This document shows positions 1 to 64,000 of a stretch of DNA of 64,000 nucleotides, piece by piece (positions within the stretch are counted from its first letter, which is position 1; the number at the start of each line of letters is the position of its first letter). The stretch covers positions 133,052,001-133,116,000 of the forward strand of contig OZ024740.1 in NCBI GenBank assembly GCA_964016885.1, given 5' to 3'. Both the position numbers and the translations under genes were made by a program. Source of the DNA: Eledone cirrhosa (Eukaryota). The notes under the pieces were generated by a model. It ran no database searches and was not told where the DNA came from. It saw only the letters and a list, made by a program, of their open reading frames with translations.

Positions 1-590
1 GCGTGTAGGACGGATCCAGCTATCAGCTGAGTCCATCGTGAGGATTGCCCCCCCCCCCTTCCTTTAGCCGCGAAGGGCAGGCAGTTTTTTTCTGTCTGGT
101 GGCCATGGCGAAAGAGATAGTATGGTGGACACGTTTGAAAGGGCTGAAGACGAGCACTTACCTCTTCGGTGATGCCCTGATTAACTTTTTCAAATTTAAT
201 TTCAAAAGGAAAAATCAGGGTAGAAAGGGAAGTGCTCTCTTCCCAGCATTTTGTTGAAAGATGGGTGAGACAGGCAAGAATGGCACGATTGTATGGGCCT
301 ACTCTGAGTATGTGATGTAAATTAATGGTGGAAAACTGGGAGAGGGCACTTGCCCTTGTGGTCAGGGTTACTGTGGCTTTGTAATGGGCTTTCTCCACGA
401 ATGTCCCTCGGAAGTCTCCCCCCTATTGGGGAATTTTTTCATTGTTCTATTATTATATTCTCTGTTTCTTGTTTTTTACACGCAGAAATGCCCATTTGTA
501 GCGCCCTGTATTCTCCTGCACTGTCCTTAATGTCTACTCTATGTAGATCCTTGTGGTTAATAAAGAAAGCATATTATTATTATTATTATT
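1..590 (+). mobile_element. Tx1/L1-group LINE, 3' end (subfamily B) with (ATT)n tail
   Basis: ORF2 C-terminus (LVAMAKEIVWWTRLKG..ALINFFKF), 3'UTR matching 22300-22543 and 63322-63570, AATAAA, then (ATT)n at 571-590. Confidence 0.9.
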
Positions 591-1160
591 TCATTTATCT
601 TACTCTTATTTTGATAGGAGTTATCACCAAGTCACAACCAGTGAACTCAAGAGACAACAAGGTCAGCCATGTTCAGGAAAGAACACACACACACACATGT
701 TATGTGTTTAGACTTGTGATGTATTTATATTGACAGAATCTTCCCTATTCTATTCCCATTAGTACTATCTTTTGTATTTCTTCTATACGCATGTTTCCTG
801 GGAGTTGGGATAAGTAATCTTTAGACCCCTTAGGTATCATTCCAAGAGCGCCTACAACCACTGGTATTGTTTTAGTTCTCAACTTCCACATTTTTCCAAT
901 TTCTATCTCCAGGTCCTTATATTTGCTCAATTTTTCAAATGTTTTTATAGATACATTCTTGTCTATTTGAACGGACATATCAATTAGCAGGCATACCCTC
1001 TTTTTAAAGTAATTCAGTATTATATCAGGTCTATTTGCATCTATTTTTCGGTCTGTTTGGATGCCAAAGTCCCACAAAATTGAGATGTGACCTTTTTCAA
1101 GTACGGGAGGTGCTTGATACGCCCACCAATACTTTTGATGGGGAAGGTCAAAATGCTTTT
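591..1160 (-). mobile_element. R4/Dong LINE 3' fragment (second Dong subfamily), RLE domain
   Basis: WDFGIQTDRKIDANRPDI..IDMS..KLSKYKDL..IPVVVGALG restriction-like endonuclease motifs; homologous to 63593-64000. Confidence 0.85.
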
Positions 1161-2928
1161 TTTATTACCTCTTGATGTTTGCTGCAATCCTGTAATTGAT
1201 TACCTAATCTTTACAATTTACACGTGATGACGTCGCCAAAGGCTTAGGTCATTGTCTAATGATGTAAACAGAACATAGAAATACCTATTGTGACTTTGCA
1301 ACATTGAAATAATATTTGGAATCCGGCCTTTTTGTGTCATAAATATAGTGTAGCTAGTCAATTTTGCCATTCTGTCTTCGGGGCGCTGCTGAAACACCAG
1401 TCCGTCTTGTGTGCGCAGTCTGCTGCCCCTTTCCTATCTCTCGTTTTCTCGTTGCTTTATTCTTTTCTCTTAATCAATTTCGTTTTTTCCATACATTTTT
1501 GTATCTTTGTTTGTCATGTGTATTGTAGTTTATTAAACGGATGCTTATTTAGTTGCCACAAATAAATTTGACAAAGAAATAACCATCCAATTGCTAAAAT
1601 AATTGAGGAATGGATTATTTACCTACCCAATAATAAAACTGAATTGAAATTCATCTGAGATGTTTATTGTATTTGTTATTTCGAAACAAGATACTTCTAA
1701 ATAATATAAAAAATGATATATCTTTCAACACCCGGGTTGTATCAACAATCTTAAAAATCAAATACAAAAATATAGAAATGGGGACACAGCATGAACTCTA
1801 TCGATACGTATAAGTAAAGATACCAAGTCCAAAATTTGACATCCAATATTGAGCATATCTTTGATGTTTCGAAGAATATAAGTGGTTTTAAAGAATAGTA
1901 TAAATATATAAGGCCAAGTGTAAAGTGAAAATGTGAATATCATTAAGAGGGCTAGTAAACGTTTCGTGCGTTCCATTACAGGGGGAATGAAGCTCATTAT
2001 ATATGTGTGGCTTGGCAAGAGCTGCGCTACTTGCAAGTAAATTGAACAATTTTATTACGGTTTCCATTTCGATTTCCAAGTTATTTCATCGTGATAGAAT
2101 TTGCTGCATGTAACTCCGAACTTTAACATTATGTCGATTAAATTCACTCGATATTTTTTTAGCGTTCTGTTATGAATTCATCTTCTAAAGTAAGAAAATA
2201 TGTGTATATTTGTTTTTGTATAGTTAACATTTGTTGCAATGTTTATAAATATATCTAAATACAATAAATTTGACAGGTACGTTTTTCTATGTATTTTTAG
2301 GCAACTAGTATTTAACACTCTTTGTTTATTTTTTCCGCTCTGTTTTAAAATTATTTTGTCTACATTCTTAAAATGATCACAATCTGTACTAAATTTTCTT
2401 TTCATTTATATATTATTTATTTCAATTTCCAACGAAATATACATACGTGTGTGTACGTGTATATATCTGTGTATGTGAATATGCCTGTATCGCTTTTTAT
2501 TGGTTTGTTTTTGTTGTTTTTTTTATATAGTTTTGGAAAATTATATATCTACCATGTACGTTCGACAAGAAAGTAACAAACATTGATATAGATGTACAAA
2601 TATCGATAAGTGCTTCGCAGAGGGAAGCATAGCAAAATGACATCCAGGATGTATTCTAAACTAATAGATGTCATTAAGGAATTACTTGGTATCATTCTAT
2701 CAAAAGCCAGTAGGTATAGATTAGGGGCATTATCACGTAAAAACAAATTGAAATTGGATTTCAAAAACTTAATTGAAATATAAAAGAAAGTAGAAATAAA
2801 TAAATAAATAATTATTCATATTTATTGAATGAAAGTATCTACTCCATGGGTCATTTTCATTTTCCTACCACTTTTTAAACAACAGGAGGGCCACAGATGC
2901 AATTAGAATTTTGGAATTTCACTCCGAG

Positions 2929-3389
<461 letters not shown>

Positions 3390-3396
3390 ATATATA

Positions 3397-3454
<58 letters not shown>

Positions 3455-3639
3455 GAGATCAATATACCCACAGATACTAAGTACCTACGGAAATATGTAG
3501 GGTATCTATAATACAGTTGTTGTTCTATGGTATTAATTTGAGATACCAGAACTATAAAAATGAGATGAGCGGAACAAGCAATCATTAAACAACCTTTTAA
3601 ACAAATTAAAATACGATTTAAATAACCACCTGTTCAAAG

Positions 3640-3720
3640 AGCTGTTACCGACGGTTTCACTTCACAAAAGATTGGAAATTCAGAGAATTTCCAATGGAAA
3701 GATCAGTTCTTCAGACAGCT
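3640..3720 (-). ncRNA. Type I hammerhead ribozyme, canonical core
   Basis: Minus strand: AGCUGU-CUGAAGA-ACU..AUUGGAAAUUC-UCU-GAAUUUCCAAU..AGU-GAAA-CCGUCGG-UA-ACAGCU; all three stems pair; GUA cleavage triplet. Confidence 0.85.
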
Positions 3721-4062
3721 ATTTCCATTCTATATGACATAAAGCCGCACAGTTTTCTAAATATATCGCTTACTGCCCGATGTATGAAGTCAGGCCGTTA
3801 AATTGACCCACACATAATCAGGCCGTCAGTAAAAGCAGGAATATTATAGACTTGTTGTCTATCACGCTACTAAATAAATAGCAGCAAGATACAACATTTT
3901 TTTCTCTACACAGAGGGAGAATACATAAAAAGAGATTAATATACCCACCGGTTGGTATATATATATATATATATATTAAAATAAAATAAATAAGTCAAAT
4001 ATTTAAAATTTGGCTTCGTTTATTACTGCTATATATATTTCGGTGACAGCCATCTTTGGCTG

Positions 4063-4365
4063 AGGTTTAAAGACCGGTGTTATAACCATCGCCATTCCTT
4101 AAATAGGGAGGACAAAAGGAAGCGTACGGTTCTTTCCGAACTGATCTGGAAGCTCAAGCTGGACAGGACCCCGTACTCTCTGGCCTGGTCCATAATCAGG
4201 GATGTACCACCTGATAAAGGGGGATCTGGCATCTGCAAACTATCACTGAGCGAGACCCTCGAGATACTAAGAGGTGGAAGCAGCCTGATGAACATCAAAA
4301 CTGACTTCTTCGGGACATGTAGACACCTTAGAGCCGGGACCTTCCTCAAGATATATGGACAGTAA
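4063..4365 (+). pseudogene. Penelope-like element GIY-YIG endonuclease C-terminal fragment
   Basis: Manual translation RFKDRCYNHRHSL..TVLSELIWKLK..WSII..CKLSLSETLEIL..LMNIKTDFFGTCRH; same motif order as 36390-36715; absent from the ORF track. Confidence 0.75.
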
Positions 4366-4504
4366 CAGCAGATTGGGATGGGAACTTCCCTCAAGCTATA
4401 AGGCCCCCTCCGGGACATGCAGACACCTCAGGGCCGGGACCTTCCTCAAGCTATATGGACAATAACAAAACATTGGGATGGGAACTTCCCTCTAGCTATA
4501 AGGA
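4311..4504 (+). repeat. ~100 bp tandem duplication spanning the Penelope ORF end
   Basis: cgggacatg(t/c)agacacct..gggaacttccctc(a/t)agctataagg starts at 4311 and 4411. Confidence 0.85.
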
Positions 4505-4837
4505 CAGCACCCCCACCATACCCCTGCCTCGATCGACTCCTGTGACAACACATACTTATGCATATGTCCATACATAGATACTGTTATTTAAGATTGTACA
4601 TGCACAGATACTTGCATGAAACCTGCGGGTCGCGGTGTGTGCGTGTGCATGTGGGGGGGTGGGTGTGTGTGTATGTGTGTATGTGGGTGTGTGTGGGATT
4701 TTTTGTTAGTATGTGTGTGTATGGGGGGTGCTTAGGGGGTGCACGTGCGCCTTTCCCTGTGCGTGTGCGTTGAACGATGTGAGTTGACATACACGCATAT
4801 GTGCTCTATGCCAAAATGGGAACTGCAGTCCTCTGCA

Positions 4838-5292
4838 TTTCCGGATTTTAACACTCGGGTTCTGGGGTTTTACACTTCACCCTTGTCTCATTTGCTCTTA
4901 AAATGCACCACACTATGATAGTGAAAAGATTGATTCTGACACAGCCTTTCTACTTCGGTCAATATCTTCCAAATCTTCCAAACTTTGAGATTGGTTATAA
5001 CACACACGCATTTTATTTTATTATTTTATTTTATTTTATACTTCTTATTTTAGTATTTTATTTTACTCTTTTATTTCTTTATTTTATTCATTTATTTCCG
5101 GATTTTAACACTCGGATTCTGGTGTTTTACACTCTATCCTTGTCTAATTTGCTCTTAAAACACACCATGATAGTGTAAAGATTGTGATCCTTTGCACTTT
5201 TTGATTCTGACACACAGCCTTTCTACTCCGGTCAATATCTTCTAAATATTTCAAAAATTGAGATTGGTTATAACACACACACGCATTTTATT
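4838..5292 (+). repeat. ~256 bp-period imperfect tandem duplication in the Penelope 3' flank
   Basis: tttccggattttaacactcgg...gagattggttataacacacac at ~4838 and ~5095. Confidence 0.8.
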
Positions 5293-5806
5293 TGATTATC
5301 TTATTTTATTCTTTTATTATCTTATTCCTTTTACTATTTTATTACGTTTTTGTTTATTTATTTTTTTATTTTATTTTATTTTATTTTATTTTATTTTATT
5401 TTATTTTATATTTTTTTTATTTTTTTTTATTTTACGTTTTCATTTCTTTATTATATTCTTTTATTTTTTTAGTTTTTTACCTTTTCATTTTTTATTTTTT
5501 TATTTTCTTCATTTTATTGCCTTATATTCTTTTATTTCCCCGTTATACTTTATCTTATTTCTTCATCTCCTTGGCACAACGTCTGGAAGTATATATTTTC
5601 CTTATGCATATTAACGGCTGAGTAAACCCATACGTACATATATATATGTGTGCATGTATGTATATATATATATATATATATACATACAACTGTACGTCTG
5701 TATACATATATGCATGTACGTATACATACTTATATTTAAGTAACATCCGTACTAAGAGTGAGAAATGATTTTTCATTTTTTCCATCTATCTATATATATA
5801 TATATC

Positions 5807-6121
<315 letters not shown>

Positions 6122-6129
6122 ATTATTAT

Positions 6130-6316
6130 GCGGTGGATTGGCAGTATCGGTAGAGGGTCGGATACCATGATTTCCAGCATAGTTACGTCCCTTTACGATC
6201 TGAGATCAAATCCCGCCGAGGTTGATGTTGCCTTTCATCCTTACGGGGTCGATAAAATAAAGTACCAGTAATGCACTGGTTTATTGCTGGCTTTGTGCCA
6301 AACGTAGACACAATTA
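6130..6316 (+). mobile_element. tRNA-derived SINE
   Basis: A-box-like tggcagtatcggt, B-box-like gagatcaaatcc, body gcctttcatccttacggggtcgataaaataaagtaccag, (ATT)n tail; at least 6 copies in the window. Confidence 0.85.
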
Positions 6317-6345
6317 TCATTATTATTATTATTATTGTTATTACT

Positions 6346-8592
6346 CTTTGAGTCTCAGTCATTGATGTTAGTTAACTGGAAAGTTTGTTGAAATGAATAT
6401 CAAGCCACTACCTGCAGCCTCAGATATTCAGGAGTATCGGAGGGTTCTTGCTGTTCCCAGCAAGCATGCCTTTTGAAGCGTTCCAAAAAGCGTGAAGGGG
6501 CCAATTTTCTTTAACCATCCCTGGAAACTTTTTGAGATAGTCCCTAGTGCCCCTATGACAATCGGGATCACTTTGATTTCATGGCAGTTCCAAATCCTTT
6601 TTACCTCCCACTTTAAGTCCTGGTATCGGTTAATTTTCTCCCTCTCCTTCTCTTGCACTCTCGTGTCGAATGGGCAGGCCACATCCACAATCAGGCACGA
6701 TCTTTTTTCTTTGTCCAAAATCACAAGGTCAAGTCTATTGTGTTCCAGTTTCTTGTCTGTCTGTATCCTAAAATCCCACAGCACCTTCACCTGATCGTTT
6801 TCTATTACCGCCTCTGGCTTATGCTCATACCACTTCTCAGAATGTGGTAAATTGTTTACTTTGCATAGGTGCCAGTGGTTCACCCTGCCCATCACATCAT
6901 GTCTCCAGCCCTTATAGTGAGTCTGGGCTAGGTGTTTACACTCGGATACAATGTGAGCCACAGTCTCCTCTCTCTCTCCACAGGTCCTGCACAGTGGGCT
7001 AGCCGCCTCCTTGTAAATATGGTGTTTCAACCACTTCGCAGCCATTAACATTCCTTCTGTAGCCTTTTTAAGGTCTCCTCTTTCCATCCAGTTCCATGGC
7101 TGTGGATCTCTGAATTCGGTTTTCTCAAAGAAGGTACTACGAAGGGATTTTTCCTGAAGGTTGCTCTTTCTCCTTGATGTTATTTCCTCCTTGGACATCC
7201 CCTGGCCTATTGTCCCCTCCTTCAGTACAGTTCTGAACATTGGCTCCTTACTATCAGTCACGTATTTGTGTAGGTTGTTTTTCTCCATCTGAACACAGTC
7301 CTCTATGCTGATAAGACCTCTACCACCTTCAGATCTCCTTAAGTTAAGTCTATCGATATCACTCCTCTTGTGGAACATATTGTAGATAATCAATAGCTTC
7401 CTAGTCTTCCTATCCATTTCTTTTTGTTCAGCAACATTCCATCTCAGAATTCCCGCACTGTACCTAATAATAGATACAGCTCGGGAATTTACTGCACTTA
7501 TGGCATTCCTACTGTTCAGATGTGACTTTAATACGCTCCTTACTCTCCGAAGGTATTCAGTTCTTATCAATTCCTTCATTTTTTTGTTCTTGATGCCATT
7601 AGCCTCCAGAACACCCAAATACTTGTATCCTTCCTCAGTGTCAATTTCCTTTATCATGTCACCTGTTGGTATCTGGATTCCGTTACTTCTGCTCAACTTA
7701 CCCTTCCTCATCACAATGACTCCACACTTACTAATACCAAATTGCATACATATATCATTGCTGAAAATACGGACAGTGTCAACAAGCACATCCAACTCCT
7801 TCTCACTCTTCCCGAAGAGCTTGAGATCGTCCATGAAGAGGAGGTGATTGATGGTAAGCCCTCCCTTTCCCAACCTGCATCCTGCTCTCACTTTTCGCAG
7901 TACACTGGTCAGGGGCATCAGGGCAAGGACAAACAACAGAGGGGACAGACTATCTCCCTGGAAGATACCTCTCTTGATTTTCACGCTTCCCAAGGATTCC
8001 ACAGTTGATGTTAACTCTGTTTCCCAGGACTTCATACTTTTGCCCAACAACTGTCTGATGTTATCTGCCACCTTGAAGATCTCCAGGCTTTTGGTGATCC
8101 AAGAATGAGGCAACATGTCAAATGCCTTTTTGTAGTCTATCCATCGCAAGGCAAGACCACTGTGTCTCCTCTTGTAATTCCTCATTACCATCTTATCAAT
8201 AAGTAACTGGTCCTTTGTACTACGTGACTTCTTTCGGCATCCTTTCTGTTCGTCCGGTAACAAGTTGTTTGTGTGGAGGTGATGGTAGATTTCCTCAGAC
8301 ACAATGCTTGTCAACAGTTTCCACATTACGGACAGACTTGTGATAGGTCTATAGTTGGTAACATCATTACTCTTGATTCGGTCTTTCATTATCAGAACTG
8401 TGGTACCTTTTGTCAACCACTCTGGTACCTCACCTGACATCAAGCAGTCATTGAACATGGTTGTCAGTTTCGGGTGGAGGGATGTTATGTTTTTAATCCA
8501 ATACCCCTGCACACCATCTGGGCCAGGTGATTTCCAGTTGGTTAGTTTTTTGGCTTGCCCCTTAAGAGTTTCAACTGTGATACACAAATCAG

Positions 8593-8597
<5 letters not shown>
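6346..8597 (-). mobile_element. R4/Dong LINE, 5'-truncated (RT + CCHC + RLE), long open frame 6428-8595
   Basis: KSPGPDGVQGYWIK, NYRPI, WIDYKKAFD, GIFQGDSLSP, LFMDDLK, YKYLG, GGRGL, CRTC..ETVAHIVSEC, RHD, PIVIGALG; (TTA)n on both sides. Confidence 0.93.
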
Positions 8598-8623
<26 letters not shown>

Positions 8624-8625
<2 letters not shown>

Positions 8626-8876
8626 GTGTCTGTAAATTAAAGGTGGAAAACTGGGAGAGGGCACTTGCCCTGGTGGTCAGGGTCACTGTGGTCTTTTAAT
8701 GGGCTTTCTCCACAAATGTCCCTCGGAAGTCTCCCCCCTATTGGGGAATTTTTCTTTGTTATTTTATTACATCCTCTGTTTTTTACACGCAGACATGCCC
8801 ATTTGTACCGTCCTGTATTGTCCTGTACTGTCCTTAATGTCTACTTTATGTAAACCCTTGTGGTTAATAAAGAAAA

Positions 8877-8911
<35 letters not shown>
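8624..8911 (+). mobile_element. Tx1 subfamily B, 3'UTR-only copy with (ATT)n tail
   Basis: Nearly identical to 22288-22560; bounded by (TTA)n on both sides. Confidence 0.9.
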
Positions 8912-8912
<1 letters not shown>

Positions 8913-9043
8913 CGAAACTTAAGGTACACATCTTGATTTAAAGAGGGGGATACCTCTCAATATTCGGGCTCTAAGCCCGAATATTCAGATTTATTTTTAA
9001 AAACTTCGAAAAAAAATCGCTTCTCCACCAAAAAAAAAAAATT

Positions 9044-11005
9044 ATGGAAATTTTCGACCTTGAAACGGTAAACAACGTTCAGGTCAAAAGTGTAAAGGCA
9101 GCCACTGGAGATTTCACCACGACAACGACGGCTACGGTCATGCCTGTCATCCACTCTACTGAATGTGAAGGCAAAACTCAAAAGCTACCATCACAACCTT
9201 CTGTGATAGCAGCAGTATCATCTGAAAACGACATCACCACCACCGCCACCACCACAATAACAACAACTCAGAGCAATAACGACAATAACACCGACAGCTT
9301 CAATGTAAACACAGATGGCGGTGGCAACAACATCAACAAACAAAACAACAACAACAACACCAATAACAACAGCAAGAATGACAACACCAACAATATGAGC
9401 ATCAGAAACACCACATTTGCTGCAGCAACAGCAAAAACAAAGCGCTTATTGAAAATTGATATTGATATTAGCGATAAAGACGAACAGTTGGCCCAAGCGT
9501 GGAGGCTAATTAAACGGGAGAAGTCCTGGGCAAACCTGACTATCCCGGACGAGGCAATAGCGGCCATGCAAAGGAAGACGGTGTTCTTTCGATGCATTTC
9601 GGTGCAGACACGAAAAGTGGAACTTGCCAGCCAAGCAGAGATCGAGGCTGCTTTGGAGTGCATCGGTAGTAACATAGAGTATAAGGCAAGAGGCAAACAG
9701 TTCGGTACCATCTCGGTACTGTTAAAAACCGAGGCCCTCGCTATTAAGCACTCGGTGACCCAATGCAGAACGGAACCCATTATCATGCACCCGTCTACAT
9801 GGGTAAAATGATAGTAAAGGTCCGCATTCCCAGCATCCCACCAGGAATGAACATATGGTGGTTGCTGGTATGCGTAATAGAGGAGGGGACAGACACTACC
9901 CACCTGGACATCAAAAGGACAGAGAGAGAGGACTGGTCCGGAATGGATTTGGAGATTCTTCTCCAAATGAAACCGGAGGACATGAACAACATCCCGGATT
10001 TTGCCCGCCTGCAGGACGGGACAACAATCCAACTAATCATTGACTGAAGAAGGCCACGCTGGTTCGTCTGCGGGGAAGCAACGCATCTGCGAGCCTTCTG
10101 CCTTCAGCGCAAAAATGCAGGGGGTTGCAAACCTCCTTTGTTGCCAACGCCAGTGTAAGCACGGAAAGCTGCACTACCACCACCACCAAAAACAACACCA
10201 ACAAAAACACGAACACCAACATCAAAAACAGCCGGATCACCACCAAGACCAAAACCAATCCAAGGAGAAAACGAGCCCCCCCCCCCCAATTAATACACAT
10301 AGACAAAACAATAAACGAACACACAGACACAGAGACACTCACAGCCACAAACCCTTTGTCTTCCAGCAGCGAAGATGAAGGAAAACCGAAAAGTGCCAAA
10401 AAACAGAGAAAACTCACTAAAAAAAGCCCCAACAAAACACAAAAACATACATAGCAGAAAATACAGACACCACTAACGCAAACACTTCCCCAATAACATC
10501 ATCACCAACAGCAACATCGACACCACCTCCACAATCCCCGAAACGCAAACAACCTAAACAAACACAAGTACAAATAAACACACAAATACCTGAAAATGCA
10601 GAAACCACACCTACAACAAAACACAGACATACCCGAAACAACACCACCAAAACCATCACCACCGCAGCCACCAAAACGAAAACAAATAAAACCGCAGCAA
10701 CAAAATGTTAAACACTTCGTGCTTGTCAGAAGGGCCAACGATAAACTGATGGCCCTCTTAGCACGAAGCAAGGACATTCAAACAGTGGGGAAGATTTTTG
10801 AAATGAGCACATTTTGCGTGCCAGAAGATTTGCTTCTGGTCCGAATGTCACTCAATTCCTTCAAAGAGATTTGAGAAAGCTTTCCTCAAGACGTGTAAAC
10901 CCCGAATGTGAAACCCATATCAAGACTTTTAAAGGGGTTCTCAAAAGAAACCCCAACAACCATGGAGGTCGAACCGCCCGACATTCACAAGACGCCGAGA
11001 GGTAA
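9044..11005 (+). pseudogene. Tx1 ORF1 (gag-like), frameshifted
   Basis: T/N-rich N-terminus, RGKQFGTISV core homologous to the other ORF1s, degenerate zinc knuckle (WFVCGEATHLRAFC), P/T-rich tail, stop at 11003-11005. Confidence 0.8.
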
Positions 11006-11038
11006 GTAAACCTTCCCTCTCTCTCTGAGCTTACCAAT

Positions 11039-14000
11039 ATGGCCATATTAAGAGTAGGAAGTTTAAATGTTCGCGGCCTGGTGTCACCCTGGAAGCAGGG
11101 TCGCCTGCTCAACGACCTCAGGTTGCTGGAAATGGATGGGATTGCCGTCAGCGAGACCAGAATTTCCGACACGTGCGCACTAGCCCCCATTTTCGACGAC
11201 TATCAGATCATCGCATCTGTTAGCAGACCGGGAATGGGAGGTGGGGTGGCAGTGCTGTTTAGGAAAGGACTGGATCTCGAGGTAAGGTCGATCTTCCGAG
11301 AACCGAACGGTAAGTGGTGGTCTTGGATGTGAGCAGTAGCGAAGGTGGTGCCTTTATACTGCTGGCCGTCTACGCCCCTACAGGGGACGGACGACCGGGC
11401 TTCTTTGGGCGCCTGGAGACCTTTCTGGGTACGTCTCGCCCTTTACTGTTAGCGGGGGAATGGAATGGCATCTCCGACGCACGCTGGGATTGTGTGGGAG
11501 TAGCCGATAGGAGCGGGGGGTGCAAAATCCTCAAGCACCTACTCAGCCAGTTCCAACTGTCTGACAGGTATCGACTAGATTCCCCCAATGTGCCAGTATG
11601 GACATCGACCAACCGAATGGGGTCATCTAGCTCGTATATAGACAGGATCTTCATTCGGAAAATAGATAGAAATTGTTTGGGCTGTCGGTTTACCTAGATA
11701 AAACGCGTAGGTTAGGACCGGGTTACTGGAAGCTGAACATGTCATTTCCGGCACGTAAGGCTTACAGGGACCGCAACAACAATTTAGTTAAGCAAAAGTT
11801 GATAGGGGGGATCATCAACAACAGAGTGTGGGGGGGCTCTCAAAAGAGAGATTAGAGTAACTTCGATAGAATTCAGGAAAGAACTAGCGTTAGAGAAAAA
11901 TAGAAAGGAGGGGGAGCTGGTAGATAAGTTAGACGAGGCTATTTGTAGTGGTATTGCAACTGACGTGCTAGTAGCGAGAATGGCATTAGACCATTTCTTC
12001 AATGCGAAATACGAAGATTCCATTGTCAGAGCTAAGGCGCGTATGCTGAGAAACGAGGGAACCAAAGCAGTTCGATGGGCCCGCGTGGCGGACGCGCAGC
12101 GTGGTAATAAAACCACAATTCGGTCTTTGGCGGACCGAGACGGACACGAGATAAGCGATTCCAAGCGGATGTGTGTGGTCTTTCGCCAACACTTTGCTCG
12201 GTTGTTCGGGGAAACTGGCGAGTTAGAGAGAGTAGCGGATTTCTTAACGGCTTGCCGCGCATCTCGACGGTCGACGCTGAGCGCTGCGAAAGGCCGATTA
12301 CTTCAGCTGAAATTCAGGACGCCCTTGTCGGCTGCATAATGCGCAAGTCACTCGGTTTGGATGGCCTGCCCTACGAGCTTTACGCCAATATGCCAGACTT
12401 GTTCTCCGAACTCCTCGAAGCACTTTACAGCAACTGGCAGCAGAATGGGAGTATTCCCAGTTCTGTGAGCAGGGGAGTGGTAACGCTGATAAGGAAAGAC
12501 GAGAACAAGAGGGATACATTAGACAACTTCAGGCCCATAACTCTGCTCAACACAGAGTTTAATTTAAAATTTCGGCCAAGGTGTTATCAAAGAGATTGGC
12601 GCTTGTCGTCGAGGATTTGGTTGGGGAGGCGCAAACTTGCGCAATCCCACCCAGGTCCATACACGACAATCTCCACCTCATGCGATACATCATAGAGAGG
12701 TTAGGGTGTAAACCTGGCTTCGGTGGGGCACTGATCAATTTAGATCAATCGAAAGCATTCGATAGTTTCGACCATTGGTATCTGGAGTTTGTCCTCAAAG
12801 CAGCTGGAATTTCAAAGCAGCTGCAATTTCACAGCGGCACATGCTCGGTGGTCAAGGTTAATGGCCACCTCTCGGAACCATTTCGGCTCTCCCGATCGGT
12901 TCGTAAAGGTGCCCTCTCTCTTCCCTTCTGTACGTATTGACTCTCGAGAATTTACTGCGGAAGCTGGAGCTGTTGCATGGCATCCCGCTCGAACCGGGAC
13001 GTGGAAAGGCGGTGTCGTCTTATGCGGACGACATCACCGTGATGATGTCGGACACCTCAGAAATCGAGGTGGTCGTCACCTTATTGAAGGAATATGAATG
13101 GTTCACAGGAGTCAAACTTAACCCGGAAAAGTCGGTGGGCTTGCAACTCGGCACCTGAAGAGGCAAGTCCTTGCCGTCCAACAGCGTCGTTAGGCATGGA
13201 CGGACGGACCGGTAAAGTTGCTAGGGGTTTGGTTCGGGCCAGACCTCCAGGGGGATAATAATTGGGACGTGGTAATGAGCAGAGTAGCCAGTCTCACCCA
13301 CAAATGGGCTAGGAGGAAGCTATCACTGAAAGGTCGCGCGGAGGTGGTAAATGCGTACATCGCGTCCGTCATCTACTACCGCCTGACCGCCGTGCCTTGC
13401 CCCGTCCGCGCCTCGTCAAGTTGGAACGGCTGCTCTTAAAATTCTTGTGGAGAGGACAAGTTCGGTTGGTGAGACTGTCCATCTGCTGCCAGCACCCTCT
13501 ACGCGGAGGGCTGGGCACGCCGTGGCTAATGATGCGTAGGCATGCGTTGAGGCTACGACATCTCCGGATATTCTGCCTCAACGGTGAACAGGTGTGGTCG
13601 CCGTTTATCAGACGGGCCTTTCCGCAGCTCATTTCTTTGACTGAGCTGCAATCCTGGGTCAAGAAGAGACCGAGACTGGGTGATTGGCACCTGGAATGCT
13701 ACCAGGCACTCACTGCCCTCTACCAAGCGGGCAATGCGATCAGTGGAACTTCCACTCTCGAGTTCTATAGAAGATTAGTAGTGGACAAGTGCGATGACGC
13801 ACTCGGAGAAGTTTGGGCCTCGTCGAAGTCGAACTGACCAGTCTGTACCGGAGGACTTCTGAGCCTGGGACGATGGACAATTTCCATAAATCCCTCGCTT
13901 GGCAGTGCTACCGGGGGGCACTGCCGGTTCGGGATAAACTCTACAGGCACGGAAGTGGTGTCAGACGGACCTGCCCAAGATGCGCACAGAAACGACGAAA

Positions 14001-14389
14001 CCGTTCTGCAGGCACTTGTCCAATGTCCGTGCATTACTGACTTGTGGAGTTATGTTGAACAGCTACTGTCGCGTTTGGAACGAATCCGGCTATCGGCCGA
14101 GTCCATAGTGAAGATCGATCTACCGCCTTCCTTAGCTCAGGAAGAGCAGTAAATTTTCCTCTCTCTGGTAGCAGATGCGAAAGAGGTTATATGGTGGACC
14201 AGGTTAAAAGGACTTAAGACAGACACTTTTCTCTTCGGCCAATCCCTCATCAACTTCTTCAAGTTTCACCTGGAAAGGAAGGCGAGTGTGGAGAGAGAAG
14301 TGCTGCCCCCCAGTATATTTGCTAAAAGGTGGGTGCATTTGGCGAGAATGGCTCGTGTGAATGAGCCTACTCTGACCATGCGCCTATAG
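11039..14389 (+). pseudogene. Tx1 ORF2 (AP endonuclease + reverse transcriptase + Cys-rich C-terminus), frameshifted
   Basis: GSLNVRGL, SETR, AVYAP, SYIDR, YWKLN, GLDGLPYELY, NFRPITLLN, LDQSKAFD, YADD, CPRC..ETVL. Confidence 0.9.
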
Positions 14390-14692
14390 GCTAGCTAATT
14401 TGAGGAGAGGGGTGCTCTTCCTGGGTGCCCAAGAAGCGCAGGGTGGTTCAGGATTGGTGGGGTACCCGAGTCACCCCAGGGTCGTCCACCCCCTATCGGG
14501 GAATATATTTTGTTGTATTTATGCATAGTTTATTTTATATTTTTATATTTTCATTGTTAAATTAGTCTTGCCATTGTGCACTTTTACTCAACCTTATTGC
14601 AAACCCCCACTGTCCCTGTCTTTGTATTGTCCCCTACATGTCGGCCCTTGTGGCTAATAAATGAAATCATTATTATTATTATTATTATTATT

Positions 14693-14898
14693 GGTCTAAG
14701 CGGACGTATTTTGCTCGCTCACAGTAAGTCGCTTTCTTTGCCTGTTAAAATTATTTGTTGTTAAATATTTCTTGTTGTGTAAGTGATATAAGCCCTTAGA
14801 CTTTGCCCCGTGAAGAGGAAAGTATAATATTTGGGCCTTTTGGCCCAAATATTTGAACTTTTTTTACGTTAAAACATTTACGAAGAAAAAAAAATATG
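14693..14898 (+). mobile_element. Isolated Tx1-type 5'UTR ending at the presumptive ORF1 ATG
   Basis: Follows (ATT)n; hairpin aatatttgggcc-tttt-ggcccaaatatt like other Tx1 5'UTRs; ends aaaaaaaaatATG as at 17081. Confidence 0.6.
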
Positions 14899-16853
14899 TT
14901 TCTTTTAACTTTTTCCTGTCTACAAATCATAGGTTCATAGGTTTCCCACTATCATTGTTCAATTCATCTACCACTAAGTTTAGGATATCAACTAAATCTT
15001 GTCCTAGCCCGTCAGCATTCATCTCCTCATTGGCCGTATCTTTGTTCCAGGTATTATTTATTTCAGCATTCAGATCATTGTCTGCTTCGGATGCTTCCTC
15101 CGTTCTCCCAACCTCTTCACATTCATTTCCCATTGGCTCGTTTGCCTGGCATACTCCACTCTCCATTTCCAACCTAATCTCTCTGCTCAGTTCCTCCAGT
15201 TCCAGCTCGCTTATCCATCCATTAGTTCTTATTACCCGAGCCTGCCCGGCCAATTTTTGTTTATTTAATTTAAATAGACCAATCTCGTTCCAGATGTTAT
15301 GCATCCGTCTCCTATAGCCTTTTCCCTTGGGTTACTCTTTAGGTAACATTGCATAACAGTTCTATTCAATTCTTTCGTCCAGTTGGTTCTGGTCACTTTC
15401 CTTCTTCTTCTTCCTCCAACACCAGCAGTATTTAGATGACAGCCAAGTCCCTGTAACTGGGCCAATGAGCACCTGCTTGGTGAGAGTCTGTCACATAAGT
15501 TCCAGTCTCCACTTCAGCGTTATTCTAACTGTTTAGGTTCGACATTTAAACACTCATATCGAGGATTGGTGAATGTATGGTTACATAACCACCGATGATT
15601 TCATCACCCCCAGTGATTTGATCACCCCCGGTGATTTTAGCGAGGCACTATCACGCTGTAGACGAACATAAATAAATAAACAAATAAATAGATAAAAACT
15701 TTTAAAAATATACATAAGTTTCATTGTAATGTTTGAATGTCTGAGTTTGTTTTTGTGTTAGTATTTTGATTTTTTTTTTTTCCTTTAAGTTTTTCGTTTT
15801 TCAAGGCCAGTAGCATCGGTTACTAGTGTTATTGTTGCTACTGTGCTGTTTTGATTTTAGCTTCGTGGGAAGTAGGTATTGTTTCGTTCAAAACTTTTGA
15901 AATTTGTTTCGACTTGTTGCTTATCATTATTATTATTATATTGGAGGATTGGCAGTATTGGTAGAGGGTCGGACGCCATGCTTTGACGTTTAGAGTGACG
16001 GCCCTTGCCATTCTAAGTTCAAATCCCGCCGAGGTTAACTTTGCCTTTCATCCTTACGGGTTCGATAAAATAAAGTACCAGTAATGCACTGGATATTTGC
16101 TGGCCTTGTGCCTAACGTAGAAACAATTATTATTATTATATTATACGAGGTCCATAAAACAAAGTACCAGCAATGCTCTGGGCAATTGCTGCCCCTGCGC
16201 CAAAAAAGCAGAAACAATCATTATTATTATATTACAGTTTAGATTTGACATCTTTTAAACTAAACATTTTGAGAGAGTTTAGAGGTACAACAGCAATAAT
16301 GTTTTTGGTGTTGTTGTTGTTGCTGTTGACCCTGTCACCAAATCAGTCTATTTATATCTTTTGATACCTTCCTCGCTTCTATTCATGTTTAGTGGGACTA
16401 CTACCATCACTCTCTCTTAACAGGAGGTGGTGAGAGAATAGCGGCGGTAGCGATGATGATGCAGTGGTGGTGGTGATGTGATAGTAGTAGTGCAGTGAAG
16501 GTGTTTATCTAGCCGCTGGGTTTGGTTTGTTTGTTTGGCTGGCTAGATTTTTTTTCGTGGTAGTGGTGATGGTGATTGTGGTGGCTACGGTAGTGGTGTT
16601 GGTGGTGAAATTATTTGCCATTTTTCTTTTTTGATTATAACATTTCTGATCCAAAATTAAATATTAATTATTGGAGCCCTATGCCATAATGTGATGCGAT
16701 GTCACTTCCTGAGAGTTAAAATTGGTGTCTTATGTTCCATTTGTAATAAGAATTATTCTATCACAATTGTTTAAAATACGTAAAAATCAAAAACTTACGG
16801 GAGCGATTCAATAACAATCTATCCATCACGTGCGTGTCTTCCCATATCTTCCC
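14897..16853 (-). mobile_element. R4/Dong LINE 5' portion (5'UTR + ORF N-terminus)
   Basis: WTKELNRTVMQCYLKS..QARVIRTNGWISELE; colinear with 55475-57552; ends at (TTA)n. Confidence 0.85.
15943..16130 (+). mobile_element. tRNA-derived SINE inside the Dong 5' region (a partial 3' copy follows at ~16146-16218)
   Basis: Same consensus as 6130; flanked by (ATT)n. Confidence 0.85.
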
Positions 16854-17080
16854 TTATTATTATTATTATTATTATTATTATTGGCGTCTTACGTAGGAAA
16901 TCGTATCATCGTGAGCTCCGCCAAGGTTTGTAGTTTTCCTTTGTTTAAAATTGGCATTTATGGAAAATTATTATTGTTAACTGTATCTAAGTGCACATAC
17001 ATTGTTTTCCTAAAAGCACACTCAAAATTATTGGGGCCTTGAGACCAAAATTTAAACTTTTATAATTATCAAACAAAAAT

Positions 17081-18997
17081 ATGTCTTTGAAAAATCATGG
17101 ACGACTCACAGCCAGACCTTCCTCACAAACTAACACCTCACACCGATACCACCATTGTAAATATTACTACGTTTGCCAACACTAAAAATATAAGCAGTAG
17201 CAATAATTTAAATTTGTCTCATGCAGACATTCATTTCCCGCCATTACAATGACTGCAGGTGTTGAAGCCGCCACCCTCACCACCACCACAGCGACAAAAG
17301 AAACAAAAGAAAAAAAATTATCTCGTGACATCGAAATGGATTCACCCAAAATGGACTCTTCCACACCGAACACCACTGACGCCACCACCACAACTGAAAC
17401 TAAAAATAACAATAACAAAAATAACGATAACAACAACAGCAACAACAACGATGAGAATAAGAAAACCACCCTGTCTTTTGCCAGAGTAGCAAAAAAGTGC
17501 GAAGCAATCCAGGTAACTCAGGAGGAATTAGATGAAGCCAAGAGAATGGTTAAGAAAGATGGGTACAGGGTCAGGCTCATCTCCCCACCTAATAAAGTGG
17601 AGCATCGGCGCCTATGCACCGTATCTTATCGGACGATTAACATATAATGGCGCCGAGTGGAACGAGCATCCGAGTCCCAAATCAAAAATTCTTTGGGACA
17701 TGTGTGGGCAAAAAAAACCCACATCGGACGTGGGCAGAAATATGGAACCTTGGATGTGTTCTTTAGAACACCACAGGAGGCCAGAGAACACTCCATGGTC
17801 CCATTAAGAAGTGACGACTTCACACGCGTCCCAAGCTATTGTGGCCAGAGTCTCGTGAATATCAGGATGAACCACGTTCCACCGGCCATCGAAATACCCT
17901 GGCTAATGGCTGCCGTCCTCGCCGACATCGAGGCCAACACCAAGATAATCGAAATAGCGAACAAAAAGCAGGAGAACTGGTCCGGATCTGGGATGGAGCT
18001 CCTGATCCAAGCGGACCAAAAAAGCATTGAGGAGATCCCAGAGGTAATAGACCTCACTCACGGCAGCCACCTCACCTTAATCATCGAGGGCAGAAGGCCT
18101 AGGTGTGTCGTTTGTGGTGAAGGAACCCACCCAGGGGCTTTCTGCCCTCACGCTAAAAAGTTGATTCTCCCTCTCATACCCACCCCAGTGACTCAACCAT
18201 CAGCACAACCATCAGCAGAAATAGCAGCAACAACTGTAGCAGCAACAACAGAAGCAACAACCCCAGAAATAGTAGCAAAACCAACACCACCACCACCCAG
18301 CACGCCATAACTAGCACAAGCGCCTACTCCATCCACCATGCCATAACCAAAACCAACGCTTGTGGAGGATTTTCCACGCCCTGACCTATCGCAACTGGAG
18401 ACAGATTGTGACGACGAGGAATGGGAAACAGTATCAGGAAAGAAGCCAAAAAAGAAACAATTCTCTTCCGTCCCCCTCCAAAAACAAAATACAGAGCTAA
18501 ACAAATAAACTATCAAACAAAAAAGTTGGGACAGCTATGCCACCATCCACAGCAGCATCACCAATCCCATCACCACAAACACCAACACCATCACCATCAT
18601 TAACGCCAACACCACCATCACCAATACCACGAAAGTCACCAAAAAGCGAAACAGAAACAAACCCACAACAAACGCAAACAAAACAAAACAAGCCAAACGA
18701 TACACACTACACAGCATTAAATTCGAACAACAACCAATAATTACACTACATCCAACACAACACCAGCATCACAGAAAAAGACTACAAAACAACCCAAAAG
18801 TTCACACCACCTCCACACATACAAATCACTCGCATCACACAAAAAACGTGCACGACACTAAAACAAAAATTCCCCAAAGACATCGAAGACTTCCGACAAG
18901 CACTCTCCAGGAGGATTTATAAGGACATCCTTCTGGAGGAGGCCACAAGCAGTGAAAAGGATGGAGAAACCACCTTCCTCTACGAGAAGTAAGGTAA
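17081..18997 (+). pseudogene. Tx1 ORF1 with CX2CX4HX4C zinc knuckle, interrupted
   Basis: LSFARVAKK, RGQKYGTLDVFF, EGRRPRCVVCGEGTHPGAFC; stops and frameshifts. Confidence 0.8.
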
Positions 18998-19029
18998 GTG
19001 GTCTTTCCCATCTTTTCCACTCCTTTTCA

Positions 19030-22000
19030 TAGATGTAGTGGCCATCAGCGAGACCAGAATCTCCGAAGCACGGGCCTTCGCACCGATCTTCAGCGGCTAC
19101 CATGTGTACGTATCTCCCAGTCGTCCCGGATGGGGGGGAGTAGTTGCTGTGCTTTTTCGGAGAGGTTTGGATCTCGCCATACGGGCCATCTTCCAGGACC
19201 CAGAAGGTAATTTGGTGTTGCTGGAGACGGACAAGCTTTCAGGCTAGTGGCCGTCTATGCCCCAACAGGTGCAGGGCGGTCTGATTTCTTCCGGCATCTG
19301 GAGACCTTTCTTGAAACGTCCAGCTCTTTCGTGTTAGTGGGCGACTTGAACGGGATCTTAGATGCATGCTGGGACTGTGTGGGGTTAGCGGATATGGGAG
19401 GAGGGTGCAAGAGCCTCACCAACCTGCTCAGGCATTTTCACCTGTCTGACAGGTACCGATTGGATTTCCCGAATGTGCCAATGTGGACTTGGACAAATCG
19501 CATGGGGTCATCCAGATCATATCTAGATAGAGTATATTGTAGGGAAATAGATAGGTCTAGCATAGGCTGTCCACAATTCAAGATAGTCAGCTACACGGAC
19601 CACAAATTCGTGATCTGTGTGCTTGACTTAGATAGGCTTCATAGACGAGGATCCGGCTACTGGAAGCTAAACGCGTCCTTACCAGCGCGCAACGTATACA
19701 GAGACCGGATTAGCGAACTAGTTAAGCGGGCGTTGACGGGGGCCATCGTCAACAACAAGTGGTGGTTTGCTCTGAAAAGAGCAATTAGAATAGAGTCCAT
19801 TAGGTTTAGTAAGGCTTTAGCAATAGAGAAAAATAGAGCAGAGGGAGAATTAGTTAGAAAGTTAGACGAGGCGCTTAGCAAAGGTATCGGGCCCGACGTA
19901 CTTGCGGCGAAATTGGCCCTTTACCAGTTCTTCAATGAAAAGCACGAAGGCTGCGTTGTCAGAGCTAGGGTACGTGCTCTCAGACACGAGGGGACGAAAG
20001 CCGTTCAATGGGCCCGAGTGGCGGAGGCGCGTCGTGGCAACAAAACCACGATCCGGTCTTTGGTGGACCACGACGGGCGCCTGCTACTCGATCCCGCGCA
20101 AATGTGTGAAGCTTTTCAGCGACACTTCGCTCAACTGTTCGGGGGCAGTGGCGGGCCGGTTCGAGGGATGGACTTTAGTGTCTACCTCGACGGACTGCCG
20201 CGGCTTTCGGCCACTGAGGCGGAGTGTTGCGAAAAGTCGATAACAACCGCTGAAGTACGGGAGGCAATGACTGGCTGCACAAGGGGTAAATCGCCCTGTT
20301 TGGATGGTCTGCCCTATGAACTTTACGTACAAATATCAGACTTGTTCGGAGGCCTCTTGGCAGACGTCTACTGCAACTGGCAACAGAAGGGGAGAATTCC
20401 CAGCTCTGTGAGCCGAGGAGCGGTGGCACTGCTGAGAAAGGATCCGAAAAAGGGGGATAACATAGATAATTTTAGGCCCATAACTCTGGTAAACACAGAG
20501 TTCAAGATTTTGGCCAAGGTGCTAGCAAAGAGGTTGACGCTTGTCGTTGGTGGTCTGGTGGGAGAGGCACAGACATGCGCCATTCCCGACATATCCATCC
20601 ACGACAACCTCCACCTCATGCGATACATCGTAGAGAGGGTAGCTAGGGAACCTGGCACAGGAGGGTCTTTGATCAATTTAGATCAGTCGAAAGCCTTCGA
20701 TAGGGTCGACCATCGTTACCTAGCGGCAGTGCTGAGGGCGGCTGGCTTTGGGCCCGTCTTCAGAGGCTGGATCGCTGCCATGCACAGCGACATCTGCTCT
20801 GTAGTGAGAGTGAACGGTCACCTTTCGGAACCGTTCAACATCATGCGCTCGGTCCTCTCGTCCTTATTGTACATATTGACTCTCGAGCCATCACTGCACA
20901 AACTGGAGACGTTGAGGGTGGTACCGCGCGAACTAGGATGCGGAAGATCCGTGTCATAATATGCGGACGATGTCACCGTAGTGGTGTCGAACGCCAAACA
21001 CATCGAGGCGATCGGCACTACACTAAGAGAATACGAAGCGGTGACAGGAGCAATGATCAACAGGAAAAGTCAGTGGGCCTGCAGCTCGGCACCTGGAGAG
21101 GCAGTCCATGCCGTCCAACGGCGTCGTCGGGCGCTGGACGGACGGACCGGTTAAATTGCTAGGGGTCTGGTTCGGTCCAGACCTCCAGACGGGCAAAAAC
21201 TGGGACGAGGTGACGAGCAGAGTGGCTTCTCTCACCCTGAAAGGTCGAGCGGAGGTGGCTAACGCGTACATAGCGTCCGTCATCTACTACCGCCTGACCG
21301 TCGTACCTTGTCCTAAGCCCCGCCTGACTGCGCTGGAGCGTTTGCTCTTTCGCTTCTTGTGGAAGGGACGCGCTCCGATGGTCAGGCGGTCCATCTGCTT
21401 TCAACACCCGCTACGTGGAGGGCTGGGCATGCCGTGGCTGATGATGTGCAGACAGTGGCGCTCAGGCTACGACATCTCCACCTCTTCCTCGACGGTGATC
21501 AGGTGTGGTCGCCGTTTGCTAGACAAGTTTTTCCCAAGCTCGTCTCCTTGACAGAGCTGCAGTCCTGGGTCAAGCGAAGAGCGAGAGGGAGCGCTTGGAG
21601 ACTGGAATGTCTTCAGGCGCTCACAGCCCTCGACCAATCGGGCAATGTGATCGGTGGAAACTCCACCTTGGCGTTCTATAGGGGATCAGTGGAGGGGAAG
21701 AGCGACGACGTACTTGGAGAAACTCTAGGCGTCGACGAAAATCAACTAGCCAATCTCTTCGGAAGGACTTTCGGGCCGGGGCCTATGGACAACTTCCAGA
21801 AATCCCTGGCCTGGCAGTGCTACCGGGGAGCTTTGCCAGTTCGGGATAAACTCTACAGGCATGGAGGTGCCGTCAGCCGGGCATGTCCGAGATGCGCACA
21901 GGGCGACGAAACCATCCTGCACGCACTTGTCCAGTGTCCGAGCATTGCTGACTTGTGGGTTTATGTCGAACACCTGCTGTCACCTGTAGGACGGATCCAG

Positions 22001-22299
22001 CTATCAGCTGAGTCCATTGTGAGGATTGCCCCGCCCTCTTCCTTTAGCCGGGAAGGGCAGGCAGTTTTTATCTGTCTGGTGGCCATGGCGAAAAGATAGT
22101 ATGGTGGACACGTTTGAAAGGGCTGAAGACGAGCACTTACCTCTTCGGTGATGCCCTGATTAACTTTTTCAAATTTCATTTGAAAAGGAATATCAGGGTA
22201 GAGAGGGAAGTGCTCTCTTCCCAGCATTTTGTTGAAAGATGGGTGAGAGAAGCAAGTATGGCCCGAATGAATGGGCCTTCTCTGAGTATGTGTCTGTAA
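19030..22299 (+). pseudogene. Tx1 ORF2 (APE-RT), start deleted, frameshifted
   Basis: SETR, GDLN, SYLDR, TDHK, YWKLN, LDQSKAFDRV, *YADD, CPRC..ETILHALVQC; ~105 nt including the ATG missing relative to 60064-60168. Confidence 0.9.
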
Positions 22300-22542
22300 A
22301 TTAAAGGGGGAAAACTGGGAGAGGGCACTTGTCCTGGTGGTCAGGGTCACTGTGGTCTTTTAATGGGCTTTCTCCACAAATGTCCCTCGGAAGTCTCCCC
22401 CCTATTTGGGAATTTTTCTTTGTTATTTTATTTCATCCTCTGTTTTTTTTACACGCAGAAATGCCCATTTGTACCGTCCTGTATTGTCCTGTACTGTCCT
22501 TAATGTCTACTTTATGTAAACCCTTGTTGTTAATAAAGAAAA

Positions 22543-22594
<52 letters not shown>

Positions 22595-22769
22595 CCCAAG
22601 ACTACAATGAAGCCATACGTTGTTTATGTATCTAGGTATACGTTTTGAATAATACGTCTAAGTTCCAACTGCATCGGATTGACAGAATCGGATTAGGTTG
22701 TTTTTAATATCTAACATAATAGAAAATGGAAATCACAGAGTCCCCCCGTCACCCTGATCCTCCTCATTC

Positions 22770-23400
22770 TCTTCCTTCTTCTCCTTTTCTTCTTTCTTCT
22801 TCTTCTTCTTCTTCTTCTTCTTCTTCTTCTTCTTCTTCTTCTTCTTCTTCTTCTTCTTCTTCTTCTTCTTCAACTTATTCCGGGGAGGTTTCAGCGGGCT
22901 CCTTCCAGAGGTTTCTGTCAGAATCAACCGTCTCCCACTGATTCAGCTGGAACCCCAAAAGACACCAGTCAAACTCGTGGATGTTATGCAATCCTCGTGC
23001 TTGGAGTCTACCCCTGGGTCTCCTTTCCCATAATATCTTTGCAGGGATTCTTTCTTTAGACATTCTAAACATATGCGCTTAGTATCGGATATGTGATGTT
23101 TCATTCCTGAAAAGTAGCGGCTCTACCTGGAGTAACTCTCTGATCTCCGAGCTACTCAATATATCGAGTAACGTTACTCCACAGACCCTCTGAAGGAACC
23201 CAATTTTGCGCGCATGTTTTCGCGATTGTATTCTTTCTGTCATAACCCGAGATTCATTACCATATGCTAGGGTTGGCACGAATACCTCCCTTCTTTTGAT
23301 TACGGATTGCTGAAGCTGGTGGATTACTGCACCAACTCCTGTAATTCCTTCACTAAATTCACACTCCTGATTTCCATTATTCGTGAATGCAGGCCCGTCA
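22770..23400 (-). mobile_element. RTE-clade LINE 3' fragment with (GAA)n tail
   Basis: PTLAYGNESRVMTERIQSR..FLQRVCGVTLLD..SSEIRELLQVEPLL..RRPRGR, followed on the minus strand by (GAA)n at ~22795-22871. Confidence 0.75.
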
Positions 23401-24571
23401 CAATTTCTGATAGGCTATCCATTTTGCAACTGCAAACTATACGTGCTGAATATTCATTGCGCTTTGTTTGTTGAGTAACATAATCAATAATATATTTTAT
23501 CTATGTAGATTAAACCTAATTATAGTATATAACTGCTCAAAATTGAAACATGTAGTTTCCCATTAGAAGGACACGTGTGTTGCTATCTTCAGCAAATATT
23601 TTGACTAGTCCTGTAAAATCTGTCCTTCCTTAAAACGTTAGTTTAGCACCATGCGGTTTTATTTGGGCGGTTTGCATGGGCAGGTACTGGTTAATGTTCA
23701 GTGTGAGATGTATATCGATTAGATCTTAACTCTTACTGGAGATTGGTAATCCGAGGTCGTGATGATGCTTATTAGCAAGGTCGGTGATTGATACCAATCA
23801 TTGAAATCGATTATAAACATCATGTTCTTGTATTCATAAAACGGCCGCATAAGAGAGATTTAGCCTATTCGGGAATGATTCTTTGTTAAAGTGCGTACAT
23901 TTATTGTTTGTCTTATATGTACACTATAGTAGCTGTTTCTGACATTGGCATATGAAAACATTTAGCTTTCTTCATTGAGTAACATAATCAATATATGTTT
24001 TATATGTATATATGAAACCTAATTATAATATATATATATGTATACCTATTTCTTCTCATCCATGCTCTTGAATATGCATGCTCGTAGTTCGGCATAAATA
24101 CACAGTTCGGCATAATATCTTGGAGGAGAAACACAGCATGAAAGCACACATGTATGCTCAGACATACATACATGCACAGACCCACATATATGCACAGAGA
24201 CGCAAAAGTATATAGAAATACATTCACACCCACACAACCACACACACACACACACACACACACACTCATATGGATGAGCAGACTAGATACACACCTCAAA
24301 CATACTAGATGGAGTAGACAAAAGAAGATCTCTAACAAAAGAGAAAACTTAGATTAGCAAGTTTAATCATTAAGGATGTTACATATACGTAACAAAATAG
24401 GTTTAACAATTAGCAATGCAACAATCACTAAACTATGAATCAATTCACAACTCAACTAATATTAAAGAGATGTGAAACTGAATCGGTGTGTGCGTTTCTA
24501 TTGTCAGAATGAGCTTCCGAAATTATAATAGCGAACTATTTCAACACACGATATTACCTGAAGAATCGTGA

Positions 24572-24640
24572 ATATACATAGTACGTATATACATAGTATG
24601 CATGTACATAGTATGCATATACATAGCATGGATATACATA
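24572..24640 (+). repeat. 15-bp minisatellite (atacatagtatgcat)x~4.5
   Basis: Direct reading of the tandem units. Confidence 0.8.
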
Positions 24641-27600
24641 GCCTTCTCAATATAGTTGTTTTCTACATCTTTGCTTTCCATTTCTCCGTTGCATACCAAC
24701 TACTCTATGTTGTTTTACACACACCAACATTGCTTAGTGAAAAATATTGACCTTTAGTTATTAATTATTCAACACCACCTATGACACATACTGACAGCAC
24801 CAGCTATAAATAAATAAATATCTCTTACGAGCTCAAAAACAATCAAGTACATTTTTCCCGCCTCGGCCTTACCATACCAACTGAGACGCAAACCTATTTA
24901 GTTTACTTTGAGCTCAATTTTGACCAACAATAGCTACAAAACAACCAGCCCGGTAAATCACATTCTACTTTATCAAATACATATCATACCATTAATGTAT
25001 CCTTCATACGAGCAATAAGCTAAAACTCTCAAACAAACCAGTATGTTTCTAGTCTTAATTGCAACACATTGCTATGCATCGTTATGCTATCTCAGTGTGC
25101 ATCCATGTATATCACACTTCTTATCTCCCACACTATCCCACCACATCCGCATAATATTGTCCGAATCTAATTTTTCCCCATAAGTGCAACATCCATTTTT
25201 CAAAACATTTACAGTGTGAATAATCCTGATATGGAATATAATTGCTAGTTACAATTTGATCTACAATTCCTTTCAGTTCACTCTTTCTTAAGCATGGTAT
25301 GAATTGGTATGCTCAACTTACTCATATATGAATTAAACAAAGTATAACGAGCCCTTAACTCCTGATGGAGTGGAAGGCTGGTGTTCTGATATATGGCGTA
25401 TATGTGCATTTTAAACATGGGGGGTCTATCAATCTCCAGGCCAGAAAACATGCCAAATATTTCAAGAGAAGGATAAAAAGAGAGAGATGGAGAATTAGAG
25501 AGGGTGAGATGGAGAGAGAGTTAAAAAGAGAAGGGATGATAAATAGAGATAGAGAAAGAGTCGAAGATACAAATGATGAAAATCAAAGGGATTTCACCAC
25601 GGAGCGAAGCAGGCCGTAACAAATAAGGAGGCATTTAAGCACACATCTTATAAATGTATGTATATATGTAAGTATTGCTTGGTGAGGAGGGTGATTTTGG
25701 ACATCCTACGGGATGAAAAGCAGGAGAGTCAACGGCCATCTGATAAAGATAATTTCTTCTGGAGTGTGATACTCGTAGTCTTCATTAAGACATCTCGGAG
25801 ATGATATAAAACCTGCGACTTCGTTTGAATCCAATTACGTAGACCAGTACTTCTTTTCGGGTAAACGCATTCGCTAATCAGAGAGTGAGATCGGCTCCGT
25901 GCAAAGCCTTCCTCCACTTAAAAAAGCTTCAAACACAGATATCGCTTGATATGTGACATTCTTTTCGATGCATGGCATGGCTGGCCATAGGGATGTCCTT
26001 AACCGGACTCAAAAGCCGCATCAAGCGATGGCATTATTCGAGATTGAGTTGCTGCCATCCTGTATGTATGTATGTAAACAAGCTGCTCACTATTCCACAG
26101 ACACGTGTCCCTGTAAGTTAGTTCTCATGGAGATTCAGTGAGATGAAAATGTATGGATGGATAGATGGTTGTATGAATGGAATGATAGATGGATGAATGG
26201 ATGCATGTATATATGAATCTTCTGCTTTAAATATATGTTCGCCACTATAATGAGTGTTAGTTTCTACCGAAGAAACAAGACTCTTTCATTGGATTTTAGA
26301 CATCAACCAGCTAAATACGTATGTATATCATTATGTGTTGGTGTATGTGGGATGTGCGCGTGCTGATAAGTGTGTTGTTGCATTTATCAATCTGTTTGTT
26401 TTGAGATATGACTGTAGACGTATTTATTTTTCTATATCAATAAATGTGTATATGCAGTTATTACAGTTTGAATTTCTGAAACATTTGACATATTTGTATA
26501 GTACCATTAATGGACAGTACTTGCGACTTCCTAACTAACCGTGCCCTTTCTGGTTCTGTGAAGCCGAGTTTCTAAACATTTGTAGTAATATTAGTAACAT
26601 ATCCCAGAGATTCAATGAATCAGAAGGTATAGTCAGAGAGATATATCTGCAGGTTCCTCATTAGTTCAGTGTGAATATTCTCCTTTTCGCCAATCGTTGG
26701 CATTTTATTGACATCTGCTGGGAACCTGATTACTACTATGTCCCATATCACTATGTACATTTATTTATGTTTGAATTTTGTTGGAAACATTCCATCAGTA
26801 TACTTTCATATTAGGTTTGTATATGCTATCGTTCCTACGGATTGCATTCTATGTATTAGCCACTGTCTGATGCCTCATTAGTAAAAAGCATCATGATGAC
26901 ATCTTTGGACAGCTGTATATGATATGGGTGACATCTTGGATGTTTATTCCATAGTGTTTGCATCTGTTGTCACATATAGGTATTTTGTCTGCATCACTGT
27001 TACTTTTGTGCATTAAGTACTTCGTGAGGCAATATCCCAGTTGTTGGTTCAGGATAGACTGCTTTCCTTAACTACATTACTCTCATGTTAAACGTTTCTG
27101 GCAATATAGCCATGCATATTTTGCTGATAAACATGCAGGTATTCATCCAGAGAATGATTTCCCTAGCAGTGACATGTTGATTATCATGCAAAGAGTATTT
27201 CTCAAGGATCTTCTTCGTCACTCTCATGATGTTATCTGTTCTATATAAGGGTTTCTATGCATATTGATTCGTAGATGTTGTCGGAGGATTATGATGCTAC
27301 AATCAACTACTGTTTGGACTGTTATTAAGCCTCTCCCTCTCTCTTGACATTTCACGTAGAGTTAGTAAATGTAATTGCTGACTTAGCTAGAATGTTTCGG
27401 GTTTTAACATCAATTGCTTGGACTTCATCTAACGTCCAGTCAAGTTGTCCAATCGCTGTGTTAGGACAGCCACAGCAATCGCAGTTTGGGCTACTGATTT
27501 ATTTTGAGCAGATAATTTACTATACCAAATATTTTATTCATATGTTATATTTTCTGTTTACTCATTGCTTGTTAAGATACTATCATAGTATATATTTTCA

Positions 27601-29646
27601 TTTACCGCTATATATATGTAGCAGTCTTCATCGGATAGTGGTGAAACAGCCAAGCCATTGATATACATTTTACTAGATTGGCTGGCAGTTTTTCCTCAGT
27701 TTGCAATCATGTAAGAACATTTATCTTGGCCAAACTCCATTCTTATATCTTTCGAGAAAATGTAACTGGGTCAACGTTTTCTTCATATTATTTATACTTT
27801 TCATTTACGTAAGTATTTTCCCAAAATGGCTAACTGAACACACGCGTGCTTTTACTCCAAACATTCTTTTTCTATCCTTTCCTTTTTTCAATCACTATCC
27901 TTCTATTTCTCCTTTTGTTTATCATTCTGTCTCCCGAGGGAGAACTGTTCGAAATGTTAAGAATATTTTCCTATTATAGCAAGCTTTAAACTAATATATA
28001 TTTGTTATTGTTCTGTATTATACATATATATATATACGCGCGCGGGCGTATGTGTGTGTTTGTGCGTTCGTATATCTGTGTACGTGTATGGGTGCACATG
28101 CTGGTGTGCATGTGATATGTGTGACAGCGTGTGCCTGTGTTTTCTCTATACGTGGGTGTTCTCTATATGTTTATGAGTATTCATTCACATCGATATGACA
28201 TTTCCTAAAGATGATGCATAGCTTAATAGTTAGCTATGTTTAGATAAGCCGTACATGTTCCATCTAAACATGTTAATATTTAATGAGATATATTCTACCG
28301 TACTATGAACAATCTTCGAATGTTTATATTATGATACTTCGATCAATTGCTACCGAAAGTTTATACCTCTTCATACAACAAACATGTATATTACCATTAG
28401 ATTTTCACAAGACAATATCTCTTGCTATTTGCCACGTGGACACATACTTTCCCAAACTCTGTTTATTTGTACCAGATTATTCCTTTAATGATGGAGGCTG
28501 TAGAAGATTTTATATATAAAATTAAAAAATATGTACATGATCGACTGGCTTAGAAAGTTATATCACAGACATGTTCTTTTATATTCGTCACCGCTGCTCG
28601 ACACTTTGAACAACAATCTTCGGCTATAGCTTCAGGTTATTTTGACGGCATAATGAACTCAAATCTTAATAATAATTAATCCAAAACATTTGATATGCTG
28701 AAAATTAAGCTCATGACATTTTAATGAATAGAAATGGAACTGTAACATATCGCTGTCGTCGGGTTTTGCGAAACTAAAATATATATTTATAAGAATTTAA
28801 GATCGTGTATATATACGTCTAATATTTAAACGTATATATTTATATATATATTTACGTATATATTTTACGATTTTGCAGATGTGCAACGAAAGATTTATGT
28901 AAATTATGTAAACTATATATATGTGTTTGTGTCTATATTGTATCTGTATTATTTTTGACCGTCGGTCAGTCAATGGCAACATTGAGGACCGAGTAAGTTA
29001 GATCGCAGATATAAAAGACAGCGAGAAGCGAAAACCAACCAAACAGTGAGTGTGTTCTGTTATTAATTCTGGCAATATTACGCAAATATGACCCTCCCCA
29101 AGTATAAATATATTTATATAAATATATATATATATATATTTATTAAAATAACAGATTAAAATTATTATTACTATATATATATTGTTATACCTTGGGAAGG
29201 TCATGTTGTCAATAAGAAACACACGCACCAGTTGCTTTCACTTCTCTTCAATGACTAGGGATTCTTTTCTTTGTTTTGTGCCTCTCCTTTGTTCTGTCCT
29301 ACACCATCTTGTTTTTGTGTGTGTTGTGTGCTTAGTTTGCGTATGTGTTACATCTGGGTGTCTGTGTGTCTTTTTATTTGTTTATTTATTTGTTTATTTA
29401 CATGTTATTAGTTGGTTGTTTGTTCTATGTTATTGCAACATGGCCCTCCCAAAGTATAACAATATCGGTTTCAACACACGTTTTCAAATAAAGAATCTTG
29501 CTAAACAAATTCATTATCTGTGTGTATATATATATATATATAAATATATATATATATCCAAAATTAAAATTAAGAGTTGTCATGTCTGAGAGACATGCGC
29601 CATATCCACTGTAGAATAAGCTCAAAGATTAGATCCGAACATTACG

Positions 29647-30167
29647 TATCAACTAGAAATAGATTGACATATATATATATATATATATAAAATAAACATA
29701 TGAAACAATCACAGGGAATAGTTTGTAAAGAATGTAATCACACATAGCTAGGTAGGTAACTAATTAAAGTTTAACTAGAACTTCAAATATAGATACCTTT
29801 TAAAATGATTAATCCCCTTTGTATATATTTATTTAAGTAATAAATATATTTCACCTATTAATACGTAAATCACAGCAGTTAAATTATTGGATGTTCACCA
29901 CATGGTTATCTTCTTCTCCTTTGGTGAACATCCAATAATTTAACTGCTGTGATTTACGGATTAATAGGTGAAATATATTTCTTACTTAAAGAAATATATT
30001 CAGAGGAGATTAATCATTTTAAAAGGTATCTATATTTGAAGTTCTAGTTAAACTTTAATTAGTTACATACCTAGCTATGTGTGCTTAAATTCTTTACAAA
30101 TTATTCCCTGTGATTGTTTCATATGTTTATTTTATACATATATATGACAATCTATTTCTAGTTGATA
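29647..30167. repeat. ~520 bp palindrome of two inverted Penelope pLTR-like arms
   Basis: atcaactagaaatagattg...ttggatgttcacca / tggtgaacatccaa...caatctatttctagttgat; spacer 29901-29921; a third arm copy lies at 44183-44552. Confidence 0.88.
29916..30008 (+). ncRNA. Type I hammerhead ribozyme, G3-C8 variant core
   Basis: CUCCUUUG-GUGAACA-[UCC..GGU]-GAAA-UAUAUUUCUU-ACUUA-AAGAAAUAUA-UU-CAGAGGAG; 8-bp stem I, 10-bp stem III. Confidence 0.7.
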
Positions 30168-30183
30168 TATGTATATATTTTTG

Positions 30184-30240
<57 letters not shown>

Positions 30241-30262
30241 ACAGACCCTCCATCTCAACTCA

Positions 30263-30300
30263 CCTTTTGAAAAGCAGAAGAACTGCGAAACCGGTAAAGG
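30263..30300 (+). ncRNA. Minimal type I hammerhead ribozyme, U3-A8 variant core
   Basis: CCUU-UUGAAAA-GCAG-AAGAA-CUGC-GAAA-CCGG-UA-AAGG; every stem pairs, palindromic stem III, GUA triplet. Confidence 0.75.
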
Positions 30301-30431
30301 AACCAAATAAATATAAATATTTTTTAAAAAAATAAGACTCCAGTTGCATTTTCGATTTCATCTCTTTTTCTTTATACTTTCACTCGTGTAGGACACCTCG
30401 GTTATTTTTCATTTTGTAAAAAAAACCTCAC

Positions 30432-30492
<61 letters not shown>

Positions 30493-32137
30493 AATGTATA
30501 TGTGTATCTCTATGTACATGTATATGTATATGTGTATGTATATGTATATACGTATGCCATTCTATTAAGCACCAACACGTGATCCTTGGTGCCTGTAGCG
30601 GTTTTTATTTTATTGCAATTTTTCTCTGAGGATAACCTGATATACTAATCATCTATTTGAAAAACATTGAACATTCAATTGACTGCTGACAACATCGAGT
30701 TCCAAGCTAATCTGAAACCAAGGACGTATAAATTAATATGACATTGGAAGACAACCAGCGATGAAGCCGATCTGACAATTGTGTATATAAATAATTGACG
30801 AACTTATTTTAAACTCTAAACATAGGGTTGAGTTTCAGAAAAAAATTAATCTCATTTTGCCTTATATGTTTTGTACTTCTCTCAACATAAATAGTAAGGT
30901 CCTATATCTTGATGCTGCATATAATATTGGATACGACTTATGAACTGGTCTGAAAAAAGTCACAAATCTCTTTACAAATTATTGAACTACACACGTAGTA
31001 AGAAGAAGTAGTCAAATCCGATTTACTCATGCTTTGAAAGCCAAGATATGGCGTGAGTTTACGTGAATCAGCGATGAAATTTCATTAACAATTCTAATTA
31101 ACAATTATCCTCAATCATTTATAATCCCCACCCATTCTGTTGGGTATCATTACGCACTTTAACCAATAATTATTCTTAAATATCCCCACCTTTGGATAGT
31201 ACAACCTTCCAAAGTAATTCTATTTACATACCGAAGATCTATTATACATCTGATATTCTCATAACACTCCAATCACAATATAACCGTTAATGTTTATATC
31301 CCGACAGATTATATAGCGGCTCTTCATTGTGTTGTTTTTAACCCCGAGAATCAATTGCCAAAATCAGTAATTACATTCTCGATAGTAAACTGCACTCCAA
31401 ATGATGTTTCCATTTTCAATACCCTACATCTGTATATATAGATTAAATACATTTCTAGATTACTAGAGACATTATCTTTGTATCTATTTTCTATATTGCC
31501 TTATGGTGAGTGATTGAATTATATGATACATGAGTTTTTAACCAATAAAAATGATTGCTGAATTATGGAAGAAATATCAGATTTTATGTGAAGACCAATG
31601 TGAAAATACTAAATAATCAATCATATTATCTCTTAACAAATTACTTGATTGATATTTCTAGAGAAATATTTGCTTTTAATGATACTTATCACGACTTTCA
31701 AACAGAAATCAGAATGTGTTATTTAGTGTGTGACGTGTTTATTCAGTTGACCATTTGAAATCGTTATAATGTACAACTGCAAATCAAATTCGGATCTACT
31801 TTATGTCATTGATACAGTAATTCTCCAGTTTTTTATGCCTTTTGATATGGGAATTCGGTTAGTTGGCATCATTCTCTTCTGTATGTAAATTTACTATTTT
31901 GGGAATTTGTTTCGGAATATTTCATCATATATCTCGTGTAAATATATACGTATGATACAAAGAATATTTACATATACCCTCATATTGTGTCCTATTTGCT
32001 GCTAGATAAACCTTGTCAATGCTAATATACAATCAACTTTCAATTGTTATATTTATCTAGAAATGATTTCACATATGTCTTCTTCAGAAAGAATGGTGTT
32101 AGAATCGTTTAATGTTCAACAACATTATGATATATAA

Positions 32138-32323
32138 CGGCGGTGGATTGGCAGTATCGGTAGAGGGTATGACGCCATACTTTGACGCATAGAGTTACGG
32201 CCCTTGCCATTCTGAGTTCAAATCCCGCCGAGGTTAACTTTGCCTTTCATCCTTACGGGGTCGATAAAATAAAGTACCAGTAATCCACTGGTAATTGCAG
32301 GCCTTGTTCCAAAGGTAGAAACA
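32138..32323 (+). mobile_element. tRNA-derived SINE with 14-bp TSD
   Basis: B box gagttcaaatcc; TSD attatgatatataa at 32124-32137 and 32324-32337. Confidence 0.9.
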
Positions 32324-32613
32324 ATTATGATATATAAATGTAATATATTTCTACAGCTCAAATTATCTGAAACTAAATCATTAAAAAAGTATTACTTATT
32401 ATGAATATATATTAAATTACCAACGAGTTATAATAAATGATAGCGTAATATATTTCATATATTTTAACAATTGCTTTTCTGCGAGAGTTTACAAGTATTT
32501 TGTCATAAAGAGCCCTAATATTCTATTCAATTTGAATTTCCACAACGCTCATTGGAAGCCAAATCAAAGAGATATCCTGTTAGTCTACTTAAGGAACACA
32601 TCGATATTAAACT

Positions 32614-32856
32614 GTGCCCGGTTTTAATCGGTTGCTCTCCGACAGATTTGCGGTCGATCCCCTAGCAGTGGAGACTTCTGGTGTCCTTGGCCCTTGGGCT
32701 ACCTCCCTACATATCATCACAAGCACTGAACTGGCTAGCCGCAGGTGTGAGCCTCGCGAGATGGAATGGTTCTTCCAACGCATCTCCCTTACCATCCTCT
32801 GGGGAAACGCGTTCTCAATTCTGTCCGCTGGGGCCATGGGGCTGGCCAGCGCGTGA
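32614..32856 (+). pseudogene. CRE-clade non-LTR retrotransposon C-terminal (RLE) fragment
   Basis: PLAVETSGVLGP..EPREMEWFFQRISLTILWGNAFSIL resembles the CRE-type terminal motif (P.AVET.G..G...QR.S.....GNA.SI). Confidence 0.7.
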
Positions 32857-32975
32857 AACCCCATAATACAGGGAGATGGGAAGGGCGAGAGAGATGGATG
32901 CGATGACGGTGGGAGTTCGGCTCTTCTTTGTTCGGACCTGCTGTGCAGCGTCAGTTGTCCGTAGGGAAGTCGTGA

Positions 32976-33037
<62 letters not shown>

Positions 33038-33417
33038 GGTATCATATCACTACTTACATATAAAATATAATTTCCTGCCGCCACGTAAATCTGTAAATCG
33101 GTGGCCGATCGGGGGTCGGAGTTGTATCAGATTCCAGTTGCTATTCACTTTAATGTGCCGGCCGTCACAAACAGTCTCAGCCGGCATGGACTGGAATTGA
33201 ATTCTGTCGATCGATTGGTTATTGATTTGGCGATACACGCTGTATTAAGTGTTGCTGAAACTCGAGTCCGGGAACTAATTTAGGCACCCGTCTACGTGTG
33301 TTGTATTGAAGCGAATAACTATGTGTATACTCTGGAATGTGTTCTACATTATCTATTGAGTACGCTGAAATAGAACCGATCCTGGCATTATTAAATATGC
33401 TGGGTCCGTCAACTCCT

Positions 33418-33496
<79 letters not shown>

Positions 33497-33697
33497 TTAG
33501 TTCACCTGTTGTGTTACCATTTATACGTAACTCGTCCCATGGACTGAGCGCTCTACCACTACAGATATTATCTTCCAGTTGTCTACCTTTCTATATATAT
33601 ATATATATATAACGAAGGAAATGTGGTAAGAAACTAGATGGAACATAACGCACCAGAGTACTCAATACTTAGGGTAGTGGAGTGGGTTATAAATAAC

Positions 33698-33748
33698 CGT
33701 TTCGACGGCTATTTCTGGACTGAGTCCATAAATAGCCGTCGAAACGGC
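33698..33748. repeat. 51-bp near-perfect hairpin
   Basis: ccgtttcgacggctattt-c-tggact-g-agtcca-t-aaatagccgtcgaaacgg. Confidence 0.9.
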
Positions 33749-33895
33749 TTGAGCTCTATCGTCGGGGTCATAATTTTTCCTATATATAGTAATAATAAAT
33801 TAGAAGACTAAAATCCAAAGAGGGTTCGATAAGGATAAATATATATCAAATATATAAGAACCGTAGAGCAAATATTTATTAAAATAACAGATTAA

Positions 33896-33946
33896 AGTTT
33901 AACCAAAGAATCGCTGCTTTCACCCTTAACGGGATCTTCTGAAACT
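33896..33946 (-). ncRNA. Hammerhead-like motif in the inverted pLTR (CAGAAGA core)
   Basis: AGUUU-CAGAAGA-UCCC-GUUAA-GGGU-GAAA-GCAG..UUGG-UU-AAACU; stem III mismatch. Confidence 0.45.
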
Positions 33947-34383
33947 AACAAAGTCAATCTGTGAACGCAGAAGTGAATATTTCAAAAAACGTTGCAACCG
34001 GAGGAAGACAGGAAGATGATACTTTGGTTCGTGGAAACGTTCCCTGGCAAAGAACTGGAAAAAACGAATATAATACGTCATTATTAGGAGCGGTAAAAAA
34101 CAATTACACGCAAAGACAGAATCACGTTTATGGTATAAAAGAAGTCGTAGACTAAAATTCTAACTAGGAAACCGAATGATTCTCGGCTTCAGACTTAAGA
34201 AAAAAGTAAATAAAATACAGAGTAATTGTTTTTCACCGCTCCTAATAATGACCTATTATATTCGTTTTTTCCCGTTCTTTGCCAGGGAACGTTTCCACGA
34301 ACCAAAGTATTTTCTTCCTGTCTTCCTCCGGTTGCAACGTTTTTTGAAATATTCACTTCTGCGCTCACAGATTGATTTTTGTT

Positions 34384-34434
34384 AGTTTCAGAAGATCCCG
34401 TTAAGTGTGAAAGCAGCGATTCTTTGCTTAAACT
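34384..34434 (+). ncRNA. Hammerhead-like motif in the 5' direct pLTR (CAGAAGA core)
   Basis: AGUUU-CAGAAGA-UCCC-GUUAA-GUGU-GAAA-GCAG-CGAUUCU-UUGC-UU-AAACU; stem II mismatch. Confidence 0.5.
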
Positions 34435-34560
34435 TTAATCTGTTATTTTAATAAATATTTGCTCTACGGTTCTTATATATTTGATATATATTTATACTTA
34501 TCGAGCCCTCTTTGGATTTTAGTCTTCTAATTTATTATTATGACTATTTAGCTCCCTCGG

Positions 34561-36715
34561 TTGAGCACTCTATTGACTTATATTCATCATGCAGAAACAA
34601 CATCTGAATATTTCTACAAAGAACATACCCGTACTAAGCAGGAAAACATACCTAAACTCCTGATACAGAAAACTGACGCGTTCATTAAAAGGTTGCGTTG
34701 GCGTGCCTTTTATTTCGATAATCAGCGAAAAACAGACAACAAACAGGATAAATTTGGATTTAAAACCTATAATAACGCTCCGTGTATCCCAGCATTGCTA
34801 CGCTTCGAAAATGATGTCTTGGAACTCATACGGAGTATCAAATTTCGGAATAGGAGCAATTCCTTCCAGCAGAACCTGAAGAATAGAATTCGTTCTATTA
34901 AGGATTCTAATGCCGTGCATGTCAATTCCTACAAAACTGGCAACCTATATCAACTGGAGCGCAGTACTTACCATCAACTACTACATAATGCTGTAACTAA
35001 GGATTACCGTAAAACTAATCGGTGCGACATTAATGAAATCAACGATGCTGGGTTTAAAATCACCTCTGATCTCAACATCCTGGACCGAACCGAACCTCTG
35101 GAACCTATTTCTCCCCACTTTACCCTGAACGATCACAAATCCAATTTTCCGAACAACCACTCTATTTGGTTCATTAACCCTACGAAGTCCGATTTAGGTA
35201 GACTTAGTAAAAGGATTCTTGATAGAATGACACCTGAAATTAGAAATTTGGCCCCTCTTGCACTGTGGAACAATTCTTTCGCGGTGATTGATTGGTTCAA
35301 CGGCATATGCAACGAGTACATTGCCGTTTTATCCAATTCGACATCAATAATTACTACTCCTCCATCACTTTACCACTTCTCCTTAGAGCTATACATTTCG
35401 CTAAAACACTCACAGGGGTTAAGGATTTCGAAGTTGATGTCAACCTCAATGCCCTTAAGACGGTGATTAATTTCGACGACTCTATTTGGATTAAACAATC
35501 TAATATTACCCCATTCGACGTGAGTATGGGCGCCAGCGATTCTGCGGACGTTACTGATCTTATCAGCCTTTTCCTTCTTTTCTCTATCAAGGACGAATTG
35601 CCCAATGTAGGTAGTGTTTTGTAGCGTGATGATGGTCTTCTGACCATGACTAAGTGCGGCCCACGTGCTTGCGACAGGTTCAGAAAAGAACTCACAGCCA
35701 TCTTTAAAGGTTTCAACCTCTCTATACAGGTCGAGGCCAACCTCTCGGTCGTTAATTACTTCGACGTTACCCTTAATTTATTGAATGGCTTGTTTTACCC
35801 GTATAGAAAGCCGAATGATACGCTTAATTACATAAGTAAGCATTCTAACCCTCCTGCCAGCATAACCAAGAACCTGGTAAGAAACGTTTCTTTGAGGCTT
35901 TCCTGTCTATCTACTAACGAACATATTTTCAACGACCATTCCACATATTACAATGAAGCTCTTGCTCGGAGTGGATTTGTCGATAAGGTAGCAGAAAAAA
36001 GATTCGAGAATAGACCTAGAAGAAATAGATCCCAACGCATTATATGGTATAACCCACCATATAATATGGATGTGGCCACACTATTAGCTAAGATCTGTCT
36101 ATCCCTTATTACGAAACATTTTCCCCCTGCACATAAATATAGTAACATTTTTAATAGTAATAAAATTAAAATGTCTTACTCTATGACTCCTAACCTTGCA
36201 CATAACATCACAGCTTCAAATTTAGCTAAACTACCTAGCCGTAGGAACACGTGCAACCCTGTAGTTAGTACTAACTGTAATTGTAGGAATCGGGTTGACT
36301 GCCCCTATCCGGGGAATGCCTCTCTTGTATCATTGTCTACAAATGTAAGGTTGAAACACCCACATCCCATAGGGCCTAAATAGGGTTAACCGCCAATAGA
36401 TTCAAGCAGCGTCTTTACATACATACCCATTCTTTTCGTTACCCTCTAAGAAGGAATATGACATCACTTTCGGCTTATATCTGGAGTCTAAAAGACAACC
36501 AAATCCAATATAAGTTGCACTGGGAGATCCTAGCTACAGCTAGATCGTATAACGGAAATAAAAGACCATGGGACCTCTGCGCCGCTGAGGCCCTGGAAAT
36601 ACTCTACGCCACAGACCACATCTTAAACAAAAAATCTGAGGCAATTTCGGCTTGTAAACATGAATTGCACAAAACTTTCCTGTATTACAGTCCGACATTA
36701 TACCCTAACGGATAG
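34561..36715 (+). pseudogene. Penelope-like RT + GIY-YIG endonuclease, frameshifted
   Basis: FIKRLRWRAFYF, INPTKSDLG, QFDINNYYSSI, FDVSMG, *RDDGL, YFDVTLNL, PYRKPN, IIWYNPPY, CNCR..CP, IVYK..IGLT, LSAYIWSLK. Confidence 0.88.
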
Positions 36716-37470
36716 CACAATCTATACGCGGATATTTTACGTCTTGATGTGGTAGCTAAGTATATGTTATGTTTATACCATTACTTATTTGTATAGGTAA
36801 GTATATATTACCTGTATGTTTTGTGAAGGTACGTTTACTTTCTCGTACGTATATTTGATTGTATATGTTATGGCGTATATTATATATATTCTGGTACATA
36901 TGCTTTTGGTTATGTGTATACGTGAGTTTTGCGACTGTGTGAGTATGCGGGTTCGTACGTATGTAGGGTGTGTGTATATGTGTACTTCGTGTTTTGGTTG
37001 ACGTATGTCTCCGAACATATGTGTATTTACAAGTAGGTATGTGTGTGCGCTTGTTATTACGTATTTATTTAATTATATACTTTTATTTAATTTTTTGTAT
37101 ACACGCACACACACACACATATTTATATGTGCGTGTATTTGTATACCTATGGTGAGTGTTTTCGCGTATGCTTGTGTATGTACGTATATGGATGCGTGTA
37201 TGTATTTATTTAATTTCAATTACCTCTGTATTTTATTTACTTTTTTCTTAACTCTGAAGCCGAGAATCATTCGGTTTCCTAGTTAGAATTTTAGTCTACG
37301 ACTTTGCGTGCAATTGTTCTCCACGCTCCACATAGGACGTATTATCTTCGTTTTTTTTTCGTTCATTGCCAGAGAATGTCTCTATGAACCACCTAATAGA
37401 ATATTAGTCTACGACTTATAAAAGTGGTTTTTGTCTTTGCGTGTAATTGTTTTTCACCGCTCCTAATAAT

Positions 37471-37620
37471 TGTTTCTACTTTTGGCACAAGACCAGCAAT
37501 TACCCAGTGCATTACTGGTACTTTATTTTATCGACCCCGTAAGGATGAAAGGTAAAGTTAACCTTGGCAGGATTTGAACTCAGAATGGCAAGGGCCTTAA
37601 CTCTATGCTGCAAAGCATAG
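37471..37620 (-). mobile_element. 5'-truncated SINE inserted in the Penelope 3' pLTR, 17-bp TSD
   Basis: TSD tcaccgctcctaataat at 37454-37470 and 37621-37637; empty site visible at 34233-34249. Confidence 0.92.
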
Positions 37621-37770
37621 TCACCGCTCCTAATAATGACGTATTATATTCGTTTTTTTCCCGTTCTTTGCCAGGGAACGTTACCACGAACCAAAGTATC
37701 TGTTCCTGTCTTCCTCCGGTTGCAAGGTTTTTTGAAATATTCACTTCTGCGTTCACATATTGACTTTGTT

Positions 37771-37821
37771 AGTTTCAGAAGATCCCGTTAAGGGTGAAAG
37801 CAGCGATTCTTTGCTTAAATT
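37771..37821 (+). ncRNA. Hammerhead-like motif in the 3' pLTR (CAGAAGA core)
   Basis: AGUUU-CAGAAGA-UCCC-GUUAA-GGGU-GAAA-GCAG-CGAUUCU-UUGC-UU-AAAUU; best-paired of the three copies. Confidence 0.55.
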
Positions 37822-37834
37822 TAATGTTATTTTA

Positions 37835-37974
<140 letters not shown>

Positions 37975-38702
37975 CTGGCTGTCTGGCTGTCTACTGTTCT
38001 GTCTATACGTCTGTCTACCTAACTATCTATCTATCTATCTAAGGCGGGTAAAATTCCCGAGATCCATGGACGAGTTCTCTCCAGCGGTCTCTGTCCCTCA
38101 TTATCGCTGCCATATCCTGCATCTCCAACAGACCAGTGTCTGTCCTTAGGGCATCAACATATGTTAACCTTCAATCTAAATTAATGTATATTTACCAATG
38201 TATCTCTTTGAGCGAAGAAATCAATAACAAAAAGTAAGTCATTGTACTTCAGTGTACAGTATATATATGCCTGACAATGAGTATATTAAATATGGAAGAA
38301 AATTATTGTAATTAATTTATATGTAAAATGGATTACGGTGATGCCAAAGAAAATCGAAGATTCATGCAATACAGAATACAGTAATCGAGACATTGTTGTA
38401 TTAATTAGTTTCTACGAAACACACCTTCATTTGCGAAGGCCATTCCGTTAGTTTGTATAGAAATCAAATGCAGAGAATGAAAATAATATAATTTCCAGGT
38501 ACTAAGAATCTCTGATAAGAGAAGACCTGATAAAACAAAGAGGTCCAGGATAGCGAAATGTCATACTGTTCTTTCTACATTTTCTATTCATCGTGTTCTC
38601 TGATAATCATTTCTAAAGATATTGCAATGGGTGTATTTGATATCTTCGTAAACATGACTCAACGAAAATCGCTTAAGTATATTGAGCTCATTATTATCGT
38701 CC

Positions 38703-38895
38703 CCAGGGGGCGGTGAATTGGCAGTATCATTAGAGTGTCAGACACCATGCTTTTCAGCATAGAGTTACGCCCCTTTATGGTCTGAGTTCAAATCCCGCCA
38801 AGGTTAACTTTGCCTTTCATCCTTACGGGGTCGATAAAATAAAGTACTATTAATGCACTGGGATAATTGATGGCCTTGTGCCAATAGTAGAAGCA
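38703..38895 (+). mobile_element. tRNA-derived SINE with 13-bp TSD
   Basis: TSD attattatcgtcc at 38690-38702 and 38896-38908. Confidence 0.9.
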
Positions 38896-40311
38896 ATTAT
38901 TATCGTCCTCTGAATGTTTTATTCATATTTATTGTATCATTTACCAGTGTATGGTAAACTTCTGTCACACTTAGTTTTGTGCCTCTGCTGGTATTTCCCC
39001 CCCCCCCCCCCCCTTCATTGAAATCAGAGATGGGTTTCTAGCATGGATATTACTATTTTGGCAGTTAAACATCAAATCTTCTTTTCTCATCTCCGGAATA
39101 ATGATACTTTATATGTATTTTATAAATATTTTCATGTTACTTCGTTTTCTGAATATTATTCACATGTTTCTTCACGTTAGATTACTTATCTATTAGTACG
39201 TCTTTCTAGAAATTCGCATTCTTCTACTATGATTGCCCCTAAAATGGTATTACACACATTCAAACAAAATGGAATGTTATAATGTCTATGATATAAGATG
39301 AAGCTACATAACGACAACACATATGAAAGCAATGGTATCAATCTCTATCATTCATAACAAATACTAATACATACAGAATGAAAACTGACGCAACTAGTTT
39401 AGAGGCATGAAAATGTAAAACATTAAAATAGTCAATGAGGGAATGAGTATAATCAGTTACTTAATAAACATTAATGTGTGATTGAAACATTAATGTGTGA
39501 TTGAGTTCATGCTAAATATATCCGAAGAAAACGCTATATATTAGGCCTGCACGAAATATGGGAAACAGAAGTCGCTCTACGTATTGGAGCTCTGCATTTG
39601 TTTGATGAACAAATGTTAGATAATATTTGAATGTAAGTAATCTGTGATCAAGTAACGAGGAGTGTATTCTGATTTTACTTCTAAAATTCATATTGAAATT
39701 AATCATCTGGTGTACTTAAAGTAAACCGAAAACCCTATATTTTAAAATCTATGTTTATTTAAAATATAATGTTACACAGTGTGCATAATCGCAATGCTAA
39801 GGCAGTATTGTACTTCTTGTATTTAGATAAGGAAACAAGGACAACATTCTCAACATTTTTTTACTGCAGGCAACCTCGCCCATCGTCGATAGCGATGAAA
39901 GGAATTGAGGATTCAATCGCAAAACTGTAGACCTGGTCAATATTTGTAACTGAATGAATTCTGCTAACCGCCCTCAAGCAAGTTGTAGGGTGCCGCAACA
40001 TGTGATCGAAAATATCTCCCACTAAGGAACTGACGCCGACTCACTAACAATTCCACCAATCAAACATGGTAGACTAGGTCTTTATTACATTTACAGCGAA
40101 AGGGTGAAAGGCAGATCGGAGGGATTTGAACATAAGGTGAACACCATAGAAAGAATACTTTCTCCAATGAATACTTTCTTCAATTCATTCTTTCTGTATC
40201 TTCAGACATATTTTATATATTTGTGTAACCCTATATATATCTCAACACACTTAGTATTGATGAACAGTAATTAGATTATGTGACTCCAATAACCGCCTCA
40301 AATTTAAATAA

Positions 40312-40446
40312 TTGTTTCTACTTTAGGCACAAGGCAAGCAATTATTCCAGTACATTACTGGTACTTTATTTTATCGACCCCGTAAGGATGAAAGGCAAAG
40401 TCAACCTCGGCGGGATTTGAACTCAGATCGTAAAGTGACGTAACTA
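40312..40446 (-). mobile_element. 5'-truncated SINE with ~11-12 bp TSD
   Basis: Reverse complement of the SINE consensus; atttaaataatt at 40302-40313 and 40446-40457. Confidence 0.85.
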
Positions 40447-41040
40447 TTTAAATAATTAAGTTTGTTTATAGTATTTTAAACGAAGCGTAAATTCGGTAAT
40501 ATGCTGGTCAACAAGAATGATTTATGATACCCATGGTAATAATACCTCACATGATGTTAATTCGGAATCTATGATCATCTTGCTGCCCATTTGAAATATC
40601 CATTAATATCTGACTTCAGAAAATATGCCAGAGGGATCCGTATGCAATAATATCCCTTGTAATTACTCGACACTTGGAAAATAATAGAATCATTTTTAGT
40701 CGAACACAGTATTCCGCTATTGTTTGATGCATTTTTGTAATTCGTTTATCATGGGTAAACTGTTGCATCAGTCAGAAATTACTAGATATTGCCAAACCCT
40801 AAAACGAAAGAAAACTGTTAATGTTGGTATATCAAATCATAACGTAGAACTTGTAACAACTTCGAATAAATATACATGTATATTTATGAAGCATGGAACA
40901 CACAAATTACGGTAGTTTACAATCGGGGTAAAAATCCACCGAGATAAAATGTTGATCATTCTACTGTCGATCAAATACACTACTAGTCAAATATTAAAGT
41001 CGAGTTAATCGTATAACCTTACCTCAAATTTCTTTAGAAA

Positions 41041-41116
41041 CAACGTCATTCAACTCCTCCCGTCGAATAACTTTAAAACAATGTCATTCAACCCCTCCCG
41101 TCGACTAACTTTAAAA
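41041..41116 (+). repeat. 38-bp tandem duplication
   Basis: caa(c/t)gtcattcaac(t/c)cctcccgtcga(a/c)taactttaaaa x2. Confidence 0.85.
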
Positions 41117-41799
41117 TCTAAAATTGACCTATGGTTGGGCTTTGTTTGTGATAACAATTCGGAAATAATGTCTCCAGTCCCATAAGGGAAATGCTATTAA
41201 AACTATTATTGATTAACCATTTCTGTCATTGTAACTATTGATATTATTGTTTAGTCCAAAAGCTGCTCTGATCATATTAACCAATCTCCAAAGTCTTTCT
41301 AAATGTATTATTTTGCCGTAACCCACCAAATTTTATATTATTCTGATTTTGCTTTGAGGACGACAAAGTAAGAGTTGGCAAAGATTTAGCTATAGGACTC
41401 AGAGTTCTCACTGGTACTTTTCTTTCTATTTTAGTGTTGTACTTTTCAACTGCTAATCTTTTCCTGATAGAAACTAGAATTACATTACTCAATTAATATA
41501 TCAATATATATTATCAAATTTCGGTATAAAATACTAGCATAAATTACTGAAATGGGAATAGTCTATAACAATATGTTACATTAATACATATCTACAAACG
41601 TTATCTGTTAAAATCTAAACATTTTTTCAGCATATATCAATATTTAGAATCAATCAACACTGAGCAGCAAATTCATGTACAGTAAATTAAAAGTATAGTA
41701 TTGTATCATCTAAACACAATAAAGTTGGTTAAGATTATTTACAACGATAATTGGTTATGCATCGATTCTACCGGGAATCATAATGGCACCATATTGACC

Positions 41800-42390
41800 T
41801 ACCGTGTGTCTGGAACATTTTCAAACCTGTTCTTGACTTCCTTATCTGCCAGTGTTTCCCGTTTATCTGTATGTCGACCTGGACATGCCAGTAATGTGCG
41901 CTCTCTTGCTTTAGGTAGTCTCTAGTTGCTGATAACTAGATGGTAATCAGTTGACAGTTAAGCCTCTCTTGTAACAAGAAAATCCAGCAGAGAATTGAAG
42001 AGATCAGAAACAATAACAAAATAATCGATTCCCATCATATATAGTGTATTTATGGATGTTTTTGTGCCGAGAGAAATTGTTAATAATAGACAGCAAATTA
42101 CATGAACAGAAGTATCATAAGGCCTCTCCATCGTATTTGGATCGGAATCAACATACCTTCTCTCCACACATTTCCATGTCAGGTTCACAGTGCCAATATG
42201 AGTATTGAGATCTATAAAGATATGTGACTTAGTCATAACTACAACCAGCGATGCAGTAACTTCATCAAAACAGGATCTGTATTCAGTCTCTCTGTTTGGA
42301 CAATATATATGCACCACACAGAGAGGCATCTTACAGCCTAAACTCAATGAGCTAATACTCCCTCCAAATTGAATCCAGTCCATAAATTAA
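41800..42390 (-). pseudogene. Degenerate RTE-like AP endonuclease fragment
   Basis: VVHIYCPN..EY..DLNTHIG..TWK..DPN resembles the RTE APE (YAPN, GDFNAHVG) motifs. Confidence 0.55.
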
Positions 42391-44146
42391 TAAGTGTTCC
42401 AGTGGCTAGGCAATATTCTCCCACCCGCCTGATTTTGCGTCGGAACTAACATTGTCGCCTATTACTGCCGTAGTAGTTTATCGCTGTTTTTCCATGGTTG
42501 ATTATTCGTCCGTCAGGAGCCCGCTTATATCGCAACTAACATTCATATCTGGTGGCCCTATCACTATTCGATAAAATGAAGTTAAAGTACATGCTATATT
42601 TAAAATGTCAGCGCCTAATTTACTGTTCCTTATAATTACATGTGTAACTCTTTTTAAGTAACATCGTTCACAGCCGATTCAAAAATGATGGGACAACTGA
42701 GCTAAATCACGATGGTGCGTACCTCGTCACAAGTGATATTTATTCAAATAAGTTTGTTTGATGTAGCTTAACTCTCTATTTTATTAGAGTATATGAATAC
42801 ACATTTCATTAGAGTTTAGACACCGGAAACTCTATAAGGGAGTTGTTAATAACAGTGCACTGTGTGTATTCCCACAAGCTACTATTGAATATATAGAAGC
42901 TACAATCACAACCAATTTCTGCTATGTAGGACTAAGTCTTAAATTCAACTACATGTTATATGATAGCATTCTTGTTGGGAGAGTGAGTGTGAGCATGAGC
43001 ATCACACTTTTCCCTTCATTTTATAATCTAGTGAAAAGAGTATATATAGAGTACTGACGCAAATATCGTACACTATCATTTTTCCGATTGAATCAAATAC
43101 ACCCGCAAATATTGATCTCGTGGGAATATAACAATTCATGGCAATTTATTCAAAATTTACTATTTGAAACCAACAATTAGAAATAGGGATTCTGAAAACG
43201 ATGTATTGTATGAAATGTAGTGAAAATTTAATCGGGCTATGATTTAACATATTTAAACTGCTCAAGCCAGATTCATTATGAAAACATACATTTGGATGGA
43301 AATATACTAAAATTGAAATATATATTACCTCATCAATTCTGTAATAAATTGACCCAAATGTTTAGAAATATAGAGAATACACGTAATTTTCCATCATGAC
43401 TGTAATTGATGTCGAACAAGCCAGTGAGTCATTCTATGACAACTTTACAGCATGATGGAGGTTTGTATTAAAATGATTAATTGCTGACACTAAATGATAT
43501 GTATTATCTTAATGGAACGATCAATTAACAACGGCATTTTATTATATTGAAACTTGTTCGGAGTAATTCTCAGCAATATTTTGATTCTCACTTTACAGTT
43601 TAAGATAATATGTTATAGGAAAGTTTTTAAATATCTTAGTTTAATATTAAGTTATTGTTTACAAAACAGAAACATCAAATTCCCTTCTTTGGATTTAATA
43701 TGATATTAATGATAATTATACCGATAGTGAATAAGTAGGGACGCAGCACAGGAACCAGTTTGTAACTATGTAAACATGAGCTCACCATTCTTGTGTTCAG
43801 TTTAAATGCACTACCAATAGATATATATATATATTTCTCATGACTTTAGAATGAGAAGATACACGCCAAAATTATATTCCTAAACAGGGTTTATTATCTT
43901 AAAGACGATTCTTTATTTCCTGAACTTTCTTATTTGTTTTCATAATTTCTATCGCCTACAAATACATCAAATATTCCATTTCTCTCACGATTTCCATAGC
44001 ACCGCCATATTGTAATCTATTTCCACATTTAATTAGATATTTCATTACTATACTTTAATCACGCCATTCTGAAACAGAAAAATCCCCACATACGCACACG
44101 TATGCACCTCCATACACACATACACATATATATATAATTATATATA

Positions 44147-44181
<35 letters not shown>

Positions 44182-44182
44182 C

Positions 44183-44285
44183 ATTAAAATTAAGAGTTGT
44201 CATGTCTGAGAGACATGCGCCATATCCACTGTAGAATAAGCTCAAAGGTTAGATCCGAGCATTACATATCAACTAGAAATAGATT

Positions 44286-44360
<75 letters not shown>

Positions 44361-44549
44361 AACATATGAAACAATCACATGGAATAATTTGTAAAGAATG
44401 TAAGCACACATAGCTAGGTAGGTAACTAATTAAAGTTTAACTAGAACTTCAAATATAGATACCTTTTAAAATGATTAATCTCCTTTGTATATATTTCTTT
44501 AAGTAAGAAATATATTTCACCAATTAATCCGTGTATGACAGTAGTTAAA

Positions 44550-44552
<3 letters not shown>
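44183..44552 (-). mobile_element. Third copy of the pLTR-like arm of the 29.6-30.2 kb palindrome
   Basis: attaaaattaagagttgtcatgtctgagagacatgcgcc...gaaatatatttcacc matches 29563-29886; keeps only the 3' half of the hammerhead; flanked by (TA)n. Confidence 0.8.
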
Positions 44553-44585
<33 letters not shown>

Positions 44586-46062
44586 CATTTTCACAATGAA
44601 AGTATTTCGAGATCCCAACCATCCTTTTCAAACATTTGCCCTAGCCGCCCAAACATTCTCTTTTATAGTATTCCAGATCTACCGTCCACGTCTCGCAAAC
44701 AGTCTCGTCCTGATAACTAATACTTTTCAGAGATTTACCATACCTTTCAACACAAGCCGTTTTATGTCGCATTCATTTATTCGATAAAGAAAAATAGCTG
44801 AAATTCTATGTTTAGCATTATTCAATCTCTATAAAATATATTAAATCCAATGAAAGTATTTGCTCCGGGGAGCCATAACCTTTTAGACTAACGAAAGAGA
44901 ATCTTTTAAAAGCAAAACTTGTCGCTTGTTGCCGGAGCGATAAGCAATACTATTTGCTACTTTCTATTTTTCGTTTTTATTCCCCAAACTCTTACATTTT
45001 TAACTCAAGAGAGTTAATCTTTAGCGGTGCTTTGCAATGTATAACTATAATACCATCTTCTTGTCAGGAGCTTCTTAAAAGATAATAAAAATACAGCAAT
45101 GAAAAATGAAAATAGATGCTAACAAAGTAGCAAACCAACATAAATAAATAAAGAAACAAAACAATGTCTCGTAATGTTGGTTGCTATTTTTCTTCTAAAT
45201 GTATTGACATTGTTCCTTTTCGTAAAAGCTTCACTTCAGAAGAAGCCATACGATCTCTTGACATTCTGATACCATATTTTGTATAAGTCCCCTCAGGTTT
45301 TAAGATCATACGCTGTTTAGAATAAAAATTTTCTTATGATAATTCCCATAGAATTAAGTGCAAAAAGAAACAGAAAACAAGTTAAATATTAACAAAATAA
45401 AATTAAATCATGTCAAAATTGAAATGATATTTCTTAAACATTTGCACAGCAGGTAAACATTTCTAATATGCAGTGCATTGAAGTACAGTGCAATAACAGC
45501 AAAAATCGATAGGTAAGAAATAATTGCAGATCTTTCACCCTGGAAAGATTACATTAACTCTTTGAGAGCATGAATAGTTCTCAGTTTGTTTCATATAGAA
45601 AAATGAACATTCAACTTCGACATGAATAATTCACTACTCATATGACAGGAAAATAATCAAATTGTTGTTTATTTAAAACTAGAGTTGTGCTTAGGTCAGT
45701 TTTTATGTAATATTATCAGTATTTTATCAATTTCCTATAATTTTATTTATATTTATTTTGTTAACTGTAGTTTTGATTAAATCATACGGTCATTTATTCA
45801 TTATCGTATTATTATTGAATGTTATGTCATTATTGATTTGAACATTTAATGTCTGATATTAGCAATATTTCTAACAGTTTAAGAAAGTTTATTTAGTAGT
45901 TTATATCTTGTGTTACCGGTGCGGTTATAATTTTATATCATCAGTTGAAACTGTGAGTTTTCATTCGATTATATAATAATTGCATGTGATATTTTAGAAT
46001 TTAATATCTAATTAATAATTTGTGTCAATTATTAGACATTAATACTTAACATTTCGGCACTT

Positions 46063-49000
46063 GAACAACAACCACACCACCACCAGCATCACCCAAAACA
46101 CCAAAAACGCAAATACAACAAAACACACACACCCAACAGCAACAACAAGAAAACAGCAACAAAATCACCTCTCCCCCCAAAAGTACACATAAACATGGCA
46201 AATAAAGAACTCTTACAAAATATAAAGCAGCACATAGACATCACAGAAAATAATTACTACACCCCACCAACCCCAAGAACGCTCCCGACAAACATCATTG
46301 AAATCAAATAGAACATTACAAATTTTTAAAACAAAAATTCCCTAACGCAGTTGGAGACTTAACAGGGCCGGTTATCAAGAAGTTATACACCGACATCCTC
46401 TTGGAAACACCCATGACCAGCCAAAGGGACGGTTCTACTGTCGCTTCACCACACGATCAAGGTCAGTGATCCTTTCTCACTTACCCTGTTTCTCATCCAA
46501 TATGGACGTACTTAAAATAGGTAGTATAAATGTACGTGGCCGGGGGGTCGTTTGGAAGCAGGGTCACCTGATCAACGACCTCAGGTCACTAAACATAGAT
46601 GTGGTGGCCATCAGTGAGACCAGAATCTCTGAAGCCTTCGCAACGATCTTCAATGGCTACGATGTATACGCATCACCCAGCCCTCCAGGATCGGGGGGAG
46701 GGGTTGCCGGGCCTTTTCGGTGGTGCTGGACGTCACCGGCAGCAAAAGCAATGATATCAGGCTAGTAGCCGTCTACGCCCCGACAGGGGCAGGACGGCCA
46801 GACGTCTAGAGACTTTTCTTGTAACGTCCCGCTCTTTAGTGTTAGTGGGCGACTGGAACGATATCTTAGATACACGCTGGGATTATGTGGGGCTAGTAGA
46901 CAGGACAGGAAGGTGTAAAAGCCCCAACAACCTGCTGAGACGTTTTGAACTGTCTGACAGCTATAGACTGGATTATCCGAATGTGCCAATGTGGACATGG
47001 ACAAACCCCACCGGGTCATCCAGATCGTATTTAGATAGGGTATTCTCTGTAGGGAAACAGATAAGGCTAGTGTAGGTTATCCATAATTTAAAATAGTCGA
47101 CTACACGGAACACAAATTTGTGATCTTTGAAGTTGACTTAGATAGACTCCATAGGCAAGGGCCTGGCTACTGGAAGCTTAACGCGTCGTTCCCGGCGCGC
47201 AAAGCTTGAGAGACCGGATTAGCGTATTAGTTAAGCCAGCGTTGTCGGGTGCGATCGTCAACAACAGGTACTGGTTTACCCTGAAAAGGGCTATTAGAGT
47301 AGAATCGATAAGGTTTAGCAAAGGAGGTGTGATAGAAGAAAATAGAGTAGAGGGAGAGTTAGTTAGAAAGCTAGAAGAGGCGTTTAGGACAGGCATCGCA
47401 AACGACGTGCTTGCGGCGAGATTGGCACTCGAACGATTCTTCAAAGCAAAGCATGAAGGCTACATTGTCAGAGCTAGAACGCGTGCTCTAAGACACGAGG
47501 GGACGAAAGCCGTTCAATGGGCCCGGGTGTTGGAGGCGCGACGTGGCAACAGGTCCAAAATTCGGTCTTTGCCTGATGAAAACGGGCGCATGTTGCTCGA
47601 ACCTGAGCAGATGTGTGCGGCTTTTCAACAGCACTTTCCTCAATTGTTCGGGAGCGGCGGCGCGCCGAATCGGAGTATGGACTTCGGTGCATACCTCGAC
47701 GGACTGCCGCGGCTCTCGATGACCGCAGCGCAGTGCTATGAAAAGCAGATAACAGCAGGTGAAATACGGGACGCGATGTCTGACTGCATGAGGGGTTTAT
47801 CGCCAGGCTTGGATGGCCTGCCCTACGAGCTTTATGCGTATATGCCAGACTTTTTCGGCGACCTCTTTGCAGATGTCTACTGCAACTGACAGTAGAACGG
47901 GAGCATTCCCAGTTTTGTGAGCCGGGGAGCGGTGGCGCTGCTGAGAAAAGACCCGAACAAGGGGGACGTTATAGACAACTTCAGGCCCATAACTCTGCTA
48001 AACGCAGAGTTTAAGATTTTGGCCAAGATGTTAGCAAAGAGATTGGCGCTTGTCGTCGGTGATCTGGTGGGAGAGGCGCAAACATGCGTCATCCCGGACA
48101 GATGCATCCACGACAACCTCCATCTCATGTGATACATCATAGAGAGGGTGATTAAGGAACCTGGCACGGGTAGGGCCCTGCTCAACTTGGATCAATCTAA
48201 AGCATTTGATAGGGTCGGCCATCGGTATTTGGCTGCGGTTGTCGAGGCGACCGGCTTCGGGTCCGTTTTTATGGGCTGGATCGCTGCGATGCACAGCGAC
48301 ATCTGCTCGATTGTGAGGGTGAATGGTCACCTGTCGCAGCAATTCAGCATCATGCGCTCGGTCCACCAGGGTTGACACCTTTCGTCCCTCTTTTACGTAC
48401 TGGCCCTATAGACACAAATTGGAGACGCGAACTGGGATGCGAGAGATCCGTGTCAGTTTACGCCAACGACGTCACCGTGGTGGTGTCGAGCACCAAACAC
48501 GTCCAGATCCTCGGCACCGCTCACAAAGAATACGAAGCGGTGACAAGACAAAGGTAAACCAGGAAAATTCTGTGGGCTTGCAACTCGGCACCTGGAGAGG
48601 CAAGCCCATGTCATCCGACAGCGTCGTGGGGCGCTAATGGACGGACCGGTTAAATTGCTCGGTGTCTGGTTCGGTCCAGACCTCCAGAGGGAGAACAAAT
48701 ATAGCGAGGTGACGAGCAGAGTGGCCTCTCTGACCCAGAAATGGGCCGAGAGGAAGCTGTCCATGAACGGCCGGGCGGGGTCGTGAATGCGTACATAGCG
48801 TCCGTCATCTGCTACCGCCTAACCGTCGTACCTTGCCCGGCCCAACTCTGACCAAAATGGAGCGCCTTCTCTTCCGCTTTTTGTGGAAGGGACGTGCTCC
48901 CATGGTCAGATGATCCATTTGCTGTCAACACGCGTTGCGTGGAGGACTTGGCATGCCGTGGCTGATGATGCGCAAACATGCGCTGAGGCTGTGATCTCTG

Positions 49001-50139
49001 GTGCCTCCTTAACGGTGAACAGGTGTGGTCGCCGTTTGCCAGACGCGCTTTTCCCCAGCTCGTCTCTTTGACGGAGCTGCAGTCCTGGATAAGGAAAAGA
49101 CCGAGGGATAGCGCTTGGAAGCTGGAATGTCTCCAAGCGCTCACCTCCCTCTACTGGCTGGGCACTATGATCGGTGGAACATCCACCTCGGCGTTCTATA
49201 GAGATCTAGTGGAGGGAAAGAGCGACGACGTTCTCGGGGAGACCCTGGGCGTCTAAGACGATCAGCTGTTCGCTCTCTCCAAGAGAACTTTGAGACCGGT
49301 GACTATGGACAACCTCCAGATATGCCTGGCCTGGCAGTGCTACCGGAAAGCGTTGCCGGTTCGGGATATGATCTACAGGCACAGAGATACTGGCAGCCGA
49401 GCCCGTCCGAGAAGCGCTCAGGGCGACGAAACCGGCCTGCACGCACTCGTTCAGTTCCTAACGATTGATGACTTGTGGAGCTATGTATAACAGTTGCTGT
49501 GCGTGTAGGACGGATACGGTTATCGACTGAGTCCATTGTGCAGATAGCCCCGCCATCGTCCTTTGAAGAGGAGGAAGGGAAGGCAGTTTTCATCTGCCTG
49601 GTGGCCATGGCGAAAGAGATTGTGTGGTGGACAAGGTTGAAAGGGTTAAAGACAGATACTTTCCTCTCCGGCGAATCCCTGATTAACTTTTTCAAGTTTC
49701 ACTTGAAGAGGAAAATCAGGATGGAGACGCAAGTGCCGTCTTCTAGCAACTGTTTTGAAAGGTGCGTGAATATAGCGAGAATGATACGAGTGAACGGGTC
49801 CGCTCTGAATATACGCTTGTAGTTTGAGAAATTGGAACAAATTGAGAGAGGGCGCTTGCTCTAGTGGGCAGGGTGGCCGTGGTCTTTTGTGTGGTTTTCG
49901 CCACGAGTAACCCTCGGAGGTTTCCCACCTATTGGGGATTTTTTTATTGTTTGAATTTTCAGTTTTATTGTTTATATATATATATGTTTCTATGTCTTTT
50001 TTTCTTTTCTTATATTAATAATAAAATCTTTACACGCACAAAACCCACATCGTACCGACCTGTGCCGTCTGTAATGTTTTTCTTTGTGTCAGTCCTTGTG
50101 GCCAATAAAGAAATCATTATTATTATTATTATTATTATT
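46063..50139 (+). mobile_element. Tx1/L1-group LINE copy C, 5'-truncated, decayed
   Basis: ORF1 tail to 46469, ORF2 46502-49822 (GSINVRG, SETR, GDWN, SPGLDGLPYELY, LDQSKAFDRV, YAND), distinct 3'UTR, (ATT)n at 50116-50139. Confidence 0.9.
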
Positions 50140-50142
50140 GTT

Positions 50143-52812
50143 CTTTGAGTCTCAGACATTGATGTTATTCAACTTGAAAGTTTGTTGAAATGAATATCAA
50201 GGCACTACCTGCAGCCTCAGATATTTAGGACGTATCGGAGGGTTCTTGCTGACTAATTTTCTTGACCAATTTTCTTTAACCATGCTTGGAAACCCTTTGA
50301 GATAGTACCTAGTGCGCCTATGACAATCGGGACCACTTTGACTTCATGGCAGTTCCAAATCCTTTTTACATCCCACTTAAGTCCTGGTATCGGTTAATTT
50401 TCTCCCTCTCCCTCTCTTGCACTCTCGTGTCGAATGGGTAGGTTACATCCACAATCAGGCACGAACTTTTTTCCTTGTGCAAAACCACCAGGTCAGGTCT
50501 ATTTTGTTCCAGTTTCTCGTCTGTCTGTATCCTAAAATCCCACAGCACCTTCACCTGATCGTTTTCTATCACCGACTCTGGCTTATGCTTATACCACTTC
50601 TCAGAATGTGGTAAATTGTTTACTTTGCATAGGTGCCAGTGGATCACCCTTCCCATCACAACATGTCTCCAGCCTTTATAGTGAGTCTGGGCTAGGTGTT
50701 TACACTCGGATACAATGTGAGCCAATGTCTTCTCTCAATGTTTCAGCCACTTCGTTTTGAGAGCCTGCTCTTGCCCATCCATTAGCATTCCTTCTGTAGC
50801 TTTTTTAAGGTCTCCTCTTTTCAATCAGTTCGATGTCTGTGGATCTCTAAATTCAGCTTTCTCAAAGAGGTACTATGAAGGAATTTTTCATGAAAGTTGC
50901 TCTTTCTCCTTGTTGTAATTTCCTCTTTGGACATCCACTGGTCTATTGTCCTCTCCTTCAGTACAATTCTGATCATAGGCTCCCTACTATCAGTCACGTA
51001 TTTGTGTAGGTTGTTTTTGTCCATCTGAACACAGTCCTCTATGCTGATAAGACCTCTTCCACCTTCAGATCTCCTTAAGTAGAGTATATCGACATCACTC
51101 CTCTTGTGGAACATGTTGTAGATAGTCAATAGCTTCCTAGTCTTCCTATCCATTTCTTTTTGTTCAGCACCATTCCATCTAAGAATTCCCGCATTGTACC
51201 TAATAATAGACACAGCTTGGGAATTCACTGCACTTATGACATTCCTACTATTCAGATGTGATTTTAATACGCTCCTAATGTACTCAGATCTTATCAATTC
51301 CTTCATGTTTTTGTTCTTGATGTCATCAGCCTCCAGAACACCCAAATAATTGTATCCTTCTTCAGTGTCAATTTCCTTTATCATCTCACCTGTTTGTACC
51401 TGGATTCCGTTACTTCTACAGAAGGACTCCACACTTCATCAGAAGGACTCCACACTTACTAATATTAAATTGCATACATATATCATTGCTGAAAATACGG
51501 ACAGTGTCAACTAGCACATCCAACTTTTTCTCACTCTTCCCAAAGAGTTTAAGATCATCCATGAAGAGGAGGTGAGATGATGGTAAGCTCTCCCTTTCCC
51601 AACTTGTATCCTGCTCTCACCTTAGCAGTATAATCGTCAGGGGTATAAGGACAAACAACAGAGGGGACCAACTATCTCCCTGGAAGATACCTCTCTTGAT
51701 CTTCACGCTTCCCGAGGATTCTCCAGCTGAAGTTAACTCTGTTTTCCAGGACTTCATACTTTTGCTCAACAACTGTCTGATGTTATCTGCCACCTTGGTT
51801 ATCCAAGAATATGGTATCATGTCGAATGCCATTTTGTAGTCTATCCATCCCATGGCAAGACCAGTGTGTCTCCTCTTGCAATTCCTCATTATCATCTTAT
51901 CAATAAGTAACTGGTCCTTTGTACCACAGGACTTCTTTCGGCATCCTTTCTGTTCGTCCGGTAACAAGTTGTTTATGTGGAGGTGATGGTAGATTTCTTC
52001 AGACACAATGCTTGTTAACAGTTTCCACATTACGGACAGACATGTGATATGTCTATAGTTGGTAACATCATTACCCTTGATTCGGTCTGTCATTACCAGA
52101 ACTGTGGTACATCTTGTCAACCAATCTGGTACCTCACTTGACATCAAGCAGTCATTGAACATGGTTGTCAGTTTCGGGTGGAGGGATGTTATATTTTTTA
52201 ATCCAATACCCCTGCACACCACCTGGGCCTGGTGATTTCCAGTTGGTTAGTTTTTTGGTCTGCCCTTTAAGAGTTTCAACTGTGATACTCAAATCAGTTT
52301 GTTGGTGTTATTCTTCACTAATCTCCTTTTGTACTGTCTCACTCCACACTGCTTGATCATTATGTTCAACATCCTGCTCCCGTATTCCTCTCCAGAATGT
52401 CTTAGACTGTTTCACCTCAGGGATCAAGTGGCTGACTCTTTGTTTCCCTTTAAGCTGCCCAAACAACATCTTCTGGTTGTTTTCAAACAAGCGGGTTTGT
52501 CTATACTTACTGACTCTGCCCTTTTATTGCCTAGTCTTTTCACTCTTTGCTACAATGCGTTGCTTCAGTTCCTCTATAATAATATTTAGCTTTTTCCTCC
52601 TAGTTTTCTACTTTACTTTCAGTCTATTTATAGTGTCTATGTATTTTAGTGTCACATTCAGTAGGGACTCAAGCTTTCCAATCTGATTTCTCATTTCCCT
52701 GAATTGACAATTTAGTCGTTTCTTCCACCAAAAGTCTAATCTTTCTTGTTTGTTGTTTCCTATCGTTTTTATGCCAAGTAATTTCCTCACCGCATTTGCT
52801 GTTACTTTGAGG
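50143..52812 (-). mobile_element. R4/Dong LINE, 5'-truncated, with internal deletions
   Basis: Same 3' terminus and RT/RLE motifs as 6346-8597; bounded by (ATT)n. Confidence 0.9.
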
Positions 52813-52833
52813 ATTATTATTAATATTATTATT

Positions 52834-55800
52834 CTTTGAGTCTCAGTCATTGATGTTAGTTAACTGTAAAGTTTGTCGAAATGAATATCAAGCCACTACC
52901 TGCAGCCTAAGATATTCAGGACGTATAGGAGCGTTCTTGCCGTTCCCAGCAAGCATGCCTTTTGAAGAGTTCCAAAAAGCGTGAAGGGGCCAAATTTCTT
53001 TAACCATCCCTGGAGACTTTTTGAGATAGTACCTAGTGCGCCTATGACAATCGGGACCACTTTGACTTCATTGCAGTTCCAAATCCTTTTTACCTCCCAC
53101 TTTAAGTCCTGGTATCGGTTAATTTTGTCCCTCTCCTTCTCTTGCACTCTCGTGTCGAATGGGCAGGCCACATCCACAATCAGACACGCTCTTTTTTCTT
53201 TGTCCACAACCACCAGGTCAGGTCTATTGTGTTCCAGTTTCTTTTCGGTCTGTATCCTAAAATCCCACAGCACCTTCACCTGATCGTTCTCCATCACCGC
53301 CTCTGGCCTATGCTCATACCATTTCTCAGAATGTTGTAAATTGTTTACTTTGCATAGGTGCCAGTGGATCACCCTGCCCATCACATCATGTCTCCAGCCC
53401 TTATAATGAGTCTGGGCTAGGTGTTTACACTCGGATACAATGTGAGCCACAGTCTCCTCTCTCTCTCCACAGATCCTGCACAGTGGGCTAGCCTCCTCCT
53501 TGTAAATATGGTGTTTCAACCCCTTCGTTTTGAGGGCCTGCTCTTGCGCAGCCATTAACATTCCTTCTGTAGCCTTTTTAAGGTGTCCTCTTTTCAACCA
53601 GTTCCATGTCTGTGGATCTCTGAATTCAGTTTTCTCAAAGAAGGTACTATGAAGGGATTTTTCCTGAAGGCTGCTCTTTCTCCTTGATGTTATTTCCTCC
53701 TTGGACATCCACTGGTCTATTGTCCTCTCCTTCGGTACAGTTCTGAGCATTGGCTCCTTACTGTAAGTCATGTATTTGTGTAGGTTGTTTTTCTCCATCT
53801 GAACAAAGTCCTCTATGCTGATAAGATCTCTTCCACCTTCAGATCTCCTTAAGTAGAGTCTATCGACATCAATCCTCTTGTGGAACATGTTGTAGATAGT
53901 CAATAGCTTCCTAGTCTTCCTATCCATTTCTTTTTGTTCAGCAACATTTCATCTCAGAATTCCCGCACTGTACCTAATAATATACACAGCTCGGGAATTT
54001 ACTGCACTTATGGCATTCCTACTGTTCAGATGTGACTTTAATACGCTCCCTACTCTCCGAATATATTTAGTTCTTATCAATTCCTTCATGTTTTTGTTCT
54101 TGATGTCATCAACCTCCTGAACACCCAAATACTTGTATCCTTCTTTAGTGTCAATTTCCTTTATCATCTCACCTGTTGGTACATGGATTCCGTTACTTCT
54201 ACTCAATTTAAACCTCTTCATCACAAGGACTCCACACTTACTAATACTAAATTGCATACATATATCATTGCTGAAAATACGGACAGTGTCAACTAGCACA
54301 TCCAACTTTTTCTCACTCTTCCCAAAGAGTTTAAGATCATCCATGAAGAGGAGGTGAGATGATGTTATCTGCCACCTTGAGGATCTCCAGGCTTTTGGTG
54401 ATCCAAGAATGAGGCACCATGTCAAATGCCTTTTTGTAGTCTATCCATCCCATGGCAAGACCAGTGTGTCTCCTCTTGCAATTCCTCATTACCATCTTAT
54501 CAATAAGTAACTGATCCTTTGTACCACGGGACTTCTTTCGGCATCCTTTCTGTTTGTCCGGTAACAAGTTGTTTGTGTGGAGGTGATGGTAGATCTCCTC
54601 AGACATAATGCTTGTCAACAGTTTCCACATTACGGACAGACATGTGATAGGTCTATAGTTGGTAACATCATTACCCTTGATTCGGTCTTTCATTATCAGA
54701 ACTGTGGTACCTTTTGTCAACCACTCTGGTACCTCACCTGACATCAAGCAGTCATTGAACATGGTTGTCAGTTTCGGGTGGAGGGATGTTATATTTTTAA
54801 TCCAATACCCCTGCACACCATCTGGTCCTGGTGATTTCCAGTTGGTTAGTTTTTTTGGCCTGCCCCTTAAGAGTTTCAACTGTGATACTCAAACCAGTTT
54901 GTTGGTGTGCCTGTTCACTAACCTCTGTACTGTCTCAATCAACACTGCCTGGTCATTATATTTAACATCCTGCTCCCATATTCCTCTCCAGAATGTTTTA
55001 GTTTGTTCCGCCTCAGGGATCAAGTCGTTGACTCTTTCTTTCCCTTCAAGCTGCCGAAACAACATCTTCTGGTTGTTGTCAAACATGCGGTTCTGTCTAT
55101 ACTGACTGACTCTGTTCTCGTATCGCCTGATTTTTGCACTCTTTGCTACAATGCGGTTGCTTCAGTTCCTCTATGATAATATTTAGCTTTTTCCTCCTAG
55201 TTTTTTACTTTAATTCCAGTCTATTTTTAGTGTCTATGTTTTTTAGTGTCCCATTCAGTAGGGACTCAAGCTTTCCAATGTCATTTCTCATTTCCCTGAT
55301 TTGACCACTCAGTCGTTTTTTCAACCAAGGCTCTGATCTTTCTTGTTTGTTGTTTCTTCTGTCTTTAAACCAAGTAATTTCCTCACCGTATTTGCTGTTG
55401 CTTTGAGGATATTGTTGCACTGGTGAAGGCTCCTCGCCTCAAGGTATGGGATGACTTTGTTTACCTTAGCTGTTGTTTCTTTTAACTTTTTCCTGTCTAC
55501 AAATATTAGGTTCATAGGTTTCCCACTATCATTGTTCAATTCATCTACCACTAAGTTTAGGATATCAACCAAATCTTGTCTTAGCCCGTCAGCATTCATC
55601 TCATCAGTGGCCGTATCTCTGCTCCAGGTATTATTTATTTCAGCATTCAGATCATTGTCTGCTTCGGATGGTTCCTCCGTTCTCTCGACCTCTTCACCTT
55701 CATTTCCCACTGGCTCGTTTGCCTGGCATACTCCACTCTCCATGTCCAACCTAATCTCTCAGCTCAGTTCCTTCAGTTCCAGCTCGCTTATCCACCCATT

Positions 55801-57552
55801 AGTTCTTATTACCCGAGCCTGCCCGGCCACTTTTTGTTCTTCTAATTTAAATAGACCAATCTCGTTCCAGATGTTATGCGTCCGTTTCCTATAGCCTTTC
55901 TCCTTTGGGTTACTCTTCAGGTAACATTGCATAACAGTTCTATTCAATTCTTTCGTCCAGTTGGTTCTGGTCCCTTTCCTTCTTCTTCTTCCTCCGACAC
56001 CAGCAATTTTTGGTTGACAGCCAGGTCCCTGCTACTGAGCCAGGGAGCACCTGTTGGGTGAGAGTCTGTCACATGACATTCTAGTCTCCACTTCACCGTT
56101 ATTCGAACTGTTTAGGTTCGACGTTTAAACACTCTTATCGAGGATTGGCGAATGTATGGTTACATAACCACCGGTGATTTCGTCACTCCCGGTGATTTTT
56201 GTGTGGCATTATCACGCTGTAGACGAACATAAATAAACAAACAAACAGGCAAAAAAAAACCCAGAAATGAATAAGAATAAGTTTCATTGTAATGTATTAT
56301 TTGAATGTCTGACTTAGTTTTTCCCTTCCATTCTCTGTCCGTCTGTTTGTTCTTCTCTTCATTTTTCTTTTCTTTACGTTTTTCGTTGTTGCTGTGCTGC
56401 TTTGATTGTGATTTTTGTTTTTTGATTTTAACCGGGTCATCAATTCAGTATATTTTTATATTTTGATGCCTTCCTCTTTTAGTGGGGACACTACGATGTA
56501 GCAGGAGGTAGTGGGAGAGAATAGCGGCGGTAGTGATAATGAGGCAGTGGTGGTGGTGGTGGTTCTGTGCTAGTAGTACCTAGCAGGAGGTAGTGGGAGA
56601 GAATAGCGGTGGTAGCGATAATGAGGCAGTGGTGGTGGTGATGTGATCGTAGTACTGTAGTGATGGTGTTGAAGTTGAAGTAGAAATAGAGTTTGAGGCA
56701 ACTTGACCGGAGTTTTTAGCATGGTGGTGTTGGTGGTGAAATTATCTTTAGCTATTAAGCTATTTAATCATTTTGCCATTTTCCTCCCTTTCCACTCCAA
56801 CATTCCTGATCCAAAATTATATATTAATATTGTTTATTAATATTGTCTAGTGATACCGCCACCGTCCCCTTTCGTAAGTTAACAGATGGTAATGGGGGAA
56901 TAGCGGTGGTAGCAATGAAGGAGTGGTGGCGGCGGTGATAGGATAGTGGTAGCAATGATGGATGGAGTGATGGCGGCGGTGACTATAGTGATGGCGTTGT
57001 CGTTACTGAGTTTTGTTGAATAGACTGTAGTTGTTTGATCGTTTAACCGGCGTATCTATGTGGTTAGTCGCGTATGTTTAATATATGTGTTGACATATTT
57101 CTTTAATATTGGAATTAAACATTTTGTGAAAACTTGAGACAATAATAATAGTAATTATTATTATTATGCTGGGATTGGTGGTGAAATTGCCGTTATCTGG
57201 CTGTTGTATTTAGTGTACACAGAGGGGGTGATGGGATAGGTGGTGCATCTAGTTTGTGGTGTTGGTGAAATTGCTGTTATTTGGCTGTTCTATATAGTGT
57301 AGACAGAAGGGTTTTCTTCCATTTATAACCATTTCCTTTTTTGAATATAAAATGTATAATACAAAATTAAATATTTGAGTGATATAACAGAATATTATGG
57401 ATCCGAATTTTTCTGATGGTTGAGTCTGGTGCTTTATGCATCATTTGTACTAAGAATTGTTATTTCACAATTGATTTAAATATGTTAAAAATCAAAAACT
57501 TACGGGAGCGATTTCATAACCTTCTATCCACCATGTGCGTCTTCTTCCCTGA
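52834..57552 (-). mobile_element. R4/Dong LINE, full length, decayed
   Basis: 5'UTR, N-terminal WTKELN.., RT, CRIC..HIVSEC, RHD, RPDLVVVD RLE; ~200 nt deletion at ~54360; (ATT)n at both ends. Confidence 0.92.
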
Positions 57553-57599
<47 letters not shown>

Positions 57600-57714
57600 T
57601 TGTACGTTATCATTGCATCATTGAGCGGAGGTCTGTGGGCCTTGGGTATGTTCTGGTGGTGTGGTGGAGTGAGGGTGGATTAGGTCTTCATCTCACCTAC
57701 ATATGGTCTCAGTA
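57600..57714 (-). mobile_element. Probable 3' tip of a third RLE/Dong-like family
   Basis: Unique 115 bp between two (ATT)n runs; the minus strand starts ILRPYVGEMKT* then a short UTR and (AAT)n. Confidence 0.4.
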
Positions 57715-57721
57715 TATTATA

Positions 57722-57760
<39 letters not shown>

Positions 57761-60700
57761 GAATGCTATGGTTGACGGAGGCTCGGCTGTGTAAGGTATT
57801 GTAAATTTTGACCGCTATAACAATTGTAAATTGTTTAAAACTTTAACCAAATTGTAGACTAAAACACCCTCCTCCTCGTGAGAGGGGTCTTTCTGCCCGT
57901 TTTTTTGCCCTTCGGGTTTAAATAACCTCTTATTGGGGTTTTGTGCCCAATATTTATTTTAAACCCCAAAAAAACCATGGCTACGAAAAAGAATTTTCAC
58001 AAGTCACTCCCACTCATTCCGTTTTCTTCTTCCTCAATCGTCACTACAGCAGAGAGAAGATTGTCTCTCTCCCTCCCTTCTCTTTCGCAAGCGACGCCAG
58101 TAAAGAAAAATGACGTGCAAAGCGTGCAACATTTCTCCACGACGATGACGACAGCGACGAAAAAGGTGTGTGGGAAATACGAAAACCCATTTCATTCGTC
58201 TGACGTCATGAATAATAGCAGTAGCAGCCGTAATAACAGCAGCAGCAGCAAGAGTGACAAGGAAAACAACAGTAGCAGCCGCAACAGCATCACCAGCAGC
58301 ATAAGCAACAACAGCATTAGCAGCAACAGCAACAACAGCAGCAGCAGCTACAACAACAACAACCACAGCAACAGCGGCGGCGGCAGTAGTCGTAGTACCT
58401 GCAGCAACAACAAAAGTAACAGCAGCTCTGACGACAACAACAACAACAACAACAGCAGCAAATAAAAAACCAATCTCGTTTGCAGGTATCGCAAAGAACC
58501 TGGAAACCATCCTCATAACAAATGAGGAATTATAGGAAGCGAAGAAGATGGTGACGAAAACCGGACACAGAGCAATCTGCAAGGCAGCCGAACAAATTTT
58601 CGAAATCCAACAGCACTCTACGGTAACTTACCGAACAGTAAGCACAAAATCCCGTAGGGTTGAAAGATCCAAAGAGGCTAAAATACAAACAGCCTTAGGG
58701 TCTGTGTGGCAGCGGAAAACGGATATCACTCAAGGCAAGAAATATGCCACCGTAAACGTGCTTTTTGCAACACCCCAGGAGGCAAAGGCTCAATCCTTAG
58801 TGACCCTAAGGAGCGAGGAAATGGTGTTGGTGCCCTCCTACTGCGGGCAAAAAATTGTGAGGGTCAAACTGACCCACGTCCCCCCCCCACGGGATGGCCC
58901 CTTCTTGGCTGGCCGAGTCTGTCCTCGTTGGAATCGAGGACAAAACAACTGTACTGCAAGTACAGAAAATAGTAAGAGAAGATTGGGTCGGCACCTCCAT
59001 TCAGATGTTAATCCAAACCAACCAGGAGTGCATCGAAGCTATCCCGGATGTGAAAGACTTCGATAACGACACTCAACTGCCCATAAGGGTTGAGGGCAAA
59101 CGCCCGAAATGCTTTCGCTGTGGATCGAAGACTCACCTCAGAGCCTTCTGCAACGAGAAGACCCTGAGAAAGGAGAAAATCCCGCTCCTTCCGAAACCGG
59201 CTCCACGGCTACCAGCAACAGGACAAGCTGCAACCAGGAACGATACGTCCGTGGCACCCATACCTATGCCACGGAAATCAAGAACAGCACCAGCAGTGAA
59301 AGTATTAATAACAACAACAGCAATACCAACTGCAGCTGCAACAGAGACTCCACTGCAAACATCACCAACAACAACAAGTGAAAGAGTGGAGCTGGGACCC
59401 CTCCCCTACCTCACAGAATTGGACATGGAGTGTGAGGTGGGAGAGGGATGGCAAAAGGTCGCAAGAAGGCACAAACGCAGAAGCAGCGCAGAGACTCACA
59501 GCAGCAACACCACCAACATCATCACCACCCACACTAGCACCAGCATCACCACCGGCGACAACGCCACCATCAACAGCAACAACACCTTCAACACCAGCAC
59601 CACAAGCACCAACATCGCAAACACAACAACAAAACACACACACCCAGCAACAACGACAAGAAAATAACAGAACCACACCCCACCCCCAGAAACACAAATG
59701 CACGGCAATAAATACACACAACAAGAAACTAATGACTTACATAATTTAAGACACAGACATTTCACAGCACGACTACATAATACCAGCACCAATCAAAGTG
59801 CCAAAGTACATAAGACTGGTAAAAATTGCACAGAAAAAATACACAAACATTAAAATGAAATTCCCCAACGCAGTTGGTGATTTTAGAGACCTAGGAGGGA
59901 CTCTCAACCGGAGAGTATATTCGGACATACTCATAGAAGAGCCGACGACCAGCCGAAGGGACGATTCAACGGTCCCTCCACCAGACGATCAAGTGAAAAG
60001 GGATGGAGCAACCATCCTTCCTCTACAAAAAGTAAGGTAAGTGGTCTTTCCCATCTTTTCCACACCATTTTAAACATGACCTCACTCAGAATAGGCAGCA
60101 TAAATGCGCGTGGCTTGGGGTCGTCATGGAAGCAGGGTCACCTGCTCAATGACCTCAGGTCACTAAACATAGATGTAGTGGCCATCAGCGAGACCAGCAT
60201 CTCCGAAGCACGGGCTTTCGCACCGATTTTCGGCGGCTACGATGTGTACGCATCTCCCAGCCGTCCTGGTTCGGGGGAAGGGGTTGCTGTGCTTTTTCGG
60301 AGAGGTTTGGATCTCGCCATACGGGCCATCTTCCTGGACCCAGAGGGTAAGTTGGTGGGGCTGGACGTGACCAGCGGAGACCGGCAAGCTTTCAGGCTAG
60401 TGGCCGTCTATGCCCCGGCAGGAGCAGGGCGGCCTGATTTCTTCCGGCGTCTGGAGACCTTTCTTGGAACGTCCCGCTCTTTAGTGTTAGTGGGTGACTG
60501 GAAGGGGATCTTAGATGCACGCTGGGACTGTGTGGGATTAGTGGATAGAGGTGGAAGGTGCAAGAGCCTCACCAACCCTGCTCAGGCGTTTTGAACTGTC
60601 TCACAAGTACCGATTGGATTTCCCTAATGTGTCAAAGTGGACTTGGACAAATCGCATGGGGTCATCCAGATCATATCTAGATAGAGTATTTTGTAGGGAA

Positions 60701-63592
60701 ATAGATAGGTCTAGCATAGGCTGTCCACAATTCAACATAGTCAGCTACACGGACCACAAATTCGTGATTTGGGTGCTTGACTTAGATAGGCTTCATAGAC
60801 GATGACGCGGCTACTGGAAGCTAAACGCGTCCTTACCAGCGCACCAGGCCTACAGAACATTAGACGAGGCGCTTAGCAAAGGCATCGGCCGACGTGCTTG
60901 CGGTGAAATTGGCCCTTGACCAATTCTTCAATGCAAAGCATGAAAGCTGAGTTGTCAGAGCTAGGGTGCGTGCTCTCAGACACGAAGGGACGAAAGCCGT
61001 TCAATGGGCCCGAGTGGCGGAGGCGCGTCGTGGCAACAAAGCCACGATCCGGTCTTTGGTGGACCACGACGGGCGCATGCTACTCGATCCCGGGCAAATG
61101 TGTGAAGCTTTTCAGCGACACTTCGCTGGAGCTGTTCGCGGGCAGCGGTGGGCCGCGTCGAGGGATGGACTTTAGTGTCTATCTCGACGGAATGCCGCGG
61201 CTCTTGGCCACTGAGGAGGAGTGTTGCGAAAAGCTGATAACAGCCGCTGAAGTAGGGGAGGCAATGACTGGCTGCACAAGGGGTAAATCGCCTAGTTTGG
61301 ATGGTCTCCCCTATGAACTTTACGTACAGATGCCAGACTTGTTCAGAGGCTTCTTGGCGGACGTCTACTGCAACTGGCAACAGAACGGGAGAATTCCCAG
61401 CTCTGTGAGCCGAGGAGCGGTGGCACTGCTGAGAAAGGATCCGAACAAGGGGGATAACGTGATAATTTCAGGCCCATAACTCTGCTAAACACAGAGTTCA
61501 AGATTTTGGCCAAGGTGCTAGCAAAGAGGATGGCGCTTGTCGTTGGTGGTCAGGTGGGATAGGCCCAGACATGCGCCATTCTTGACAGATCCATCCACGA
61601 CAACCTTCACCTCATGCGATACATCGTAGAGAGGGTAGCTAGGGAACCTGGTACGGGTGGGTCCTTGATCAATTTAGATCAGTAGAAAGCTTTCGATAAG
61701 GTCGACCATATTTACCTAGCGGCAGTCCTGAGGGCGGCTGGTTTTGAGCCCGTCTTCAGAAGCTGGATCGCTGCCATGCACAGCGACATATACTCTGTGG
61801 TGAGAGTGAACGGTCACCTTTCGGAACCGTTCAACATCATGCGCTCGGTCCGCAAAGGATGTCCCCTCTCGTCCCTCTTGTGCGTATTGACTCTCGAGCC
61901 ATTACTGCACAAACTGCAGACGTTGAGGGGCGTCCCGCGCGAACTAGGATACGGAAGATCCGTGTCAGCATATGCGGACGATCTCACCGTAGTGGTGTCG
62001 AACGCCAAACACATCGAGGCGATCGGCACTACACTAAGAGAATACGAAGCGGTGACAGGAGCAATGATCAACCAGGAAAAGTCAGTGGGCCTGCAGCTCG
62101 GCACCTGGAGAGGCAGGTCCATGCCGTCCAACAGCGTCGTCGGACACTGGACGGACGGACCGGTTAAACTGCTAGGGGTCTGGTTCGGTCCGGACCTCCA
62201 GACGGACAAAAACTGGGACGAGGTAACGAGCAGGGTGGCTTCTCTCACCCAGAAATGGGCGGAGAGGAAGCTATCCCTGAAAGGTCGAGCGGAGGTGTCT
62301 AACGCGTACATCGCGTCTGTCATCTGCTACCGCCTGACTGTCGTACCTTGTCCTAAGCCCCGGCTGACTGCGCTGGAGCGTTTGCTCTTTCGCTTTTTGT
62401 GGAAGGCACGCGCTCCGATGGTCAGGCGGTCCATCTGCTGTCAAGACCCGCTACGTGGAGAGCTGGGCATGCCGTGGCTGATGATGTGCAGACACGCGCT
62501 CAGGCTACGATATCTCTACCTTTTCCTCGACGGTGATCAGGTGTGGTCGCCGTTTGCTAGACACGTGTTTCCCCAGCTCGTTTCCTTGACGGAGCTGCAG
62601 TCCTGGGTCAAGCGAAGACCGAGAGGGAGCGCCTGGAGACTCGAATATCTGCAGGCGCTCACAGCCCTCGACCAATCGGGCAATGTGATCGGCGTTCTAT
62701 AGAGGATTAGTGGAGGAGAAGAGCGACGACGTACTTGGGGAAAATCTAGGCGTCGACGAAAATAAACTAGCCAATCTCTTCGGAAGAACTTTCGAGCTGG
62801 GACCTATGGACAACTTCCAGAAACCTCTGGCCTGGCAGTGCTACCAAGGAGCCTTGCCAGTTCGGGATAAACTCTACAGGCATGGAGGTGCCGTCAGCCG
62901 GGCATGTCCGGGATGCGCGTAGGGCAACGAAACCGTCCTGCACGCACTCGTCCAGTGTCCGAAAATTGGTGACTTGTAGGTTTATGTCGAACACCTGCTG
63001 TCGCGCGTAGGATGGATCCGGCTATCACCTGAGTTCATCGTGAGGATTTCCCCGCCTTCTTCCTTTAGCCGGGAAGGGCAGGCAGTTTTTATCTGTCTGG
63101 TGGCCATGGCAAAAGAGATAGTATGGTTGACACGTTTGAAACGGCATAAGACGAGCACTTACCTCTTCGGTGATGCCCTGATTGACTTTTTCAAATTTCA
63201 TTTGAAAAGGAAAATCAGAGTAGAGAGGGAAGTGCTCTCTTCCCAGCATTTTGTTGAAAGATGGGTGAGAGAAGCAAGAATGGCCCGAGTGAATGGGCCT
63301 ACTCTGAGTACGTATATTTAAATTAAATGTGGAAAACTGGGAGAGGCCACTTGCCTTGGAGGCCAGGGTCACTGTGGCCTTTTACTGGGCTTTCTCCACA
63401 AATGTAGCTCCGAAGTCTCACCCCTATTGTGGAATTTTTCATTGTTATTTTTTGTTACATCCCCTGTTTCTGTTTTTACACGCAGAAATGTCCATTAGTA
63501 CCGTCCTGTATTGTCCTGCACTGTCCTTAATGTCTACTTTATATAAACCCTTGTGGTTAAAAAAGAAATCATTATTATTATTATTATTATTA
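57761..63592 (+). mobile_element. Tx1/L1-group LINE copy D, full length, chimeric (C-like ORF1 end, B-like ORF2 and 3'UTR)
   Basis: ORF1 57977-60040 with CFRCGSKTHLRAFC; ORF2 60076-63321 (GSINARGL, KGCPLS, YADD) very similar to copy B; (ATT)n at both ends. Confidence 0.92.
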
Positions 63593-64000
63593 CAGCTGCA
63601 TTTATCTTGCTTTATGTTCATACAAGTTATCACCAAGTCACAACCAGTGACCTCAAGACACAACAAGGTCCGCTATGTTCAAGAAAGAACATACATACTC
63701 ACACATGCATCTTTAGGTATTTAGACTTATGATGTACTTATATTGACAGAATCTTCCTTAGTATATGAGCAGTTCCCATTAGTACTATCTTTTGTATCTC
63801 TCCTATACGCGGGTTTCCTGGGATTTGTGACAAGTAATCCTTAGACCCCTTAGGTATCATTCCTACAGCGCCAACAACCACTGGTATTGTTTTAGTTCTC
63901 AATTTCCACATTTTTCCAATTTCTATCTCCAGGTCCTTATACTTGCTCAATTTTTCAAATGTTTTTATAGATACATTCTTGTCTATTGGAACGGACATAT
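63593..64000 (-). mobile_element. R4/Dong LINE 3' end (second subfamily), runs off the window
   Basis: KLSKYKDLEIE..IPVVVGA.G..LMGTAHILRKILSI; homologous to 591-980. Confidence 0.88.

Follow-up and report, generated by a model that had tools for sequence, protein, structure and literature searches.

The 5' leader of a Dong-type LINE in Eledone cirrhosa carries, about 45 nt from the element's 5' end, a GTAAGT motif that is likely to be a functional splice donor, judging from deletions that begin exactly at it in a few genomic copies. An earlier note had proposed that the 1.1-1.3 kb between this motif and an acceptor-like site ahead of the ORF is a retained spliceosomal intron; the underlying observation was confirmed and the intron interpretation partly supported. 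The reading which we favour, with about as much doubt as belief, is that the stretch is the promoter-bearing leader of the element rather than a regulated intron, and that its donor, present in ~2,000 copies, is rarely spliced. A long regulated intron remains a proposal and appears less likely.

The element and its copies

The window analysed here comprises 64,000 nt of E. cirrhosa (GCA_964016885.1, contig OZ024740.1, positions 133,052,001 to 133,116,000), and coordinates below are positions within it. As the earlier note had held, the element was assigned to the TAA-repeat-targeting Dong-type LINEs, with a reverse transcriptase (RT) and a C-terminal restriction-like nuclease; the assignment is based on the RT domain, the nuclease motifs and the (TAA)n target. 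Each intact copy has one long open frame, which in the family found in the window (family A) is about 1130-1141 aa and encodes the RT followed by a C-terminal CCHC/PD..D..K nuclease. The Pfam RVT_1 domain was recovered with E values of 4.5e-22 in family A (1130 aa) and 1.1e-29 in a second Dong family, family B (1216 aa), whose protein is 36% identical to that of family A. C..C..H..C and RPD..D..K motifs were found in both translations, aligned between the two families, while zf-RVT gave a weak Pfam match only; a CCHC motif and restriction-like nuclease with no N-terminal APE are the features of Dong/R4 elements. The nearest solved structures were R2 proteins (E 2e-29), far ahead of L1 ORF2p (1e-12). 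The GIY-YIG nuclease and telomerase-like RT of Penelope-like elements were not recognized, the nuclease motifs and best solved relatives being R2-type; the likeness to Penelope is confined to where the intron-like segment lies.

Copies of the element are full-length or 5'-truncated at many points within the leader. In most copies read the element is flanked directly by (TAA)n, at its 5' and also at its 3' end; behind the 5' repeat the element starts with GGGAAGA..GCTCCC, then GTAAGT, and it ends in (TAA)n. The features of the copies in the window, all on the minus strand, are as follows.

16854..16880, minus strand: (TAA)n target repeat abutting the 5' end of copy 1, read directly
16799..16853, minus strand: copy 1 'exon 1', 55 nt, element 5' end gggaag... 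to ..atcgctccc; the same 5' end stands behind (TAA)n in other copies
16793..16798, minus strand: copy 1 GTAAGT splice-donor motif, from sequence and copy comparison
16626..16798, minus strand: copy 1 equivalent of the short excised GT..AG segment, ending ..tcaaaaaag/aaaaatgg, homologous to the family B excision
15656..16798, minus strand: copy 1 proposed intron, 1143 nt, most likely making up the greater part of the 5' leader; no intronless copy found
about 15932..16144, minus strand: SINE-like dispersed repeat inside the copy 1 leader, with 5 other window copies at 84-93% identity
15656..15700, minus strand: copy 1 T-rich tract and ..gttcgtctacag acceptor-like site, an island of conservation across older and young subfamilies
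15513..15655, minus strand: copy 1 leader from the acceptor-like site to the ORF start position, from sequence
14897..15512, minus strand: decayed remains of the N-terminal part of the copy 1 ORF, homologous to copy 2 as far as 14897
57552..57599, minus strand: (TAA)16 target repeat 5' of copy 2
57504..57549, minus strand: copy 2 'exon 1', 46 nt
57498..57503, minus strand: copy 2 GTAAGT donor motif
57336..57503, minus strand: 168-nt counterpart, in copy 2, of the short GT..AG segment, ending ..ttcaaaaaag/gaaatgg
56217..57503, minus strand: copy 2 proposed intron, 1287 nt
52896..56091, minus strand: copy 2 ORF region with RT, CCHC and PD..D..K nuclease, interrupted by stops and frameshifts
52813..52895, minus strand: copy 2 3' UTR (about 60 nt) and TAA-type tail
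50115..52810, minus strand: another copy from this family, its 5' part missing up to a point inside the ORF, ending in a (TAA)n tail of its own

The last of these is stacked in the TAA tail of copy 2. The ORF start position is GTG in copy 1 and ATG in intact copies.

Conservation of the donor and acceptor-like sites

The two sites in copy 1 were found exactly where they had been proposed on the minus strand, CGCTCCC/GTAAGT from 16798 and ...GTTCGTCTACAG/CGTGAT with a last base at 15656, this base being the G of ...tatgttcgtctacag; copy 2 carries the same two sites at 57503 and 56217. The divergence described for the interior was also borne out, as copies 1 and 2 align only at the ends and in a few repeat blocks. 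Copy 2 has two occurrences of a ~60-90 nt block (56499-56558 and 56581-56670), in line with the reported tandem duplication, and the reported SINE insertion corresponds to the SINE-like repeat in copy 1. The proposed intron starts with GT in a consensus donor and ends in an AG preceded by a pyrimidine tract. The distal acceptor is itself a good consensus, with a T-rich tract and CAG. Between the older family A subfamily of the window and the young one, GTTCGTnTACAG/CGTG stands out as an island of conservation, with more variation on either side, and the upstream tract is T-rich in both subfamilies despite differing sequence.

The motif GTAAGT occurs 32 times on the two strands of the window, against 32.7 expected from shuffles. 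At approximately one per 4 kb per strand, a single occurrence in a 1.1-kb leader is therefore unremarkable, and this frequency is in keeping with chance motifs, a fortuitous GT and AG kept by descent in a young family. It is conservation, not the bare motif, that raises the donor above chance. Most copies are young, so that conservation by descent is itself expected, a second point in favour of chance.

A first sample contained 31 sequences (30 loci and copy 2), and both sites lay within the fetched flank in 25. The acceptor AG was kept in 25/25 and the donor GT in 30/31, the distance between the two sites ranging from 712 to 1509 nt in the 25 copies with both. In six loci of this sample the acceptor was not found: L063, L064, L065 and L068 regain family A homology at a point further on, L066 passes into a stack of 3' fragments from the family itself, and L067 showed no more homology within 7 kb. 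In a wider sample drawn from four groups, GTAAGT was intact in 47 of 53 copies and was the majority state in each group. Of 20 copies examined with an intact 1141-aa frame, eight reach exon 1 and have both sites, and the other 12 are 5'-truncated inside the leader at positions 87-866, counted on a 1100-nt reference (the leader and ORF start of L043); in all 20, part of the leader ahead of the acceptor was present. As the original proposal would have it, other full-length copies preserve both splice-like sites, and among them are young ones whose ORFs are intact.

Genome-wide search for copies without the proposed intron

The exon-1 17-mer followed by GT was found in 2024 genomic copies, and a 19-mer spanning exon 1 and the unspliced donor had 1994 genome matches. 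The 19-mer for the spliced junction ..GCTCCC/CGTG.. had no genome match at 0 or 1 mismatch, and the predicted intronless copies consequently number 0 against 2024 unspliced. All the copies found derive from RNA that retained the stretch, in agreement with the suggestion that unspliced RNA is the template for retrotransposition. The accompanying suggestion, that splicing aids translation by removing many upstream ATGs, was weakened: in eight family A copies joined in silico the ATGs fell only from 12-13 to 5-6.

Two further candidates were discarded. An exon-1 ATG fused in frame to the ORF is not supported, since the joined leader meets a stop and copy 1 has no exon-1 ATG; and no HDV-like ribozyme or other known RNA was found at the 5' end (0 Rfam matches between 15300 and 17000, E up to 1). 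Contigs (run type unspecified) on young family A and family B leaders showed no joint at the proposed intron. One contig from run X1, at a depth of 107, skips the 168-nt GT..AG segment described below, which is uninformative on RNA because the same form exists as genomic DNA; neither contig result bears on expression or splicing.

Deletions that begin at the donor

The exon-1 17-mer was followed by a sequence other than GT at six genome matches, one of which has a 1-nt deletion and five of which have large deletions. The five fall into three classes, all of them in family B and none in family A, and all three classes begin at the base right after ..GCTCCC. In the class formed by L085 and L086, which lie on different contigs, exactly GTAAGT...AAAAAAG is missing, a clean GT..AG segment of 168 nt. 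Of 16 subfamily-informative columns, 13 separate these two loci, which match two different unspliced subfamilies; they are closer to unspliced copies (97.4% and 97.5% identity, respectively) than to each other (95.5%). Judging by these columns, two subfamilies acquired the 168-nt GT..AG excision independently of each other. L085 and L086 are both full-length and colinear to the 3' end, with different flanks in (TAA)n, and thus combine exact GT..AG loss at separate loci with normal insertion hallmarks, as in the spliced integrated retrotransposed elements (SpIREs) of human L1; this combination was seen in family B only.

The other two classes lack a clean AG end, which would be compatible with chance. 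The L080/L081 junction ends in AA, not AG, and may be either non-canonical or derived from a variant source; in L084, an old copy, exon 1 is joined 13 nt past the family B pyrimidine tract and AG, and the origin of this junction appears ambiguous. Overall, the short GT..AG segment is 168-174 nt long and is excised in four family B copies. The spliced copies are single decayed elements without visible progeny.

As a control, a site within exon 1 that is likewise followed by GT was scored in 1180 copies; one was broken, by a 1-nt deletion, and none carried a large deletion. The comparison of large deletions at the donor (5/2030) and at the control (0/1180) is not significant as a bare count, which again leaves room for random deletion. 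The first control pattern matched 47 copies, from the older subfamily only, and is uninformative; an extra control site gave 70 matches confounded by subfamily variants; 20 of these were read, 19 being colinear and one having an 8-9 nt deletion. The proposal of spliceosomal splicing stands as far as the donor is concerned, which was likely used, but the existing excisions end 168 nt downstream, in the sister family and at another acceptor.

Family B and the shared leader

Family B has the 5' end, exon 1 and donor of family A, and the likeness runs on through approximately the initial 600 nt of the 'intron'; the acceptor is not shared. Its leader matches that of window copy 2 over positions 1-348 (86%), 371-456 (87%) and 542-624 (75%), after which there is no match. 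A common start with a different acceptor fits a swapped promoter or leader module, and a module of ~600 nt common to two distant families therefore points to a promoter or leader role and not to a disposable intron. The shared module is likely to be an internal promoter. In the 30 family B loci read, the family has its own pyrimidine tract and AG about 230 nt before the ATG; the acceptor-like variant is TTTCATTCTTAAG in most loci, TTTCTTTCTCAG in three and others in single loci.

Discussion

These data appear to favour a promoter-bearing Dong leader with a rarely used donor. In this account GTAAGT would have served only rarely as a real splice donor, and would have been kept since it lies inside the promoter region or since binding of U1 snRNP aids full-length transcription. 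Splicing would be a minor side reaction, with back-copied products that are dead ends, as are human L1 SpIREs. At the RNA level, use may be made of the strong acceptor-like site that precedes the ORF. The few spliced copies are no proof of rare splicing, because in Penelope most transcripts are spliced while the genomic intron is kept (PMC2377424).

A selected 5' intron module is plausible, if unlikely; the promoter would lie inside the intron, only unspliced RNA would be able to found new active copies, and spliced RNA would be exported and translated. If true, it would be the first LINE counterpart of Penelope intron retention. The donor 45 nt from the start is common to two families with 36% protein identity, each with its own pre-ORF acceptor, an observation which touches on this reading.

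We consider doubtful a Penelope-like short intron, in which the 168-174 nt GT..AG segment is needed for export or translation and copies that lose it are disadvantaged. Its exact excision twice independently and the decayed state of the spliced copies, without visible progeny, speak for it, as does its position, which resembles that of the 75-bp Penelope intron 46 bp after the start site and in the promoter region (PMC2377424). The donor and the proximal ..AAAAAAG/AAAATGG are the majority state in 4/4 groups sampled, but this acceptor is weak, an AAG after a run of A, and the spliced copies are confined to family B (4, with 0 in family A). The conserved distal acceptor-like island is also left unexplained.

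A regulated long intron (0.9-1.3 kb), with spliced RNA as the translated message and unspliced RNA, the sole carrier of the promoter, as the transposition template, is a reading which we regard as improbable. The perfect donor and strong distal acceptor are kept in older and young family A subfamilies across an interior of highly variable length (712-1509 nt), family B has its own ORF-proximal pyrimidine tract and AG, and the donor is shown to be usable by the 168-nt excisions. Penelope genomic copies, too, keep the intron though most transcripts are spliced (PMC2377424). Against this stand the predicted junction, found in 0 copies against 2024 unspliced, and the sister-family spliced RNAs, which were evidently copied back, so that spliced forms are possible as templates. 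Five upstream ATGs would stay after splicing, and the ~600-nt module kept across families only 36% identical would be odd for a disposable intron. Chance motifs with random deletions at the donor are very improbable, given a base-exact GT..AG deletion on two subfamily backgrounds that differ at 13/16 informative columns, three deletion classes that all start directly after ..GCTCCC, and a donor hexamer that is the majority state even in groups with a diverged exon-1 middle.

LINEs are copied from RNA and are hence expected to lose introns, and splice signals near the 5' end of a LINE therefore ask for an explanation. The exact spliced copies, apparently without progeny, are a natural record of donor use, and they carry the SpIRE picture over from L1 to an invertebrate LINE with a restriction-like endonuclease. 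With ~2,000 full-5'-end copies and many intact ORFs, the element is a tractable system for the role of such a donor, be it in transcription, in translation or in nothing, and the shared leader bears on the movement of leader or promoter modules between LINE families.

The element resembles described Dong/R4 elements in its single ORF, RT and C-terminal restriction-like nuclease, and a (TAA)n target is recorded for Dong in insects, molluscs and cnidarians (PMC7998251, PMC13282606, PMC9115989). For Octopus vulgaris, five Dong-R4 families and 1129 recent insertions have been reported (PMC13282606, PMC9115989), and the element described here is likewise very abundant and recently active. The portions of the Dong/R4 literature searched, these three papers included, contained no leader splice sites, intron or family-shared leader.

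Penelope is a close parallel for a retained intron-like segment at the 5' end, and its intron was reportedly the subject of work by Arkhipova et al. in 2003. In Drosophila virilis the 75-bp intron lies 46 bp downstream of the start site, in the promoter region; its deletion abolished reporter protein with RNA unchanged, and RT-PCR demonstrated splicing, most transcripts being spliced while genomic copies keep the intron (PMC2377424). The Dong segment likewise begins ~45 nt from the 5' end, in the presumed promoter, and is overwhelmingly kept in genomic copies. However, Penelope-like elements, with their GIY-YIG nuclease, form a class apart from the LINEs, to which the present element belongs; the proposed segment measures 1.1-1.3 kb rather than 75 bp, and splicing shown by RT-PCR is Penelope's alone (PMC2377424).

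Human L1 has a conserved 5'UTR donor (G98U99) inside a RUNX3 promoter site, and 131 of 6,609 full-length L1s are SpIREs, which are promoter-defective (PMC5860796). In L1, experiments have tested for spliced RNA and promoter activity and have asked why the donor is retained (PMC5860796), whereas Dong splicing and promoter activity are proposed here from genomic sequence. L1 is of the APE type; the present element, a Dong LINE, has one ORF, a restriction-like nuclease at the C terminus and (TAA)n as its target. The share of spliced copies is also lower here, 4-5 against 2024 compared with 131/6,609 in L1 (PMC5860796), and the donor module, unlike that of L1, is common to two families with proteins 36% identical. 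As in L1, a LINE with a (here presumed) internal-promoter 5'UTR has a conserved donor near its 5' end and acceptors further down; most copies are unspliced, and a small share of the full-length ones lacks an exact donor-acceptor segment while bearing normal insertion hallmarks (PMC5860796). In both elements the spliced copies appear to be dead ends (PMC5860796).

Identity of the element and position of the sites

The window holds two minus-strand copies (copy 1 and copy 2, of an older subfamily of family A). ORF pieces matched RVT_1, and intact relatives encode a single ORF of 1130 aa (RVT_1, E 4.5e-22) with a C-terminal C..C..H..C motif and an RPD..D..K nuclease motif. The closest solved relatives were R2 proteins (E 2e-29), far better than L1 ORF2p, and both element ends lie at (TAA)n. 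In insects, molluscs and cnidarians, Dong-type members of the R4 group have (TAA)n as their target (excerpt of PMC7998251), and Dong-R4 is reported among the major LINE groups with recent activity in Octopus vulgaris (excerpt of PMC13282606). The traits, including the (TAA)n target, fit the Dong-type assignment made in the earlier note. The brain transcript 'RTE-2_OV' is described as having its endonuclease at the C-terminus, a zinc finger at the N-terminus and a microsatellite directly after the ORF (excerpt of PMC9115989); by this description, its layout is more reminiscent of LINEs with a restriction-like endonuclease, Dong for instance, than of RTE.

The intron proposed for the 5' leader has a donor after a short exon 1 and an acceptor before the ORF; on reading the minus strand, all its coordinates were exact in both copies.

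Features of the window
16853, minus strand: 5' end of copy 1, immediately after (TAA)n
16798, minus strand: first base of GTAAGT in copy 1, after a first segment of 55 nt ending ..atcgctccc
15656, minus strand: acceptor-like site of copy 1, last base of a T-rich tract ending ..gttcgtctacag, then cgtgat
57503 and 56217, minus strand: the same two sites in copy 2
50115-57599: full-length Dong copy (copy 2, decayed) and a 5'-truncated copy, head-to-tail, the latter in the TAA tail of the former
11006-14389 and 48823-49822, plus strand: decayed copies of another LINE, with open-frame pieces in both
15932-16144 (inside the copy 1 leader), 6122-6332, 32142-32335, 37464-37618, 38717-38903, 40307-40427: SINE-like repeat

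Donor and acceptor delimit 1143 nt in copy 1 and 1287 nt in copy 2. Alignment between the two was limited to ~160 nt at the start of the stretch, a few repeat blocks, ~100 nt at its end and the downstream ORF; copy 2 has a duplicated block inside the stretch and copy 1 the SINE-like repeat, which bears out the interior differences described previously. Copy 1 is the 5' part of the element only, its homology ending at 14897, and the stacking at 50115-57599 is as expected for a TAA-seeking element. An Rfam search of the region gave no match. The plus-strand LINE copies are ~75% alike over 700 nt (13576-14280 versus 49007-49713), the first lying ~500 nt past 14897, and the short dispersed SINE-like repeat is present in six copies in the 64-kb window, 84-93% alike.

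Conservation of the sites in family A

GTAAGT alone is not above chance in the window (32 on both strands, 32.7 expected); the family context adds weight. The unspliced exon 1-donor 19-mer occurs 1994 times in the same genome (3.0 Gb), and the exon-1 17-mer is followed by GT 2024 times. Among 31 older-subfamily sequences near those of the window (30 loci, one being copy 1, and copy 2), both sites were present within the fetched flank in 25, spaced 712-1509 nt, with the acceptor AG in 25/25 and the donor GT in 30/31. Six loci had no acceptor within 1.5 kb: four (L063, L064, L065 and L068) regain family A homology further downstream, L066 continues into stacked 3' fragments of family A, and L067 has no more homology within 7 kb.

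Twenty young family A copies whose 1141-aa open frame is intact were also compared. All eight that extend to exon 1 have GTAAGT and ..GTTCGTATACAG followed by CGTGG, spaced 870-911 nt, so both sites are conserved in other full-length copies; the remaining 12 are 5'-truncated at scattered positions within the stretch. The sites are therefore retained in active-looking masters, and the stretch is part of the template RNA.

A front module shared by two families

A fragment of a divergent family adjoins one copy, and a search with it recovered many copies of a second family, family B, with an intact 1216-aa ORF (36% identity to the family A protein, full length). Five of the 10 copies fetched were full length. 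Family B begins with the same GGGAAGAAGACGCACGAGG..AAATTGCTCCC, then GTAAGTTTTTTGA.., after (TAA)n. Its 1078-nt leader matches copy 2 at 1-348 (86%), 371-456 (87%) and 542-624 (75%), with no match past 624; the family A type acceptor is absent from it, and a pyrimidine tract and AG of its own lie ~230 nt upstream of the ATG. Exon 1, the donor and ~600 nt of the supposed intron are thus common to both families, and this module has either moved between them or been retained while the ORFs diverged. Such sharing is the pattern expected of an internal promoter, as with replacement of the L1 5'UTR, and unlike disposable intron sequence; a promoter role is probable on this comparison.

In family B loci L069-L078, the leader is 75-87% identical to window 56900-57549 and to the young copy L043 over roughly its first 600 nt, the homology ending within its repeat-rich central part; this suggests leader or promoter exchange between LINE families. 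At L138 (G000 C2:146869700-146879600) a young family A element with an intact 1141-aa frame lies inside a family B leader, a few hundred nt in, near locus position 500, where a TAA-like tract may have been its target. Runs of (GAA)n separate the (TAA)n target from the GGGAAGAAGA element start in L054, L072 and L080-L084, possibly through slippage, or through bases added without a template when the 5' end was joined. In young copies, exon 1 (L043 1355-1398 and similar) has AGACG within GGGAAGAAGACGCAC, like the start of RGACGTGY, a downstream promoter element cited for the internal promoters of Drosophila LINEs and Penelope (excerpt of PMC2377424); its distance would be the usual one only if transcription began in the upstream TAA repeat.

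Deletions beginning at the donor

Genome-wide, the exon-1 17-mer was followed by non-GT in six matches, against 2024 with GT. One was a 1-nt deletion; the other five, all in family B, were large deletions beginning at the base after ..GCTCCC. In the first class (L085 and L086, on separate contigs and in separate TAA contexts) the missing segment is exactly GTAAGT...AAAAAAG, 168 nt with GT..AG ends; over the flanks searched, identity to many unspliced relatives is 98-99%. The two elements, full-length, colinear and decayed, differ at 13 of 16 columns separating two unspliced subfamilies, one element matching each subfamily, and are 97.4% and 97.5% identical to unspliced copies versus 95.5% to each other; the exact excision has therefore at least two independent origins. 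The second class comprises two adjacent copies (L080 and L081) whose deletion ends 5 nt earlier, in AA. In the third (L084), an older-type exon 1, as in the window, is joined to the family B leader 216 nt before the ATG, 13 nt beyond a good pyrimidine tract and AG, and the junction itself lacks a clean AG. A control site within exon 1, also followed by GT, was broken in 1/1180 copies (a 1-nt deletion) and by no large deletion; as bare counts, five large deletions in 2030 versus none in 1180 are not significant, and the weight of this evidence is the base-exact, recurrent GT..AG event.

The donor thus very likely works as a 5' splice site, and spliced RNAs can evidently be copied back. The documented acceptor is the proximal one, in family B only; both window copies carry its motif (ending at 16626 and 57336), and in each of the four groups sampled most copies have it. 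The most likely reading, at roughly an even chance, is a leader that bears a promoter and a functional donor, with occasional, L1-like splicing. A short functional intron of the Penelope kind, which would accommodate the exact 168-nt excision and the widespread proximal motif, is less likely.

The distal acceptor and the search for intronless copies

Between 23 older-subfamily and 20 young family A copies, GTTCGTnTACAG with the following CGTG forms a conserved island at the distal acceptor, whose 5' tract is T-rich in both groups with changed sequence. Downstream, conservation is poor over the first ~70 nt and strong over the final ~110 nt up to the ATG. This favours some function at the site, splicing being one candidate. 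No genomic copy without the proposed intron was found: the spliced junction motif, widened for every subfamily seen, gave no matches genome-wide at 0 or 1 mismatch, versus 2024 unspliced copies. Removal of the stretch would take away upstream ATGs, as had been supposed, but would still leave 5-6 in a 172-nt leader, against 12-13 in the unspliced one, which counts against the translation rationale. Copies do keep the stretch, as expected were unspliced RNA the template, but RNAs spliced at the proximal acceptor can evidently also be copied back in family B. The observation in the earlier note is confirmed, its sites being exact and conserved, and its interpretation only partly supported; the long regulated intron, despite the conserved island, is less likely and ranks slightly below the short one. 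Pure chance would suit the GTAAGT frequency, not the recurrent exact excision, and is unlikely.

Comparison with known systems

A search of the literature, as far as the sources were available in part, found no relevant mention of introns or splice sites for Dong or R4 elements. The reading of a promoter-bearing leader with occasional splicing resembles human L1, in which a conserved donor lies at position 98 of the promoter-bearing 5'UTR, within a RUNX3 site, with acceptors in the 5'UTR and in ORF1; spliced L1 copies (SpIREs), 131 of 6,609 full-length L1s, are promoter-defective dead ends (excerpt of PMC5860796). In Penelope, an intron of 75 bp lies 46 bp past the start site, in the promoter region, and its deletion abolished reporter protein and left RNA unchanged (excerpt of PMC2377424). 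Penelope transcripts are mostly spliced, yet the intron is kept in genomic copies (same excerpt), and scarce spliced copies are therefore no proof that splicing is rare.

Follow-up and report, generated by a model that had tools for sequence, protein, structure and literature searches.

Results and discussion

A hybrid LINE family joined at a splice donor

Within the window (the whole stretch of DNA that we analyzed, 64,000 nucleotides long), the LINE that we call copy D belongs to a true hybrid of two other LINE families, E and B, whose parts meet exactly at the splice donor ending the ORF1 of E. Family D is real, recent and of single origin, and on balance we think it somewhat probable that it was made by splicing of a read-through transcript running from an E copy into a B copy, followed by retrotransposition. 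The features of copy D, and those of the other copies needed to read it, are as follows.

57761..59993, plus strand: E-derived 5' module of copy D, running from the 5' UTR (presumed promoter) to the point in ORF1 where the join lies; identity to the E majority is 92-95% in all bins, matches to B are short only, and the 5' end is that of E
57977, plus strand: ORF1 start of copy D; frameshifted in the window copy
59992..59995, plus strand: join AG/TG, where the end of the E exon at its donor meets the base that follows CAG in B, with 2-nt microhomology
59994..60036, plus strand: B-derived ORF1 tail in D, 43 nt (42 in B); an extra G in the run 60000-60002 restores the B frame
60034..60042, plus strand: B-type consensus donor AAG/GTAAGT in D, holding the ORF1 stop TAA (60038-60040), 43 nt beyond the join
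60043..60075, plus strand: pyrimidine-rich spacer ahead of the ORF2 start in D; a layout common to all sampled families
60076..63321, plus strand: B-derived ORF2 of D (endonuclease, reverse transcriptase, zf-RVT; domains from a B copy), broken in the window copy; 93-98% identical to the B majority
63322..63592, plus strand: 3' UTR and (ATT)n tail of D; acceptor-like TTTTTACACGCAG in B and D, absent from C and E
16883..22549, plus strand: copy B, belonging to the family that is the 3' parent (1,802 exact matches for that family)
18947..18952, plus strand: tandem AAG CAG of B; the join uses the distal CAG
18991..18999, plus strand: B donor AAG/GTAAGT at the ORF1 stop
46459..46467, plus strand: C donor, GTCAGT by mutation in the window copy
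10999..11007, plus strand: family A copy, donor GAG/GTAAGT at the ORF1 end; A is a distant family

All three junction sequences of the original prediction lie at the positions claimed: copy D reads ..GACGATCAAG (59993)/TGAAAAGGGATGG, copy B reads ..CACAAGCAG (18952)/TGAAAAGGATGG, and copy C reads ..GATCAAG/GTCAGT, with its GT at 46462-46463. The GTCAGT of copy C is present as described but is a point mutation, 27 of the 30 C copies having AAG/GTAAGT. In a scan of the 3.0-Gb genome, a 26-nt pattern across the D junction gave 2,233 exact matches, so that the junction is no one-off, and a pattern search for the B form gave 1,802. The upstream letters of D followed by GT returned 59 exact matches ending CAAG/GT; these define family E, which has no copy inside the window.

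Majority lines were compared using 30 copies per family (the D, B and C sets being the best matches to the window copies), and over the 1.4 kb upstream of the join the identity of D is highest with E (97.4%), then with C (79.1%) and with B (71.7%), whereas downstream of the join D is 99.4% identical to B and 86.5% to E. E and B themselves diverge by 30% on the upstream side and by 13% on the downstream side. The 5' end of D is the 5' end of E, and the trees change partner in the same way, ORF1 grouping D with E and ORF2 grouping D with B (support 100/100). D is therefore a true hybrid, and the exchange of promoter and ORF1 that had been predicted is borne out. The 5' parent had been taken to be of C type; its ORF1 tail does end at the donor, but the parent is E, of which C is a sister family. 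From E came the promoter and ORF1, and from B the last 42 nt of ORF1, the spacer and ORF2. E reads AAG/GTAAGT precisely at the join position (CAAG/GTAAGT with the preceding letter), which places the join exactly on the ORF1 donor as claimed, and B has CAG before its join point; the join is out of register, so that D has the ORF1 tail twice.

The two tails are alike, and a double tail might on that account be ancestral, with B, C and E each having lost one half. This reading is refuted: E survives with its donor exactly at the join, D is close to E upstream and to B downstream although E and B differ as much as they do, the trees are incongruent, and early D copies lead back to both E and B states.

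History of family D

A pattern search gave 173 matches carrying the early allele set, and among the 30 of these that were read, 28 hybrids have B-state letters downstream and two copies retain the donor. Early D copies can be ranked in steps, from those that are almost pure E and B up to present-day D. The basal copies share two alleles that are rare in E, namely -74T (10/10 basal copies, 3/50 in E) and -166G (9/10 and 2/51), and family D therefore had one origin; recurrent independent joins were rejected on the same ground.

Three early copies (L130, L131 and L169) have mostly E alleles upstream and B alleles downstream, with no base added at the join. Downstream of the join, copy D of the window carries a G that B lacks, and five copies are without this extra G, three of them early (3 of approximately 165 early copies versus 2 of approximately 2,070 others, p = 0.004, the denominators being rough). 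This enrichment among early copies indicates that the first join was probably clean and out of frame. The founding join would leave the B tail out of frame (..DDQVKRMEKPSFLYEK and then a stop), a later gain of one G would have restored the B ending (..DDQVKRDGETILPLR), and the restored form likely took over. Measured against its class majority, late D has a median divergence of 1.9%, early D one of 3.0-3.4%, B one of 2.7% and E one of 3.7% (the D and B medians being biased low by the way in which copies were picked), and the 2,233 matches of D compare with 59 for E.

Splicing and its alternatives as the origin of the join

In the origin that we favour for the D join, a transcript from an E copy would run on into a downstream B copy, and the donor at the end of the E ORF1 would be spliced to a cryptic CAG in the ORF1 tail of B, with removal of an intron of approximately 5.9 kb (trans-splicing being an alternative); the resulting two-ORF RNA would then be retrotransposed, presumably in cis, by the B ORF2. 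The substrate that this route requires is present in the genome, in that a same-strand B tail lies 5.3-8.3 kb downstream of E in 10 of the 59 E loci (12 tandems were flagged, of which we dropped a nested hit and a hit of 86% identity).

We evaluated the join against a null model of all possible E-B joins, weighted by the microhomology distribution of 72 distinct internal deletions of at least 25 nt in approximately 542 kb of element sequence (one of these, L192, came from a targeted search). Under this model a join of donor to AG has a probability of 0.26-6%, and a join of donor to YAG one of 0.05-0.42%, over five assumed windows. Among the deletions a microhomology of 2 nt is the mode (21/72), and none is of the GT..AG type (0/72). 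The join takes CAG with 2 nt of microhomology, although an AAG 3 nt upstream shares 4 nt and lies in the same frame. Acceptors are preferred in the order CAG, TAG, AAG, GAG (PMC2699507), and the choice of CAG over the AAG of longer microhomology suits spliceosomal preference better than it suits microhomology. A splice-made chimera is also indicated by the exact donor end without added bases in the three early copies; on the 3' side a CAG is present, with a poor tract.

The likelihood strongly favours splicing at the exact join, but the weakness of the acceptor and the rarity of spliced retrocopies make the prior low (priors were estimated, not computed). Both caveats attached to the original prediction hold good: the region before CAG is 42% pyrimidine (11% T, with three AGs in the 30 nt upstream), and AG gives 2 nt of microhomology at the join. 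On the 5.9-kb path, 97 of the 178 YAG sites are richer in pyrimidines than the CAG that the join uses.

These same observations bear on an unlikely but serious alternative, that an ordinary event guided by microhomology happened to fall at the donor. Reverse transcriptase could have left B RNA for E RNA or skipped along a read-through RNA, or a deletion in the genome could have fused a tandem of E and B, and selection favouring joins close to the ORF1 end would have aided the product. The 2-nt overlap is of the commonest class, mosaics are frequent, L192 is a non-AG join at a donor, the acceptor is weak, and strand switching has been proposed for mosaic mouse L1 families (PMC3600994); such an event nevertheless demands the 0.05-0.42% coincidence calculated for donor and YAG together, and it would have bypassed two 4-nt microhomologies, at -3 and at -52.

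An improbable variant has the spliceosome cut the E transcript at the donor, after which reverse transcriptase leaving its B template jumps onto the freed 3' end of the exon, so that the E part ends exactly at the donor while microhomology fixes the point in B. Reverse transcriptase is capable of end-to-end template jumping, and a jump of this kind accounts for the poor acceptor, for L192 (donor-exact, non-AG, with 3-nt microhomology) and for a mild excess of donor-exact joins; however, the 4-nt microhomology at -3 would be preferred, and freed 5' exons are normally retained in the spliceosome. Less credible still is a history in two steps, with a switch at the AGTGA common to E (..GTAAGTGA) and B (..GCAGTGA) and a subsequent loss of GTAAG by slippage that mimics a donor-exact join. 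Slippage has indeed removed GTAAG from two B copies and one F copy, but no intermediate copy was found (all four matches had a gap of 0), and the earliest D class already has the final join.

For splicing of a read-through transcript, exact-pattern searches, which miss many copies, yielded no intact E-then-B source locus with founder alleles. Three candidates were rejected: L291, which has the founder alleles but is 5'-truncated and mosaic, and L264 and L265, which are the closest relatives with an intact donor but have no B within 8.4 kb. A search of limited sensitivity for other 5' partners joined to B's CAG gave none, its one match being an early D. Degenerate patterns undercount (1,091 B/D donors, compared with 2,233 plus 1,802 from plain patterns), and every negative pattern search is therefore of limited reach.

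The D join is a single event and not a recurrent route. Read-through, splicing and retrotransposition, as originally proposed, are favoured for this join but fall short of being shown (one founding event, a weak acceptor and no source locus found), whereas splicing as a general route for swapping modules is unsupported, other lineages being joined in register. The join is moderate fossil evidence for use of the donor.

Other joins and hybrids

Joins at or near donors were searched for in B/D, C, A, F and E. Most were small indels, and there were two long donor-exact deletions, L192 and L301, against 0.24-0.5 expected (p = 0.02-0.09, with uncertain denominators). In L192 (a D copy, at G000:C3:4167274) the deletion begins at the donor and ends 435 nt further on at a non-AG site, with 3-nt microhomology. 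L301 (an A-family copy, at G000:C3:46207650) is a possible spliced retrocopy, in which precisely 52 nt of the GT..AG type are missing, beginning at the donor and taking in the ORF2 start codon. The lost stretch includes a pyrimidine tract, but it has 3-nt microhomology, and the deletion is within chance (p = 0.14-0.3). Retrocopies of donor-spliced RNA are rare at best.

As to whether other chimeras break at the same donor, the two other hybrid lineages examined are joined in register, one in ORF2 and one across the donor and spacer. In the first (L134, L135, L137 and L138), elements with a C ORF1 switch from C to E type 300-450 nt into ORF2; in the second (L224 and L241), an E ORF1 sits on the ORF2 of the first hybrid, the switch from E to C type running across the donor, which is retained, and the spacer. 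Mosaics of D with E and of D with B are also common. Because in-register mosaics are so common, recombination by means other than splicing is clearly active among these families.

The conserved donor at the ORF1 stop

The motif AG/GTAAGT encloses the ORF1 stop in families A, B, C, E and F, in two reading phases, and the donor is intact in 28 of 30 copies chosen by an ORF2 motif alone; in late D the site reads CG/GTAAGT in 26/30. A consensus donor at this place was thus seen in each family of the group that was sampled. A pyrimidine tract follows the donor, and then CAACATG (the ORF2 start). The ORF2 of A and F is approximately 70% identical to that of B, C and E, and the ORF1 DNA of A and F is not alignable with theirs. 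Because the donor has been kept although ORF1 has diverged to this extent, its conservation, as read from the sequence, implies a function, which may be splicing or the binding of U1 alone. We found no report of a consensus donor conserved at the ORF1 stop of LINE families in the literature searched (listings and abstracts of mainly openly accessible work). Such a donor points to an unexplained step in the processing or protection of two-gene RNAs.

Two other readings of the site gained no support. A hairpin over the donor can be folded, but its pairing (86.7%) compares with 85.4% in shuffles and its covariation is not above that of shuffles (14 rows). An ORF1-only mRNA spliced to an acceptor in the 3' UTR is not a conserved design, in that the AG is present in B and D only and not in C, E or A, and no such retrocopy was found. 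In three runs resembling genomic DNA (approximately 1.4 Gb of contigs each), none of the 15 joints listed, with 444 more unlisted, starts at the donor, and we draw nothing from this about use of the donor.

We propose only tentatively, with confidence a little short of even, the wider scheme in which the donor around the ORF1 stop is a working part of the life cycle that, in head-to-tail stacks within (TTA)n, splices the promoter and ORF1 of one family onto the ORF2 of the next. One such splice would have founded D, which is among the largest young families and far outnumbers its 5' parent; this would amount to recombination driven by the spliceosome.

Comparison with known systems

By what means LINEs acquire a new promoter and ORF1 has long been asked, and the usual answer is template switching or recombination. 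In humans, RAP1GDS1-L1PA2 is a chimera of spliced exon and LINE-1 that retrotransposed under a host promoter (PMC13174262). It has, as D would on the origin that we favour, a 5' part ending at a donor, a cryptic acceptor at or in the LINE, a history of retrotransposition and a new promoter; unlike D, it has a 5' part from a host gene and is known from four copies of two insertions, with a source locus and three RNA reads (PMC13174262). In D the 5' part is the promoter and ORF1 of another LINE, there are more than 2,200 copies, and the family is known here from genomic copies alone. The SpIREs of human L1 are likewise LINE copies with a join matching a donor and an AG, but in them the splice lies inside a single element, and they have been called evolutionary dead ends (PMC5860796); D joins two families, keeps both ORFs and has expanded to its 2,233 junction matches.

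The mosaic L1 families of mouse resemble D in uniting 5' and 3' parts that come from different families, and the mechanisms given for them in the available text are DNA recombination, heteroduplex formation and polymerase strand switching, splicing not being among these (PMC3600994); D differs from them in its out-of-register join, which duplicates the ORF1 tail. L1 ORF1 exons spliced to host genes, Lyosin for example, share with D an ORF1 exon and 5' splice site joined to a downstream exon, but they are old domesticated single loci, and the available text describes no donor conserved in active families (PMC12129022). In listings and abstracts of the mainly openly accessible literature that we searched, there was no report of a LINE-to-LINE splice founding a family. 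Splice-made LINE chimeras in humans are rare copies, and D would be one that founded an expanding family. If this is true, a spliced LINE need not be a dead end, and mobile elements have a little-noticed way to exchange a promoter and first gene; the parents, the early intermediates and the tandem substrates are all in one genome, which makes the splicing route directly testable.

Class of element

Several same-strand, two-ORF LINEs are located in (TTA)n runs in the window; they are of the L1/Tx1 type and putative members of the Tx1 subclade proper. The ORF2 of a B copy matches PF03372, PF00078 and PF13966 above cut-off (APE endonuclease, reverse transcriptase and C-terminal zinc-binding region), and its reverse transcriptase is nearer to that of L1 (human L1 ORF2p, E = 1e-25) than to that of R2 (E = 1e-8) among solved structures, in which other clades are sparse. 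The separate ORF1 has a CCHC knuckle (CxxCx4Hx4C in the B, C and D translations) and matched no Pfam family above cut-off. Copies are found in (TTA)n runs and tandem arrays, and target-site duplications are unreadable within the repeat. Argonauta hians is the sole species-named source among the ORF2 relatives found, which suggests a cephalopod host, a search for outside relatives of the ORF1 C-terminus gave 0/118 candidates, the metagenome scan (query P0005) gave no relatives, and sequence-atlas searches returned generic endonuclease and reverse transcriptase clusters only. L1-Tx1 families are among the recently active ones in an octopus (PMC13282606).

Several smaller observations concern the arrangement of these elements. 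Two A-family copies in separate places (L153 and L166) are 5'-truncated at the same base, approximately 40 nt before the donor, and possibly represent a short non-autonomous subfamily. Four near-identical D junctions approximately 32 kb apart (L016-L019, G000:C3:14630427-14728252) likely reflect segmental tandem duplication. Short insertions consisting of 3' UTR only follow the E 3' end in the same orientation at L181 and L182, and likewise at 8623-8912 of the window; these extra insertions are stacked 5'-truncated insertions in the ATT tail. The 3' UTR of B and D has a strong acceptor-like tract ending CAG (window 63470-63486 and 22440-22460), where C and E have CAC. The window also holds, on the minus strand, a second repeated family unrelated to the D query (6316-8608, 50113-55410 and 14897-15754, with a 755-aa open frame at 6428-8695), and three long inverted-repeat elements of 460-750 nt that are 88-91% self-complementary (2929-3389, 29647-30167 and 33790-34540).
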